Source: Spironucleus salmonicida
Taxonomy: Eukaryota
DNA length: 64,000 nt
Assembly: GCF_000497125.1 (NCBI RefSeq)
Contig: NC_090597.1
Location: 1,065,797-1,129,796 of the forward strand
Direction: 5' to 3'
The notes beneath the pieces were generated by a model. The model was not told where the DNA came from. It made no database searches and was given only the letters and a program-made list of their open reading frames with translations. This document shows, in pieces, positions 1 through 64,000 of this stretch. A program made the position numbers and the translations under genes. Positions within the stretch are counted from its first letter, which is position 1, and the number at the start of each line of letters is the position of its first letter.

Positions 1-3000
1 AATTCCTCTGAAACTTTCAAAACAGAAGTCTGGGGTTCATTGTCAGCAAGCGGAACCTGCTAAAACGACTAAAATATCTTGTTATTAGTCGCATTTCCAA
101 CAATTGACCCCAGCGGCTAGCGTATTTTCGACTTATTCACGTTCTCCGACTCCCGATTTTGCAACTATTTGGCCAGCCCAATATTCTATGTTGTCACTAT
201 ATCACTAACGAAATCGTAAACATTGTTAAAATGACACATTCCGCTTTATTTGACAAATAAACGCTAAATAGACATCAAATCCGGATAGGTGTTATAATCC
301 ACAATCCTGATCAGATTCTCTTCGAAATTGTATTGAATCTGTTCGTAGCGCTGCGGGTCACGCATGTTCATCTGCATGTACGAAACAGCGAGCTTCCCAC
401 TGTCGTGCATGGGCAGAATCGGCAACTCACGCCTTTTGAGAAGTTTCAGATAGCTCAGAAGGCTGAATGAAGACGAATACTGATCTATCGCAAAGTAGTC
501 GTAATAGTAGCCCTGCGCGTTCTACCGGAGTTCAGAATCGATATTTTCAAGCCGGTTGAGCGATGGATCAGTTGACGCGATGCCCTTCGGGAGCATCATA
601 CCGGATTTTTGACTGAATAGCTCAATTAGGTCGGATTTCAAATGATGAGTAGTCTCCTTGCTGTTCTGCGCTTTGAGCGTCTGTGTGCGCTTCTTTAGCC
701 AGAATTCGATGCCGATTCCAGTCTCCTGCTCCTGGTGCTCCTGCGACGCCTCGGACTCCGAAAAGCTCTTATTCAACTCCTTTTCGGGGAGCTCAAATCT
801 CAGATTATCGTCCTCTTTCTCCTCCTTCTTCTCTAGGACGTCAGGGCACAGATTGTACGCCATGAGAAGCAGGTCCTCGTGGCGCTTTACGAGACTGCTA
901 ACGCCCTGCTGGATGCTGTATTTCGGCGTAAAAACGCTAGCAATGTTGCTGCTGAAGAGCTGTTTGTTTGCTACGTAAATGTTGTAGCTGGCGAGCGTCA
1001 GGCTCGTTTCTAGCTCCTAAAACGTGTCCTGATTGACAATTTTGTCCTCATTCTCGATAAATGCGATTTTTGCGTTCTCTTTTTTGGGCTCCTGAGGCTC
1101 GTTTTCGGTGGTTTCTGTTAGTTCTGCCTGGCCTGCTATGAATTAGGCTTCTGCGTTCAAAATGATGTTTTTGCCTTCAATTAGGCGTCTACGCCTGCTT
1201 GTAACCGTTTTCTGGATTGAACCGAGGTCTCTGAACTTTTCAGTAAGCGAGGCTATGTTCACGACTTGGGAGTCAAATTGGCCTGAAATCGTGGTTGAAA
1301 GAGGGATTGTGATCGAATTTTCGGTGTCGACTGCGGAGTTGTAAATGAATTGCCTCTCAATTAATCCGTCAAGGCGCAGTAAATCGTAGAACTTTTGTAC
1401 TATGCTATTGTTATGCTGGGTTTAGCAACTTAAGAAATCTTCTCTTTTAGGATAAAATATCGTTTTTCTAACACCATTTTCATACAAATCATGGGAACTG
1501 AGGCCATCTTCGCGGGTATCGTTGAATATAAAACGATTGATCAAAAGCTTAGAATCTATAGGATATAGTGATTAAAATTTAATTTATTTAAGCTCTTCCT
1601 CTTCTGGAAGCTCGTCTAGGTCTTCACCGATAAAGCACCACATTGGGTATTCATTATCATTGAACTCAATGGTTTCGGTGTCAAATTTCGAAATAAGCTC
1701 ACCACCGTAGTTATTGCGCAAAAATTCATCCAAATTGGGTTCTATGTGAACGATTTTGTCATCAACTTCAAACTATTAAATTCTCATCACCATACCATCA
1801 ACACGACTTCTGAAAACAGATATTCTAGTTATAAACCAATGGGATATCTCATTTTTAATAATATCACCCTCATTATCACAAACTACTGTGTAAACAGGTC
1901 TAGGGCGCGATTGTACAATAGCAGCAACACCAGTTCTCTGTGAAAATGTGTTAAATAATCTGATAAAGCAATCTTTGTATAAAATTGTTTTTTCTGGTAC
2001 GTATTCGGCAGTTATTTTCTCTTTTTCTAAAGCCTTACGAAGAGGGAAGTTATTCTCAAGCTTGATTTCGCTCAAATTCGTTGGAACAGGCCAAGGTACC
2101 GGAAGACTTGAAATTAATATTCTTATTGGGGTTACAGAATCCCATCTACTAGCATATTTCTTCTAAAGCTCAGAATTTTTCTAATTCAAATAGTCTTATT
2201 ATAATTCGCCTAGATCTGCAAAATTCTCTTTCTAACTAAGTAAGTCTTTGTTGAATTGTTGAATACTTTGTTCTTGTAACAATTTTTCCTAGTTCTTCAC
2301 AACATTTTATGGTAAATTCATGCAGTTCTCAATTCCACTTTGGGCATTCTAAATTTCTATTAGAAACCCATTTTCTGCTCCTCCAACTTGATTTACTAAA
2401 CTCCCCTAAACAGCCTTTTTATCAACAAAATTAAACTGAATTTACCTGATTTTGACTATTTCGCTATTCATTAAGCAAATGCACCAGCTTTCTATGTTCA
2501 TAAAATCGTATGTAACGTCCTGTAGATTCTTTTCGATCTGTAAATTTACAAAATAATTTTTGTCGTTAAAAATCGCTTCAATACCCTTAAAAAGGCTATT
2601 TTTGACATTGAAAATGCGTCCAGAGGCTGGATCGATGAAACAACCATTTTTGACATTTTGTGGTACTTCTAACTGCTATTTAATGGCGTTAATGTCACCT
2701 TCGTATTCTTGAGTGATACCTTCAATATAAACCCAAGAATAGCACCTTTAACCTTCCAATTAGTCAGTCGAAAGTTCCTAAATGCGTTATTTGCGTTTTT
2801 CAACTCCACTTTTCGTTTGTTTTTCTAGTTCACTTTTATGCTTTTGCCCAGTTTTACCGGGGATCAGAATATCGTCCAATTTGTTGTCTCTCGCCATTTA
2901 ATTGATAATGAAATTCTCTATTTCGAGCTCCGATGCACCAATTTTTGCCATTTTGGAGCGGATTTTCGAAATCAAATTGAATTCTGAAACCGGAATTACT

Positions 3001-3974
3001 GGTTTTGGCTTCAAATATTTATTCGCCAAAAATGACGTTTTAACGTAATTTTCGTTAGGATTTAGCACTAAAACTGCTCCTAAAACAGACAATTTTTCGC
3101 TTCTCAAATTCGAATTTCCACTCCTAGAAAATCGCAATTCCGCAACTTTTGACTCTATTTAGTTGTTCAAAAGCGTGAAATCAGTAAAACCAGTAGAATT
3201 TTTGAGCTATATATCATGCACTAAGTTAATATTAATAGTCAATTTCTCATAAATATTCTACGGGAAATTGGAGCGGAAAATCAAATTCTAAATCGATTTT
3301 TTACAAGGCTGCAAATTGTCCAAAATCCACTGCTCTTGGGTGAAAACAGTTTCCACGTCCTGAAAATCGTTTATTTCCTTGCAATACGAATGGTTCATTT
3401 TGATGATATGCGGCTTGAAAATGGCTGAATTCGCGATGTCTGAACTGTAAAAATCGGCCAAAATTTGCGAAATTTCAACGAATTCCGGAATTTCCGGGCA
3501 GTTTTCGCGAGCCGTTTCCTGGTTCGTGAGCCTGCGGTCGGCGTATCCGATCACGACGTGGGCGTTGAAGCCTGCGCCGATTAGCAAGGACGCTAGGAGA
3601 ATCGAAAGGTCGTAGCAGTCGCCGCTCTGCCATTCCAGCGTTGTTTGGGGCGACTGGATATAGCTCGGGTACAGCAGCGCGTTCTCGAGCGGGAGGTAAT
3701 TGGTCGTTCTGGCGATAAAGCTAGACAGCAAATTAGCGGATTGCAGGGTAGAGGACGGCAGGATTGCGGGCTTAATAAAGGTTGGAATGAATTTGTGCGT
3801 TTTGCCCTCGTTCTGGGGTGATAGGAAAAGCGGTTTTCTGTTGGGAAAATTCGTCAAAAATGCGGTTTCGAACTATGCTGAATAGTTCAACAATAGATTT
3901 TCGCGTTCTGAGTTCTAGGTATACGAAGCTGGGAGAATAGACGGGTCCAGTGATTCAATTTTTGCGGATTTCAT
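1..3974 (-). CDS. DRC7: Dynein regulatory complex subunit 7 (CCDC135/lobo-like), transglutaminase-like N-terminus; runs off the left window edge
   Basis: ATG at 3974. Track fragments 3288-3857, 2898-3137, 1776-2075 and 522-863 are all in this frame and are joined by TAA/TAG=Gln. N-terminus LPASY...RKPLFLSPQNE...KFIPTFIKP...SPQTTLEWQSGDCYDLSILLASLLIGAGFNAHVVIGYA matches the DRC7 signature. Confidence 0.88.
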
Positions 3975-4494
3975 GTATGGAGCGGAATGTGAGATTAGCA
4001 TTATTTATATATAATAATAATAAAATAGGAAATGTCAAAATAATGACATTAATAAATGAGAAAACCCTAAGTTATACGAAATAGTTTCTATGTTGATCTT
4101 TACAATTTTATTTTGACTATCATCAGATAGGGTGATCAAGTTTCATTGATAAATTGTCTATTTAAAGTTATATAGATTTACCTAAATTTGTTAGTCGTTT
4201 TTTCGTAGATATGAGATAGTTAATTGCCTAATAAACTGAATTTTTGTTCATTTTAAATTTATAGTGTGTTATATTGCGTATAATATGCATATTTAGAATA
4301 ATTTTTTAATAAAAAATTGTCTAATTGGAGTCATATCATTATACAGCACATAATAGACTTTATATAATTTTTCTACTAATATTTATAAATAAGTTATGAA
4401 TTTCTATGAAATTATATAAAATAAACAGTATTTCTTATCGAATACAAATAATATCATTAATAACAACCATAGAGAATACCAAATTAATTAATTA

Positions 4495-4956
4495 TCATCC
4501 TCCATATTTATATGATTCACATTTTTCAAATCCTCTTTCTTCACCTCTATTATTTTTAGATATTCGTTAGACAAGCTGAGTAATTCCGTGTGCTATATTA
4601 TTTATAGTATGTCCTAATGCTGCCTCTATTAGTTATTTCGTATCTTAGTATGTATTTAAATCGTATTCTTCCACCTAATACTTGTCGATTATTACATTTT
4701 TTCTATGGATTAATTCTTCATCAAAGGATTCGCTACTTTTGAGTAAATCATTTACTTATATTGCTGGTCTTTTATGTGTACTATTTATTTACTTGTTTAG
4801 CTAAATCTTATTATTTAGTTATACTTCATCCTATTATATCATATGTATAACTGACTTATTTGTACAACTTTATACAATCTTGGGCGCAGTTAAACATGAC
4901 AATTCTGCTTAATTTTAAAATGTTTTAGCAGATTTCAAAAATCCATGATGATTCAT
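4495..4956 (-). CDS. Hypothetical protein (153 aa); C-terminal domain shared with 55247-55777
   Basis: Code-6 ORF MNHHGFLK...YKYGG*. Segment RKNVIIDKYQVEEYDLNTYQDTKQLIEAALGHTINNIAHGITQLVQRISK aligns with the 55247 protein. Confidence 0.65.
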
Positions 4957-6856
4957 TTTTAAAACTAGTAAAATATATATAATATATAATTAAATAATTA
5001 AGAAATAATAGTGGTTTTCTGGTTTCTGTTTGAGTTTTGATCAAATTATTCATAAGTAACAAAATCATTTCTATTATTAATGTAAAATTATAATTATTTT
5101 ATATCATAAAACGTTAATTGAAAATTTTTAACCTCACAAGTGTATATCAAGCAGATTTAAAATATGTTAAACCTAGTATCCTCACTACCAGAAATAAAAT
5201 TAACGTTGATTATTTTTTTCAACACAGATAAAAAGAAGCTACATTGAAATTTTCGTTCATCTAAAGTCAGGAATAATAATTTCAGTCCGCTAGGCCGTAA
5301 ATAAAAGGAGTTTGCTTTTAGTGATCTATAATTTGAATAAAATATATTATAGTTAATATCTTCCTTTCAGCTTCATTTTTAGAAGAAGATGAAGTGATAG
5401 AATATCAGTAAAATAAGCATTCTTTTTAATCATGATACAGTATAAAGATCTATGGATTTAACTTTGCATTTCGTCAGTGAGATAAATTAAATATGGTAAT
5501 CAGTTTAAATAAAGATTTTAAATATAAAAATAATAACTTATTGTGAAATTAAATGTTAATAATAGAAACTAACTTATTAAAGTTAATGTATTGATATTTG
5601 AAACACAGTTATTATATATTACTTATAATATACTTTATTTATGTAATTTATTAATTAAATATGAAATTAAATGGTTTATGACAATGATTTAATTATTTAT
5701 TAACCAAGACAAACTATTTTTACAATTATCTAAATTAAAAATAATAGTAATTTAAATTTCCTTTAAAAGATATTTATTGTACTGATTTAGCGTAGAAAAA
5801 AATATTGTTGAATGAGGATTATAATAACTAATATTTGTAACGTATTGATATAAATTTTAAATTGTAAGTTATCAAGATAGTTGCTGTTATGATTTACAAA
5901 TATTAATATATTAACATTAAAACAGATGAATGTTTGAAATAAATGTTACTGTTTGATAATATTTAATGATAATACATATTTGGTATAAGTAATGTCATAT
6001 AATATATATTCGATTTAAATATAATAATAAATCTACCATTCATCGAATAAGCTTTGACTGCAAAGCATATGCTTAAATTCTAACGATATATTTGTAATAC
6101 TTATATATTTTATTAAAATTTATCATCATATAAAATGATTGACTACAAATAAAAATTATTTCAAATATAAAGAAATCTACACTTCTATGAAATTCATATT
6201 TGGTCATAAACATCTTAAAATTATAGTTAAAACCTAAACAGCATACATACCTCGATTCAATAGAGAACTAAATTGTAAATTTAAAAAACTTTACATTATT
6301 AAATTTAAATATTTAGATATATCTTTATACACATAATAATCATATGAAATCTGGATTTTATTATAGGTTCAAGTAATAAATATTACTTTTAATAATATAT
6401 ATTGTTATTATATTTTATATATATTTATATAAAATAGCTTATTATTAAAAATCACCATAGATAAATAATATTATAATAAGCATAATAAATAAATAAAAAT
6501 ATAAAATAATAGTTATATTTATATATTTAATACATAAACTTATTAAATAATATTAATAACAAATCATGATTAATAATAAATAAACAAATAAAATATATGA
6601 CAAGCATTATTGTAATAAAATATATGTATTACTTATAATTTTACGTATTATTTAACTTTTAAAAAATATAAAAATTAACAGTATATTAAGTTATCATCGA
6701 TATAAATCAAGAACTATTTTTTAGTGTTTTTATGATTTTATATTATTAATTTTAGAGTAGTTAATCCAAGTTAACCGCTTATCACAAAAAGCGAAACTAT
6801 TTAATCCTAATTATTTATGAATTAAAGCACTTATCGTAAAATTTCATTAACTAAAA

Positions 6857-8703
6857 ATGTCCGGAACCTGTACTGATAGCCAAAATAATTGCAATGAAGG
6901 AAATTATTGTCCAACAGGAACTACTACTGAAAAAGTATGCATTACATGCACTGAAGGTTGCCTTACTTGCTCAGGTACCACCTTAGAAGATACAATGTGC
7001 GCCACTTGCGCAGACGGCTAATTTCTTGATGGAAAAAAATGTTCATCCTGTGACTCCAAATGTAAAATCTGTAGCACTACTGCAACCACCTGTTCTGTCT
7101 GCGAAAACGATAACTTTTTAGAGAATAATGCATGCAAAACATGTACTGCCAATCAGATGAAGCCCTGCGTGTGCACAGCCGCCGTTAATTGCACCACCTG
7201 CGCCAGCGATAAGACGAAGTGTGCCACCTGCAATGGAAATTACAATTAAGATGCTGCCACACCCTGCTCTACCTGCAACCCCGGTTTTTTTGAGAGCACC
7301 ACCGTTCCAAAAACCTGTACAGCATGCCCTGCCACCTGCCTCACCTGCACCTCTGCCACCGAATGCCAGACCTGCGCCAATGTCAACGTTTTGGTCGGTT
7401 CCACTTGCGCCCCTTGCTAAATTGCTCAGATGAAGCCCTGCGTGTGCACGGATGCCGTTAACTGCGCCACCTGCGCCACCGACAACACTAAATGCGCCAC
7501 CTGCAACGGAAACTACAACCAAGATGCTGACACGCCCTGCTCGACCTGCAAGCCAACATTTTTCGAGGATACGACGGCGGGCACGAAAACCTGCAAAGCA
7601 TGCTCAGCTAACTGCATAACCTGCTCATCTGACACCAACTGTACAGTTTGCGATTCTGGTTTCGTTGTTGAGGCTAACAAGTGCGAAAAGTGCGCAGACT
7701 TAAACTGCACAACATGCCAAACCGGAAAGAACGTCTGCACCGCCTGCACAACCGGATTTACCTTGACAGATAGCAAGTGCGTCAAAAACTGCTCGGAAGA
7801 TTCCGAGTGCGCTCCTTCTGAAATTTGTCAAACGACCTGCAAAACCTGCACTGACAACTGCGCTACCTGCAAGAATACGCTTAGCGAGTGCAAAAGCTGC
7901 CTTTCAGGCTTCATTTTGGAAGGAACTACATGCACTTAATGCGGCGATAACTGCGCCAATTGCGATGGGGATAAAGCAGTCTGCCGGTTGTGCAAGCGCA
8001 ACTTTTTCCTCTAGACTGGTGCTTGCACGACCTGCGCTGGCAACACCGTTGAGCAATGTGAGTGCAATGAAGCCATAAACTGTGCAGCCTGCTAGGTTGC
8101 GGACACGACAAAATGTGAAAATTGCCTCACTGGGTACAAGAAGTCGAATTTGGGTTCTTGTGACGAGTGCTCGGAAGGCTTTTTCATGAGCTAAAAGTTG
8201 TGTTCCAAATGCGGTGACGTCTGCAAGAGCTGCTCAGGTAACGGCGAAAGGTGCGATACTTGTGCTACTGGGCACACGATGAGCATAAACCAAATATGCG
8301 AAAAAGACTGCACTGATGTTGTTACTGATGGCATGGTTTGCGTTGTGGAGTAAGTAGTGGCGTGTGGGAGTGATGGTTAGACAGTTGCATGCAAATGCTA
8401 AACTGCGGTGAACTGCCTCAAATGCAACGGGACTGATAGAAAAAATGCGAGTCCTGCATGCCAGGATACACGCTTGCGGAAGAGGTCTGCACTGGGTGCA
8501 CTGAGGGAGCTGAAGTTGTTGGTGCGTTCTGCTTTATTTCTGGAAATAGGTCTAAAAATAACCTTTCTGGCGGAGCTATTGCCGGCATTGTAATTGCAGT
8601 TTTGATTGTTGCTGGTGCGATAGGTGGCGGGGTATTCTGGTTTATGAGGGAGAAAAAGAAGACATCGGTGTGTGTTGAAGGTTCTGCTGGAATACAGGAA
8701 TGA
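6857..8703 (+). CDS. Cysteine-rich membrane protein (CRMP/VSP-like) with an apparent frameshift near 8440
   Basis: MSGTC... followed by many CXXC/CXC modules. C-terminal [29 protein letters not shown] and basic tail REKKK. The TM part lies in a different frame, joined at the A6 run 8440-8445. Confidence 0.85.
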
Positions 8704-9763
8704 AATATTTTATTGGTAGCATTTATAGATGTGTAAGAAGTTAGATCCTACCGGTACTAAAATTAATTAGATTATAATTGTTTACCTGTGACCATGCAAT
8801 TTGTGAATGGTCCCGCTGCAGATGGGAGACTTCCCCTCAAAAGGCACAAGAAATTGATTCATAACAAGGAATGTTAAGTAGAAAATTGTTTACTATATTG
8901 TGAACATTATCAGCTTAGGCGTGTTAATAAAACTGGTTTTAAAGTTAAAACATTGTTGTACATTTCTCTCAAATAGATTTTAAATTTTTATGTTACCTTT
9001 AAATAAACCTAGCATCGCTGTAATCACACTTACTCTACCATAAATTTAATAATATTTCTTAATTACATAATTAAATAAATATCATCATTAACTGGATATA
9101 GATTTACATAACAAAAATTTCATTAATAAATTTAGAAGAGTCTTTATATTATATCTTGTTAAATACAATGAACAAGTTATTCCAAAATAACATTATATTG
9201 TATCTAAACAACAGTAAATATATACTCTCAATCGAAGATCTATACAAACTTTATTTCATCTTAAAGTTTAGTCGGTACAACCAGATATACTGATAATGCA
9301 GCATTCAGCAAGTTTGAATAAAGACATGCTCTTATTTTTGCAAGCAACAGCGTCGTCTGACTAACCCGCTTTATTCGTAGCTTGTTTCGCCATTCATTTT
9401 AAAACTATATATTGGATACTATATGTAAAATAATAGCATTTTTAAAATAGAAGCGTTTTAAAATTCTTAATACTAGGATATTGTCCATATCTACTAGCCA
9501 CTAGTACGACATAGTAGAGTACTGTATATAGGGAGGTAACCGTTAATAGTCAAATTTTTATGCCAGCTGGTGTGTACTTAGTTTAACAATTAAGCTTTAT
9601 CGTGTTGCAAAAATGCGTTGAGCGTGTTAATTACGCACCACAGGTTCTTTATTAAATTAGTCATTACACAGATTAGTTTCATAGTAATTACTAGGATAAC
9701 TACACTATTTTTAATATAGTTCTATATTATAATTTTTATCTAATTAATATTACCATTCCTTAA

Positions 9764-12700
9764 ATGACCAATCAGGGCTCGAATACCAAGACAGAAGCTA
9801 AGCCTACCTAGCTCACTTTTTCCTCTTTAGACAACGATATTATGGAGCTTCAATAGGATGTGGTGTTTTCATTTATCGGAACTGAATTTTATATAAGCAA
9901 AGTTGACGATGCCGTATGTTACCTAAGAGTAACCATTGATACTGTTGAAACCCTCAGCCTCCTGCACCTCTTCATGTGGCAGCATAGGCAAGGTCTGCTA
10001 CTCAGAAGCGACATCCAACTGATCATGATACAAGATGAACTGAAGGATCCTAGTATATCAGTATCTGAATACTGGCGTAACTTGGCTTCGTTGTCCCTTC
10101 AAATGGGATTTTCCACCATGTCATTTAATAAATATATTGATATTTTGTTATAGAAGCCAACCCATTAAATGATTATAGTATCAGACGTCCCCAGAATCGA
10201 CTCTCAGTAGCTAGACACCATGGAGGGATTGAGCCACTTCCAGTTTGATGCTAAAATGTCCAATTCCATGAAATTGGTTATTTTGGAGCGAATTGGCTTG
10301 ACTGCCCATAAATAAAAGCAATATGCTCATCTACTGCCAATGATACTGGGGTATAGCGCCTACATTATTTAGAATTAAATTATTTAATATTAAAAATAGG
10401 ATATGGAAAGTATTGTTAAAGATACTGTTTATATTAAAAATAAGGATATTGATAAAGAAATTCTTGATCCAAATTTCCCTCAGGTTTATATTCATCATGC
10501 ATAAGAAGTGTATACTACTGCAACCGTTCCATCTGAGATTTAATATAAGGCTACTATTTTAGACACTAATGGAAATAAGAGGATCAAGAATTTTACATTC
10601 GATAATATCACTTAAGTCTTCAAGAATATCTTTGAACTCCCAATACATTTAATAGATTTATTTAAATTTGATGGTACCAACAAGTTCATCTTCCAGCAAA
10701 TGTGCGACGTGTCCTACCTGTTCAAGGCGTAGTACTTTGCGGTGTTCTCAGCCTTCTTCCCCCTCGAAAATGCGGTTATGAGCCAGAGCTCGAGGAGCGG
10801 TAAAACTGTCACCCTGCACACTATATTCTACTTCAACCTGTTATCGGGGCTGAAAATTCCCATATTGATTAACATTGGATTTACAAAAGATTCGCGTGAG
10901 CTGGAAACGCAGCCGCTATACGATAGAAGTTCTATCGAGATTGGTTAACGCCTAAAAGCTTTATTTTGCGACTATCAAAGTAAAACTGTCCTTGGAGACG
11001 TTATTAGTAGTAATTTGAAAGATGGAGTTGAATATTCTAAAACGATGGCTTATGTTAAAATAGAGTGTTTCAACTTAATCAAAGACTATGATATACTGGC
11101 ATTATAAATATTACTTAAAAGTATATTTGTTTCATATTTCACGGGATATTCTTATTTTGAATAATTTTCGTTAAGTTGTGGGTTTAATTTTTTTAATTAT
11201 TAGCAAGCAGATCAATTGAAATAAATCTAAGTCACTTTAGAAGAAGAGCTAAAATAATTGTAGAAAGAAACTGGAAGTAATTAAAAAAATGAGGAGGTAT
11301 AGTTATAAATAGATCATGTATCCAGGAGAATTAAGTCTTACTAAAATGGATTTATTAAACCAGATAACACGGTAAACTAAATTCAGGAATTTAGCAAAAA
11401 CAAGTAAATTATTCTATTAGTCGATGAGTGTCTAGCTTACCAGAAAGCCAACTACTAATTGTGCACCAGGGCGCTAGTTAGAATAGCAGATTAATTTGTT
11501 GCCAAATTTACGGAAAATGCAAAATCGAGCATCGATGAAGTACTTTAGAATATCAAGTAGATAGCAGCTAGTCAGTTAATATAATTATTAGACTGGCTAG
11601 AAATTCGTAAAAATGGTTTGAAAGTATGTAAAATTGATGATAATAACAAGCTTTTACTCTTGGATGAGGCAAAGCAAAAAGTAGAATACATCCTTGGTGA
11701 CCCTATAGAGATTGACCGATATTTCCTTAGGTTAATACCGTCTGAAGTATTTAAAAATTGTAAAGCTTATAAACTCATTGATCTAATGGGTATTTCGTCT
11801 CCCAATTTTATCAACCTTAGAGAACCATTAATAATAAGGGACGCATTCTAGGAAATGATGTCAGATGTTAGAAAATAAACTACAATTGCCGTATTTAGGG
11901 CAAAAGTCTACTAGTTTCTCCTAATGTTATACAACCCGCGTGGTATCGAGACAATATTCTGGAGAAACGTTTCTTTTTCTATGAATTAAGTAGCAGATTC
12001 CATTAATATAACTAATACACCAAGCAGCTAAATTAAAGATGAATTAAACAAATATTTAAGCGAATAGTTTAGTACAGAAACCATGTACATTGATTTCTTC
12101 ACAAGTACATACAATGTTACTATAAAATTCCCTATAGAAAATATTTATGCATAAATTCCCTTTATCTCAGCAAAATCTGCTCACCTACTGGCTGCAGGAA
12201 CTGATCTAGCCCTTATAAACTTCATCAGATAGAATTAGTTTCTTTATACTTCCGAAAATAGTAGAGGTTAAACTCCATATACACAATCGAATATCCTTGG
12301 CACCTCCTAGATGCACCCTTCTTGTCTGACCTAAAGCTACTACAAAGATATGCGAATTACAACCTAGACTGACGATTCTATGAGACAATAAGTAAACGAT
12401 AAGGTAAAAAATATGAACATCAAGGACTTCTACCTCACGATGGTACCGGAACTAGCTGCAGAGCTTTAATTCTTATGTCCACTGATTTGCCCTTAAATAA
12501 TAATCAAAAATTCAACATCTAAATATTTATTTAACTCTACACGATAGTATTAGTATAACATTGGTGAAAAAATTATTGACCTAAATATTTTATCATCTCA
12601 TAGATAGATTTTAAATTCATTATTTATAGAAAGAGAAGATAAGTAAGTTGGTGCAACCTCGTTAGGTAGTAACAGATTGGCACTGAATAAAATTTTAAAA

Positions 12701-14734
12701 TCATAATCCATTTAAGATTTTAATAATAACTTGCGTCTGACTTCATCGTCCTCCCTAAATAGAGAAGTAGTGTTTATTCTTAGTTTTACCATGAGTTAAA
12801 AATTTGTGTAAAATTTAGTTATACTAACAACATTAACAGAAGAAGATCTTGTATAACAGTCGTGTGGCGCCCAACAGATATTATGCTAACTTAACTAACA
12901 ACAAGTGTCTGAAATATCAGCGGCGCTACTTCTTATTGTTTCATTATGCTAAAATTCTGATCATGAGACAGGTATGAAGCTGCTGATGAATTAAATCAGT
13001 AAAGATTCTTAATTTTTGGAGATATACGAAAATCCATATTACAAATATACTGCAGTTACAGAAATCAAGTTAGACACATTATATAAATAGCTTAAATCTC
13101 TATTCAAAGAAGCATGTTTCATGTTCCTGCAACAGTCATTTGATAAATTTTTCAATGCAAAATCTCCCACTCTGTAGGAATTCTTTTAACATGCTATTGA
13201 TAATGCGGGAATATGTTATGCAAAATTGCTATCAATAGGCTAGATTAAAGCAGGTTAAAAGCTCGCTATTGTAACAATTGTTGATAAGAATCACATATCA
13301 AATGTATTTTTTAAGCCACTGCCTCCAATGCCAGACTATTTGATTTCACTTTTTGGGGTCAGTGACTAATAAGTCATAGACTTCAGTGATTAAAGACTTC
13401 TGTCCATTAACACTCACAGTAACAACGGTCATAAATTTTCTAGCCTCAACTTCTTGATTGAATCTGGAAATCACATCCCTGAAGAAGTTTCTACCAAATA
13501 AAAGGATATAGAAGTTGCTTTGTGCTTCTAAATTTCTAGCAAATAAAAAACTACGGTTACATAAATAGTTCTATTCCATAAAAATGGGCATGCACGGCAC
13601 AATGATGAATAAGATATCGAATAAGACTAAGAAAGGTTAAGTGGAGTCCAACAATGTGCACATCTATCATTCACACAATTTAGCAATTAAGATTACTCCA
13701 TAGGTAGCTATTTGCAGTAGATAAACGTATTTGACGAATTTTAAAAAGTATGGTATTATAAATGTTATTTCTAGTATGGTATCTAAACTTTTATATAGTA
13801 GTAGAGCTTTTCCCCTGAATATGAAATTCATGTGGACTGCTTTTGGGGCTAGAACTTCTTCCTAATTCCAAGATAGTAAAATATACGAAGTGTGCTGAGG
13901 ACTGCAAATCCATAGCTATTTCTCTTCGAAGCTGTCAAAATTAACAAAAGTGATGCAAATAATAAGGAGTCTTCGGTGTCTATGCACATCATCGTAAACT
14001 AACATTAGCACCTTTTCTAGAAGCTAGGAAACTTATACGAAACTTTAGAATTCGCATCGCCAGCAATAAGAGTGTAAACCAATGTTGCCTGGATCCCGAA
14101 CAAATTTAATACGTGCACTGAAAACCCCATACAAATTACCATTGAACAAATTAACTCTTTAATATTAACGGTAGAAAGTTGCCGTGTTGAAAATAGTATT
14201 TAGTATAGATTTTTAAGCAATCCTATGTTAGCAAAATTTGACCTTGGTACAAGCACTGTAATGTCGTACTTGCTTAATATAACACTTTTCCCTATCGCAG
14301 TCGAAGGCCAAATTCTAGTGGTAAATTAGCTTGCACCTGACCACTCGGAGTTCGTTGTTCCAGAGCCATCCAAGTCTGAAGAGTAGACTGTTGAGGATGC
14401 CTCCATATCGCAATACCATACGTTATGCCAAGCTGCAAAGGACAAGTATAGAAACGAGCTCTCTGATGACTAAGTGCAGTTCATGCAAAAGAACGTAAAT
14501 GGGGTTTTTGATGCAGCATGCGCGTTACTATAATTTGATGATGGATTTTTTGCATTTAACGTAAAATATTTATCCTAAAGGCCTGATACGAGAGTTTATA
14601 GAACATTTTTTAAGGATGATTGTTTCGAAATTATTTAAAAATCCACACGGTTATTACTGGATACGTTTTCACAGCTGAATGCTGTTATAGTGGCCATCGA
14701 GGATGGCGTCGTCCACGTGATAATTCTTGAGTGA
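9764..14734 (+). CDS. Large hypothetical protein (~1656 aa) with a degenerate P-loop-like motif
   Basis: Code-6 frame from ATG 9764 to GAG-TGA 14734. Track fragments 9860, 10742 and 11618 share this frame. Motif SQSSRSGKT near 10790. Confidence 0.75.
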
Positions 14735-17700
14735 AAGTGAGGGTTCATTGGTTCTACTGCTTGAGGTCGCTGCATGGGGAAACGGGTGGGCTAAATAACT
14801 GCTTATTTATATTAACTGTTTCATATATATCATATTCTAGAAATCTCAACGGATTCCTTAAGCTTGAAATTAGCTATTCCAAATGAGTAAGGTTTTAAGA
14901 ATAGGTCGAACCTCTGTAAGGCATCTCAGTGTTCAGATAATTTTTAAATATTCTGGCTACATGATATTTTACAGGAATTACTTTGCTTCAGCGCTTCAAT
15001 TGCTAAATATTGGATGCAGTATTTGAGGTCAATTGTGATCGTTGTTTATAATTATGAATATACTTGGTCGAGTGTGTGAAGAATTTATATGTACTAGCCT
15101 TTTGGCGGCCTAAGATGGCGCATATTTCCATTATAGACGTCGCGAAAGTTTGTTCGTTTCCGTTTCAAGCTCATTTACAATTTTAACTCAAATTGCAGAT
15201 CAAGTGATAAAAGACAGTCTGGTCCGGCAAACCGGTAGGAATTACAATATAGATACCCAAAATAGGTTAACGTACGGTTTATGTTGTTTTGAAAGATGGA
15301 ATTACTGTGCTGAAATTCTAGCTTCATGTATTACTCTATGAGTAATAACAGAGCGGTATGGCACTTTTATGCTGGACCAGTAGCGCATATGCAAATTTAA
15401 AAAATTGAGGATAGGGTTACTGAATGTGAAGCTTACTATATATTGGTGCCTGCAATTTCCATTAAAAGCAGTAGTGACTTAACACAATAGTTTATTTGGT
15501 TCATTAAAATGGTAGTAAATGCACCAGACTAGCATATGGCGGGATTTATGGTACATTAATAATGAAACAAAATAGCTGCAGTTTTCGCTATTACTCGTGA
15601 TCTTCGTACCTAACAATATCAAGTTATCGATCTTCTTTATATTTATTGGTTGAGGATGGTCATCACTTCTAGGTTAAATTTAATAATCAATATTATGATT
15701 AGGTAATATTACTTTGACCGATAAATATAGCTGGATATGCATCGTAATCCTTATATTATTATCATACGAACTATTTACCAACAGGTAGTTGCTTGCTAAT
15801 AGAACAGAAAAATTATTTCTAGTGTCAGTAACTTGTTTTCGTATGCTAGTGTTGTGATAGTGTATGGAGTTAAGATAATGACTAAACACGGTACTTATTA
15901 TTATAAGATTACAATTCCTAGCATTTTTACTTTCTAGAGTCTCTCTACACTCTGGAGGTAAAACCGATATACAAGACGTACAATCTGAATTCCCTAACTA
16001 TATTTGATACTTAGTGCAACTGAAAAGATCATTTTGCGATCGTTAACTACTCATGGTATAACTAAAGTAAACACGGAGTTTCACAGCGGTCTGATTGCTG
16101 TTAGGGTACTTATAACTGCAGTAGTAAATAATAATACAAGTCTCAGATGATTATATTCATTTAACTAAATTCCCATCATATGGGAAGAAGAATGGAGTTG
16201 GAAAACCTCGTAAAGTAACAGGATATTACAGCAATAATCTGCAAAGTGCGAAACCCATCATTATTACTAAATCAAATAGCCGCATACTGCGTGCAGAAAA
16301 TAGTACAATATACAGCATCAAGCTTGAGCAGCTGGTAGCTCATGAGACTTGTGATATGGCCCATGTGCAACCAAAGATTTACTTGATGGTTCTTAATAAA
16401 ATTATAGATCGCACTCATTTAAAATGCTGAATGCAAACACATTAAATGCCGTAATAATTTATATCAAGATATCCAGTGATATTTTACTTATTTATAGTAT
16501 AGTGCATCAACTTCGAATAATAAGATATTCTCATGCTGCAAAAATAGTTCTGAAGGGTCCTTAGGGTCTCTAGGGTATTCCACAACTTTCTTGGTTCCAA
16601 CAATAGCCATCATTACCACAAGATGGTTGAATGCGAATATTTCCATCACAAGTTATTACCTTGTGGGCGCATCTAGCTCACAAAAAATCACTACCAACCC
16701 GGCCAAGCCTAAAACGCTAGAAAACATTCCAAGAAAAACTTCCCAGTTCACCGTATGCCCACAAAAACACTCCACACAAAACCCCACTCCAACACTGATA
16801 ACAAAAAACACACAACTGCTCATCTCTCGGTCCCCATTTTCACGGAACGCCCTTCACGGCTATTTACCTGCCCGTTAAATATACTTACCCCATCTACACC
16901 TAAAAACACATCCAGCGATGCCTTATCGATGCCACCCGCTCCATATACCATAAATTCTGCACAAATTCCTATCCATACATCGCGCAAGCTGCATTTTCAG
17001 CATCATGCCCAATTTCTTACCCCGTTCCACGACCTTGATTAATTTATCCGCGCAACTTGAAGCGAACTCACTGAAACGTATTCAGACAAACAGCAGCTGA
17101 AAATGACACAATTAGAGCCGAATTTTAGTGTGCGGAAACCCGAATTCTTATAATCCTGCGACCACCGCCTCATCGCGAAATTCCAGTCCTTTCCAGCAAA
17201 TCGCAATTTCGCGTCCGTAAAATTTGGCGGTGCCAGTTCACGCAGGGTTTTGGTGGGGGGAGAAATTCAGAGAAATTCGATATATGCTAATCAGGTTATT
17301 AGCGATTTTGCGTATTTTTAGTGCGAAAATGACGAAAAATGGTTCAGTTTAGTGGAAAGAGATGTGAGGGCTTAGAAAGGCGCTGTGTTGATTTTTGGGA
17401 AGTTTCTAGGCGTGTGCAGGCTAAAATGAGCGTTTTTGCTCGAGTTTCCGCGGAAAAGGTGCGGCAGGCGTATAATAATGAGATTTACCGTTAAAAAAAT
17501 TGATGTAAAGTAAAACCGTAGTAGATGAAATGTTGGTAATGGGGGATGGAGATGGGTAAATTGTGTCATTTTTAGGTGTATTGAGTAATAGCGTTTCTGT
17601 GTTTAAAGTAATGGAAGTAAGAACTCATTATATTGCATAAATTAATCTTTTAGCCATTTTAGAAGCGTGTAAAAGTTAATAAATGATAAAAATAGAATAA

Positions 17701-19431
17701 AAAAGCTGTAATAAAGAATAAAATAATTTTCTGTTACAAATGCAAAAAATATAATTTATGTGTGTATACTGAATGTTTTGCTTGTATTTCTTAGCTTAAA
17801 ATATAAAGATAGTAATTATTATGAGTATAATGTATGATTTAGTAAATTAGGGACGGGTGACTAAAATTTCGACAATATATTATTTAGACCGCAAAGATTT
17901 TATTTTGTTAAATAGAAAAATGATTATATAAGCTTAATATAGTTAATTTAGGTATTATATTAGAAAATAATATCAAAACTATATTCAATAAATTTATTCT
18001 GCTAAGAAGATGTTTAAAATTGTTAATGCTAGAATAATCTAGGAACCTTGTTTATTTATCAGAAATTCAAGTGTACATATAATTAATAAATGTTAAGCTG
18101 CTAATAGTCAGCTAATTTAGAGTTATACTATGATAATAAGAAAATATACCTAAAGCTAGTAAGTTTTTTGTCAATAATTAATTTGTGGTAAATTTATATT
18201 AATCCTGCATAAAGTGGACTAAAGTATTCGATTTTTGATAAAAACTATTTTAATCGGTTAGTACATCTATAATATATTGTATTATCAGTATAATATGAAG
18301 GTTTGTATAAATAATAAGATTATTTATACATTATAATATAGTAAAATTAATGATGTTAGATGTTTTCCAATTTGACTTCATGTTGACTTTTATATTTGAG
18401 TTAATGAAAATTAATTAAATATAGTATCAGCACTATTATACAGAATAAATTTACGAATTTTTTCACAAATATATAAAAATCGATTTTAAAATATTAATCT
18501 TTATTTCTATATTATATAACAATATAAATATAAAGTCAAATAATATTACTTATATAATGTGTTATTATCTTTCATTCTATTATAAAACGATATTATTATG
18601 TTATTATTCCAGTTAATAAATTCTTTGATATTTGTAGAGATTGCACAATTCACTAATTTCTTCAATTAATCTTTTAAAAAATTATAAAAAGTTTATTTTA
18701 TTTATATTGTAATTCGTTTTTCTTTTTAGTGTGATTGTATTGTATATCATTTATTTCATTGTTATAGTATTAATTAGATTTAACATAGTAAAAAAGTTAT
18801 GCTAATAATAAAAATGTTATGATACATACTAGTATTATAAATAATATAATATTAGATAAACAAATTTAAAAGAATATATCGATATTAATTGGTAGATATT
18901 TAGCGCTGAACATCTTAGTCTTGTTTTTTCATCATAAAATTATTTGAAAAAATATATTATTAATTCATATAATTAAAAATTATATATTTGTTTCTAAAAG
19001 ATTTTTTAAAATTATTTACTTTAAAAATCTTAAAATTTTAGTAATACTAACACATTAAAACTATAAATAAGAATAGTACTAATGAACAAGTAGCTTAACT
19101 ATTACTAATTAATTTATATTTATCTCCTAATTATAAAAAATCGATTGTAATTAATTCCTGAGTAATCTTTCTGTATCTATCTATATTTACTAGCTTTGTA
19201 ATTGTTATTTTTTAAGATTTACTTTTATGTGAAAAACAAATAAAAATATTATTTTTAATCGATTGTCATTATTAGGCTGCTTCAATATCTTCTATATTTA
19301 TATCCTTTGTTAGCTTAATATTTAATAGTAATTGATAACATATTTTAATGGATAATATACAGTAATTAATAGTAATAAAACGATTCTTTTCCTAAATTTC
19401 CACTATAAAACATTGTAAAATAAATTAAACT

Positions 19432-19680
19432 TCAATCACCGCACTCAAAATCCTCAGAACCATCTGTAAATGCATAAGTAACATCATTAGGCGTCCAAAC
19501 TTATTCTATTGTAGAGTCGCTTCCTATGTCTAAATCAAATAATTAAAGCTACTAGCAAGAAATCACAGGAATAAGAATTCCTCCAAAACTATCCTATATA
19601 AAGTTAAAATCAGTCATTTAACTAGATTTAATTAGCTACAATGATCGACTGTTCACCATCTGTTGTTTCAAGCGCTTCAT
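19432..19680 (-). CDS. Small hypothetical protein (82 aa)
   Basis: Code-6 ORF MKRLKQQMVNSRS...EDFECGD*, divergent from the Nup98-like gene. No homology recognised. Confidence 0.3.
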
Positions 19681-19877
19681 TTTTCAAACGGAAAAGAGTA
19701 CAATCAATAAAATTCTGTATATAGGATTTTCTATTGTGTTTAATTTTCAAATGTCAACTGTTTATTCTATATGAATTTATGTATAATTTTAGTTCGCTCC
19801 ATTTTAAACTATAAATATACTATTATATCATTTAATTGAATTAATATAATTTTCACTCCAATCACTTCAAAAATTGA

Positions 19878-20525
19878 ATGGCGTTCAACTTTTCAGCACA
19901 GCCAACCTCCGCATTTGCCCCACAACCCACTGCAAGAGGTAACACCATCCAGCTTAATACCGGAAATTCTACACTGGCGGCCTAACCTATTTCTCGCTCA
20001 ATTCCCACATTCGGCGTGAAACCCTCAATGTCAAGTTTCGCTACCTAGAAAATAGACGCGCAGTTGGAGCCAAAATCATTATTTGATAACCTGCTGGTCC
20101 GCCTGGCGCCTTACAAACAACCTGCAAAAGAGCTCCTTAGAGAGCTCCAAATTCACGACTCGTTCGCGGAGCCGCAGCTACCTTCGCGTTTTAGCTCGTC
20201 GTTCCAGACGTAGCCAGCCCTGCACGCCATCCAGAAGTCTGATAAAGTGATGTTAAAGCTCAGCTCAGAGCATGGATCCGTGGAATTCATTGATCCCTTG
20301 ACCGTTAAGGAGCTTCCCGACGATCTTGATACAATCATCATGATACAACCCGGTCAGGTGACCGTGAACGTCCCTAATGCCTGCATCTGCACTCTCAGCA
20401 ACATCGCCGCGGAGGGTAGCAATACTACCGAACGGGCATCCTACATGGCACAGCTTTCAATATAAAACGGTGTTGAATTCGTCTAGTATTTTGATGAGAG
20501 CGGGTTGTGGGTGTTCAGGAAGTGA
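19878..20525 (+). CDS. Nup98/Nup145N-like nucleoporin with a C-terminal peptidase-S59-like domain (215 aa)
   Basis: Low-complexity N-terminus with Phe motifs (MAFNFSAQP...PTFG). C-terminal HGSVEFIDPL...DLDTIIMIQPGQVTV...CTLSNI...GVEFVQYFDESGLWVF matches the Nup98 autoproteolysis-domain pattern. Confidence 0.7.
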
Positions 20526-21349
20526 TATTATGTAATATGTGTTTAAAATTCCAGTGGAACAGAATAATATAACTTATTATTATATATAAATTTATATATG
20601 TAAACACTGATATGGATAATATTTAAACATTTTTACAAGTATTCTTGTATGTGAACTTTAAATTAACGATTGATAACCATTTATAGTTTATTAAACGTCC
20701 CTTAGTCTAGTTGTAGAGACAAAATAGCCTGTTTTTAATGGTACATTTTTAACAGATTATGCATTTAAAATATGGCTTAATTCAACCTTTTATCACTGTA
20801 ATCACTAAAGGCGGCAAATGATTAGTTGTTACCTGTTATTTTGTTTGAATTAAAAATATATGTTTTAGTCTACATTTTTCGTTGATAGTTCGCACAATAT
20901 ACTAATAATTATTATAAAATAATTACTTTTGCATGTAAAGTATTCCCGATCGAAAATCTTTATTATTAAATAATACTTTACGATTTATACCAATTAACAT
21001 TAAAATTATTTATGTTATCTAATAAATTAAAAACATATATTTTTCGATAAACTTATTCTTCCTACAATAATTTATGATAATAAATTTTTTCTTCTCTAAT
21101 TTTACTTAACTGATACCAATATATTAACATATATTATAGATTATTTTAGCAAGAAAAATCGACAGCTATTAACTTTTACAATATTTTATAAATCATATTT
21201 TCCCACATTACAAAATCTTTATACAAATCTATTAATATATACTCTGAATCCATATAATTATATCTTTATATTTTTACTGTAAAAGGAAGTAATTACTTCG
21301 CTATATTCTTCAATATTCATTATTATCAGTTTACTCTACTTCTGTAAAA

Positions 21350-23128
21350 ATGTCGAGCTCGTGTACTGCTGAAGATTTAACAACCTGTGACGAAAAATTC
21401 TTCTGTCTTATCGCCGGTGAAGAAGCAGATAAGACCTATACTTGTACCGCCTGTGCTTCCCCATGCGAAAATTGCGAAACTGCTGCTACCACCTGCACAA
21501 GCTGCATCAATGGTTTCAAGGAACCAGTTAATAACGTATGCACAGAGTGCAAAGATGCATTTTTCCCTTCAGGTGAAACTCCTCCTACCACGTGCACCGC
21601 CTGCGACGCGAAATGCGCAACCTGCACAGGAGTTGAGGCCACCTCCTGTTAAACCTGCACAAACGGTAATTCGTTAACTGGAACTACCTGTTCCGCCTGT
21701 GTTTCAGGAGAAACCATGAAGTGCACCTGTGGCTCCGCTACTAACTGCTCGACTTGCGATTCCACTGATATGACAAAATGCGCCGTCTGCGCGAATGGCA
21801 ATTTCATTTCTGAGAATGTCTGCACAGAGTGCGTAGCTGATCAGCCCACCTCTTGCGCGTGCGGTACCGCAGTTAACTGCGCAACCTGCGCCGATAACAT
21901 GAAATCTTGCGCTAGCTGCAACGGTAACTATGACTTTTCTGCAGATACTCCTTGCTCGAAATGCAAGGCCAAGTTCTTCGAGAGCGAAACCGAAGGAACT
22001 AAAACCTGCGAAGCCTGCGACGCGAATTGCGAAAATTGTGAGATTTCTGCGACGGCCTGCACGAGCTGTCCCGTTGGTTCTGGGCTCAAAGAGAAAATAT
22101 GCAAAAAGTGCTCTGCGAACTGCGTGGAATGTGGTGCGGACTCTGATGTCTGCACATAGTGCGATGATAGCTCAGCTCTAAGCGAAGGTGCGTGCATCAA
22201 AAACTGCACCAATGACACTGACTGCATCGCCAACCAAATCTGCGACACCACCTGCTAGGACTGCACCAGCAACTGCGCAACGTGCGAGGGGGCCGTCACA
22301 ACCTGCAAAACCTGCCTCCCTGAATTCGGAATCAAAGACTTGACCACGTGCGTAGCTTGCACTGAAAACTGCGCAGCTTGCGCAATGGACTCAACGGTAT
22401 GCACAGAATGCAAAAATGGCAATATCTTGAATACAAATGTTTGTACTGCCTGCACGGAAAACATGGAAACCCAGTGCAAATGCGGCGAGCTGATCAACTG
22501 CGCCACGTGCGATTCTGCCGATGCCAGCAAATGTAAGTCGTGCATTGCCAGTTACAAGGCTGGTACTGACGGTGCCTGCAATCTTTGCGCCGACGGCTAC
22601 TTCATGGATGGTGAAAAATGCGGTAAATGCGGCGAAAAATGCTCCAAATGTGAGAAAGACGCCAACACGTGTACTGTATGTGCGGAAGCTTATGTAATGA
22701 GCATAAATCAGACCTGTGAAGCAAAATGCGGCTCCCTAAATGAGAACTAAGCCTGTGTTGATGGAAAGGCGGTTGATTGCGGTGCTGAAGGCCAAATTAC
22801 TGGTTGCAAGTGCGGTGCCGCGATAAACTGCTTTGAGTGCGATAAGTCAACGCCATAAGCTTGTGGCAGCTGCCTTGTTGCGTACAATTTTGAGAATTCT
22901 GTTTGCAGTTCGTGCAAAGACCTAGTTAGTACGCCTATAGGCGAATTTTGTATACTTTTATAACCTGAAGCCGAAAAATCTAGCAACAAAATCTCTGGAG
23001 GTGCCATTGCAGGTATAGTCATCGCAGTTATTGTGGTAGTCGCTGCTATCGGTGGCGGTGTCTTCTGGTACATGAAAAAGTCCAAAGCTTCGTCTACCTC
23101 GAGCAGATCCGATGCTGCTATGCAATGA
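21350..23128 (+). CDS. Cysteine-rich membrane protein (CRMP), 592 aa
   Basis: Intact code-6 ORF with CXXC repeats, [29 protein letters not shown] and tail MKKSKA. Confidence 0.9.
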
Positions 23129-23630
23129 TACAATTTAAAAATTCACTATTACTCACCCTTGAGTTCAGAGGTTGATCTTAAATTTGCGCAGTTTCAACGG
23201 ATTAACGGTATTCTAGACCAGCTGAGTATTGCAGAACTGAACATAATTCCTAGTATGCTGTATCAAATTAAAGTGCAGATGGAAGTAAAAATTTTAGGAG
23301 GTGCAATATATCGAATGACAGATTAGTTATATTTTGCTCTTTTATTGATGGTTGATATTGATCAATTCATGGACAAAATAGTAAATTTAGTGATGGAACT
23401 GAGTTACTTGGTATTATATAAATTGCACAGCGGCAGTTAAGGCTGAAACTGCTTCGCTAACCGTAGGTCAATTTTAATAAATGATACGCTGCTACTAAAT
23501 TATGAGCAAATATTCCATATAAATAAGAATAGATTTTTCTAAAATAACTACTATCCAATTTGATTAATAATTAAAGATTAAAATTTTAACTATAAAGCAA
23601 CAGTTAAGTTTAATATGTATTAAATCCATT

Positions 23631-23634
<4 letters not shown>

Positions 23635-23674
<40 letters not shown>
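23635..23674. repeat. (AT)n microsatellite
   Basis: About 20 AT units. The paralogous site near 39680 is much shorter. Confidence 0.9.
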
Positions 23675-23678
<4 letters not shown>

Positions 23679-23804
23679 TGTAAACTTACTGAATGTCAAA
23701 ATACACAGTACAAATTATTAAAGCCTCTAAGGTATTTTACCATTACTATTTTGAGTAAGCTATATTTTAGAAGTCGAAACCAAATTTAAACAAGAATTTG
23801 CATA

Positions 23805-25668
23805 AGTAGTAAGTGACCCGTAGATAAAGTATGATTTCGTCATCTCCAATTTTACAAAAGGGAAGTCATGATTATGGTAGCAGCGCGTACATTAAAAGGA
23901 TTTGAATGTTTTGAAACTGAAGTTGACAAGAGGCACACTTTTACTCTGTAGTATTTACTACTAGTATTATCTTATAAAATGTGGAACTGTTCGATTAACT
24001 ACTTCAATTATGGTTACGCTCTCATTTTACCATTTATAATATAATAATTAATTGATCCTCGTCTATGTATTTATAAACCGGTTATAATAATTGTGTTGTT
24101 TATTTTTAATGAGTCTGCAGTATCTTAGTAATATTAATATTATACTTTATCTAGTACTTATATTAAACCATACTCTTGTTTAATTTACTTCCTATGTGTA
24201 ACTATTGTTGAATTCCTTTCCTATTCTTAAACATGCTTAAGATCTGCTTTCTCAGTAACTATTACAATATATTTAACTTTATACTTCCCACCAGGACTTA
24301 AAAAATGAATTACAAATCGATGCAAGATCTTTTCTAAAATAATATGATGTATTACCCCTTCTTTCTTATATAACGTTATCTCTTGTTAAGCATTTGCTGT
24401 CTTCTAATACTTTAGCAATGTAAGGATCTTATTTATAAATAATACCTTTCTTATCGAATCCTACTGATACTTAATATTACACATCAGAATTATTAAGATG
24501 TTTTACTATTACATGTGTAACCCATAATTTGCTGAGCATTTCTTTTGTGTATAAAATTATTTAGTGTTCCTCCTCCTAGCGTTAGAATATATTAACTAAA
24601 TTTTATACTCTACGCTCATGCAATACTTACTCCTATTATTTTTACTTTTTAAGAACGTCTAATTCCTCCAAAGTATTTATAATAATTCGCCATCTCCTTT
24701 CGAATAGCTTCATAATTGTTTTCCTCTAGGTATTTTTATTATTATTCTATACTGTCTTTATTAGGACTAAACTCTTTGCCATATTCAAGTAAGAAGTCCA
24801 TAATAGTTGTTATAAAAGGCTGTCTTGTGGGTAACCTGTCAAGATTAAGTTAATTAGAAGTTTTACAACTTTTGAACAGTGTAATACAAACTTCTCATTA
24901 TTTAAATTAACGCCATGATCGTTCGCTTAAATTCTAGCTAGTAATGTTTCGCTAACTGTGCCACTTTATTAAAAGATGGTCGTCAAATCATAATCTTTTA
25001 TAAAATTAACAATGTAGCATTCCCGGATAGAAAAGCTAATAGTACTAGAAACCGTCTAATAAAGTTAAGTTTACTCTTATAAATTAATATAAATTATAGC
25101 TGATTTATAAAAGCAGTTACTAAGTATTCTTTCTAAGCGATTCTATGTTTCCTATTAGTTTAATGGATGGTAGGTTAAACCTGTTTCTGCTTGTACTTTC
25201 TTAGTAGTTATTTTGAATTTAGGAATTATTTTACCTTACACTCTTCCGGTTTGTGCATTAACTGAATGACAGATTGCAAAACAGTTCTACGTTTAATATA
25301 ACACTTATTATTCTATACTCTTCGTGCAATTCTTCATATATATTTTTAATGAACATCTACAGAAATGAGTTTATAAATATAATTCTTCATAAATCAAATT
25401 AAATAGCTTGTTAAGTATCTAATATTATTAGTAGTATGCAATACGTACTAAAAGCAAAGACTTGTTAAAGTCATTTTCAAAATATACAATCCTTTTAGAG
25501 CCGTGTTGCTCCCGTAAAAGGCTTGAATGTTTTAAAAATAACTTTCCCAAGATTTATACCTTTAGTAAGTATTATATAATACTGCCAGTTCTATCCCATA
25601 GAATCAAAAGTAGAATTGGTCTCTCTTAAGTTTTGAAAAATAGTGATCAACTCTTAAACTTAAAAAAA
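23805..25668 (+). repeat. Left terminal inverted repeat of element A
   Basis: Reverse complement of 32973-34836, same length, with a few clustered mismatches. Starts AGTAGTAAGTGACCCGTAGAT. Confidence 0.95.
24252..25646 (-). CDS. TIR-encoded reading frame, possible divergent DDE integrase (left copy)
   Basis: Mirror copy of the TGA-free frame at 32995-34389. Coordinates were derived from the TIR mapping. Confidence 0.4.
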
Positions 25669-25792
25669 CATTACTCTCAGATTCGAATTGATCAGCCTAT
25701 GGTTTAAAATAGAATTCATTTTAATCAGATAAGACCAAAAAAGTAAAAGCATAAATTTGCTATTTTAAAAACATTTTTTTTAGTCTAATAAA

Positions 25793-28700
25793 ATGGAACA
25801 CAACCACACAGCACTTGTATAATCAAACATTAAGGGTATTCTACAAAAGCTGCAGTAAGTTACATAACAATACGTCAAGAGGGAGTTATCTCTTTAAGAG
25901 TACTACCAAAAATAATAGTAATACAAGTTATATATTCATCATATTAAATTATTGAAAAATAAACTAGTTCAAATATCAAAGGATAATTTAAATGATTCTT
26001 AAACTAAACTATTAAAACAAGAAATTAATAAGATAAGGAAGATCTGATCGTAATAACAATCAGATAAAATTGATATAGATTAATACAAGAAATATTAAAA
26101 AGATTACAAGCATATATCTATTTTAAAAGATTAAATAAAGTAGAACAATAATTAAATATCACTCATACTAGAAAAATAAATTTCATCTGTATATAAAAAC
26201 AAATAGATTAAATTATTAAGAACTAAAACAGAAAAGTATAATGAAATGATCAATAATCTAAACGATAGGGTTTAAGGAGTTGTCTCATAGAAAATAATTA
26301 GATAGTTGAATGACATAATTACTAAAATTAATTAGACTCAAATGCTTTGGTCAATGAATAAGTAATTGACTATGATTAATTTAATGTAGAAGATGTTACC
26401 TTTGCTGAAAGAATTAATGGAGAGTTCAACTTACTATAGATGATGCTTCCTCGTATTGAATCGATAGAATAATTTTTAAAGGAATTCGATAGGAATACTA
26501 CATTCTAAATTTATACAGAACAACCTTTGATAGGTTAGTAGATAAATATGAGCGGATATGTGAACTCATTTATTTTTACAAAAATATAATTTATTGGTCA
26601 ACATGGTAAGCTTATACCGTTTAGGTTACTATTTTAAAATTAAGAGACTAATATTTTAAAAGAAATCTTTACTGAAATAATAAGAAGCAGTATAAAGTAT
26701 TTCGGTGTGTAAATAAATGAGAATGAGTTAGTATCATTTTCAAATATTGGAATTAAAAAGTTTAAGGACTTGACATCGATAAAATAGTTAATTAACTGTT
26801 TGAAACACTTGATACATTCTATAAGATGTTTAATGAATGGGATCCGACTTATGACTACGGATTTTAAATAGGCTTACTTCGCAAAATTTCAGGAAATGCA
26901 TATGAAGAAGATAAATAAATAAAATATCTTTATAAAGGATCAATATTCTTTGTTAGAAATAATGATGAAAAATATTTATATGCAGCAATAATTTCAGCAT
27001 TCATTAAAAAAAACAACTTATTGTTAATGGTAAATATACTTTAAAAATTAATAATTAAATATACATGATTCCTAAAAATGCATTCAGTCATGGAACATAA
27101 CTGAGAAACGATTCAATAAATAATAAAAGTTAAAACTTATATTTATTTACTTAGTTATTATTTGGATTTATAAGCATTGTTGGAGATGATTTATCAGGGG
27201 AGGAAATAGTTTAAAGAGCAGAAAGCGTATTCGAATTAAATATACTAAGATTAACATTAGCAAATTAAAATGATATCTTACCATCTCGTACAGAAGATTT
27301 ATTACTTGTTCAAAACAAAACAGCGAATTACAAAGGGCATTACAATGTAATTATGGAATATAAATAATACGTAAATACTATCAAACCACTCTACAAAGAT
27401 TATAATTATTTTTATGAACATAGACTGTTTACATACCGTAAAAACAAATGTAAAAACTGTGTTCTAGTAGGAGCAGTTGTTCAAGAATATTATTGTTAGC
27501 TCTGTTGTTACAAACATGAATTGGATTAAAATAATATGAATCATTAATGCGAGAATTGCAATATTAAATTAAACCATGAACCTAATACTAAATGCTTAAA
27601 AAGATATAATGATATTTATTAATTATTTACGCCTTTTGTTAATTGTGGTAGAGTTCATAGTAGATCAAATAGATGTTATGCAAAATTATAACATGATGAG
27701 CTATACTTTAAAAAGGGGTTGCTTAAGAAAGATTAAAAGTCATACGTAGTTTGGGATATTGAAAGCTACTTTGAAAACGTTCCAGAAGAATTAATAGATA
27801 AAGCTTCAATGCAACACATACCGTTTTTAGTATCTTGGTATATAATGAAATATGATAGAGCGAAGAATTAATATACTTAACAAGACTTCTTTTATAAAAA
27901 CAACCTTACATTTATACAAGATGGTAACTTTACTCTATCAAATGATTAATTCCTAATTAAAATTATTGATCATATCAAAATTGTAGCAATGAAATATAAA
28001 GTATACGATTTCTACTGTCACAATGCAGCTGCGTACGATAACTATTTATTACTATCTGAATTATCAAAGTACGGAGTTGAAAACTATAAAACTGATAGTA
28101 TAATTAATAATATCAAACTACTTCAACTAAAATTGATAATATATATTTTAAAGATTCATTTAGAATCATTCCTATGCCACTGTCTAAATTAAATAAAGAC
28201 TTAGATTTGAGACTTGTTGTAGGAAAATAACCTCAGTCATATACATATCTAATTAAAAATATGTCTGATTCATTTATTAATAGAGGAAGTATACTAATGG
28301 CTATAAAGCAACTTGTAGATTCAAACACCCTTTAGTTAAAACATTTCAATAACTTATCAAAAGATGAGTTTAATTAATATGTAATTGATTATGGTCATAT
28401 TGACTATATTACTTAATACATAAACTACTGCATTCAATACTGTTTCGTTTTAGCTGTAGCAATAAGGAAGTAAATTGAAATCTCACTTCAGGAATAAAAA
28501 GTCAACATCATTAATTATTTAACAGCACCAGCAATGGCCATAAACTTATATACTCATAATTGTGTTTCATAATTGTAAAATGGATTCTAAGATTTAAAAC
28601 ATAATAAATCTAAATGTAAATACAAGCTGTCTCAATTAATTTAATAAGATATTTAATCAACAAATAAATTATTAGATACTGGTTTTAATTAAATATCAAA

Positions 28701-30654
28701 TATTTTGTATAATTAATAATTCAAAGGATCAAGATACAACATTGATAGAGTGTTCACGACTGATAATAAGAAATATGGTCTTGAGTTAGATGGTACCTTT
28801 TATAATGGATTAAAAGAACTAAGTTGCAAAGATGAATACCATATATTATAACAATAAAGATTAGAAGCTTATAATAATAATAATTAATATTTAAATAGTA
28901 AGATGGAAGCCAACAGCTTTGAATAAATATTTCATGTAACTGACAAGCAGTGTATACAATTCGAAAAAGATAACAATATAAAGATAGAAGTACCTAAACG
29001 TTTTGACATAACCAACAGATCAATCTTGACTGAAGGAAGAGCATAGTGCTTTACAGATCACATGAAAATAAACAAGAAGAAATTTAAGATGTATGGAATT
29101 GATTTCACATCACTGCATCCATCTGCAATGGTATTTTGAAACTTGTCATTAAGAGATTTGGTTATTTAAACGCATTACGGGAACACTGTTTATGATTCAA
29201 AGATACACGATAAGTATAATATTAATTAAATCAAATTTAAAATAGATTATAAGTATATTGGTTAATTAAAGTTGTATGTTAAATAGATTCCAAGAATCAT
29301 TAACGCTGAAACAAGACTGTAGTACTTCTTATAAGGATGTGATAAACATAAAAGATTGATCTAAATCAAATATTAAATGCTTCCTCCATAATTATTAAAA
29401 TACCCATTTTTAGGAACTAATATTTGCGGTAAGTTACTATATCCACTTTCTAGTACATGTTCAGGATAGAAATGTTTAGATGCAAACAATCATACACGTT
29501 GCAACCACAATGAAGATGAAATAATACATAAAGGATTCTGGCATGAAACTGAATTGATAAATGCTTTATACGAAGGATATAAGTTCGGAGACATATACGA
29601 GACACATACTTACTAAATATCAAGTTTTAATGATAACGAATATTAAGGAGGAGATTTCATTAATTCATAGATGTTCAACTAGACACTGAACTCAGATGAA
29701 GATGATTATAAGGATGAAACTGTACTAAAACAATTAGCAAATGATTGTGACTTTGATTATATTTATAAAGATGGTATAGCATCAATCAAATAAAAAAGAT
29801 GAATTTGAATATAGATAAATCAAACTAAATTAAGGAGTAAAAATTTTTTATAAGTTGTTATTAAATGCAACGTATGGTAAGATAGGTCAGAATGTTGTAA
29901 GACCAACTGAGTCATTTGCCAAAGGTGAATTCCTTTTCGGCATGCATGATGAAGAGTTACATAGGGATTATAAAATTGTATTTATTAGATAAGGTATGAG
30001 TAAGAATATTTATACATACGAAGAAGAATTATAATAGACATAAAGAACTTAAGCAAATGCATCCTTAGCAGGAACGACAACAGCAGTAGCAAGAACTATG
30101 CTTAACACATTAATAAGATATGTAAATGATGAACTAAAAGGAGTTGTTTTATATGCTGATACAGATTAAGTTTATTGTGTTTTGGATAGATCAAAGTTCC
30201 TAAACCTAACTTCAGTAACCTTCAAGAATACATACTCTTGCAAATGCGAATAGAAGCTTGGTCCAAATGAATGGGTTTGTATAGGAGCAAAGCCATATGC
30301 ATACACAGACCGAGTTAGATATGCATATACATCAAATGGTATCACATTAGATAAAACAGGTATTATTGAAGCAGATGAAGGGAAGCTTGCTCATGTATTC
30401 GATATTTATAAATCAATATTATTTGATTAAATATAATTTAATGAGGATGATATTATTTAAATGAAAGACTCAAACACTGAGACAAAAGTGAAACAGGAGT
30501 TAAACTTTATAAGAAATAATAAAATATATAACATATATACTCATACAAGATATAAAGTAATTAGATAATAGTAATAAAAGAGGCTTTTGACTTTAGTTCA
30601 AGACCTGATTAAATATCAACATTGCCTTTTGGATATGATAAAGTATAAGCGTGA
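25793..30654 (+). pseudogene. Protein-primed family B DNA polymerase polyprotein (Polinton type), disrupted
   Basis: Motifs in order: WDIES (ExoI, 27752), HNAAAYD (ExoII, 28019), FKDSF, DFTSLHPSAM (motif A, 29101), KLLLNATYGK (motif B, ~29852), YADTDQ (motif C, 30152), GAKPY, C-terminal TLPFGY. Contains several frameshifts and in-frame TGA (e.g. 29137). Confidence 0.92.
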
Positions 30655-30732
30655 TTCATGTAATCCATTTTGGATTCCGATTCACTTTAGCGAATTACTT
30701 TAGTCGCTCATTTTTTGTATTAATAAAACAGC

Positions 30733-31801
30733 ATGGAAAGCAAAGCTTCCCGGACGCCTTCAGCGCTCATGGAGTACAATATCCAATCAGACGAAATTAA
30801 ATTTTTGAAATTAAAAAAAATGAAATAATGAGTTACGGTTATGGTTATTTTGGACTGATGGGTTCAGCATGAACAGGAAAAACGTATTCAATGAATAAAA
30901 TAAATTAAGCATATTAAGATTAAAGTAAACTATCAAAGTATAATTTAGATGATGCTCATTTAAATAATGGAGCTATAACTCATACGTTCTTCTGAAGTCC
31001 AACTATAGATTGTGATTAAACTTATTAAAAATCAAAAGGCAAAGACAATAGAATTAATATACCATTTGTTGATTTGAATGGAATAAATTCAAAATAAAAG
31101 CTATTAATGTTATGCTAAGAATTATAGAAAATGAAAACCATTACAAATCTATCACTGATAATACAAGAATAAATACTAACTACTTTAAAAGATAAAGAAA
31201 TTAAAAAATGGAGATCAAAAATATTCTTTCAAGTTTTCAAAAACATACTTTCACAATTCGAGTGGGTAAAGCAATAGTAGTAAGAATGTTTAGTTTTATA
31301 TAAAGACTGTTTAGGTGATGATGTGGATTAGTATATGTAGTTGCTGTATGAATAAATTGGATTGCGTTATAATAAATATTGGATACGAAGATAAAAATAG
31401 TTTTATTCTTAGATGACATGAGCGGGAGTTCAGTATTTCAAACTACAACTGAATCTAATTTCTATAAACTAATTATTTAAAGAATACATCTTGGGATTTG
31501 GGCGACCATTTAATGTTTACATTCTATTAAGATACTGTATGGATCTTTTAGATAGTTGTTTACAGCTTTCTTGTTAATGAAAGGTCTCAAGGAAGAACAT
31601 CTAAAAGATATCTTTGAGGACATTAGAAGGATAAGAAGTTAAGAATTTAAATCAAAATAGTTTATTGAATTGTATAATAGAACCATTGGCTATTTTGGAA
31701 ACGACTATTCGAAGAGAGGACAGTTCAAATATAGTTTTTTATATATAATTATTTAACCAGACCCAATGATCTTTATAAACTTTGATAAGCAAGTTAAGTG
31801 A
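30733..31801 (+). pseudogene. A32/FtsK-HerA-like DNA packaging ATPase, disrupted
   Basis: Walker A GSA*TGKT (TGA at 30870, likely from GGA). Walker B IVLFLDD (~31400). RIHLGIWATIQ resembles the RHxxx...Q arginine-finger motif. C-terminal FLYIIIQPDPMIFINFD. Confidence 0.8.
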
Positions 31802-31861
31802 GTATCTGTTAATTTTTATCTACATTTAAATGATAGTACCTTCATTTTTTTAACCAAAGAA

Positions 31862-32269
31862 ATGGTAAAGTTCATAAATATAAAACTACTGATTGAAGAA
31901 AACAAAAGAGACGATCTCGCATTCATCGAAGTAATAGTAAACAATGAACCCATAAAAATAACTAAGGAAACTAGTACTAAGCAGAAATTTGAAAGTAATA
32001 AAGTATATAACAAAGTTGAATAAATAAGATTGCTTAATAAAGATAAACAAGTAATAGCTGTGTTACCTTAAGAACTTGCACAATAGAACTATTATCATAC
32101 TCCTGATGTCCTTAGCACTAAGCAAGCCTATAGCAAGTATATAATAATTAACAAGATTGAAACATGTCATTTTGGTACATACTATAAACAAATCTAATAT
32201 TTATTAGATGAAAAACAATTGAAAACTATTTAAGCTATTGAGCCAGCTTCAAGAGAACTATATTTCTGA
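31862..32269 (+). CDS. Element-encoded hypothetical protein (135 aa)
   Basis: Intact code-6 ORF MVKFINIKLLIEE...SRELYF* inside the element. Confidence 0.6.
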
Positions 32270-32386
32270 TCCAAAAGGATTTAAGCAAAAAAAAATAAAA
32301 ACCAAATAACTATGGTCGCCTTTGGGCTTCCACTTCTTAAAGATCATAACGTATATTTTAAAGAAACCTTTTTTTAATAAACAAAA

Positions 32387-32944
32387 ATGGATCGATAAGC
32401 AATAGTTAAAGATCAAGAAGCAAAACCAACTTACAAAGAAGCGATATAGGTTCTGTAAAAGTAAGATAGCTTAGAAGACTATTCAAAAGAGGTTATCAAG
32501 TATATTGAAGTACTTCCAAAAAGTTCTGATGTTGAACCTCCAGGTAAAGTAAACTTCAGCCAAGCTAATTATAATAACATGCAATCGTCATTATTGAAGT
32601 TTGAAGAGGATAGTTACAATGCTAAGTTTGGATACTATAATAAAATACTAATAGCAAGATACATTTCCTTAGAACTAACACACAGACTGTTGTATGATAT
32701 GGTTGAATAAGTTGTAGCGTTGTCAGGGTATTGTTTTAAAGGCAAGAAATAGGATGACATTAGACTGTACAACACGATGATTATTTTAGATACAATTTTG
32801 TAAGAAAACTAATCAACTTCATCTAAACTATGTAAGATTTATTTATAAGAATTAATTAATAAACTTTTGAAAAACAATAAACGAAAAGATCTTATTAAGT
32901 TAGTTCAGAATCTATTTTAGATAGTAACTAAAATGTTTACGTGA
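32387..32944 (+). CDS. Element-encoded hypothetical protein (3' end uncertain, possibly frameshifted)
   Basis: MDRQAIVKDQEAKPTYKEAI... preceded by the same T-run/TAATAAA motif as the other element genes. Confidence 0.5.
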
Positions 32945-32972
32945 TGTGGAATCTGAAACTGTTTTTAAAACT

Positions 32973-34836
32973 TTTTTTTAAGTTTAAGAGTTGATCACTA
33001 TTTTTCAAAACTTAAGAGAGACCAATTCTACTTTTGATTCTATGGGATAGAACTGGCAGTATTATATAATACTTACTAAAGGTATAAATCTTGGGAAAGT
33101 TATTTTTAAAACATTCAAGCCTTTTACGGGAGCAACACGGCTCTAAAAGGATTGTATATTTTGAAAATGACTTTAACAAGTCTTTGCTTTTAGTACGTAT
33201 TGCATACTACTAATAATATTAGATACTTAACAAGCTATTTAATTTGATTTATGAAGAATTATATTTATAAACTCATTTCTGTAGATGTTCATTAAAAATA
33301 TATATGAAGAATTGCACGAAGAGTATAGAATAATAAGTGTTATATTAAACGTAGAACTGTTTTGCAATCTGTCATTCAGTTAATGCACAAACCGGAAGAG
33401 TGTAAGGTAAAATAATTCCTAAATTCAAAATAACTACTAAGAAAGTACAAGCAGAAACAGGTTTAACCTACCATCCATTAAACTAATAGGAAACATAGAA
33501 TCGCTTAGAAAGAATACTTAGTAACTGCTTTTATAAATCAGCTATAATTTATATTAATTTATAAGAGTAAACTTAACTTTATTAGACTGCTTCTAGTACT
33601 ATTAGCTTTTCTATCCGGGAATGCTACATTGTTAATTTTATAAAATATTACGATTCGACGACCCTCTTTTACTAAAGTGGCACAGTTAGCGAAACATTAC
33701 TAGCTAGAATTTAAGCGAACGATCATGGCGTTAACTTAAATAATGAGAAGTTTGTATTACACTGTTCAAAAGTTGTAAAACTTCTAATTAACTTAATCTT
33801 GACAGGTTACCCACAAGACAGCCTTTTATAACAACTATTATGGACTTCTTACTTGAATATGGCAAAGAGTTTAGTCCTAATAAAGACAGTATAGAATAAT
33901 AATAAAAATACCTAGAGGAAAACAATTATGAAGCTATTCGAAAGGAGATGGCGAATTATTATAAATACTTTGGAGGAATTAGACGTTCTTAAAAAGTAAA
34001 AATAATAGGAGTAAGTATTGCATGAGCGTAGAGTATAAAATTTAGTTAATATATTATAAAGCTAGGAGGAGGAATACTAAATAATTTTATACACAAAAGA
34101 AATGCTCAGCAAATTATGGGTTACACATGTAATAGTAAAACATCATAAGAATTCTTATGTGTAATATTAAGTATCAGTAGGATTCGATAAGAAAGGTATT
34201 ATTTATAAATAAGATCCTTACATTGCTAAAGTATTAGAAGACAGCAAATGCTTAACAAGAGATAACGTTATATAAGAAAGAAGGGGTAATACATCATATT
34301 ATTTTAGAAAAGATCTTGCATCGATTTGTAATTCATTTTTTAAGTCCTGGTGGGAAGTATAAAGTTAAATATATTGTAATAGTTACTGAGAAAGCAGATC
34401 TTAAGCATGTTTAAGAATAGGAAAGGAATTCAACAATAGTTACACATAGGAAGTAAATTAAACAAGAGTATGGTTTAATATAAGTACTAGATAAAGTATA
34501 ATATTAATATTACTAAGATACTGCAGACTCATTAAAAATAAACAACACAATTATTATAACCGGTTTATAAATACATAGACGAGGATCAATTAATTATTAT
34601 ATTATAAATGGTAAAATGAGAGCGTAACCATAATTGAAGTAGTTAATCGAACAGTTCCACATTTTATAAGATAATACTAGTAGTAAATACTACAGAGTAA
34701 AAGTGTGCCTCTTGTCAACTTCAGTTTCAAAACATTCAAATCCTTTTAATGTACGCGCTGCTACCATAATCATGACTTCCCTTTTGTAAAATTGGAGATG
34801 ACGAAATCATACTTTATCTACGGGTCACTTACTACT
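32973..34836 (-). repeat. Right terminal inverted repeat of element A
   Basis: Ends ...ATCTACGGGTCACTTACTACT. Inverted copy of 23805-25668. Confidence 0.95.
32995..34389 (+). CDS. TIR-encoded reading frame, possible divergent DDE integrase (right copy)
   Basis: 465-codon TGA-free frame, first ATG at 33304. THF...CFAIC could be a degenerate Zn finger. IQANDHGVNLNNEKF resembles SDNGxEF. FERRWRII is a candidate catalytic E. FDKKG lies near the C-terminus. Confidence 0.4.
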
Positions 34837-35966
34837 GTAGTATATCTTTGTGAAAATTAATTAATTCATATTTACGTTTATGTTTTCCTATTATCCTATC
34901 GACGGGTTATCTGTATGAATTGTGAACGATTTATTTTTATCAAATTCAAGGATAAACTATTGTACTGCTTCAATGTGTAGTAACCTCATTTAGTTAATCA
35001 TAAAATTGGCATTGATTCTTTCATCAAAATTAACGATAAGTATATTAAATGCATCATAATTTATTTATAACTATTTAATATTAACTGTCGATTACTATTA
35101 TTTAATTTTGGTAATTATATTTTGTAATTATTTAATTCTGTCTTCGGAAATGGATCCTTAAACCCTATCATTCATATTTTTAATTATTTATTTAAATTAC
35201 TCTATTTATGCTACTAGTAAATTAAATTATTTATCACGCCATTCTTTTGAAATAACATGTTAATTAAATTTATAATTATTGTTTAGTATTTTTAGATTTG
35301 CGTTATTTATTTCGTTTTATAAAATATTCATATGTTTGAATGATCTTTCGAATTCCTTGTATTTATCCAAATTAATATTATTGATGTGTTATTCTGTTTA
35401 AATCGATTTGATTTAGTTGATTTATTATTTTAATTTTTTAACTTGATAGATTGATAAATCATCTTTTGCTATTCTATTTATTTTTAATTCAGAATTTCAG
35501 GATGATAAAGTTATAATTTATATTGTTTTTACTTCATATTTGAAAAATGTTGGATCTAAAGAGTTATCTTTACTGCATTTATATTTTCTGTTAAGATCTT
35601 GTCGTAATTTAATCCCATTTTTTCATATATTAAACAAATATCTTTTTTGAATTCAATTTATTGGGGATTATATCCTTTCCATTTTTGGGGATAATTGAAA
35701 TAAATTATGTGTATTTATATTCTATTTTTGGAATTTTTGTTTTTTTAAATTTTTATATTCTATTTTGATGATTTTATTTGGTAAAACTAATCTGGAATTC
35801 AACTGAAAAATCCTGCACCGGGGCGGCCCATCCATACCCTCGATATCTTTAGAAATTGGGGCGAGGAGCGGACCATTTGATTGAGCACTGGTTTTTTACT
35901 GATTTGATTTTTTTTGAAATTTTGATTTCTCAATACTGTAGAAATCTACGGGCGGAAGGGACTACT
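34837..35966 (-). mobile_element. Truncated Polinton-like element of a second family (element B): one terminus plus the 5' part of the pPolB ORF
   Basis: Minus-strand terminus AGTAGTCCCTTCCGCCCGTAGAT. The ORF from 35618 aligns with the element A pPolB N-terminus (NDRVQG; FDERINANF...EFDKN...IFTKI versus FAERINGEF...EFDRN...IFTKI). Confidence 0.8.
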
Positions 35967-36226
35967 AACTATGGTTGTTCTTCCCCAATTTTACTTACCT
36001 GATGGCAATATATCATAGATTATTTTGCAAAAAAAATGACAGATATTAACTTTTATATTATCCTATAAATTATATTTTCCGCCATTATACAAGTTTTATA
36101 CAAATTGATTAATATATATTCTGAATCCATATAATTATATATTTTTATTTATATTGTAAAAGAAACTAAATACTTTATTCTATGCTTCAGTATTCATTAT
36201 TATCAGTTTACTCTACTTCTATAAAA

Positions 36227-39172
36227 ATGTCGAACTCGTGTACTGCTGAAGATTTAACAACCTGTGACGCAAAATTCTTCTGTCTTGTCGCGGTTAGTGA
36301 TGGTTCAGATACGACCTATACTTGTACTGCCTGCGCTTCCCCATGCGAAAATTGTGAAACTGCTGCTACCACCTGCACAAGCTGCATCAGTGGTTTCAAG
36401 GAGCCAGTTAATAACGTATGCACAGAGTGCAAAGATGCATTTTTCCCTTCAGGTGAAACTCCTCCTACCACTTGCACCGCCTGCGACGCGAAATGCGCAA
36501 CCTGCACAGGAAGTGCGGACAGCGCCTGCTAAACCTGCACAAACGGTAATTCTTTAACTGCCACTACCTGTTCCGCCTGCGTTTCAGGAGAAACCATGAA
36601 TTGCACCTGTGGCTCCGCTACTAACTGCTCGATGTGCGCAACTGATATGACAAAATGCGCCGTCTGCGCGAATGGCAATTTCATTTCTGATAATGTCTGC
36701 ACGGCATGTTAAGATAATTAACTGATTGCTTGCGCGTGCGGTACCGCAGTCAACTGCGCAACCTGCGCTACTGATAACATGAAATCTTGCGCCACCTGCA
36801 ACGGTAACTATGACTTTTCTGCAGATACTCCTTGCTCGAAATGCAAGGCCAAGTTCTTCGAGAGCGGTATAGAAGGAGCTAAAACCTGCGAAGCCTGCGA
36901 CGCGAATTGCGAAAATTGTGAGATTTCTGCGACCGCCTGCACGAGCTGCCCAGCAGGTTCTGGGATCAAAGACTAAAAATGCGAAAAGTGCTCTGCGAAC
37001 TGCGTGGAATGTGGTGCGGACTCTGATGTCTGCACATAGTGTGATAATAGCTCAGCTCTAAACGGAAACGCGTGCATCAAAAACTGCTCTACCAATGCCG
37101 ACTGCAGCTCCAGCCAAATATGCGACACCACCTGCAAGGACTGCACCAGCAACTGCGCAACGTGCGAGGGGGCCGTCACAACCTGCAAAACCTGCCTCCC
37201 TGAATTCGGAATCAAAGACTTGAACACCTGCGTAGCTTGCACTGAAAACTGCGCAGCTTGCGCAATGGACTCAACGGTGTGCACAGAATGCAAAGATGGT
37301 CATATCTTGGGCGAAAACACCTGTACTACCTGCATTTCAGGAGATACCAGTAATTGCACCTGTGGCAGCGCTACTAACTGCTCTACTTGCAATTCTATTG
37401 ATAAGACAAAATGCGGAGTATGCGCTAATGGTAATTTCATGGGTGAGAATATCTGCACGAGATGCTAAGATAATCAACCCACCCCTTGCGTATGTGGTAC
37501 TGCAGTTAACTGCGCAACCTGCGCCGATGATATGGCATCCTGCGCTACCTGTAACGGTGAATATGATTTTCATACTGTTCCTCCTTGCTCAGAATGCAAT
37601 ACAGGGTATTTTAAGAACTCTGATACCCCAAAAACCTGCACAAAATGCGACGCGAAATGCGCAACCTGCACAGGAAGTGCGGACAGCGCCTGCTAAACCT
37701 GCACAAACGGTAATTCTTTAACTGCCACTACCTGTTCCGCCTGCGTTTCAGGAGAAACCATGAATTGCACCTGTGGCTCCGCTACTAACTGCTCGATGTG
37801 CGCAACTGATATGACAAAATGCGCCGTCTGCGCGAATGGCAATTTCATTTCTGATAATGTCTGCACGGCATGTTAAGATAATTAACTGATTGCTTGCGCG
37901 TGCGGTACCGCAGTCAACTGCGCAACCTGCGCTACTGATAACATGAAATCTTGCGCCACCTGCAACGGTAACTATGACTTTTCTGCAGATACTCCTTGCT
38001 CGAAATGCAAGGCCAAGTTCTTCGAGAGCGGTATAGAAGGAGCTAAAACCTGCGAAGCCTGCGACGCGAATTGCGAAAATTGTGAGATTTCTGCGACCGC
38101 CTGCACGAGCTGCCCAGCAGGTTCTGGGATCAAAGACTAAAAATGCGAAAAGTGCTCTGCGAACTGCGTGGAATGTGGTGCGGACTCTGATGTCTGCACA
38201 TAGTGTGATAATAGCTCAGCTCTAAACGGAAACGCGTGCATCAAAAACTGCTCTACCAATGCCGACTGCAGCTCCAGCCAAATATGCGACACCACCTGCA
38301 AGGACTGCACCAGCAACTGCGCAACGTGCGAGGGGGCCGTCACAACCTGCAAAACCTGCCTCCCTGAATTCGGAATCAAAGACTTGAACACCTGCGTAGC
38401 TTGCACTGAAAACTGCGCAGCTTGCGCAATGGACTCAACGGTATGCACAGAATGCAAAAATGGCAATATCTTGAATACAAATGTTTGTACTGCCTGCACG
38501 GAAAACATGGAAACCCAGTGCAAATGCGGTGAGCTGGTCAACTGCGCCACGTGCGATTCTACCGATGCCAGCAAATGCGGGTCGTGCATTGCCGGTTACA
38601 AGGCTGGTACTGACGGTGCCTGCAATCTTTGCGCCGACGGCTACTTCATGGATGGTTAAAAATGCGTTAAATGCGGCGAAAAATGTTCCAAATGTGAGAA
38701 AGACGCCAACACGTGCACTGAGTGCACTACAACTTATGTAATGAGCATAAATCAGACCTGTGAAGCAAAATGCAACCCCTTAAATGAGAACTAAGCCTGT
38801 GTTGATGGAAAGGCGGTTGATTGCGGTGCTGAAGGCCAAATTACTGGTTGCAAGTGCGGTGCCGCGATAAACTGCTTTGAGTGCGATAAGTCAACGCCAT
38901 AAGCTTGTGGCAGCTGCCTTGTTGCGTACAATTTTGAGAATTCTGTTTGCAGTTCGTGCAAAGACCTAGTTAGTACGCCTATAGGCGAATTTTGTATACT
39001 TTTATAACCTGAAGCCGAAAAATCTAGCAACAAAATCTCTGGAGGTGCCATTGCAGGTATAGTCATCGCAGTTATTGTGGTAGTCGCTGCTATCGGTGGC
39101 GGTGTCTTCTGGTACATGAAAAAGTCCAAAGCTTCGTCTACCTCGAGCAGATCCGATGCTGCTATGCAATGA
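36227..39172 (+). CDS. Cysteine-rich membrane protein (CRMP), 981 aa; paralog of 21350-23128 with internal duplication
   Basis: Intact code-6 ORF. The last ~130 codons are essentially identical to the first copy. Confidence 0.9.
36482..38458 (+). repeat. Intragenic direct repeat, ~810 bp (36482-37294 and 37646-38458, offset 1164)
   Basis: Near-identical sequence. Identical ORF fragments at 36779 and 37943. Confidence 0.9.
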
Positions 39173-40071
39173 TACAATTTAAAAATTCACTATTACTCAC
39201 CCTTGAGTTCAGAGGTTGATCTTAAATTTGCGCAGTTTCAACGGATTAACGGTATTCTAGACCAGCTGAGTATTGCAGAACTGAACATAATTCCTAGTAT
39301 GCTGTATCAAATTAAAGTGCAGATGGAAGTAAAAATTTTAGGAGGTGCAATATATCGAATGACAGATTAGTTATATTCTGCTCTTTTATTGATGGTTGAT
39401 ATTGATCAATTCATGGACAAAATAGTAAATTTAGTGATGGAACTGAGTTACTTGGTATTGTATAAATTGCACAGCGGCAGTTAAGGCTGAAACTGCTTCG
39501 CTAACCGTAGGTCAATTTTAATAAATGATACGCTGCTACTAAATTATGAGCAAATATTCCATATAAATAAGAATAGATTTTTCTAAAATAACTACTATCC
39601 AATTTGATTAATAATTAACGATTAAAATTTTAACTATAAAGCAACAGTTAAGTTTAATATGTATTAACCCCATTTTTCATATATATATACATATTATTTG
39701 TAAACTTACTGAATGTCAAAATACACAGTACAAATTCTTAAAGCCTCTAAGGTATTTTACCATTACTATTTTGAGTAAGCTATATTTTAGAAGTCGAAAC
39801 CAAATTTAAACAAGAATTTGCATAATAATTATAGTGTATAGTTGTTTTATGCAAAACCTTCATTTCACATCCGATTTGTAAAAAAAAGTATAAGTAATGA
39901 TGTTGCAAGAACTAAGTAACATATTTATATATGTATTTTAAAATAACTTATACAATATAAATTAAAATACACAGCAATATTATTAATTACTGATTAGTAG
40001 ACGTATAAACCCTAACAATTCACTTTTATAAATTTAAAGCGTATAGATAGCTTTGATATCTGAAATCTAAA

Positions 40072-40449
40072 TCATTCTATTAAATCTAAATCTGCGAAAA
40101 AATCACAGCGAGTCAGATTAGAATAATATTATTTTAATTATTCGTCAATTATTTTAGATTTTTCATAGTAAAGTTCGTTCTGTATTTCACGTTAATATTC
40201 GTATTTTTTGTCAATTTTTTGCATAAAATGATCTAAAATTTAGTTATCATCGTGCTCTTTTAATCTCTAAGTTTTAATGGGACTCATAATGCTTCCTATA
40301 GGTTGTTTTAGAAGTTCCTTGTAAGTAATAGTTGACTTATGCTATTATCTAGATTTTGGAGAATTTTGCTTGATTTAATAGATATTTAGTGTCTTAATCT
40401 TCATACCCGTGTATTTTAAAATCGGTTATAAAACTATCTCTTTTAACAT
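40072..40449 (-). CDS. Hypothetical protein (125 aa), tandem paralog of 41101-41502
   Basis: KSRQQHKSTITYKELLKQP...DDNQILDHFMQKID aligns with the neighbouring gene. Confidence 0.7.
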
Positions 40450-41100
40450 TTATTACAACTACAATATCTTAATATATATTTAACAATGTAACAGTTTGCT
40501 GTAAACTTTTTATTTAATTTACTTAGCAATATTATAGAAAATTAATAAGATTATTAAAGTATATAAAGTGACGAAAATAATTATTGAGAAAAGGTTAGAT
40601 AAATAATAATAGCTTATCTAATTAATAAATATATATTACCCATTTTTATGAATAAAATTAACATATAATTTATGGTACTCATTTTTCTATATAATTGAAT
40701 GAACTAATTTGAGTGGTACTTATTTTTATGGAAGATTTACAGTGTGTATCATATAAAATTAGGTAAGTAACTAACACGCGGTCAATAAATTATTAGCAAA
40801 TTAAGCTTTGAGAGTAAAATTAAATTAGTAATCAGAGAATTCAAGTAAATCCAGTCTTAAGAAAAATTATCCAATCATTAAATTACTTATTAAATATATT
40901 TATTCTTTATAATTATATTTTGTGTTTAAGATCTTGTCCAATCCTATAAGTTTTGCAAGGTAAATTTTGTTGTACGACTGAATGTAGTCTACTATAATAT
41001 TTACATATCCAGTTATTAAGTTAAATATAATATCCTAGTAATTTAACTCTGTTTCAAATACACTAAATAATTAAAATATGAATACCATGATCATAAACAC

Positions 41101-41502
41101 TCAATCAAACTGATTAAAATCTACAAGTATATCATCATCCTCCATATTTAATTAATATTATCGTAATTATTAATTAACAACTTTACATGTAGCGAAGTAA
41201 ACTTTGTTTTATTATTCTCTTTGGACTTCACATTATTAGTCTATCCGTTGCATAAATGTATCCAGAATTAAATCTTAATCATCTTCGCGCATTTATCTGT
41301 TTTTAAGAGGTGTTAATGAACTTGCTAAAGGTTACTATATTATTGTTTTATAAGAAATAGTAGATTTATGTTACGCTCGAGGTTTACTTAACGAAGGTCT
41401 GGTTTTATCTATTGTTATAGACTTAAGAACGACACTAGTAGAACCCATATTTGGTGAGTTTAGATATTTTCGTAGCATTTATGGGAGCCTATAAATGATC
41501 AT
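41101..41502 (-). CDS. Hypothetical protein (~125-133 aa), tandem paralog of 40072-40449
   Basis: KPRAQHKSTISYKTIIQQP...DDQDLILDTFMQRID. Alternative start at 41478. Confidence 0.7.
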
Positions 41503-42798
41503 ACAATTAAATAACATTTTTTAAATATTTTTTTACTGTTTATGAATCAGATTTTAATTTTATAATAATATGAATATATGTATAATATTTCAGAAAATAC
41601 ATTATTTATTTGTGTCAAAAATATTATTTATCCTAGAATTCTACTGACTTTAATTTGCCTGTAAACACAATATAATTTAATGAATATGCTATAAAAATTA
41701 AATAGTCAGAATTTGATTTTCTATGAATAAATATCAGCTAAACTATTTATATGTAATTATTATAGTTAAAATTATTCTTTTTAATATAACATTATAAATT
41801 TTACTAAGCTTTAGAAATCATTAGCGGAAAAGTAAAATATTTATCTAGATTTAGTGTAAACATCCCAAAAATAGCTACATATCTTAATTATAATCTTTAC
41901 TCGTGAATGTTCTTAAGATTACTCTTACAAATAACAAATTTTACGTAAATATAACCCACCAATTATGAAAAAGACACTGAATTCTACCTCTTAAATCATT
42001 ACAATGGCAATACTATTTCCTGTTTATTATACGTGAAATTTAATATTATTATGAGTTATATTAGACAAATTTACTATTTTATCGATAAATTAGTTAAATT
42101 TTACTCATTTAAATCCCCTTTACCAGAAACTTACAAGGACTACTAAACTATAATTTATTAAGTAAAAACAATCATCATAATATACTTCAATAGTAATAAC
42201 CATTAATTTGAAAGCATCTTACTTTTAATTTCACCATACTTCTATTATATAAAATGAAATCAAGCTTATACTTCGATCATAACTGTCAATTTTAACATAT
42301 TAATTTAAGCACTTCTTACTATTAAACATTCGTCCCCTTAATAGCACGACTATACCGGCAATATAACTCTAAAATCATCACCTCACTAATACATTTTCTT
42401 AGCAAGTGCGACCCGCTAGTTAAAGACGATATCTTCAAAAACCTAGCTATTTGCATTCCTCTTTCCCGTGACCTCAGGTTTCACTGCTTCAAAGAACGTA
42501 ACCTTTTCCTCACTACCATGTTCTTGCATTCCTTCCACTTCTTTCAAAATATATCATTATTATATATTAATATAACGAAAATTTGCAAGTACTCCAAATG
42601 CCACAAATCCCAAAAGAGTCACGCCTGTTCCTGCACTACGATAATGGCTCCCTGTACTGCCATGGGAAGCAAACCTCATATAACACAGACTCGAACTTCA
42701 ACCAGCTCAGCTCGTAACCCTGCCCCCAAATCGCATCAAATCGCCCATTTTCGCATTTTTACAACGCAATTCCAAATCAAAATCAATTTTTCGCTCTA

Positions 42799-43761
42799 AT
42801 GAATGGGAAATTGCTCAAATTATCAAATTTCGCCGTTTCGCCGATCTGCGACCTCCCGAGCCCCAGTTCTGAGAAGTACAAGCTCTTCGCAGTCGACGAC
42901 GCGCTGCTCTTCGTAGACGACCAGGGCCGCGTTTTCAAGTACGCGAACGCCTCTTTTCAGCTCACGGAAATCGATTTTTTGCTCGGTGACAGCTACGTCC
43001 TAAGCAAGCAAATAGGCGGCCAGGCGGTCTAAATCGCCGTAAACCTCACGAAGTGCGTCGTTTTCGTCAAATTCGGCGAGCGAACCGTCCAGCAGAAAAT
43101 CGACCCCTTCCTGACGCTCGACTTCCTGTGCCCGTTTTACGCTATTCTGCACTGCGAGTACAACAACTTCCTGGTCGATTTCACGGATTTGGGCACCGAG
43201 TTTCAAGTTTACGAGTCGAAAAGTCGCGTTCGCGAAATCGAGTGGAATCGCGTTTCCGGCTTCCTGGAGGCCAAGCGGGACGTTTTGGTGCTCCAGGACG
43301 AATTTTTGGCCCAATTCGATGGCCTGGATGTGAATTAGCTCAAAAAGCGCTGCTGCGAGCTCTTCCCTGAAGGATTCGAGAGCAAGCGGCCCAGTTGCAT
43401 CACAACGACGTCGAACGACGTCTGGAAATTCGGGCTGAACTGCGCGCAGGAATTGCCGATTTAGCGGACGGTCGAGAAGGCGCAGGGGCTGCAAAATGCG
43501 GCTATTTGCACGAAAAATGACGTTTTTGGGGCAAAAATCGGGGCAAAATCGATCGAAAATAGCGTTTCCGGGCCCAGCGACGTCCAGAAATTGGTCATTT
43601 AGCAGGCGCAGAAAATCAGCGTTTTGGAGGGTAAAATGCAGATGCTGGAGAGGAATTAGGAGTTTTACAGCGCGCTGATCACCGATTTGGTTGACCTGCT
43701 GCCTGAGGGCAAAAAAGAGGCAGTATTGGCGAAGATGATAAGATGGCAGGTTTCGAAGTGA
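42799..43761 (+). CDS. Hypothetical protein (320 aa), beta-rich N-terminus and C-terminal coiled coil
   Basis: Code-6 ORF MNGKLLKLS...RWQVSK* ending AAG-TGA, with coding-like GC3. Confidence 0.8.
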
Positions 43762-44149
43762 GGCACTTTTGGGAATTTTTGTGGAAGGGGATAATGCTAA
43801 TTATTATATAATAATATGGTATTGTGATAAAATGCATAATGTATATTGTAGAAATAACTAGTGAATGCTTGTGGATATTTGGTAATGTTGAGGATGATAA
43901 AATATAGTAGTAGGGATATATAAGTAATATGGCTTGGTAGACGTAAATGATAAGATGAATAGATGAGTGAAAATTTAGGGTTAACTTGCTAGAATGCTGT
44001 TCTTAATTAGTGCATTAATACTTTTTGCAATATAATTGAGCAGTATTGCGTAAATAATTTTTGGGAAATTCTGTAATTATAGCTGCAATATTGAGTTAGT
44101 TTAGTTAAGAATTATGTAAGATCTGGCGACGACGTGAATGGAACTTCAA

Positions 44150-44533
44150 TCATTGACTCTTATCAGAAAAATCATTTTTAACCCCATATGCAAATAGCAT
44201 GTCTATTATCTCTTCTATTTCTTCATTTTCTATGTAGTCGTCGAAGGGAACTCGTATGGCCCGTATTATAGTACTAAATACTAAATCTTACGCATCTACC
44301 ACGCATTATTATGATATTCTACATATAAGGTTAGTTTTCTAAGGCATAGAAAGGCGAAATAATAAAAAATGTAGCATATCTGTATCAACTACCTGTTTTC
44401 GCGCTAAAAGCACTACAAAATCTCCTTGTATCCGAATTTTACTGTATATAGAATCTCTTACAAGCTATCCGACTTCTTTTTGCACTGTAAATGATGAAGT
44501 AGGTGAAGAATACCTAAATTCATATGGAGGCAT
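44150..44533 (-). CDS. Hypothetical protein (127 aa)
   Basis: MPPYEFRYSSP...DKSQ* with a C-rich motif just upstream of the ATG. Confidence 0.55.
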
Positions 44534-44823
44534 TAGGAATGGGAAAAATATAAAATGATCTTATATTTTTCTTCCTTCATTAACAGATTACTATCATAGT
44601 AAATATTAGCAATAAGTATTCCAAATATCACCATATCGTCTACATTATCCTAATGTTAATAGAAATTTATATTGTCAGTAATAACATGATTAGAAAATAT
44701 TATATAACATTCATGATTAATAAACAACACTATTACGATGATAGCACCCTGTGGCTTATAAATATTATGTGCTAAAATGTCTTTACAACTAAATAGATGG
44801 TTATACAATTACTATACATTAAA

Positions 44824-46371
44824 TCACTTCCTCGTTTTTGTATCAAATACCATAATAACAGTTAATCCCCCACCTAATACTATAGCAAGTATGATCATAG
44901 TCAAAATTCCATGAACAAAAGCAATAGGCCGTGTGAGATCTTGCACCTCATTTATATATAAAATCTAGTCAGAAATTTACAATATAAAATCCATTTTATT
45001 TACTTGCATTATACTACGTAGCTCTTAAAAACTTGCAGTAAAACAGTAATAACCCTAATCATTTGGAAATTTAAACACATTTGTTAGTATTTGGCTACTA
45101 TCTAGTGTTGTCCATTGCAATACAAACTCCATAGTTTCTTGTTAGACTATAAACCCTTCACGAGTTTGAAACTAGGCACAAATATATTGATCAGTGTATG
45201 ATAATAAGATGGGAGTATATCTATTTTATATTACTGATGAGTAATACTTAAAAGATTCCATTGTATCATCATCTCTATACATATCATAGTAGACTATACC
45301 TATTTAAGAATCAGTAAATTTACTTATAGCAAATAGATTGTCAACACATTCTTCATAGCTTGTTTCAGTTTATTAATCACACCTATAAGTAATAGATTCG
45401 TTGGTTATGAAAGTATCGCTTAAGTAAGCAAAGCAATAAGATTCGGACGAATTACTATTACTAGATCCAATACAGATATTTATTAAAAACTCCGAAAATT
45501 CTGTATATATTTCTTTTAATCCAGGCCTAATATTTTAATATATCTCTATAGTTTAATAAAGAGGTCTAATTCTATTTGAAATAATTTCAGGGATTAACTC
45601 CTCTGATGTAAACTCAGCTATTACTTATCTAATTGTAAGGTTTAGATTGAAATCTGTATCTTACTAAACTATAGTACCATCCGAACTATATGCATTTGTT
45701 TATTTAGTAAACTTTTAAGGTATATTCACATTATAAAATCCGAAAGGAAATATTATAAATAAAAAATCCTCTATATGTTATGCACAAAATGATGAAGAAC
45801 AACTAGTATTTCTACTAAACCAATCAGTATATTAGCTTCCTAACTTATCTGTTAATAGAATAGTAAGCTTAGAATCGACTTTTACAAAAACTGTCGATTC
45901 AACTTCTCCATCTGCTTTAAAATTGCAAGTAATTTATGGAATCCTCTATAGTATAATTTAATCTGTAGCAGTATTGTAATAAAGATTAATATTTTTAAAG
46001 CAATTTTATCTATCAAAAACTCTAGTAATAAAATTCATTGAAGTCCCAGATTAATAGATATTGTCATTCTTTGATGTTATAGTAAACAAAGCTACGGAAA
46101 ATTAATTTATTTTTAATAGGTTTCCTGATATTTTGCCTAAAAATAATGATAATTCTTTCGGATTATACATTTAATAACCAGACTAAAATATAATATCTCC
46201 AATTTATACCTAAACTTTTATAGTTTCATTGGTAAATACATCACATGCCTATTTATCTACAGAACTTAATCCTGAGTTGAAAATCCCGCCTATTTATAGT
46301 TATTACGTTTAAAATATGTAGATAACTGACGTGTTAGTGAAACAATTTAAGGTTAGAACGAATATCACCAT
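44824..46371 (-). CDS. Type I membrane/surface protein (515 aa)
   Basis: Short hydrophobic N-terminus MVIFVLTLNCF, scattered Cys and N-glycosylation sequons. C-terminal TM GILTMIILAIVLGGGLTVIMVF, then KTRK* ending AAG-TGA. Confidence 0.8.
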
Positions 46372-47566
46372 TTTGATTTTGGTAAAAATATATAGTAACT
46401 AGATCATTTTAATCTTATGCAATATTTAAAATAATTTAGTTTGTTATAGAAAATAAACTTCAGTTTGTATAAACTATACTATGTTTAAACATAGATCAAA
46501 AGACTAAAATAAAATACCAAAAATCTGTAGATTTTAAAAATTTATTAAATTAGTTAGTATAATAAAATAGTTAATTTTATTCCATAAGGATTGTATTAAA
46601 AAAATGAAAATATAGGTACAAAATTATTTTATATTTTACTTTCAGAATGCAATATTATTATAATTTCTAGATTTATCAGATATCTGTACTTTAATAAATT
46701 AATTTAATTAGTGGGTAAATTTCTCTCATCTTAAGCCACATCCTAGTTAAATCATTATTTGAGTGATATTAAAAACAATAGATAACGCGTGTTATATGCT
46801 ATATAACTAATAGTGAATATGGAATCTCTGTATATGTTAAATCATAACTAATATCTTAGTTCAAATTTATTGCAGCTGAACTATATAGTAAAATCTGTAT
46901 TTGTGTGTAAACTATTCAAACTTAAATTACATGTTTACATCCTAAATTTTATATAAAGTGATATTTATATGGATATAATTATTATATCAAATATTTTATT
47001 TACAAACTTTATCTATAGTTTATTATTATACTTCAACAAATATGTATTACGCTATGTGATGGTATTTTAAACGGGCCTTTCCCCAGCCTGATGTACGCTG
47101 CGTGCCTTTACTAGCAAACCCCTGCTCAGCCGAAAATCATGTCCTCAGTCTTAGTTATAGCGATAGGTATCTGAGTGATTCCTTTTTACTACATTACGCT
47201 GGCCAGGGTTTCGAAGCCCTACCGCTTTATTGCAGTATCCTATGTTGCCAGCCTTATTACCATTCGCGTCCATTTATCAGCCCTGCTCCGCCCTGGTAAT
47301 GCTCTGACACCAACGGCCCGGTCCTTCCAGGGCGCGTGCCTGGCGGAATCCAGCGACCTGGTGGTAGCGGCGGTTGGCGGGCTGAAACAGTACTCAGCCC
47401 CTACCGCACTCGGTGGAACCTACGAACCGACCGCCAAGCCGCTTTAGCCAGCACTGCTTGTGCGCATGTGCTAGCGCTCGGCCCTACCATTGCAGATCTC
47501 CGCTTCCTTTCCCATTCTGCGGGACACCTATTATATGGCATTACAGCCCGTACCCCAAAGATCACA

Positions 47567-48643
47567 ATGCTGGCGCTCCTCGCCGCTTCCACGCTGGCCT
47601 CCGGCTCCAACTACAGCGGGAAGCTGGGCCTCTCCCTCTCACCAAAGGTCACTTCCAACGTGTACGCCTTCGCTGGGCTGGACACCGCCTTCGAGCACCT
47701 GGCCCTCTGCAGGGACAGGGCCTTCGGGCTCGCGGACGGCAGGGTGCTTGCCTGGGGCAGGAACCTGTTCGAGGGCTTCACGTACTTCGAGGCTCCGAAG
47801 CCGCTGCGCCAGCTGGACGGCATAGCGGCGGTGAACATCTCCTGCGCGGACCACTTCCTGGCTGTCCAGACCGCCGCCGCAGTGCTCGTGCTGGGCCTGT
47901 TCCAGGGCACCAACCACACCGAAGTCGCGCTGGAGGTGCCGTTTGGCGGCCCGATAGCGCAGATCCTGGCCAGCAACAAGACGGTCTACCTCCTGAGCGA
48001 GGGCAGCGTCTTCACGACCGAGAATGGCGAGTTCGCCCCCTTGAAGGTGCCGTTCCCGGTGACCAAGTTGACTATTTTCGACGGCGTGCTGGCGCTCTAC
48101 AGCGGGATGGTGGTGTACGTCGCCAAGCGCGGCCGGTACGTCCGCCAGCAGGCCGAGTGCCTCCAGTTCACGAACGCGTCCACCTACCTGGACGCTGCCG
48201 GGGCGCTGTTCTACGACACGCTGCAGGTGGACTCGGGCGTCGCCTCCTACGCGCTGACCGCCGACGGCGTGCTGTACCTCAAGGGCGGCGACCTGTACGC
48301 CCTGGGGAGATCGGCGGCCGGCGAGCTGGGGTTCCAGGGCGTGGCCGAGCTCAGGCGGCACATGGCGTACTCGGTGGGGGCGGTGTTCGCCTTCGGGGAC
48401 TACGCCTTCGTGACCGGGGTGCAGCCGGCGAGCGGGTTCAGGATGCCGGTCTGGGGGTACATCGCCCTCGGGGGCGTGGGCTGCACGGCGCTGCTAGTGG
48501 GCCTCGTGCTGCTCATCGTGTGGCTGAAGAAGACGGGCAGGATCAGCAGGTACCCGATCCTCGAGGAGAAGGCGCACCTGATCTCCGTCGACCGGCTCAC
48601 GGACGCAGAGTGCACGACGCGGGAGGTCAGCGCGACCTACTGA
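47567..48643 (+). CDS. Type I membrane protein with RCC1/BLIP-II-like repeats (358 aa)
   Basis: Signal MLALLAASTLA. Motifs DGRVLAWGRN and GDLYALGRSAAGELG. C-terminal TM and short tail. Confidence 0.75.
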   Translation: MLALLAASTLASGSNYSGKLGLSLSPKVTSNVYAFAGLDTAFEHLALCRDRAFGLADGRVLAWGRNLFEGFTYFEAPKPLRQLDGIAAVNISCADHFLAVQTAAAVLVLGLFQGTNHTEVALEVPFGGPIAQILASNKTVYLLSEGSVFTTENGEFAPLKVPFPVTKLTIFDGVLALYSGMVVYVAKRGRYVRQQAECLQFTNASTYLDAAGALFYDTLQVDSGVASYALTADGVLYLKGGDLYALGRSAAGELGFQGVAELRRHMAYSVGAVFAFGDYAFVTGVQPASGFRMPVWGYIALGGVGCTALLVGLVLLIVWLKKTGRISRYPILEEKAHLISVDRLTDAECTTREVSATY

Positions 48644-48663
48644 GTGAGAGGCTTCGAATCACG

Positions 48664-48894
48664 TCAGAGCAGCCCCACGAACTGCACGCGGGACGCCTGG
48701 ATGGTGGTGACGCCGGCGGGGGCCAGCTCCGTGCTGGAGAGCCTCTGCGCGGCGCCGTCCAGCACCAGGTTGCCGTAGAGGTCGTAGGAGAGCAGCGTCC
48801 CGGTGAAGTGGGCGCCGGTGTCCGTGACGACCGCCACCTGCCGGCCGACGTAGGCCGCGAAGGCGTGGGTCTGCTGGGCGAGGAACTCGGACAT
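48664..48894 (-). CDS. Sm/LSm-family protein (76 aa)
   Basis: Sm1 motif YVGRQVAVVTDTGAHFTGTLLSYDLYGNLVL and Sm2-like GVTTIQASRVQFV. Confidence 0.85.
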   Translation of the reverse strand: MSEFLAQQTHAFAAYVGRQVAVVTDTGAHFTGTLLSYDLYGNLVLDGAAQRLSSTELAPAGVTTIQASRVQFVGLL

Positions 48895-48937
48895 TGTGGA
48901 GGGGAGGTGATCCCGGAAAGTGAAGGAATTTATCGAC

Positions 48938-50206
48938 TCAGTGCACGCGCTCCAGGGGCTCGGCGCGCGTCTCCACGGCGGTGATGATCTCGTCCTCCGC
49001 GGCCCGGTCGACGGTCTGTTTGAAGTCCTCGGCCGGGCAGTCCGCGTCTGGGGCGGCCTGGTCCTCGGGCTTGTGCCGGCCCATCCACTTGCCGTGCAGG
49101 ACCTGGTTGGGACGCTTCAGGAAGGGGATGACGAGGAGGACGTTGTTGAAGATGAGCACCCCGCAGGTGACCACCACGAAGCCGGCCCACTTGACGGGCG
49201 TCGACTGCGGGTTCCAGGGCTCCCAGCCGAGCGAGATGGACATGATCCAGACCAGGATGGGCTTCAGCGAGCCGAAGGTGGTGCGGGTGGCGGCCGAGAC
49301 GTGGTTGGTGATCTCCATGCCGGTGAAGTTGAGCACCAGCACGAACAGCGCGTAGAAGATGTGGTACAGCACCTGCTTGTACGAGATGGACATCTGGTAC
49401 GCCCAGCCCGCGAGGTCCTCGAAGTTGGACTTGGGTATCGTGGTCGAGAGCGGGTCCGTCACGATGTTGAGAATGGGGAGCGCGATAGCGCAGAAGATGA
49501 GCCCCCAGCCGCCCTCGTTCGCGACGCCCATGAAGCCGATGGTCTGGATCCGGCGCAGGGACAGCTCCTCGGCCAGGTAGAACCAGGACGCAATGAAGCA
49601 GCCCAGCAGCGTGAAGATGATGCCCATCGCGGGGTTGAGCGCGACCGAGTTCTGCTGGGTGAAGAGGATGCTGCCGAGGGCGATGATGGTGGCGCCCAGG
49701 AAGAGGATCACGAGCCCCATCAGCTGGGGCAGGTCGAAGCGCTGGCGGTAGTCGCGGAAGATGCAGAGCGAGACGAGGGCCACGAAGACCACGGTCATGT
49801 TGGTCAGGATCGCGTACACCGAGGGGTCCGAGTAGTAGTTCCCGATGTTGAACATCGTGGAGGACACCAGGTCGAAGATGGTCGGGATCGCGAACAGGAA
49901 GGTGTGCGGGATGAAGCGGTAGAAGGTCTTGCCCTCCTTCAGGGGCGTCTGGGGCAGCGCCCTGTGCTTCCGCACGAACTCGCTCGTGAGCCAGATGAAG
50001 ATGCAGCAGAACTCGCCGATGAACATGAAGAGCGTCTGCATGTAGGGGTGGTTGAAGGGGACCGCCGCGCAGGTGGGGCAGGTGGGCAGCGTCTCGAGGA
50101 ACATCGCCTTCGCGACGAGGCCGCAGCCGGTGGAGCAGACGAGCCCCGAGACGATGTAGATCCAGACGACGAGGGAGATGGCCGGTTTCTTGCCTGTGGC
50201 CGCCAT
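48938..50206 (-). CDS. DMT-superfamily transporter (SLC35F6/nucleotide-sugar transporter-like)
   Basis: About 10 TM helices. Motifs FNHPYMQTLFMFIGEFCC, PTIFDLVSS and ITNHVSAATRTT. Confidence 0.85.
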   Translation of the reverse strand: MAATGKKPAISLVVWIYIVSGLVCSTGCGLVAKAMFLETLPTCPTCAAVPFNHPYMQTLFMFIGEFCCIFIWLTSEFVRKHRALPQTPLKEGKTFYRFIPHTFLFAIPTIFDLVSSTMFNIGNYYSDPSVYAILTNMTVVFVALVSLCIFRDYRQRFDLPQLMGLVILFLGATIIALGSILFTQQNSVALNPAMGIIFTLLGCFIASWFYLAEELSLRRIQTIGFMGVANEGGWGLIFCAIALPILNIVTDPLSTTIPKSNFEDLAGWAYQMSISYKQVLYHIFYALFVLVLNFTGMEITNHVSAATRTTFGSLKPILVWIMSISLGWEPWNPQSTPVKWAGFVVVTCGVLIFNNVLLVIPFLKRPNQVLHGKWMGRHKPEDQAAPDADCPAEDFKQTVDRAAEDEIITAVETRAEPLERVH

Positions 50207-50484
50207 TTGTGAAAATGCCGAGAGTGCTGGACGCCCTAATATGAGCTAAAACCCGCTCCCGAAACTGATTCTTAATTTGTGTTACATGACCTTATTAGAA
50301 ATACCGATTACCGCAGATATGTATACTTTGCAGGCAGGGAGCGGTCGCTAATATCCGCTGCATCGCCCCGAATACCTATATTTCCACCTTCCTATTTTAC
50401 GGTAAAAGTGGTCTGGGCGCCCAGCGCGGAGCGGGATAGTTTCGGCGTGGCGGCCTGCCCGCGCGGCCCTTCCGCACAAAAACC

Positions 50485-50498
50485 GCCCGTTCCACTCC
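50485..50498 (+). promoter_or_regulatory. C-rich ATG-proximal promoter motif GCCCGTTCCACTCC
   Basis: The same 14-mer precedes the thioredoxin ATG (51818-51831, minus). Related TTCC(A/G)CTCC-type motifs precede the EF-hand, DRC7 and Nup98-like genes. Confidence 0.55.
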
Positions 50499-50502
50499 CA
50501 CA

Positions 50503-51369
50503 ATGCTGCTGACCCTCTCCGCAGGCTTCCTCTCGCAGAGGACGCTGGACCTCATCAACGCGCACCAGGGCCGCACCTGGAGCGCCGCCATGCCCGACTA
50601 CTTCGCGCGCAAGAGCCTCGAGCAGATCCACGCCGCCTCCGTCGCCAGGGAGCAGCGCCCGCGCTCCGGCCTCCCCCCTTTCGTCCCCGCGGCGGCGCCC
50701 ATCCCCCAGAGCTTCTTCTGGCCCGACCAGCGCCCCGAGTGCACGCAGTTCGTCAAGGACCAGCTGAGCTGCAACGCCGGCTGGGCCTTCACCAACATCC
50801 TCACCTTCGCCGCCGTCCGCTGCATCACGGGCGTCGACGCCGCGCACACCTCCTACTCCTTCCAGGAGATGATCTCCTGCGACGCGCACGCCTACGGCTG
50901 CCAGCACGGCTTCACCTCCTACGGCTCGGACTACCTCGTCAAGAGCGGCGTCTCCACCGAGCGCTGCGTCGGCTACGTCAGCGGGCTCACCGGCGACTCC
51001 GGCAAGTGCCCCACCCGGTGCGACGACGGCAGCAGGATGCCGGCCAAGGCCAAGTCCGACGGCGAGGTGAAGGTGGTGGGCGAGCACAGCATGCTGCTGC
51101 AGCTGCTGAAGGCGCCCCTGGTCGCCGAGATCGAGATCTACGAGGACTTCCTCTACTACGCCAGCGGCGTCTACGAGCACACGGTCGGCGAGCTCATCGG
51201 CTTCCAGGGCGTGCAGATCGTGGGCTGGGGCGCCGAGGGCGAGACCCGGTTCTGGATCGTGAAGAACAGCTGGGGCGAGGCGTGGGGCGAGCAGGGCTTC
51301 TTCAAGATCGTGAGGGGCGCCAACGAGGCCGGCATCGAGAGCCAGGCCTTCCAGTCGTTCTGGAACTGA
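50503..51369 (+). CDS. Cathepsin B-like papain-family (C1A) protein lacking catalytic Cys and His
   Basis: KDQLSCNAGWAF (canonical QxxCGSCWAF), YEDFLYYASGVY, GFQGVQIVGWG (canonical GHAVxxVGWG), WIVKNSWG. Confidence 0.9.
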   Translation: MLLTLSAGFLSQRTLDLINAHQGRTWSAAMPDYFARKSLEQIHAASVAREQRPRSGLPPFVPAAAPIPQSFFWPDQRPECTQFVKDQLSCNAGWAFTNILTFAAVRCITGVDAAHTSYSFQEMISCDAHAYGCQHGFTSYGSDYLVKSGVSTERCVGYVSGLTGDSGKCPTRCDDGSRMPAKAKSDGEVKVVGEHSMLLQLLKAPLVAEIEIYEDFLYYASGVYEHTVGELIGFQGVQIVGWGAEGETRFWIVKNSWGEAWGEQGFFKIVRGANEAGIESQAFQSFWN

Positions 51370-51469
51370 GTGACCGCCGTTTTACGCACTCGCGCCCTAA
51401 CCGGCCAGTAACACCTGCGCCACGGGGACAGACGGGCCTGCGGAACTGCGCGCCAACGACGAAACGACC

Positions 51470-51811
51470 TCACTCCATCTGCTCCTCGAGCCACCTGCGC
51501 ATCGGCTTCACGTCGCGCCAGAGGCTGTCGTACTCGGCGACGCGCTGCCCCCCGCGGAAGAGCACCAGCCCCGGGACGCCGTCGACGCCATGCGTGTCGC
51601 AGGTGACGCGGTCCAGGGCGCAGTTGAACTGCGCGAGCGCCACTCTGGCCGGGGCGGCGTCCGAGAGGTCGTAGAAGCGCGGGGAGAGCTGCTGGCAGTG
51701 CTTGCAGTGCGCCAGGTAGAACTTCACGAAGGTGTAGCGGTTCGCCTGCAGCGCCTCCTCCAGGCCCGCGGCGCTCTGCATGTTCAGCACGTGTGACAGG
51801 ACGGCCAGCAT
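51470..51811 (-). CDS. Single-domain thioredoxin/PDI-like protein (113 aa)
   Basis: FVKFYLAHCKHCQQLSP active-site region and CDTHGVDGVPGLVLF cis-Pro region. Confidence 0.85.
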   Translation of the reverse strand: MLAVLSHVLNMQSAAGLEEALQANRYTFVKFYLAHCKHCQQLSPRFYDLSDAAPARVALAQFNCALDRVTCDTHGVDGVPGLVLFRGGQRVAEYDSLWRDVKPMRRWLEEQME

Positions 51812-52082
51812 TGATGTGGAGTGGAACGGGCCGAGTGCTCAGAGCCGCGCCCGGGACGAACGGTGACCGACTGCCGACCTACACCATCGCAATTAGACAA
51901 AACTCCAATTTACCTATTTTTCGATAATATATTGCCCATAATCCTCCGAATCTCTATTAATCCCCTATAAGACTACTCAATTTCATTTCCTTACTGTTCA
52001 CCTTCCCAAAATATTTTTCATATTTATTACCATTATTATATATAATATAGTAATTCCCCTTCCACTCCGCAATTTGCTAAAA

Positions 52083-52808
52083 ATGGCTAAAAAAGGCAAG
52101 AAAAAGCTCACACCGGAAGAGATCCAATTCAACGCAGCGATGACCGAATACGGCCCCATTTTTGCTCTGTTCGATGCGGACGCGGACGGCATCATCTCGC
52201 TCCGCGAGTTCGAGCACTTCGCGACGTCGATCGGGTACCCCGTGGACGGCATTTTGAAGCCCAAATCGACCGCACCGCCCGACATTCTCGGGATTCAGGT
52301 CGAGACGAAGCAGCTCGAAATCCCGGACTTCATGCAGAACATGCCCGAGAAGCTCACGCAGGCGATGGCGATCTAGACCATCGTAGACCTGAAGCGCCTG
52401 ACCTCGATTTCCGACCGCCTGAAGTACGAAATTCAGCACCTGCTCTCGTTGCAGCAGGCGTTTCCGCACCCCATTTTGGAGCGGAAACAGCTCTTCGCGC
52501 TCTTGTCAGTCGGGGAGCGCCCGATGACTGGCTAGGAGTACAAGTGGTTCACAGACGCAATAAAGAAGGAAATTGCGACTGTTGAAATCGAAAAAAATCT
52601 GCGCGTCGACGGTATGGCGGAAGATGATATAAGAGAGAAAATCGAGGATATCGAAAAACGGAAAAATCAGTTTTTGGACCTCAGGGAGACCGTAAAGATG
52701 GTTTACGAGAGTTGTAGAGATGGAAAAGCGCTTAGCGTTGAATTGAGGACTATTCATCAAAAGGAAAAGGAGAAAAAGCAGAAGGAAAAGGACGCTAAGA
52801 AAAAGTGA
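52083..52808 (+). CDS. EF-hand protein (241 aa)
   Basis: FALFDADADGIISLREF EF-hand. The frame joins track ORFs 52074 and 52614 across TAG codons and ends AAG-TGA. Confidence 0.8.
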
Positions 52809-53357
52809 AATGAGGAGTTATTTTTATGAATTGAATGTATTGTATGCTAATAATAAGATTTATTAATTGAAATAGCGATTTTGTATGGCTTCATATAGTT
52901 AGTGGTTGGAAAATACAGTTATGAAGTTGATATTCCGAGTTAAATTGTTATATTATAGCAGTTGGTCAGGTTGTTTAATAGGAAATATTAAGTACTACTG
53001 TTAAAATTTCTACTTGACCCAAAGCAATCATATTATGTGCCAACATTATAAAGATATTTAAAAATAGCGTAGGGCTGCGTTAAGTTAGTCCTAGCACTTT
53101 ATAGATAATATAAGCTTTATTAAATTATAAATTCTTAATTTATTAGTTTTATTATTTCTCTAATAATGCCTATATTAGTACTAATAATGTTTAATTGAAA
53201 AAAACTGATTAATTATTAGTTTTATTGTTTTGAAGCAATTACAATATAAAAATGATGTTATGATATGTTTAAAATACTATATTCATAAATTTTTAAATAT
53301 TTCATCCAAAAAATATACTATATACACATTACTTAATAGGTAATTAAAATAATAGAA

Positions 53358-53792
53358 ATGAAGACAATGTAGTTACCAATACTATCTATCAAAAGATTAA
53401 GGCCTCACTAAATTTCAGCTCGGAATCATGGATAACTATTGGTTGAAAATGATAAAAGTTAGTTTATTTCACCATTTCCTAAGTAACCTAGATAGTAATT
53501 CACAACTATTCATTCAACTTTATTTAAAGAGCCTAGTTCCACAAATATCAATCCTTCAAAGTCATACTAATCAGAACTAAAGGTGAAAGATACAGTGAAG
53601 ATAAATTATGTTGACGAGTTCTATAAAAATCTGGCTCTAGCTTAAATACATGCTAACAATAATATTATGAGGGATAATATCATGACAAGATTGTAGTAAA
53701 GTAAAAGTTTTAGTAATTTGTAGCCATAAAGAAAGAGAAATAGTATTATTGTAAATGATTCTACTTATTGGTTTAGTAATAAAATTTAGTGA
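53358..53792 (+). CDS. Hypothetical protein (144 aa)
   Basis: Code-6 ORF MKTMQLPILS...NKIQ* ending TAG-TGA. Weak similarity to the 40072/41101 pair. Confidence 0.55.
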
Positions 53793-54119
53793 TCTATTCA
53801 AGTTAAAATAAAATTTATGACCTGATTTATATTATTTAATTAATTAAAAACTAGCATAATAAATAAATATAATCGAATATCCACACACATAACCTTAATT
53901 AAAATTAAAACGATAAGCTAGAATATAAAATCCTATTCGATAACAATTATAATAAACTAGTAATTACAAGTTTATGCATATATTAATTTACAAAACTCTT
54001 AAAAAGTGTATAAATTACAATAATCAGATATTTTTTGTTAAAAGCAAAAGCAGATTTTATATCAAATCTATTGTTCATAACAATCATTTTCATATTAAAA
54101 GCAAAATAAAGGTTACCTT

Positions 54120-54124
<5 letters not shown>

Positions 54125-54169
<45 letters not shown>
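54125..54169. repeat. (AT)n microsatellite
   Basis: About 22 AT units. Confidence 0.9.
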
Positions 54170-54173
<4 letters not shown>

Positions 54174-54218
54174 ACTAGTTCAATCATCCAAAACATATTA
54201 TTTTATATTTGATTTACC

Positions 54219-54512
54219 TCACTATATATTTTCATGCAGCCAAATTACTATAAATACTACCAAAATAACTAAAATCGCATTCAGATATAGTGATATTTAC
54301 AGCTAAATACCTTGGAAAGGTATTTTATGCTTTATATAGTCATTATCATGTTCAATTAAAATCATATCTGGAGTTTAAATGCGCAATAAATCTAACTATT
54401 ATTAGCCTTTGAGTATTTTATCTACAACAAAATCTATTACATCATTAGTTTAATTGATCTATTCAATAATGCTATGTGAGTGCGTATATAGTAGCAAAGC
54501 CCTATCTTCCAT
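54219..54512 (-). CDS. Possible tail-anchored R-SNARE-like protein (start uncertain)
   Basis: IEQINQTNDVIDFVVDKILKGQQQLDLL heptad segment and C-terminal TM AILVILVVFIVIWL. The frame stays open ~100 codons upstream without an ATG. Confidence 0.35.
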
Positions 54513-55246
54513 TAAAATTTGATCTAGCCTTTATTATAATATATTAATGCAATTATAAAAATTGATGAAAATTAATATAAAATTATTTATAGTATTAAAG
54601 TAATAATAGGAAACGTCACAATAATTATGGACTCTTAAAGGTTCTCTAATTTTACAATAAATCGATAATTAGTTTTCTTAGATTTATAAACTATCTATTT
54701 AAATTGGTCTTTAATATATGCCTATGAATTTTATCTTTAGTTTAAATATAAATATGTTTTTTGAATAATAATTTTTATGTCTAATTAGGATTTAAGGATA
54801 ATAAGAATTTTTAATCTCATATCATATCTAAATGATTTTTCAGAATAAGATATATATAACCAATCTGTGTCAAAACAAAATAATCTTCAATTACATATAC
54901 TTGTATTTTTAAATATAAGTAAATTATATATAGTAATATTTATTTAATTAATTAGGATAGTAGGACATTGGTTAGTTTCTATTATGAGTATTATTGAATC
55001 TGTTTTTAACTTTATTAAATATCTTTGTTTAAGTTTATTAAACATAGAATATATAGAATTTACTTCATGAAGTGATATCTACAATTTCGATAGTATAATA
55101 ATCATGCATATATATGATGTATGTAGAATAAATTAAAGTTGATCAAAATTGAGCAAACCTTAAGTATTATAAAATTGAAATTTCATTTTCAAATACAAAT
55201 TTATATAAATATTTAATGAATTAACATATATAAATTATTTTTGTAA

Positions 55247-55777
55247 ATGTCAATTGAAGACATTATCAGTCGAGGGAAATAGTGTTATAACAGCAAGAGT
55301 TAATACTCTCAATGCGCTGATATAGATTAGTTACCGCCTTAATAAGTCGGACTAGCTAATACGTTTATTCCATAAAACTGTTCGAATGTATCTGTTATTC
55401 ATAATGTTAGTTTAGATGCACATTAAGATAATTCTGATTCTACAGTATCTTTAAAAAGTCAAATAGGATAACTTAGTGGTGAATTTGAGTTAAAGGATAT
55501 GTAGTTTAGCTAAGATATTATAATTTAACAGAATTAAGAATTAGATGATCTGCCGTTACAAGTATCAGCTTTAAATTTTTAAAATGAAGAGGTAATATTC
55601 ATGGAGGATTTAAAGTTTCGAAAGATCCATCTACTTGATAAGTACAAGGTAAACACTACTGATCTAGAATATTATTCATATATTAAAACTCAAATTGAAT
55701 AAGTTTTAGGAAAACCTATATAAACAATTGAATAAGGGGTTAGATTGTTAGTTAAAACTATAAGTTAGAAGCAGTGA
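55247..55777 (+). CDS. Hypothetical protein (176 aa); C-terminal domain shared with 4495-4956
   Basis: Ends RKIHLLDKYKVNTTDLEYYSYIKTQIEQVLGKPIQTIEQGVRLLVKTISQKQ* (CAG-TGA). Confidence 0.7.
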
Positions 55778-56551
55778 TATTAAAAGTTCACCACAAGCTT
55801 TAAGGATGCGTCAATAAAATAAGTAAAATCCTAATTAATACTAGCATTTCTTTTATTTAAGCTGAAATTTAGTTTTTACGCCAAAATTTAAATGAATTAA
55901 TATATTATTCAGGGTAAAACTTTTAATTGTAATAATATTAACTACGTTGTCTAAAGAAGAATCAAATTACTTGTTCACCCAACTAAATAAAATAATAGTT
56001 TCGTATGAGTTTACTAATATAAAGTTAAAATTAATTACTGCATTTATTAATTTCTTACTATAGTAGATTTAATTATATATTAGTGGTAAAATTATAAGTA
56101 ACTCTATTTTTATAAAAATATTAATGAACCAGTATTGTGTAATGATTAATTTATAAATTATGCTAAGCCATAATTTTAACAACTAATCTAAAGTGAAGGC
56201 TCTAGTGTTGATCCTATATTATTACATTAACAAATTTGCATTTTTATTTACTTTAAGCTAATACAACATCATTAGAATATTTTAGTTTAATAAAACTGTA
56301 AATAATATATAATATATTTATATAAAATTATTAAAAAATAAATAATATTTATTATACTCTATCATTCAATTAATTGCTAGATAGTATTATATATTTTATG
56401 TATGTAGACGATACTGTATTAATAGTTTTATATTTTATCAAAATCATTTAATTTGTTACAATAGCATAATTCAATATAATTTTAGAAAAAATTGCTGATA
56501 TTATTATATCATTATAATTTATTGTTTCAAGATTATAAATTTCGTTCCAAA

Positions 56552-56794
56552 ATGTCTAATATGTTTGACATTTAATTATAACAAGAGAGCAGGAAAATAA
56601 TAGAGCTAGGCATTCAAACATCTGTGCGAAAAGACTACAAATAACTCTTAGCTAACGTCATCACAAGCACGGAATCAAGGCAAAGAAACGATCCTCTAAT
56701 TTTACTATTATCTATGATTATCCTTCTATTCGCCCTTATTGTCTTTATTTTTATTTGGACTCAAACACAAGCCAATGGCACATTTTATCAGTGA
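56552..56794 (+). CDS. Small single-pass membrane protein (80 aa)
   Basis: MSNMFDIQ...LILLLSMIILLFALIVFIFIW...FYQ* ending CAG-TGA. Confidence 0.6.
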
Positions 56795-56887
56795 TATCAA
56801 TTTTCACACAATCATTAAAACTATATACCTATTTTAATATATTTTATCTTTTATTATAATTCTTTTCATTTTTCCTTCCCTTCCCAA

Positions 56888-58201
56888 ATGGACGAAGCAA
56901 AATTACTCCAACTCGAGATGTGGCGTCTGCGCAAGCAGCTATAGAAGCTCGACAACACCAATACAAACAGTACATCAGTAGTATCCCTTGTTATGCCACC
57001 TGGTGAAGACATCAACAAAATGGTTTAGATGCTTAATTAAGAAGCCACACAGGCAGATTGCATTAAGTCTCGCCAAAATCGTTAAGCTGTGCAGACAGCT
57101 ATCATTTTAGCGGCCAATAGATGCAAATTGTATCCTAAAATGCCTAAAAATGGTCTTGCTGTATTTGCTGGCGAGGTTTACGTAGATGGAAAAATCAAAA
57201 AAATTGCAGTACATTTCAGTCCATGCAAACCAATAGGTAACTTCATGTACTCCTGTGATGGAGTGTTCCACACTTAAGAAGTCAAGGACTTGCTTACCGT
57301 TGAGGAGGTCTACGGGTTCATCATTATGGATGGACATGGCACTCTGATAGCTACTTTATGTGGTAGTCACAGAGAGATTAAACACAGAATGCTTGTTGAT
57401 TTGCCCAAAAAACACGGACGTGGTGGTCAGTCCAGTGTTAGATTCGCTAGATTGCGCATGGAAGCGCGTGGAAATTACGTCAAAATTATTACGGAGTTAT
57501 GTACTAAATACTTCATTACTGGTGATAGACTTAATGTTTCTGGTGTGATTTTAGCTGGTAGCGCTGACTTTAAAGACGTTTTGGCTGGAAGCGACTTTAT
57601 GGACCCTAGAATCAAAGAAGGTATTATTAAATAAGTTGATATCGGCTATGGTATGGAGTAAGGCTTATCTCAAGCTATTGAACAAGCTGGAGATATTTTA
57701 AAGGATGTTCGCTTGTTTAAAGAGGTCAAAATCATCAATGAGTTTTTAGATCATATTTCTCGAGACACTAGAAAATACTGCTTTGGTATTATAGACACAC
57801 TGAGATGCTTAGAAATGGGAAGTGTTGAACATTTAGTTGTTTGGGAAGACTTCCCATGGGACAGAGTTTAATGCAGAAATTCTGAAGGAACCGAGTATTA
57901 TAAATTGGTAAATACTGTTACTGGCGCTATCAATTTAGTTGATAACGATGAATCAATTAGATAGGGCGAAGAAGAAATTGAAGCAGAACTTTTTGTTGAA
58001 TGGCTTGCACAAAATATTGAGAAATTCGGAGCAGAAATTCATTTGGTGACTGAAAACTCAAATGAAGGCACTTAGTTTTGTAGCGGTTTTGGTGGTCTAG
58101 GTGGAATTTTAAGATGGCAAATGGACCTCAATGAGCTAGGCAAATATATGGATATTGGCAAGGAAAATAACGACCTAGACGATTTAGAAGACTTTATGTG
58201 A
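56888..58201 (+). CDS. eRF1: Eukaryotic peptide chain release factor 1 (437 aa)
   Basis: KKHGRGGQS, YSCDGVF (YxCxxxF), CIKS (NIKS equivalent), LAGSADFK, GFGGLGGILR. Many in-frame TAA/TAG. Confidence 0.97.
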
Positions 58202-58310
58202 GAGATGATCGATTTTGTTCTTAGTGTATAGTTTTCATAAATCAAATTAGATTTTATTGTTAAATTTATACATTTTTAATAATGTAATATAATATATAAT
58301 AATACCAATT

Positions 58311-58589
58311 TCACTTCCTTTAAATTTTATAACCCACGCTCGAACTCGAAAAACTTAGCTGCGAGATCGGCTTCCTGACGAATCGTGATGAGGGCGAGTA
58401 GGAAAAATCTATCGACGATTTCTGCTTTTCCTATAGTATACTTTTGCGAGTTTCAGCATTAAAATTTTGCTGAATTTTGCTATTGCAGCGGTCAGCCTCC
58501 AGTTCACTCCTCACTTATTTGAGCATTGCAGATTGGTTGTATGTTTGTACATGATTATTCGTTCCGAAATTTGAAAAAAAGTTTTCCAT
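58311..58589 (-). CDS. Small hypothetical protein (92 aa)
   Basis: MENFFSNFG...IQRK* ending AAG-TGA, convergent with eRF1. Confidence 0.5.
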
Positions 58590-59019
58590 TTTGCGGGAAT
58601 GAAAGATACTTTTAATAATATAATAATCAATATATTTTTGTCAGTAAATTAAATACATATTAATGCATATTATATAATAATATATTTTGGAATAATAAAT
58701 AAATCAGAATTAGGAAAGAGTAAAATAAATAATATGAGTGTATAATAATTATAATTAACTGTTCTGCTAACTTATTGTTAAAATACGTCTATTTTAAGTT
58801 TGCAGCGGTTGATATGCCCAATAAGGGTATTAAGAGCCTAATAATGAATTTACTATTTCAGAAAATAGTTATGTTGAGTTTTGTCTAATTGATAGGATGC
58901 GGCAGCGTGCATGTCTGGCGGGGCGGTCTGTACCCCTGCGCCAGCCGTGTGGGCCGTTCGTTGGTCACCGTTCGTCCCGGGCGCGGCTCTGAGCACTCGG
59001 CCCGTTCCACTCCACATCA

Positions 59020-59361
59020 ATGCTGGCCGTCCTGTCACACGTGCTGAACATGCAGAGCGCCGCGGGCCTGGAGGAGGCGCTGCAGGCGAACCGCTACACC
59101 TTCGTGAAGTTCTACCTGGCGCACTGCAAGCACTGCCAGCAGCTCTCCCCGCGCTTCTACGACCTCTCGGACGCCGCCCCGGCCGGAGTGGCGCTCGCGC
59201 AGTTCAACTGCGCCCTGGACCGCGTCACCTGCGACACGCATGGCGTCGACGGCGTCCCGGGGCTGGTGCTCTTCCGCGGGGGGCAGCGCGTCGCCGAGTA
59301 CGACAGCCTCTGGCGCGACGTGAAGCCGATGCGCAGGTGGCTCGAGGAGCAGATGGAGTGA
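59020..59361 (+). CDS. Thioredoxin/PDI-like protein (copy 2)
   Basis: One R/G difference from 51470-51811. Confidence 0.85.
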   Translation: MLAVLSHVLNMQSAAGLEEALQANRYTFVKFYLAHCKHCQQLSPRFYDLSDAAPAGVALAQFNCALDRVTCDTHGVDGVPGLVLFRGGQRVAEYDSLWRDVKPMRRWLEEQME

Positions 59362-59461
59362 GGTCGTTTCGTCGTTGGCGCGCAGTTCCGCAGGCCCGTC
59401 TGTCCCCGTGGCGCAGGTGTTACTGGCCGGTTAGGGCGCGAGTGCGTAAAACGGCGGTCAC

Positions 59462-60328
59462 TCAGTTCCAGAACGACTGGAAGGCCTGGCTCTCGATGCC
59501 GGCCTCGTTGGCGCCCCTCACGATCTTGAAGAAGCCCTGCTCGCCCCACGCCTCGCCCCAGCTGTTCTTCACGATCCAGAACCGGGTCTCGCCCTCGGCG
59601 CCCCAGCCCACGATCTGCACGCCCTGGAAGCCGATGAGCTCGCCGACCGTGTGCTCGTAGACGCCGCTGGCGTAGTAGAGGAAGTCCTCGTAGATCTCGA
59701 TCTCGGCGACCAGGGGCGCCTTCAGCAGCTGCAGCAGCATGCTGTGCTCGCCCACCACCTTCACCTCGCCGTCGGACTTGGCCTTGGCCGGCATCCTGCT
59801 GCCGTCGTCGCACCGGGTGGGGCACTTGCCGGAGTCGCCGGTGAGCCCGCTGACGTAGCCGACGCAGCGCTCGGTGGAGACGCCGCTCTTGACGAGGTAG
59901 TCCGAGCCGTAGGAGGTGAAGCCGTGCTGGCAGCCGTAGGCGTGCGCGTCGCAGGAGATCATCTCCTGGAAGGAGTAGGAGGTGTGCGCGGCGTCGACGC
60001 CCGTGATGCAGCGGACGGCGGCGAAGGTGAGGATGTTGGTGAAGGCCCAGCCGGCGTTGCAGCTCAGCTGGTCCTTGACGAACTGCGTGCACTCGGGGCG
60101 CTGGTCGGGCCAGAAGAAGCTCTGGGGGATGGGCGCCGCCGCGGGGACGAAAGGGGGGAGGCCGGAGCGCGGGCGCTGCTCCCTGGCGACGGAGGCGGCG
60201 TGGATCTGCTCGAGGCTCTTGCGCGCGAAGTAGTCGGGCATGGTGGCGCTCCAGGTGCGGCCCTGGTGCGCGTTGATGAGGTCCAGCGTCCTCTGCGAGA
60301 GGAAGCCTGCGGAGAGGGTCAGCAGCAT
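59462..60328 (-). CDS. Cathepsin B-like non-catalytic protein (copy 2)
   Basis: One A/T difference from 50503-51369. Confidence 0.9.
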   Translation of the reverse strand: MLLTLSAGFLSQRTLDLINAHQGRTWSATMPDYFARKSLEQIHAASVAREQRPRSGLPPFVPAAAPIPQSFFWPDQRPECTQFVKDQLSCNAGWAFTNILTFAAVRCITGVDAAHTSYSFQEMISCDAHAYGCQHGFTSYGSDYLVKSGVSTERCVGYVSGLTGDSGKCPTRCDDGSRMPAKAKSDGEVKVVGEHSMLLQLLKAPLVAEIEIYEDFLYYASGVYEHTVGELIGFQGVQIVGWGAEGETRFWIVKNSWGEAWGEQGFFKIVRGANEAGIESQAFQSFWN

Positions 60329-60624
60329 TGTGGGAGTGGAACGGGCGGTTTTTGTGCGGAAGGGCCGCGCGGGCAGGCCGCCACGCCGAAACTATCCCGC
60401 TCCGCGCTGGGCGCTCAAACCACTTTTACCGTAAAATAGGAAGGTGGAAATATAGGTATTCGGGGCGATGCAGCGGATATTAGCGACCGCTCCCTGCCTG
60501 CAAAGTATACATATCTGCGGTAATCGGTATTTCTAATAAGGTCATGTAACACAAATTAAGAATCAGTTTAGGGAGCGGGTTTTAGCTCATATTGGGGCGT
60601 CCAGCACTCTCGGCATTTTCACAA

Positions 60625-61893
60625 ATGGCGGCCACAGGCAAGAAACCGGCCATCTCCCTCGTCGTCTGGATCTACATCGTCTCGGGGCTCGTCTGCTCCA
60701 CCGGCTGCGGCCTCGTCGCGAAGGCGATGTTCCTCGAGACGCTGCCCACCTGCCCCACCTGCGCGGCGGTCCCCTTCAACCACCCCTACATGCAGACGCT
60801 CTTCATGTTCATCGGCGAGTTCTGCTGCATCTTCATCTGGCTCACGAGCGAGTTCGTGAGGAAGCACAGGGCGCTGCCCCAGACGCCCCTGAAGGAGGGC
60901 AAGACCTTCTACCGCTTCATCCCGCACACCTTCCTGTTCGCGATCCCGACCATCTTCGACCTGGTGTCCTCCACGATGTTCAACATCGGGAACTACTACT
61001 CGGACCCCTCGGTGTACGCGATCCTGACCAACATGACCGTGGTCTTCGTGGCCCTCGTCTCGCTCTGCATCTTCCGCGACTACCGCCAGCGCTTCGACCT
61101 GCCCCAGCTGATGGGGCTCGTGATCCTCTTCCTGGGCGCCACCATCATCGCCCTCGGCAGCATCCTCTTCACCCAGCAGAACTCGGTCGCGCTCAACCCC
61201 GCGATGGGCATCATCTTCACGCTGCTGGGCTGCTTCATTGCGTCCTGGTTCTACCTGGCCGAGGAGCTGTCCCTGCGCCGGATCCAGACCATCGGCTTCA
61301 TGGGCGTCGCGAACGAGGGCGGCTGGGGGCTCATCTTCTGCGCTATCGCGCTCCCCATTCTCAACATCGTGACGGACCCGCTCTCGACCACGATACCCAA
61401 GTCCAACTTCGAGGACCTCGCGGGCTGGGCGTACCAGATGTCCATCTCGTACAAGCAGGTGCTGTACCACATCTTCTACGCGCTGTTCGTGCTGGTGCTC
61501 AACTTCACCGGCATGGAGATCACCAACCACGTCTCGGCCGCCACCCGCACCACCTTCGGCTCGCTGAAGCCCATCCTGGTCTGGATCATGTCCATCTCGC
61601 TCGGCTGGGAGCCCTGGAACCCGCAGTCGACGCCCGTCAAGTGGGCCGGCTTCGTGGTGGTCACCTGCGGGGTGCTCATCTTCAACAACGTCCTCCTCGT
61701 CATCCCCTTCCTGAAGCGTCCCAACCAGGTCCTGCACGGCAAGTGGATGGGCCGGCACAAGCCCGAGGACCAGGCCGCCCCAGACGCGGACTGCCCGGCC
61801 GAGGACTTCAAACAGACCGTCGACCGGGCCGCGGAGGACGAGATCATCACCGCCGTGGAGACGCGCGCCGAGCCCCTGGAGCGCGTGCACTGA
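60625..61893 (+). CDS. DMT/SLC35F6-like transporter (copy 2)
   Basis: Same protein as 48938-50206. Confidence 0.85.
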   Translation: MAATGKKPAISLVVWIYIVSGLVCSTGCGLVAKAMFLETLPTCPTCAAVPFNHPYMQTLFMFIGEFCCIFIWLTSEFVRKHRALPQTPLKEGKTFYRFIPHTFLFAIPTIFDLVSSTMFNIGNYYSDPSVYAILTNMTVVFVALVSLCIFRDYRQRFDLPQLMGLVILFLGATIIALGSILFTQQNSVALNPAMGIIFTLLGCFIASWFYLAEELSLRRIQTIGFMGVANEGGWGLIFCAIALPILNIVTDPLSTTIPKSNFEDLAGWAYQMSISYKQVLYHIFYALFVLVLNFTGMEITNHVSAATRTTFGSLKPILVWIMSISLGWEPWNPQSTPVKWAGFVVVTCGVLIFNNVLLVIPFLKRPNQVLHGKWMGRHKPEDQAAPDADCPAEDFKQTVDRAAEDEIITAVETRAEPLERVH

Positions 61894-61936
61894 GTCGATA
61901 AATTCCTTCACTTTCCGGGATCACCTCCCCTCCACA

Positions 61937-62167
61937 ATGTCCGAGTTCCTCGCCCAGCAGACCCACGCCTTCGCGGCCTACGTCGGCCGGCAGGTGGCGG
62001 TCGTCACGGACACCGGCGCCCACTTCACCGGGACGCTGCTCTCCTACGACCTCTACGGCAACCTGGTGCTGGACGGCGCCGCGCAGAGGCTCTCCAGCAC
62101 GGAGCTGGCCCCCGCCGGCGTCACCACCATCCAGGCGTCCCGCGTGCAGTTCGTGGGGCTGCTCTGA
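61937..62167 (+). CDS. Sm/LSm-family protein (copy 2)
   Basis: Same protein as 48664-48894. Confidence 0.85.
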   Translation: MSEFLAQQTHAFAAYVGRQVAVVTDTGAHFTGTLLSYDLYGNLVLDGAAQRLSSTELAPAGVTTIQASRVQFVGLL

Positions 62168-62187
62168 CGTGATTCGAAGCCTCTCAC

Positions 62188-63264
62188 TCAGTAGGTCGCG
62201 CTGACCTCCCGCGTCGTGCACTCTGCGTCCGTGAGCCGGTCGACGGAGATCAGGTGCGCCTTCTCCTCGAGGATCGGGTACCTGCTGATCCTGCCCGTCT
62301 TCTTCAGCCACACGATGAGCAGCACGAGGCCCACTAGCAGCGCCGTGCAGCCCACGCCCCCGAGGGCGATGTACCCCCAGACCGGCATCCTGAACCCGCT
62401 CGCCGGCTGCACCCCGGTCACGAAGGCGTAGTCCCCGAAGGCGAACACCGCCCCCACCGAGTACGCCATGTGCCGCCTGAGCTCGGCCACGCCCTGGAAC
62501 CCCAGCTCGCCGGCCGCCGATCTCCCCAGGGCGTACAGGTCGCCGCCCTTGAGGTACAGCACGCCGTCGGCGGTCAGCGCGTAGGAGGCGACGCCCGAGT
62601 CCACCTGCAGCGTGTCGTAGAACAGCGCCCCGGCAGCGCCCAGGTAGGTTGACGCGTTCGTGAACTGGAGGCACTCGGCCTGCTGGCGGACGTACCGGCC
62701 GCGCTTGGCGACGTACACCACCATCCCGCTGTAGAGCGCCAGCACGCCGTCGAAAATAGTCAACTTGGTCACCGGGAACGGCACCTTCAAGGGGGCGAAC
62801 TCGCCATTCTCGGTCGTGAAGACGCTGCCCTCGCTCAGGAGGTAGACCGTCTTGTTGCTGGCCAGGATCTGCGCTATCGGGCCGCCAAACGGCACCTCCA
62901 GCGCGACTTCGGTGTGGTTGGTGCCCTGGAACAGGCCCAGCACGAGCACTGCGGCGGCGGTCTGGACAGCCAGGAAGTGGTCCGCGCAGGAGATGTTCAC
63001 CGCCGCTATGCCGTCCAGCTGGCGCAGCGGCTTCGGAGCCTCGAAGTACGTGAAGCCCTCGAACAGGTTCCTGCCCCAGGCAAGCACCCTGCCGTCCGCG
63101 AGCCCGAAGGCCCTATCCCTGCAGAGGGCCAGGTGCTCGAAGGCGGTGTCCAGCCCAGCGAAGGCGTACACGTTGGAAGTGACCTTTGGTGAGAGGGAGA
63201 GGCCCAGCTTCCCGCTGTAGTTGGAGCCGGAGGCCAGCGTGGAAGCGGCGAGGAGCGCCAGCAT
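62188..63264 (-). CDS. RCC1-like type I membrane protein (copy 2)
   Basis: One D/G difference from 47567-48643. Confidence 0.75.
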   Translation of the reverse strand: MLALLAASTLASGSNYSGKLGLSLSPKVTSNVYAFAGLDTAFEHLALCRDRAFGLADGRVLAWGRNLFEGFTYFEAPKPLRQLDGIAAVNISCADHFLAVQTAAAVLVLGLFQGTNHTEVALEVPFGGPIAQILASNKTVYLLSEGSVFTTENGEFAPLKVPFPVTKLTIFDGVLALYSGMVVYVAKRGRYVRQQAECLQFTNASTYLGAAGALFYDTLQVDSGVASYALTADGVLYLKGGDLYALGRSAAGELGFQGVAELRRHMAYSVGAVFAFGDYAFVTGVQPASGFRMPVWGYIALGGVGCTALLVGLVLLIVWLKKTGRISRYPILEEKAHLISVDRLTDAECTTREVSATY

Positions 63265-64000
63265 TGTGATCTTTGGGGTACGGGCTGTAATGCCATATAA
63301 TAGGTGTCCCGCAGAATGGGAAAGGAAGCGGAGATCTGCAATGGTAGGGCCGAGCGCCGCACATGCGCACAAGCAGTGCTGGCTAAAGCAGCTTGGCGGT
63401 CGGTTCGTAGGTTCCACCGAGTGCGGTAGGGGCTGAGTACTGTTTCAGCCCGCCAACCGCCGCTACCACCAGGTCGCTGGATTCCGCCAGGCACGCGCCC
63501 TGGAAGGACCGGGCCGTTGGTGTCAGAGCATTACCAGGGCGGAGCAGGGCTGATAAATGGACGCGAATGGTAATAAGGCTGGCAACATAGGATACTGCAA
63601 TAAAGCGGTAGGGCTTCGAAACCCTGGCCAGCGTAATGTAGTAAAAAGGAATCACTCAGATACCTATCGCTATAACTAAGACTGAGGACATGATTTTCGG
63701 CTGAGCAGGGGTTTGCTAGTAAAGGCACGCAGCGTACATCAGGCTGGGGAAAGGCCCGTTTAAAATACCATCACATAGCGTAATACATATTTGTTGAAGT
63801 ATAATAATAATTAATTTCATTTTTAAAAATGATAAAATTTCCATTAGCATTATCTTATCATACGATTAATCTCTATTTGTTTATACTATTTAGTGAAGGT
63901 ACAAGTAGGTTGTCTTATTTTATACTATAAGGAATATTAAATGTCTTTGTCACTAAAGGAAGATTACGAAATGTAGTCATAAATAAAAAACTCTATAGTA

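Follow-up and report, generated by a model that had tools for sequence, protein, structure and literature searches.

A degraded element with long terminal inverted repeats and a DNA polymerase pseudogene of the protein-primed type in the genome of the diplomonad Spironucleus salmonicida

The window analysed in this work, a stretch of 64,000 nucleotides of the Spironucleus salmonicida genome, contains at positions 23805-34836 a decayed element (E) bounded by long terminal inverted repeats (TIRs). We lean, without strong commitment, towards reading it as a dead, non-autonomous copy in a multicopy S. salmonicida family belonging to the supergroup of protein-primed "self-synthesizing" TIR elements (Polintons/Mavericks, Polinton-like viruses and linear plasmids), with linear, protein-primed ancestors, arms equalised by a helper, and capture by repair; E was probably replicated in trans. 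The first-pass annotation had described this region as a hidden Polinton/Maverick-like virus in a diplomonad using code 6. The host is indeed a hexamitid diplomonad, S. salmonicida being a parasite of fish, but calling the element a hidden virus is an overreach, this copy showing no integrase or capsid gene; neither a Polinton nor a virus can be demonstrated here.

The left TIR (23805-25668, forward strand; GC 0.27-0.28) and the right TIR (32973-34836, reverse strand) are both 1864 bp long, and in a gapless comparison they are 99.25% complementary, with 14 mismatches and 0 indels, the mismatches being concentrated at 24485-25053. The exact-length repeats with AGTAGT...ACTACT ends that had been reported thus proved correct. 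An alternative arm length of 1886 nt arises because gapless extension overruns by 22 nt into unrelated flanks, and one short-read contig stops exactly at 34836. At both ends the sequence is AGTAGTAAGTGACCCGTAGAT. Terminal inverted repeats with AG...CT ends are part of the definition of Polintons/Mavericks, and the element has them. More specifically, the motif AGTAGT-N6-CCCGTAGAT marks the left end (23805-23825, forward) and the right end (34816-34836, reverse), and a third terminus, AGTAGT-N8-CCCGTAGAT, is found at 35944-35966, outside the main element; these three occurrences in the 64-kb window compare with 0 in 100 shuffles. The orphan open reading frames noted earlier do exist, but the longest of them, a 464-codon frame inside the TIR, was equalled or exceeded in length in 5.4% of 500 shuffles. 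We did not retain this frame as a gene, its length being unremarkable, its family none and its sequence finding nothing but itself in 5.8 billion clusters within a length range of 255-812 aa.

Between the arms, a long polymerase gene can be followed on the forward strand (25793-30808) along a path of about 1670 codons (~5.0 kb). An N-terminal extension of ~650 codons, coiled-coil-like and then Cys-rich, which matches no known family, is followed by a 3'-5' exonuclease and then the polymerase. The motifs ExoI (VVWDIES at 27746), ExoII (HNAAAYD at 28019), ExoIII, A (DFTSLHPS at 29101), B (KLLLNATYGK at 29873), C (YADTDQ at 30152) and KxY (AKPY at 30284) stand in the expected order, as had been claimed for a ~4.9-kb protein-primed polymerase (pPolB), but no single open reading frame carries them. 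Indeed, the path includes four frame changes (near 26325, 27006, 28100 and 29792) and two in-frame TGAs (26045 and 29137), six disabling breaks in total, and three catalytic residues are substituted besides: Asp to Tyr in ExoIII, Tyr to His in motif A, and Ser to Gln (TAA) in motif C. The element is accordingly not an intact copy. The gene is readable only with TAA and TAG as Gln; each of its four pieces contains 15-23 such codons, and the alignment to relatives runs through them, in agreement with the code 6 proposed at the outset.

Short-read contigs identical to the window span 29052-29576 and 29752-30231, so the breaks at 29137 and 29792 are not long-read errors. Relatives show no interruption where the frame changes at 29792, and at the 29137 TGA they encode Gly. 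Other copies carry indel differences at 26325, 27006 and 29778, so that three of the four zones of frame change are affected. TGA as a sense codon was also considered and rejected, the TGAs falling in conserved places, after motif A (where relatives have Gly) and inside a Walker A motif described below. A further TGA, at 30993, reads TTA in other copies, since all nine X1 contigs have T for G at 30994. The in-frame TGAs are ordinary nonsense mutations and not recoding, and the gene is a pseudogene of the PF03175 family rather than a working member.

The family assignment was approached through relatives. A phmmer search with 29690-30805 against 1.84 billion representatives returned 20 proteins at E<=0.001. 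Ten of these were scanned against Pfam, and DNA_pol_B_2 (PF03175) was found in all eight non-Spironucleus proteins (E 2.6e-9 to 2.5e-57), the two Spironucleus fragments giving no family. A profile built from six of the matched proteins was run on the complete six-frame translation of the window (1085 pieces) and matched 26969-28207 (E 0.003), 29140-29799 (E 2e-14) and 29690-30805 (E 2.5e-25) in colinear order; 28096-29136 was colinear as well, at a non-significant E of 1.5, and no further piece of the window fell under E 0.1. The PHROG 1907 profile ("DNA polymerase") also matched the element polymerase (E 4.2e-11). The assignment is nevertheless transitive, because Pfam's own PF03175 model had no direct match to any translated piece of the window and a profile of the Spironucleus proteins had none in the PDB. 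The DNA_pol_B_2 signature was therefore not recovered directly but through the eight scanned relatives that carry it, and significant similarity to these family members places the polymerase, transitively, in DNA_pol_B_2. From a structural point of view, a low-confidence model of the relative P0025 (pLDDT 51.4) submitted to Foldseek ranked phi29 polymerase first to fifth (E 2e-3 to 1e-2, TM 0.29-0.35), but no match reached E<=0.001. A further protein search returned only metagenomic relatives of P0009.

Downstream of the polymerase, a candidate P-loop NTPase (30639-31801, forward) was recognised by eye from its Walker motifs. Walker A (GSA-TGA-TGKT at 30861-30884) is interrupted by a TGA at 30870, Walker B (IVLFLDD, near 31391-31411) lies in a different frame, and the TGA at 30993 is an additional one in frame. 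The best Pfam match was AAA_30 at E 0.14, neither Pfam nor PHROG gave a Pox_A32 or A32/FtsK match, and a search for relatives of 143-455 aa found none, nor was there a PDB match. What could be seen of the ATPase called A32-like is a broken Walker A/B pair, with no Pox_A32 or other profile match. Next come open frames of 155 and 224 codons (31802-32941, forward), both of no recognisable family and with no profile match; folded as a single sequence, the longer one was all-helical at an uninformative pLDDT of 42.

The element family is multicopy in S. salmonicida. In runs X1 and X4, respectively 231 and 236 contig pieces map to the stretch at 90-100% likeness, and fragments annotated in this species show 48-98% identity. 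The relatives seen are likewise fragments, of at most 709 aa, that have lost catalytic residues; in P0004-type proteins, for example, Asp of motif A is replaced by Gly and Lys of KxY by Gln. A working helper copy is not in evidence among the relatives seen, all of which are fragments.

The surroundings of E point to repeated insertion at this locus. Directly to its right lies a remnant, E0 (34837-35966, reverse strand), of an older related element that shares the terminus motif and the start of the polymerase ORF: the motif at 35944-35966 is followed by 442 bp and then by the initial ~220 codons of that ORF, in one open frame from 35496 down to 34837. Compared with 25910-26592, this part shows 40-48% amino-acid identity (E 3.6e-54) and 65% nucleotide identity, and the right end of E truncates E0 exactly. 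The resulting 12.2-kb insert (E plus E0) is flanked by tandem copies of a host surface-protein gene. On the left, segment S1 (21086-23804, forward) comprises a gene for a Cys-rich, VSP-like membrane protein (21350-23128; the VSP family assignment is a weak match) and its 3' flank; its tandem partner on the right, S2 (35975-39824, forward), contains the gene at 36182-39172. The two segments are direct duplicates, with 94% and 89% identity. Their homology stops exactly at the left terminus of the element (23804), and S2 begins within 9 bp of the E0 terminus. The left flank was considered as an extension of E0 on a by-eye likeness, but tblastx gave no match; other AT-rich islands of the window, considered as additional copies, had no DNA- or protein-level similarity.

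Signatures of Polintons and viruses were then sought in 25 translated pieces of this copy, covering both strands and the TIRs. Neither RVE nor another integrase, nor a capsid or protease gene, was detected in them with Pfam and PHROG sequence profiles, which capsid proteins often escape, and their absence from one decayed copy says little about the whole family. A 6-bp target-site duplication was not found either, the left flank reading TGCATA and the right one GTAGTA (at E) or AACTAT (beyond E0). RVE integrase and the 6-bp duplication are universal Polinton signatures, and the Polinton/Maverick identity first proposed is not sustained at this copy; together with the undetected capsid and protease, their absence here therefore leaves the label of virus unsupported.

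The alternative that survives best, which we hold possible but rather doubtful, is a bona fide Polinton/Maverick lineage, in which autonomous relatives would carry RVE integrase, protease, double jelly-roll capsid and packaging ATPase, the present copy being a deletion derivative inserted by the integrase. The DNA_pol_B_2-type polymerase is in line with this, its blocks (LNSLWGKFGQ-like motif B, YxDTDS, PKxYAY and KGITL) matching metagenomic and animal-genome relatives, one of which is a spider genomic fragment (P0020); so are the TIRs, with ends that start with AG, and the P-loop frame 3' of the polymerase. Summed contig depth relative to the unique flank, which is not a copy number, is ~3-5x over the polymerase and 12-30x over 30.6-32.4 kb, and this several-fold deeper coverage could reflect many deletion derivatives. 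By contrast, RVE, protease and capsid families were not detected in the 25 translated pieces, neither E nor the composite of E and E0 has a 6-bp duplication, and the putative ATPase lacks an A32/FtsK profile match. In addition, across the 1926 ORFs of 80 IMG/VR contigs with related polymerases, no match at E<=0.01 fell within the element except in its polymerase, the 16 other ORF matches all lying outside the element, elsewhere in the window. Apart from its polymerase (31%-related), L001, a 16.4-kb IMG/VR contig, has seven ORFs, none with a Pfam family above the curated cut-off.

The absence of both an integrase and a target duplication would suit a different origin, namely a relic of a plasmid-like linear replicon without a virion stage, its terminal protein fused to the polymerase, that entered the nucleus by accident and would be akin to the linear plasmids of fungal cytoplasm or mitochondria. 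This we judge unlikely. The TIRs agree with it, as do the polymerase, whose long N-terminal extension belongs to no recognised family, and the Polinton-type polymerases of Entamoeba histolytica, which passages of PMC3511435 describe with an unassignable N-terminal domain and without linked integrase, protease or ATPase. However, integration looks repeated rather than accidental, because at least two insertions of different age (E and E0) share one locus and the chromosomes carry the family in multiple copies. A plasmid-type RNA polymerase family was not found in the translated pieces of the element either, and diplomonads are not known to have a mitochondrial genome that could house such plasmids. 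That nothing mobile is involved, and that a polymerase pseudogene merely became enclosed by an inverted segmental duplication of the host or by faulty assembly, is very improbable: the TIR mismatches are clustered, and the genome or its assembly does make inverted structures, because a second large, perfect inverted duplication (47020-51884 / 58947-63810) is present in the window, but the arm-end motif recurs at a third, independent terminus, the paralogous host-site homology ends exactly at 23804, short-read contigs stop at 34836 and, across a 30-nt overlap, lead on into the unique flank, and the polymerase family is multicopy.

Under the favoured reading of E as a dead member of the protein-primed supergroup, the functional ancestors would have been linear DNAs, copied from both ends by their own polymerase with a protein primer, which the N-terminal extension may have supplied. 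The reiterated AGTAGT would allow slide-back after initiation. The arms would last have been equalised while a helper copy replicated an already defective genome, which fits the 0 indels in 1864 bp as against four frameshifts in the polymerase gene. Entry into the chromosome would most likely have come about when host break repair captured the linear DNA, because E has neither integrase nor target-site duplication, and it probably displaced most of E0. Why the insert should lie precisely between two host segments duplicated in tandem is left unaccounted for by this main reading. That position would be explained by a kilobase target duplication, as in a more specific and speculative proposal to which we give little credence: that hexamitid diplomonads host a distinct, integrase-free, protein-primed linear lineage with a conserved, origin-like AGTAGT-N6-8-CCCGTAGAT terminus, recently replicated by a helper (99.25% identical arms) and entering by host break repair, at times in place of an older copy and with kilobases of the target duplicated.

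Comparison with known systems places the element near several of them. Like the Polintons/Mavericks of Trichomonas vaginalis and Entamoeba invadens, it is bounded by TIRs whose ends start with AG and a short reiteration, encodes a DNA_pol_B_2-type, protein-primed polymerase with a long N-terminal extension, followed by a P-loop frame, and its host is a metamonad. Unlike them, it has no detected RVE integrase, 6-bp duplication, protease or capsid, measures 11 kb instead of 15-20 kb, has unusually long TIRs (1.9 kb) and genes in code 6, and is dead. Linear plasmids of yeast cytoplasm and of fungal and plant mitochondria encode terminal-protein/polymerase fusions; the element resembles these in its TIRs, its possible primer-supplying N-terminal extension and its lack of integrase, but it occurs as several copies inserted into nuclear chromosomes, with no plasmid RNA polymerase found, and we know of no extrachromosomal form of the family. 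Some Polinton-like viruses, as parts of Yutin et al. (2015; PMC4642659) report, similarly combine a protein-primed polymerase and long TIRs without RVE integrase and protease. Their core of major and minor capsid proteins and packaging ATPase was not found in the element, however, and the polymerase is all that the element has in common with the 80 IMG/VR contigs. With EhDNApolB2 of E. histolytica, as portrayed in sections of PMC3511435, it shares a Polinton-type polymerase in a parasitic protist, an N-terminal domain without known homology and the lack of a linked integrase, protease or ATPase; there, catalytic residues are kept and one enzyme is active, whereas all Spironucleus copies seen are broken, although TIRs and termini survive.

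The mere occurrence of a pPolB in a diplomonad is no novelty, because that of Giardia intestinalis ("Giain") already stands in the tree of PMC4642659, whose Fig. 6 legend gives no element structure. The literature consulted held no description of such TIR elements in diplomonads, although supplements of PMC11787283 (repeats) and PMC10120064 (hosts) might list them, and the searched passages of the Spironucleus genome papers do not mention transposons. The earlier impression, given with its novelty unverified, that these elements are uncharacterised in hexamitid diplomonads thus seems to hold for the TIR-bounded elements, which seem undescribed in diplomonads, but not for the polymerase.

Self-synthesizing elements are central to ideas on the kinship of eukaryotic DNA viruses, transposons and plasmids. 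Trichomonas is the only metamonad in which they are well known, and a TIR-bounded pPolB family of diplomonads, in a reassigned code, would widen their host range. The element is also an example in which neither an integrase nor a target duplication is apparent, and its defined terminal motif would let the whole family be gathered from diplomonad genomes. Judging from those same passages, the Spironucleus genome papers overlooked at least one multicopy mobile family, adjoining variant surface-protein genes. If the distinct hexamitid lineage were real, a still-active element or virus with TAA/TAG as Gln may exist in Spironucleus or its relatives. The direct biological effect of the present copy is confined to genome structure, because it is dead. 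Runs X5 and X6, which are only guessed to be RNA, contain contigs 90-95% alike over 26732-29143, plus one identical 176-nt piece.

The main element, E (23805-34836), is real but no longer functional, and belongs to a family of protein-primed elements with terminal inverted repeats (TIRs) in diplomonads. Its arms (23805-25668 and 32973-34836) are each 1864 nt long, as the first-pass annotation had described, and align without indels at 99.25% identity, with 14 clustered mismatches; gapless extension gave 1886 nt, a figure which includes a 22-nt overrun into unrelated flanks. Frames in the TIRs were within the length expected by chance and had no detectable relatives. GC content was 0.27 in E, vs. 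0.41-0.44 in the flanking genes. Microsatellites of the (AT)n type (40-58 bp) lie at 23635-23674 (130 bp left of E's left end) and 54116-54173. The host was indeed a diplomonad with TAA/TAG read as Gln, as previously proposed: the Cys-rich VSP-like genes and the eRF1 gene of the window are open solely under table 6, and named Spironucleus salmonicida proteins are 48-98% identical to frames of E. One open frame outside E (8990-14734; 1914 codons, 121 of them TAA/TAG) had no Pfam family.

Neither the Pfam scan (direct matches to pieces of E) nor a PDB search with a profile of Spironucleus relatives gave a match, and the polymerase was identified through four other results. A phmmer search of 29690-30805 against 1.84 billion representatives returned 20 proteins at E-value <=0.001; among ten matches scanned, DNA_pol_B_2 was present in all eight that were not Spironucleus fragments. 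A profile made from six of these matches hit four colinear pieces of E (E-values 0.003, 1.5 [not significant], 2e-14, and 2.5e-25); the window was searched in full, as 1085 six-frame pieces, and nothing else in it fell below 0.1. PHROG 1907 ("DNA polymerase") matched at 4.2e-11, and a low-confidence model of the relative P0025 (pLDDT 51) had phi29 polymerase as its top five Foldseek hits, but at 2e-3 or weaker. The best non-Spironucleus match, P0009, has 31% identity. A 69%-identical relative of P0009 is encoded by an environmental IMG/VR contig, L001 (16.4 kb; 1-13588), in which a 1165-aa DNA_pol_B_2 gene adjoins one ORF of 1380 aa and six shorter ones; no Pfam family matched these seven neighbors above its curated cut-off.

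The motifs follow the order ExoI, ExoII, ExoIII, A, B, C, KxY, as in the earlier pPolB claim; the polymerase gene is nevertheless not intact. Its path, which opens with an ATG at 25793 and reaches a stop at 30806, contains four frame changes and two in-frame TGAs (26045 and 29137), and catalytic residues are substituted in ExoIII (Asp), motif A (Tyr), and motif C (Ser). Relatives read continuously across the 29792 shift and carry Gly at the 29137 TGA position, both sites being covered by short-read contigs identical to the window. Other copies show indels relative to the window at 26325, 27006, and 29778, positions that fall within three of the four zones where the frame changes. The relatives found are fragments (<=709 aa) with other catalytic losses.

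The proposed "A32-like ATPase" was reduced to a broken Walker pair, with a TGA inside Walker A and Walker B in a different frame; profiles, relatives, and structures supported no family. The two frames downstream had no family match, and one predicted fold was unusable. A viral nature was likewise unsupported, since the core of Polinton-like viruses was not detected and no integrase, protease, or capsid family was found in 25 translated pieces. Over the P-loop frame and the next (30597-32356), summed short-read contig depth, which does not equate to copy number, was several-fold above that of the polymerase, and as many as 12 different contigs overlapped at a single site. Deletion derivatives, or a sub-family present in greater abundance, may account for this.

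Contig pieces at 90-100% likeness (231 in run X1, 236 in run X4), one contig stopping exactly at 34836, and another skipping 161 nt inside an arm show that other copies exist in the organism. From a mechanistic point of view, such elements may replicate from protein-primed ends with slide-back, by analogy with phi29, adenovirus, and linear plasmids, from which this model is drawn; this would fit the type of polymerase and its extended N-terminus, as well as the TIRs and the AGT reiteration at their ends. In the last round, a helper may have copied an already defective genome, in line with indel-free arms vs. a gene with four frameshifts. Integration probably took place without an integrase of its own, as we infer from the lack of both RVE and a target duplication: no short duplication was seen at the flanks of E or of its composite with the neighboring remnant.

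This remnant, E0, lies immediately to the right. The minus strand of 34837-35535 repeats, at 40-48% identity, the initial ~220 codons of the long polymerase ORF as a single open frame truncated exactly where E's TIR ends, and AGTAGT-N8-CCCGTAGAT, the motif of both E ends, recurs at 35944-35966 (three occurrences in the window, vs. none in 100 shuffles). Therefore, 34837-35966 represents the end of an older relative, whose ORF start lies ~440 bp from the terminus, vs. ~2.1 kb in E. Segments 21602-23804 and 37646-39824 are 94% identical, the homology ending exactly at 23804, and 21086-22429 likewise matches 35975-37309. E and E0 (12.2 kb) thus sit, within 9 bp, between the two units of a tandemly duplicated surface-protein gene segment. 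One possibility is a kilobase-scale duplication alongside capture of linear DNA; alternatively, E may have displaced most of an E0 already inserted there, with the shared terminus serving at one side and end joining at the opposite side. The second Cys-rich surface-protein gene, at 36182-39172, has 996 codons, vs. 592 in its tandem partner (21350-23128), owing to an internal duplication, and both share an identical C-terminal transmembrane tail.

E is closest in likeness to the Polinton-type polymerases that stand alone in Entamoeba histolytica (PMC3511435), from which it differs by its preserved TIRs. The searched text of the S. salmonicida genome papers mentions no transposons, mobile elements, viruses, or polymerase, and a Hexamita paper gives a RepeatMasker count of 29 DNA transposons in S. 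salmonicida, without detail. In the main text of the literature covered, no account of protein-primed TIR elements in diplomonads was found, the sole exception there being the legend of a tree in which a Giardia polymerase is labeled (PMC4642659).

Elsewhere in the window, five AT-rich intergenic islands (GC 0.22-0.28; 4001-6000, 18001-20000, 40001-42000, 44001-46000, and 54001-56000) showed no similarity to E in DNA or protein comparison. A ~4.9-kb inverted duplication (47020-51884 and 58947-63810), perfect (100%) except for one small break, has a GC content of 0.63-0.66, vs. 0.37 for the window overall. It carries an RCC1-like-domain gene (47567-48643) and a papain-family cysteine protease gene (50503-51369), neither needing TAA/TAG codons, and the eRF1 gene (56888-58201) lies in the 7-kb spacer between its arms.

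What the first reader, a model, noticed from the sequence alone, without database searches (positions are those of the whole stretch)
32995..34389. A ~465-codon frame, possibly a divergent integrase, lies inside both TIRs
Seen: the TIRs are unusually long and each carries an outward-pointing TGA-free frame (mirror copy 24252-25646). Inference: THF..CFAIC, IQANDHG.NLNNEKF, FERR and FDKKG loosely resemble the Zn-finger/DDE/C-terminal pattern of Polinton integrases. The D-to-E spacing (~73 aa) is atypical. Element B has its terminus only ~350 bp from the pPolB start, so the TIR of element A may have expanded by copying one end onto the other.
Basis: inference. Interest (0 to 1): 0.7.

Follow-up and report, generated by a model that had tools for sequence, protein, structure and literature searches.

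The report
Broken non-integrase gene between palindromic ends
The long reading frame in both end-repeats of this DNA-polymerase element of a fish-parasite protist is not an integrase but the cut-off, frameshifted back half of an unknown gene, held between two short palindromic end pieces; the intact gene, found in environmental protists, may be a DNA-nicking enzyme of a type so far known only from bacteria and archaea.

Summary
The frame is real (464 codons, code 6, both arms of a 1,864-bp inverted repeat; Spironucleus salmonicida). It is not an integrase. It is a chimera. Codons 1-72 lie over the element's true, non-coding 239-bp TIR. The rest is the 5'-truncated C-terminal half of a ~900-aa gene found intact in a code-6 metagenome contig (43% over 188 aa). 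Codons ~261-320, which end at FERR, are off-frame for that gene; the proposed zinc ligands and the D of NDHG are not conserved; the third genomic copy breaks the frame; substitutions look neutral. The gene piece is cut at both ends by ~155-bp AGTAGT...ACTACT modules, which also cap other pPolB copies and stand alone. The missing N-terminal half has Rep_trans-like motifs in order (D, K-x-E, DxD, YDK, RLE), but profile, pairwise and fold tests gave no support and were underpowered: a hypothesis (about 35%). The scan noted a Rep_trans-like fungal family before (e1-7578534); no sequence look-alike was returned.

The parts
32995..34389 (+). The reported 464-codon TGA-free frame: a chimera of non-coding terminal DNA (codons 1-72), in-frame gene remnant (about 78-260), off-frame stretch (about 261-320) and in-frame remnant again (about 330-440)
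24252..25646 (-). Mirror copy of the frame in the left arm
23805..25668 (.). Left arm of the 1,864-bp inverted repeat; starts AGTAGT; joined to the 3' flank of a cysteine-rich membrane protein gene
32973..34836 (.). Right arm; ends ACTACT; joined to a truncated second pPolB gene; no target-site duplication shared with the left end
32973..33211 (.). True right TIR of the pPolB element (239 bp; mirror 25430-25668); other copies end here
33058..33211 (.). Inner 154-bp AGTA(G/T)T...ACTACT module, a near full-length imperfect palindrome (mirror 25430-25583)
   Evidence: DNA fold z -6.6, 0 of 200 shuffles
33212..34678 (+). 1,467-bp remnant: C-terminal part (about residues 371-874) of a ~900-aa gene of unnamed family, cut at both ends by modules, three frame changes (near 33776, about 33945-34001, about 34314-34379); mirror 23963-25429
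34679..34836 (.). Outer 158-bp module with AGTAGT termini at both ends, 62-63% like the inner one, internal palindrome decayed (mirror 23805-23962)
   Evidence: fold z 0.08
25430..33211 (+). Degenerate 7.8-kb DNA polymerase B element proper (polymerase in several broken frames, about 26440-30808, then small ORFs of unknown family to 32944)
   Evidence: PHROG DNA polymerase E 2.9e-11 for 29696-30805; assignment as protein-primed rests on motifs and context (inference)
34837..35686 (-). 5' fragment of a second, divergent pPolB-type element, cut exactly at the outer terminus

Best explanation
The frame is a pseudogene chimera, not a working integrase gene. Shown: the element proper is a 7.8-kb degenerate pPolB element ending in a ~155-bp palindromic AGTAGT...ACTACT module. 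Outside each end lies the same 1,467-bp piece of an unrelated ~900-aa gene, cut at both ends by such modules and closed by a second module. The long open frame exists because this DNA was once coding, because a one-base difference near 33776 (absent from the third copy) happens to offset a later frame change shared by all three copies, and because code 6 has only one stop codon. Inferred: two modules inserted in (or recombined into) a copy of that gene; recombination between like modules attached the piece to the left end of the pPolB element; this junction was duplicated with its host gene to a third locus; later the enlarged left end was copied onto the right end, probably through a linear or panhandle intermediate whose ends were the outer AGTAGT termini, and the new right end was joined to a different target without a paired target-site duplication. 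The remnant now drifts neutrally.
For: Homologues: 4 of 6 phmmer hits among 1.84 billion representatives are metagenomic; 2 of 172 candidate stretches confirmed in JGI contigs; L102 has one 914-codon code-6 ORF. Right arm versus L102: homology starts at 33226, 15 bp outside the module; best frame switches at about 33770 and again before 34379; 43% over 188 aa, E 3e-32. The third copy matches homologue P0006 over 155 aa in one frame (E 2e-22), while the window copies need two frames. The reported frame is back in register after about 33976 (score 78, 0 of 500 shuffles, against L101). Third copy versus right arm in homologous frames: 9 synonymous and 30 non-synonymous changes over 280 and 1,085 sites; left versus right arm 3 and 11. 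Short-read contigs of two runs of one sample cross 33776 without a gap, so the window's state is not an assembly error. Terminus motif: 42 genomic matches against 1 for the reversed control; 20 module places listed. The N-terminal half of the gene was not found in the genome (3 matches, all C-terminal).
Against: The segment 33304-33774 alone shows 4 synonymous to 5 non-synonymous changes against the third copy (ratio about 0.3), and the 361-aa ORF is held as a predicted protein in public sets, so a short-lived or residual function of the N-terminal domain is not excluded. The order of events is inferred from three copies only. The C-terminal in-frame match is significant against L101 but weak against L102 (26 of 500 shuffles). 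No fold was obtained for the remnant domain, so its fold is unknown.
Confidence: 0.87

Rival explanations
1. One reading: a divergent Polinton-type DDE integrase encoded in both TIRs, serving the pPolB element.
For: The element has pPolB and AGTAGT ends but no recognised integrase. N188-D243-Q279 has a D-54-D-35-E-like spacing, and N188 aligns with a D that is invariant in 8 of 8 metagenomic rows.
Against: D243 is R/S, Q/S or E/V in homologues; H94, C96, C98 and C126 are not kept. Q279 and E316 lie in the off-frame stretch. The third copy breaks the frame. No rve match. Neutral substitution pattern.
Confidence: 0.04
2. The remnant is a regular accessory or replication gene of a larger linear virus-like element of the same family, whose ends were the outer modules; the inner modules are later insertions.
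For: Both outer ends are AGTAGT termini of the same motif family; the gene points outward in both arms; homologues use code 6, as protist-virus genes can.
Against: The gene is cut at the outer module as well (34679), about 30 residues short of the homologue's end. None of the other pPolB copies examined carries it. L102 shows no such terminus in 4,119 bp. No relative in IMG/VR in 4 scans.
Confidence: 0.12
3. The long inverted repeat is an ordinary host rearrangement (inverted duplication kept alike by gene conversion) and owes nothing to the element's replication.
For: The window holds another near-perfect 4.4-kb inverted repeat of host genes; differences between the arms are clustered.
Against: The repeat ends exactly at an AGTAGT terminus on both sides, with unrelated flanks, and it is AT-rich (27-29% GC) where the host repeat is 62-68% GC. 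This rival concerns the origin of the mirror copy only, not the nature of the frame.
Confidence: 0.25

Closest known systems
Polintons/Mavericks (definition from bioRxiv 10.1101/2023.08.22.554363, passages read)
   Same: Family-B DNA polymerase remnant, terminal inverted repeats (inner TIR 239 bp, within the 100-1,500 bp range given), AGTAGT ends (this terminus as a Polinton trait is recalled, not from a call).
   Different: 7.8 kb (11 kb with the outer blocks) against 13-25 kb; no integrase, capsid, ATPase or protease recognised; no paired TSD; the ends are ~155-bp palindromic modules that also occur alone; all copies examined are broken.
MITEs / foldback elements and composite transposons (recalled)
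   Same: Short non-coding near-palindromes with conserved termini, dispersed, bracketing foreign DNA; one copy has a 5-bp duplication (CTATT).
   Different: A duplication was seen at only 1 of 20 places; no cognate transposase found; the modules double as ends of a polymerase element.
Rep_trans rolling-circle initiators (PF02486; pT181 RepC, phage RstA and gpII) and archaeal Rep-Arvir (PMC5714925, PMC13107129, passages read)
   Same: The intact homologue L102 has D136, K218-I-E, D249-Q-D251, Y303-D-K and M-T-R-L-E351 in the order of motifs N', I, III and IV; three central spacings are 31, 36 and 16 against 31, 34 and 15 in RepC; MxRLELSY is kept in both metagenomic homologues.
   Different: Motif I has D for R, motif II is poor, motif III lacks E at +5, Y-to-E spacing is 48 against 23; ~550 further C-terminal residues; no statistical or structural support here; this part is absent from the window.

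Membership tests
Retroviral-type (rve) integrase | HHCC zinc finger N-terminal to the core | tested here: not met
   H94, C96, C98 align with V/F/I/N and C126 with V, I in homologues
Retroviral-type (rve) integrase | D,D(35)E catalytic triad in one frame | tested here: not met
   D243 not conserved; Q279 and E316 in the off-frame stretch
Retroviral-type (rve) integrase | Profile match to rve | tested here: not met
   no hit at E 1 in Pfam or in the six-frame genome search, whose control rang in 7 of 14 genomes
Retroviral-type (rve) integrase | RNase H fold | tested here: inconclusive
   models at mean pLDDT 33 and 37; no fold match
Polinton/Maverick | [quoted passage not shown] | tested here: met
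   PHROG DNA polymerase E 2.9e-11, polymerase and exonuclease motifs in broken frames; no Pfam or PDB hit; 'protein-primed' is inferred
Polinton/Maverick | Terminal inverted repeats of 100-1,500 bp | tested here: met
   239-bp inner TIR; 1,864-bp composite
Polinton/Maverick | 5-8-bp target-site duplication | tested here: not met
   outer flanks TGCATA and GTAGTA; inner flanks are mirror images; no second junction for the empty site
Polinton/Maverick | Integrase gene | tested here: not met
Polinton/Maverick | Capsid, packaging ATPase and protease genes | tested here: inconclusive
   four small ORFs (31107-32944) gave no meaningful Pfam hit; three of them no PHROG hit; not folded
Rep_trans initiator (for the intact homologue L102) | Five motifs N'(D), RxD, T/SxY/ExG, YxKxxE, W/LxRxE | tested here: inconclusive
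   order and central spacing fit, letters fit only partly; motif list from PMC5714925
Rep_trans initiator (for the intact homologue L102) | Sequence or profile similarity to known members | tested here: inconclusive
   no Pfam hit; own HMMs and hhalign at shuffle level, but the Rep_trans-versus-gpII positive control also failed; RepC pairwise 99 of 500 shuffles as high, while RepC recognised 3 of 9 controls
Rep_trans initiator (for the intact homologue L102) | TBP-like fold with the tyrosine on a strand | tested here: inconclusive
   low-confidence model; predicted strand and helix order is compatible; no match
Rep_trans initiator (for the intact homologue L102) | Metal-dependent nicking with a 5'-phosphotyrosine | not testable with these tools
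   needs a biochemical assay
MITE / foldback element (the ~155-bp module) | Short, non-coding, conserved inverted termini, dispersed | tested here: met
   42 terminus matches against 1 control; 20 places; strong hairpin in 2 of 3 folded
MITE / foldback element (the ~155-bp module) | Target-site duplication | tested here: inconclusive
   5-bp CTATT at 1 of 20 places, read by eye from 12-nt flanks

The most novel reading that the evidence does not exclude
The remnant belongs to an undescribed family of ~900-aa proteins of code-6 protists whose N-terminal half is a Rep_trans/TBP-fold tyrosine nickase, a class reported only from bacteria and archaea. In the boldest form these proteins drive a eukaryotic rolling-circle or rolling-hairpin element, the ~155-bp AGTAGT palindromes are its nicking origins, and the same modules were taken over as ends by integrase-less pPolB elements and used to move host surface-protein genes.
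Probability: 0.33. Interest if true: 0.8.

Novelty: new variant of a known kind. Interest (0 to 1): 0.4.

Why it matters
As reported (an integrase in TIRs) the finding does not hold, and the two public hypothetical proteins at these loci are best read as pieces of a pseudogene. What remains is modest but real: a diplomonad pPolB element family built from portable palindromic end modules, which explains the long TIR and may shuffle surface-protein genes. I found no paper on it: 'Spironucleus' + 'Polinton' returned one unrelated listing, and PMC10120064 does not mention Spironucleus in its main text (supplements not seen). If the intact homologue proves to be a Rep_trans nickase, that class would extend to eukaryotes; PMC13107129 describes it as bacterial with an archaeal sister family, and searches listed no eukaryotic case by title or abstract start.

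Tried and rejected
My own D-54-D-35-E reading (N188, D243, Q279) and an RT-like reading of GYPQDSLL: both fall in non-conserved or off-frame sequence. Word-indexed protein searches found only the genome's own proteins and one fragment and nothing for the L102 N-terminal half among longer proteins. ESM Atlas with homologue P0013: no usable hit. IMG/VR scans: nothing; the 3 loci were seeded by one 8-residue word; the one I opened (L123) is an unrelated 220-aa ORF, and the other two matched the same 50 residues. GTDB genomes: 0 of 75 candidates. Phage and plasmid tblastn: none. PDB sequence search: only SufB at E about 1. Both structure models were low-confidence and the three fold searches gave only noise. 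A post-hoc Rep_trans motif pattern matched L102 and 0 of 20,000 shuffles but also 0 of 8 true initiators, so it was discarded as overfitted. Expression: no RNA holder listed; two possible RNA runs laid nothing on the block; this is no evidence either way. The other half of a TSD at the CRMP empty site was not found. Scan look-ups by sequence and by relatives returned nothing.

Full report
Setting. The window is G000:C2:1065797-1129796 of a 14.5-Mb genome; a database hit names the organism as Spironucleus salmonicida. It reads TAA and TAG as Gln, so TGA is the only stop and long frames are easier to get by chance than in the standard code.

The observation. Both frames are open for 464 codons. 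The inverted repeat is 1,864 bp (23805-25668, 32973-34836) with 14 differences. In 2,000 base shuffles of the arm, 12 gave a run as long in any frame. The first ATG is at 33304. So the frame is real and needs an explanation.

The 'TIR' is a composite. Of 11 genomic matches to the arm, 8 cover only its inner 260 bp or less; the outer block occurs three times: the two arms and C2:898731-900270 (97%). Each arm holds two termini: AGTAGT at the outer end and again at 25430/33211. A 23-letter terminus motif has 42 matches in the genome against 1 for the reversed control. The termini come in inward-facing pairs 96-159 bp apart; 20 such places were listed among the loci held at that point. The inner module (33058-33211) is a near full-length palindrome (z -6.6), as is a free-standing copy on C5 (z -5.7); the outer module has lost this (z 0.08). 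Other pPolB copies end at, or begin with, such a module (C6:16637, C8:1056594, C5:971341, C2:841700, C6:1064999); the right end of the longest other copy has none. The element proper is therefore 25430-33211 with a 239-bp TIR, and the rest of each arm is a 1,467-bp piece plus a second module. Codons 1-72 of the reported frame lie over the non-coding TIR.

What the piece is. Pfam, PHROGs and NCBIfam gave nothing meaningful. A full phmmer scan gave 6 hits at E 0.001 or better: two from this genome and four short metagenomic fragments. Two JGI contigs were confirmed out of 172 candidates. Both read in code 6; L102 has one ORF of 914 codons. The right arm matches L102 residues 371-874 in three frames: the reported frame from 33226, another frame from about 33768 to 34001, and a third from 34379 to 34693. 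Against L101 the reported frame is in register again after about 33976 (0 of 500 shuffles); against L102 that stretch is weak (26 of 500). The match begins 15 bp outside the inner module and ends at the outer one, so both ends of the gene are cut by modules. The third copy has one more base near 33776; its 240-aa ORF follows homologue P0006 for 155 aa in one frame, where the window copies need two. Short-read contigs cross 33776 without a gap, so the window's state is real. The long frame thus comes from two frame changes that offset each other. Substitutions are close to neutral: 9 synonymous and 30 non-synonymous over 280 and 1,085 sites against the third copy, 3 and 11 between the arms; only 33304-33774 leans towards constraint (4 and 5). 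The N-terminal half was not found in the genome.

The integrase reading. In the homologues THFCRC aligns with EVFVIN, CFAICH with CYIVVH, CWVIIH or VFAVIY, and D243 with other residues. E316 of FERR (33940) is at the end of the off-frame stretch. DK of FDKKG is kept in L101 only. My own alternative triad fails likewise. No rve match was found in the genome. The fold test was inconclusive: pLDDT 33 for the frame, 37 for a nine-row alignment of homologues, with no structural match.

How the mirror arose (inferred). The left arm's junction with a CRMP gene is shared with the third locus over 5.4 kb at 95.8%, so it is the older end. The arms differ by 0.75%, the third copy by 2.7%, and the arms share the base loss near 33776. 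The right arm ends exactly at the outer AGTAGT and abuts a truncated second pPolB gene; the flanks share no duplication. Plain gene conversion between arms, which earlier scan notes report for GC-rich repeats of this genome (e1-7274599, not tested), may have helped but does not explain the exact end point.

What the intact gene may do. The part missing from the window has, in L102, D136, K218-I-E, D249-Q-D251, C287-L-E-F, Y303-D-K and M-T-R-L-E351. The Rep_trans motifs are D, RxD, T/SxY/ExG, YxKxxE and W/LxRxE (PMC5714925, passages). Three central spacings are 31, 36 and 16 against 31, 34 and 15 in pT181 RepC; the best local alignment pairs the expected segment; MxRLELSY is kept in L101. Against this: the alignment score is not significant (99 of 500 shuffles), own profiles scored it at shuffle level though their positive control failed too, Pfam was silent and my motif pattern was overfitted. 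I put it at about one in three. PMC13107129 (passages) and PMC13595969 (passages) give the class as bacterial with an archaeal sister family. An earlier scan note reached a similar reading for a fungal family (e1-7578534, seen after my note; not tested; no sequence look-alike). L102 has no module in its 4,119 bp, so a link between this protein and the modules is not shown.

Membership. The frame is not an rve integrase. The element works like a Polinton-derived, protein-primed linear replicon but fails membership on integrase, TSD and size (definition from 10.1101/2023.08.22.554363, passages); capsid genes are untested by fold. Other papers were seen as search listings only; no supplements were read.

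Verdict. Observation partly confirmed; integrase refuted; end-copying supported. Interest 0.4: a pseudogene chimera in a modular, apparently undescribed pPolB element family, with an open lead to a possible eukaryotic Rep_trans-type nickase.

Noticed in passing
L042:2288-5775 (G000:C2:1008288-1011775): Two modules bracket a 3.5-kb cassette with the element's last ORFs and a host cysteine-rich membrane protein gene; similar ORF pieces with a module about 2.3 kb away occur three times on C9. Modules may move surface-protein genes.
   Followed up: partly
L039:4876-4900 (G000:C9:144876): One module end has AGT repeated several times more, as slide-back initiation by a protein-primed polymerase would leave (mechanism recalled).
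   Followed up: no
window 28700-28850 and L026:400-1902 (-): The polymerase carries an insert like a PD-(D/E)xK/VSR nuclease (weak REase_MTES_1575, E 0.022); such inserts are described for some pPolB2 (10.1101/2023.08.22.554363, passages).
   Followed up: partly
window 30769-32305 as query: At least ten partial copies lie near contig ends and start at 30769 or 30817: a subtelomeric amplification of the element's right part.
   Followed up: no
window 25736-26475 as query: Five other loci on C2 hold the 5' part of the polymerase ending at the same base; the four mapped lie next to CRMP-like sequence.
   Followed up: partly
L092:8725-8758 and L094:7917-7950: 34-bp palindromes made of two terminus motifs with no interior.
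   Followed up: no
G000:C6:1065155-1066189: A 1.0-kb segment with 125-bp inverted ends (89%) abuts the left module of the longest other copy; that copy lies in a 10-kb, 98.8% inverted repeat.
   Followed up: no
window 47020-51884 and 58947-63810: GC-rich (62-68%) near-identical inverted repeat of host genes.
   Followed up: no
window 21350-23128 and 36182-39172: Two paralogous CXXC-rich membrane protein genes flank the element in the same orientation; the second shows the empty site of the left junction at about 39825.
   Followed up: partly

Follow-up and report, generated by a model that had tools for sequence, protein, structure and literature searches.

The locus and the question it raises

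At positions 34837-35966 of the stretch studied here, the genome of the diplomonad Spironucleus salmonicida raises the question whether two families of Polinton-like element lie nested one in the other and share a terminal motif, as a first-pass annotation had proposed. Positions refer to a 64-kb window (G000:C2:1065797-1129796), by which we mean the whole stretch of DNA that was analysed; the genome comprises 14.5 Mb in 42 contigs, and loci outside the window are given by contig. Genes in the window are readable under translation table 6, in which TAA and TAG encode Gln. The two elements, A and B, form a stack that is wedged between two tandem genes for cysteine-rich membrane proteins:

21350-23128, plus strand: cysteine-rich membrane protein gene, copy 1, the left flank of the A+B stack; it has a weak VSP match, under the cut-off
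36182-39172, plus strand: cysteine-rich membrane protein gene, copy 2; the end of B lies about 215 bp upstream
39820-39830, plus strand: site behind gene copy 2 that corresponds to A's left insertion site and is empty

Gene copy 2 encodes 996 aa against 592 aa, having been lengthened by an internal duplication of 828 bp (36482-37309 and 37646-38473; 99.5%). Elsewhere in the window, a GC-rich (~65%) inverted duplication of 4.9 kb (47020-51884 and 58947-63810; 99.6%) contains papain-family protease, RCC1-like and transporter-like genes. Cysteine-rich arrays are also carried in large segmental duplications (85-97%) at C2:618-646, 684-704, 741-768, 880-916 and 1004-1024 kb. Because these duplications carry identical element stubs, several of the copies counted below represent one insertion.

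Element B is the left end of a polymerase-bearing element

The features assigned to B are as follows:

34837-35966, minus strand: element B, left-end relic of a second lineage with a protein-primed family B polymerase (pPolB), 1130 bp, defined by homology, B' copies and depth
35961-35966, minus strand: AGTAGT terminus of B, from the B' alignment; host homology resumes just outside
35944-35952, minus strand: CCCGTAGAT in B, common to A's outer terminus only
35912-35920, minus strand: subterminal T-tract/CAAAA of B at +47, the better-conserved feature across lineages, picked as a motif after viewing the termini
34837-35618, minus strand: broken N-terminal region of B's pPolB, found by homology; putative terminal-protein part, from its position

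The DNA of B matches nine places in the genome, namely itself, four B-like (B') stubs at 84-86% identity and four A-type copies at 65-66%. B and the four B' copies align from AGTAGT inward and have different host flanks, and a paralogous copy of the host gene carries no insert at the position of B's terminus. On these grounds the terminus is real, and B, as judged from the alignments, is a true element end. It is present in single copy by depth. B and B' also have a GC-rich 5′ region of their own. A hairpin was sought at the terminus of B and gave a z of 0.07, from which we conclude that this end is not double-ended in the sense described below for A.

The reading frame from 35618 had been annotated as homologous to, and diverged from, the N-terminus of A's polymerase. 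The homology is borne out at both levels, since blastn aligns the two at 65% over 700 nt (E 1e-24), tblastx against the 5′ region of A's pPolB gives E 4e-50, and blastp of the N-terminal translations gives 36-50% identity and 66-77 bits, compared with at most 27 bits in 300 shuffles. The frame itself is not intact. It has its ATG at 35618 and reads only under table 6, but the homologous frame is broken once, near 35490, leaving 220 aa open from 35496 to 34837. As the annotation also stated, B is cut exactly at the right end of A: it stops at 34837, and A's terminal ACTACT is at 34836.

Aligned directly with Hexamita proteins, the B fragment did not score above shuffles. A link to pPolB is made through a third lineage, C, which the fragment matches at 30% over 198 aa (72.8 bits versus at most 26.9 for shuffled sequence) and in which a single natural frame takes in both the homologous N-terminus and the exonuclease domain and motifs. 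The pPolB N-terminus is helical, with Cys and His motifs conserved in the alignment; its structure model (pLDDT 41.6) is too poor for a fold, and there was no fold match at E ≤ 0.001. A terminal-protein region at the N-terminus of pPolB is described for polintons in the excerpt of PMC11161782 available to us, and by position the corresponding region of A, B and C is a putative terminal-protein region.

At least three lineages of N-terminal region

The first-pass annotation had counted at least two families. B is indeed a separate lineage, and the number of N-terminal lineages is in fact at least three, since a DNA tree and alignment of 18 copies set A, B and C apart from one another. There, the identity of B is 57-61% with A-types, 88-90% with B' and ~50-58% with C. 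Purifying selection governed the divergence of B from A (~60% DNA identity, dN/dS 0.28-0.38), and the comparison of B with B' looks neutral (67 codons). The separation of the groups together with this ratio argues that the lineages, at least three in number, were active as they diverged.

A full-length B was absent from both the DNA search and the pPolB matches, each of which scored best candidates only, and the genome DNA search yielded no sequence past B position 1130 that is tied to a B end. When the pPolB of an intact relative was compared with the genome, each of the 28 matches lay in an A locus, a C locus or one further locus, D. There is also a further, diverged polymerase at C2:184-187 kb. 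The element at C5:963514-971341 is a recombinant, 86-98% C-like over the 5′ two-thirds of pPolB and 85-97% A-like at its 3′ end. It spans 7.8 kb and has unlike termini, and a terminus-like stub of 257 bp lies just upstream. Because no body of B has been found and this C5 element combines C and A, the word family, as applied to B, may mean merely an exchangeable left-end module.

The pPolB copies compared (window 27000-30660, C6:1047-1064 kb, and lineage C on C2 and C5) have frame breaks in common: one, equivalent in position, is found in all three A copies, and a different one in every copy of lineage C. The A copy of the window and that on C6 show a dN/dS of 0.24-0.31 despite their common break. 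Patchwork conversion or programmed slippage could be the cause of such breaks.

Element A is a composite built from double-ended palindromic units

The anatomy of A is summarised as follows:

23805-34836, plus strand: composite element A, with 1864-bp inverted arms (99.25%) and no target duplication
23805-23962, no strand: outer double-ended terminal unit, left, 158 bp, AGTAGT at both ends, CCCGTAGAT at 23817
34679-34836, no strand: right-hand outer terminal unit, double-ended; B is cut at its end
33212-34678, plus strand: decayed passenger gene in the arm, 1.47 kb (mirror 23963-25429); environmental homologs, no known family
25430-25583, no strand: inner ~155-bp double-ended palindromic unit (154 bp; mirror 33058-33211), hairpin z -4.75
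25430-33211: core of A, 7.8 kb, ending at the inner units
25793-30654, plus strand: broken protein-primed family B polymerase of A, with several frame breaks
30828-31801, plus strand: broken ATPase-like gene, with Walker A/B-like motifs recognised by eye
31862-32269, plus strand: core ORF3, 135 aa, no known family
32312-32944, plus strand: core ORF4, 210 aa, homologs in this species only

Each long arm is itself composite, consisting of the 158-bp unit, the 1.47-kb decayed gene, the 154-bp unit and 85 bp. Because other copies end at the second, inner unit (C6:16637, C8:1056594), we take the core of A to be 25430-33211; at 7.8 kb it is similar in size to the C5 element, and its terminal repeat is ~239 bp in other copies. 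The arms differ at 14 positions, which are patchily distributed, and a paralog sides with the left arm at eight of them and with the right arm at six. This pattern suggests that the arms have been homogenised in patches by conversion, which rules out dating A from the identity of its arms.

The ends of A-type elements are palindromes of ~155 bp that are double-ended in that a second AGTAGT stands at the other end of the unit. They fold as long hairpins, with z values of -4.75 and -6.95 for two units and weaker values for others; for the ends of B, B' and C the z is ~0. Two unit types precede A-type cores. Units also occur alone, away from cores, on C2, C5 and C9, and dispersed copies are 76-86% identical. 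Such lone units resemble miniature inverted-repeat elements (MITEs) in being short, non-coding and dispersed with long inverted ends, and an exact 5-bp target-site duplication (TSD) is found at one lone mini-element (1 of 13 units checked). A mini-element also lies inside a ~3-kb tandem repeat at C2:465-478 kb, of which five repeat copies were seen.

Two further features of A deserve comment. The passenger gene has seven homolog matches at E ≤ 0.001, of which two are to itself and the environmental ones are short (E 1e-9 to 5e-4); it is predicted to be beta-rich, with low confidence and a best Z of 5.6. A YHP-like stretch in the long arm resembled an integrase motif and was set aside as unproven, as homologs, Pfam and a PDB profile gave no support; the best atlas score was 0.87, a lead only, and fold searches with a model of pLDDT 42 gave no support. 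The block of ATPase-like gene and ORF3 (window 30769-32305) recurs at 88-92% on C1, C2, C4, C6, C8, C14, C15, C21, C23 and C28, mostly ~13-35 kb from the ends of chromosome-scale contigs and also on small contigs. From this recurrence near contig ends we conclude that a piece of the element lies within a subtelomeric repeat.

The terminal motif is restricted to two ends

The terminal motifs are where the annotation had placed them, AGTAGTCCCTTCCGCCCGTAGAT running from 35966 on the minus strand and AGTAGTAAGTGACCCGTAGAT standing at 23805 (plus) and 34836 (minus). AGTAGT is found at A, B and C ends, and (AGT)2 is the commonest end among vertebrate Mavericks in the portion of PMC8097293 available. 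The nonamer CCCGTAGAT has just three sites in the 64-kb window, where ~0.27 would be expected on both strands at the window's composition. Its exact occurrence near two termini has a probability of 2e-6 per position in unrelated DNA, and AGTAGT-N5-9-CCCGTAGAT has four matches in the genome, all of them at element ends (control, 1). These four are A left, A right, a paralog of A left, and B, and thus represent two independent ends.

The proposal that CCCGTAGAT is a conserved replication-origin or integrase-binding site fares poorly in a wider comparison. Among 31 distinct termini (34 listed by hand from examined loci, less three duplicates) it is present in two, and the B' copies lack it; even CCGTA is found in only four of the 31 and is missing from B'. 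A relaxed pattern showed no enrichment across the genome, with 52 matches against 115 for the reversed control. As a general motif, CCCGTAGAT is on this comparison largely refuted. Its first six bases are resembled at positions 13-18 of many A-type ends, and partial common descent or local conversion is a possible origin of the 9-mer common to B and A's outer end.

A T-tract/CAAAA, usually lying at +45-47, is more widespread. Scored in the window +38-54 and within one mismatch, it occurs at 21 of the 31 termini, B and C among them, and at 6 of 197 other AGTAGT sites, the motif having been chosen post hoc and the termini being related. For these two reasons we treat the tract as a lead for a conserved end feature. 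As part of the explanation that we consider probable (see below), the recognised end would consist of AGTAGT with looser subterminal features and not of CCCGTAGAT.

The junction of A and B and the order of events

The annotation had A inserted into B. An A end does lie inside a B gene, but A has no TSD, and no continuation of B was found on A's left side. On its far side A is flanked by host DNA equivalent to the unoccupied site that follows gene copy 2, and the outer flank of B corresponds to the region upstream of gene copy 1. A TSD is likewise absent at the core and at the C5 element, and at 12 of the 13 units checked, where flanks are often rearranged. Clean nesting is unproven because of the missing duplication, the missing remainder of B and the host DNA on A's other flank.

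Short-read contigs from four runs of a single sample, from which the assembly itself may derive, bear on whether the adjacency is real. The junction of B with host DNA is bridged, with 510 bases on one side and 298 on the other. At the A-B junction, contigs in all four runs start 30 bases inside A, one short of the bridging rule, and continue into B near single-copy depth. The depth of A's outer repeat, or arm, relative to that of B is ~3:1, and the arm is present in three copies. The only other flank listed for the A end is its left host junction, with three loose ends besides, and no read or contig covers the whole 12-kb stack. A palindrome with 6-bp arms spans the junction (34830-34842); such a feature was seen at 1 of 15 junctions.

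Similar one-sided junctions recur elsewhere. At C6:16637 and at C2:900426, a pPolB of lineage C, in inverted orientation, is cut by an A-type end, and four segmental duplicates carry a B' that breaks off at position 685 against the terminus of a C element. No remainder of the target was present at the C6, C2 and B' junctions in the DNA examined, the far side at C6 being itself truncated.

Overall, we consider it probable that what survives as B is the left end (the terminus and the 5′ part of pPolB) of an element from a distinct, formerly active lineage of Polinton/Maverick-like elements, and that the joining of an A end into it was accompanied by loss of the DNA in between. B would have landed a short way upstream of a gene for a cysteine-rich surface protein, one of a tandem array, with an A-lineage element sitting downstream of the neighbouring gene copy. 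The right end of A would have been joined precisely into the polymerase gene of B, and the DNA between, comprising the body of B, the spacer and any target duplication, would have been lost. This may have come about through one-ended attack by the A terminus, that is, an adjacent deletion of the kind known from IS and Ac biology, or in two steps, a further A copy inserting into B in the ordinary way and then recombining with the first; because the arms of A are homogenised in patches, the two routes are indistinguishable here. The termini, the homology, the divergence of the lineages, the geometry of the junction and the loss of B's remainder are observed; we infer the sequence of events and a joining of integrase type, by an enzyme that acted in trans or has since disappeared. 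The precise terminus at the cut and the different flanks of A's two ends favour this account, as do the missing TSD and B remainder and the recurrence of such junctions elsewhere. Against it, no integrase was found in the element or the genome, and the joining enzyme is unseen; the single exact TSD, at a lone mini-element, and the palindrome across the A-B junction also weigh on this side.

Several other explanations have to be weighed against this one. B could be one of several exchangeable left-end or terminal-protein modules circulating in a single recombining population, its lost body having been A-like or C-like. Such exchange is seen in the C/A recombinant on C5, the N-termini of A copies (72%) are much less alike than their polymerases (86-98%), and there is no B body for comparison. 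We nevertheless think this rather unlikely, given that B and B' form their own group at ~60% from A and 50-58% from C, with a GC-rich 5′ region of their own and a divergence constrained by selection. We also regard as unlikely, by a slightly wider margin, the idea that the ~155-bp units are an independent MITE family that lies on either side of pPolB cores and mobilises them as composites, in which case A's outer end would belong to a MITE and its likeness to the B terminus would be due to convergence or local conversion. The lone units on C2, C5 and C9, one with its exact TSD, and the two unit types ahead of A-type cores fit this idea, as does the weak terminal similarity of B to A's outer end (p 0.029), where 0 of 1000 shuffles reached that of B to B'. 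However, the termini of B and C, with fold z near 0, are not double-ended and yet have both AGTAGT and the +45-47 tract in common with the units, which argues for common descent from Polinton-like ends.

Clean insertion of A into B, with CCCGTAGAT as a conserved origin or integrase site, seems to us quite improbable. It gains from the confinement of the four spaced matches to element ends, from the rarity of an exact 9-mer in unrelated DNA and from the six-base resemblance at many A-type ends; it is opposed by the reduction of those matches to two independent ends, by the low counts among the 31 termini and in B', and by the missing TSD and B remainder. Finally, the adjacency might be an assembly join through the repeated arm, for which three copies of the arm and the want of a piece spanning the whole stretch would allow. 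This is very improbable indeed, since the contigs of all four runs pass from A into B near single-copy depth and the sole other flank of the A end, loose ends apart, is the left host junction.

Polinton features of the elements

The definition of Polintons or Mavericks (Polintoviricetes) was taken from the available parts of PMC10748475, PMC8097293 and PMC11161782. A natural frame of 749 aa in a related copy has 31 homologs at E ≤ 0.001, all of them PF03175; the top ones are four intact Hexamita inflata proteins (P0001-P0004) of 1512-1518 aa, with E down to 5e-105, of which P0002 reaches 70 bits (cut-off 25.8). The pieces of A's polymerase tile residues 327-1501 of one of these intact Hexamita proteins, and A thus carries a protein-primed family B polymerase, if a broken one; B retains the N-terminus alone. 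Ends of (AGT)2 type and terminal inverted repeats are both present, B having one end only.

An RVE integrase was sought with PF00665, which gave no match in the genome at E ≤ 0.1 (control detected in 7 of 14) and none in the scanned ORFs; a very diverged or lost copy is possible. A tyrosine recombinase (PF00589) gave no match in the genome, its control being detected in 14 of 14. Pox_A32, PHROGs and PDB searches with the ATPase-like gene returned no match, and its homologs come from this species or unnamed sources only; with its Walker-like motifs it is a candidate packaging ATPase. The capsid search (PF21738) gave no match and its control was likewise detected nowhere, and general Pfam scans of ORFs yielded no Ulp1-family protease. 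With no integrase or capsid and almost no TSD found, A and B do not pass for full Polintons, and Polinton-like is a fair label for what behaves as a decayed, non-autonomous relic.

Comparison with known systems

Several lineages nested in one genome are ordinary for large transposons, and AGTAGT is a textbook Maverick end, so the finding of a second lineage is in itself modest; the double-ended termini and the recurrent one-sided junctions matter more. The elements resemble Polintons in their pPolB (PF03175) with a long N-terminal region, whose Cys/His motifs are placed as in the vOTU domain, and in their terminal inverted repeats, (AGT)2 ends, probable ATPase gene and the decay of most copies. 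They differ in a core of ~7.8 kb as opposed to 13-25 kb, in the RVE integrase, capsid and Ulp1 protease not detected here, in the TSD missing at 12 of 13 units, and in double-ended palindromic ends of ~155 bp that are also found alone.

MITEs are short, non-coding units with long inverted ends, and adjacent deletions by cut-and-paste transposons leave precise end-to-interior junctions with one flank lost. The form of the units and the one-sided junctions here recall both; unlike those of MITEs, however, the ends are of Polinton type. We know of no cognate transposase for the 155-bp units.

Among metamonad hosts, Maverick-type elements are known from Trichomonas vaginalis and Streblomastix strix (PMC10120064, PMC11296320, in the parts available). 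The S. strix elements use TAA/TAG as Gln (same sources), and elements of both species have capsid genes (PMC10120064), which were not detected here. The accessible part of PMC10120064 includes S. salmonicida in its screen and describes metamonad elements in parabasalids and Streblomastix; that of PMC11296320 notes BLAST matches of a PLV PolB in Hexamita and Giardia. The literature searched, which took in few subscription papers, contains no description of Polinton-like element structure in diplomonads, and the available parts of two diplomonad genome papers (PMC9509377, PMC11787283) make no mention of such elements, the latter counting 29 DNA transposons in S. salmonicida. Scans of metagenome and viral collections yielded no DNA context for intact or environmental relatives.

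A tentative reading, to which we give limited credence, is that diplomonads carry a reduced, Polinton-derived class of ~7.8 kb whose palindromic ends act singly under a signal of AGTAGT plus the +45 tract. The class would hold pPolB, the ATPase-like gene and two small ORFs, with no integrase and no capsid, and its ends would be 155-bp palindromes with a second, inward-facing AGTAGT end. Single ends would release MITE-like minis, attack neighbours without a TSD and build end-to-interior stacks, thereby deleting and reshuffling cysteine-rich surface-protein gene arrays. If double-ended termini and one-ended joining are true, they would provide a mechanism for rearranging such arrays in a fish parasite.

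A close parallel is the pPolB of Hexamita inflata (e.g. CAI9945716.1), which has the same domain order and is 34-35% identical over 93% of the polymerase fragment; it is intact there and broken here. Through these intact relatives, the same reading, if true, would allow the recognised bases of a Polinton end to be identified by comparison.
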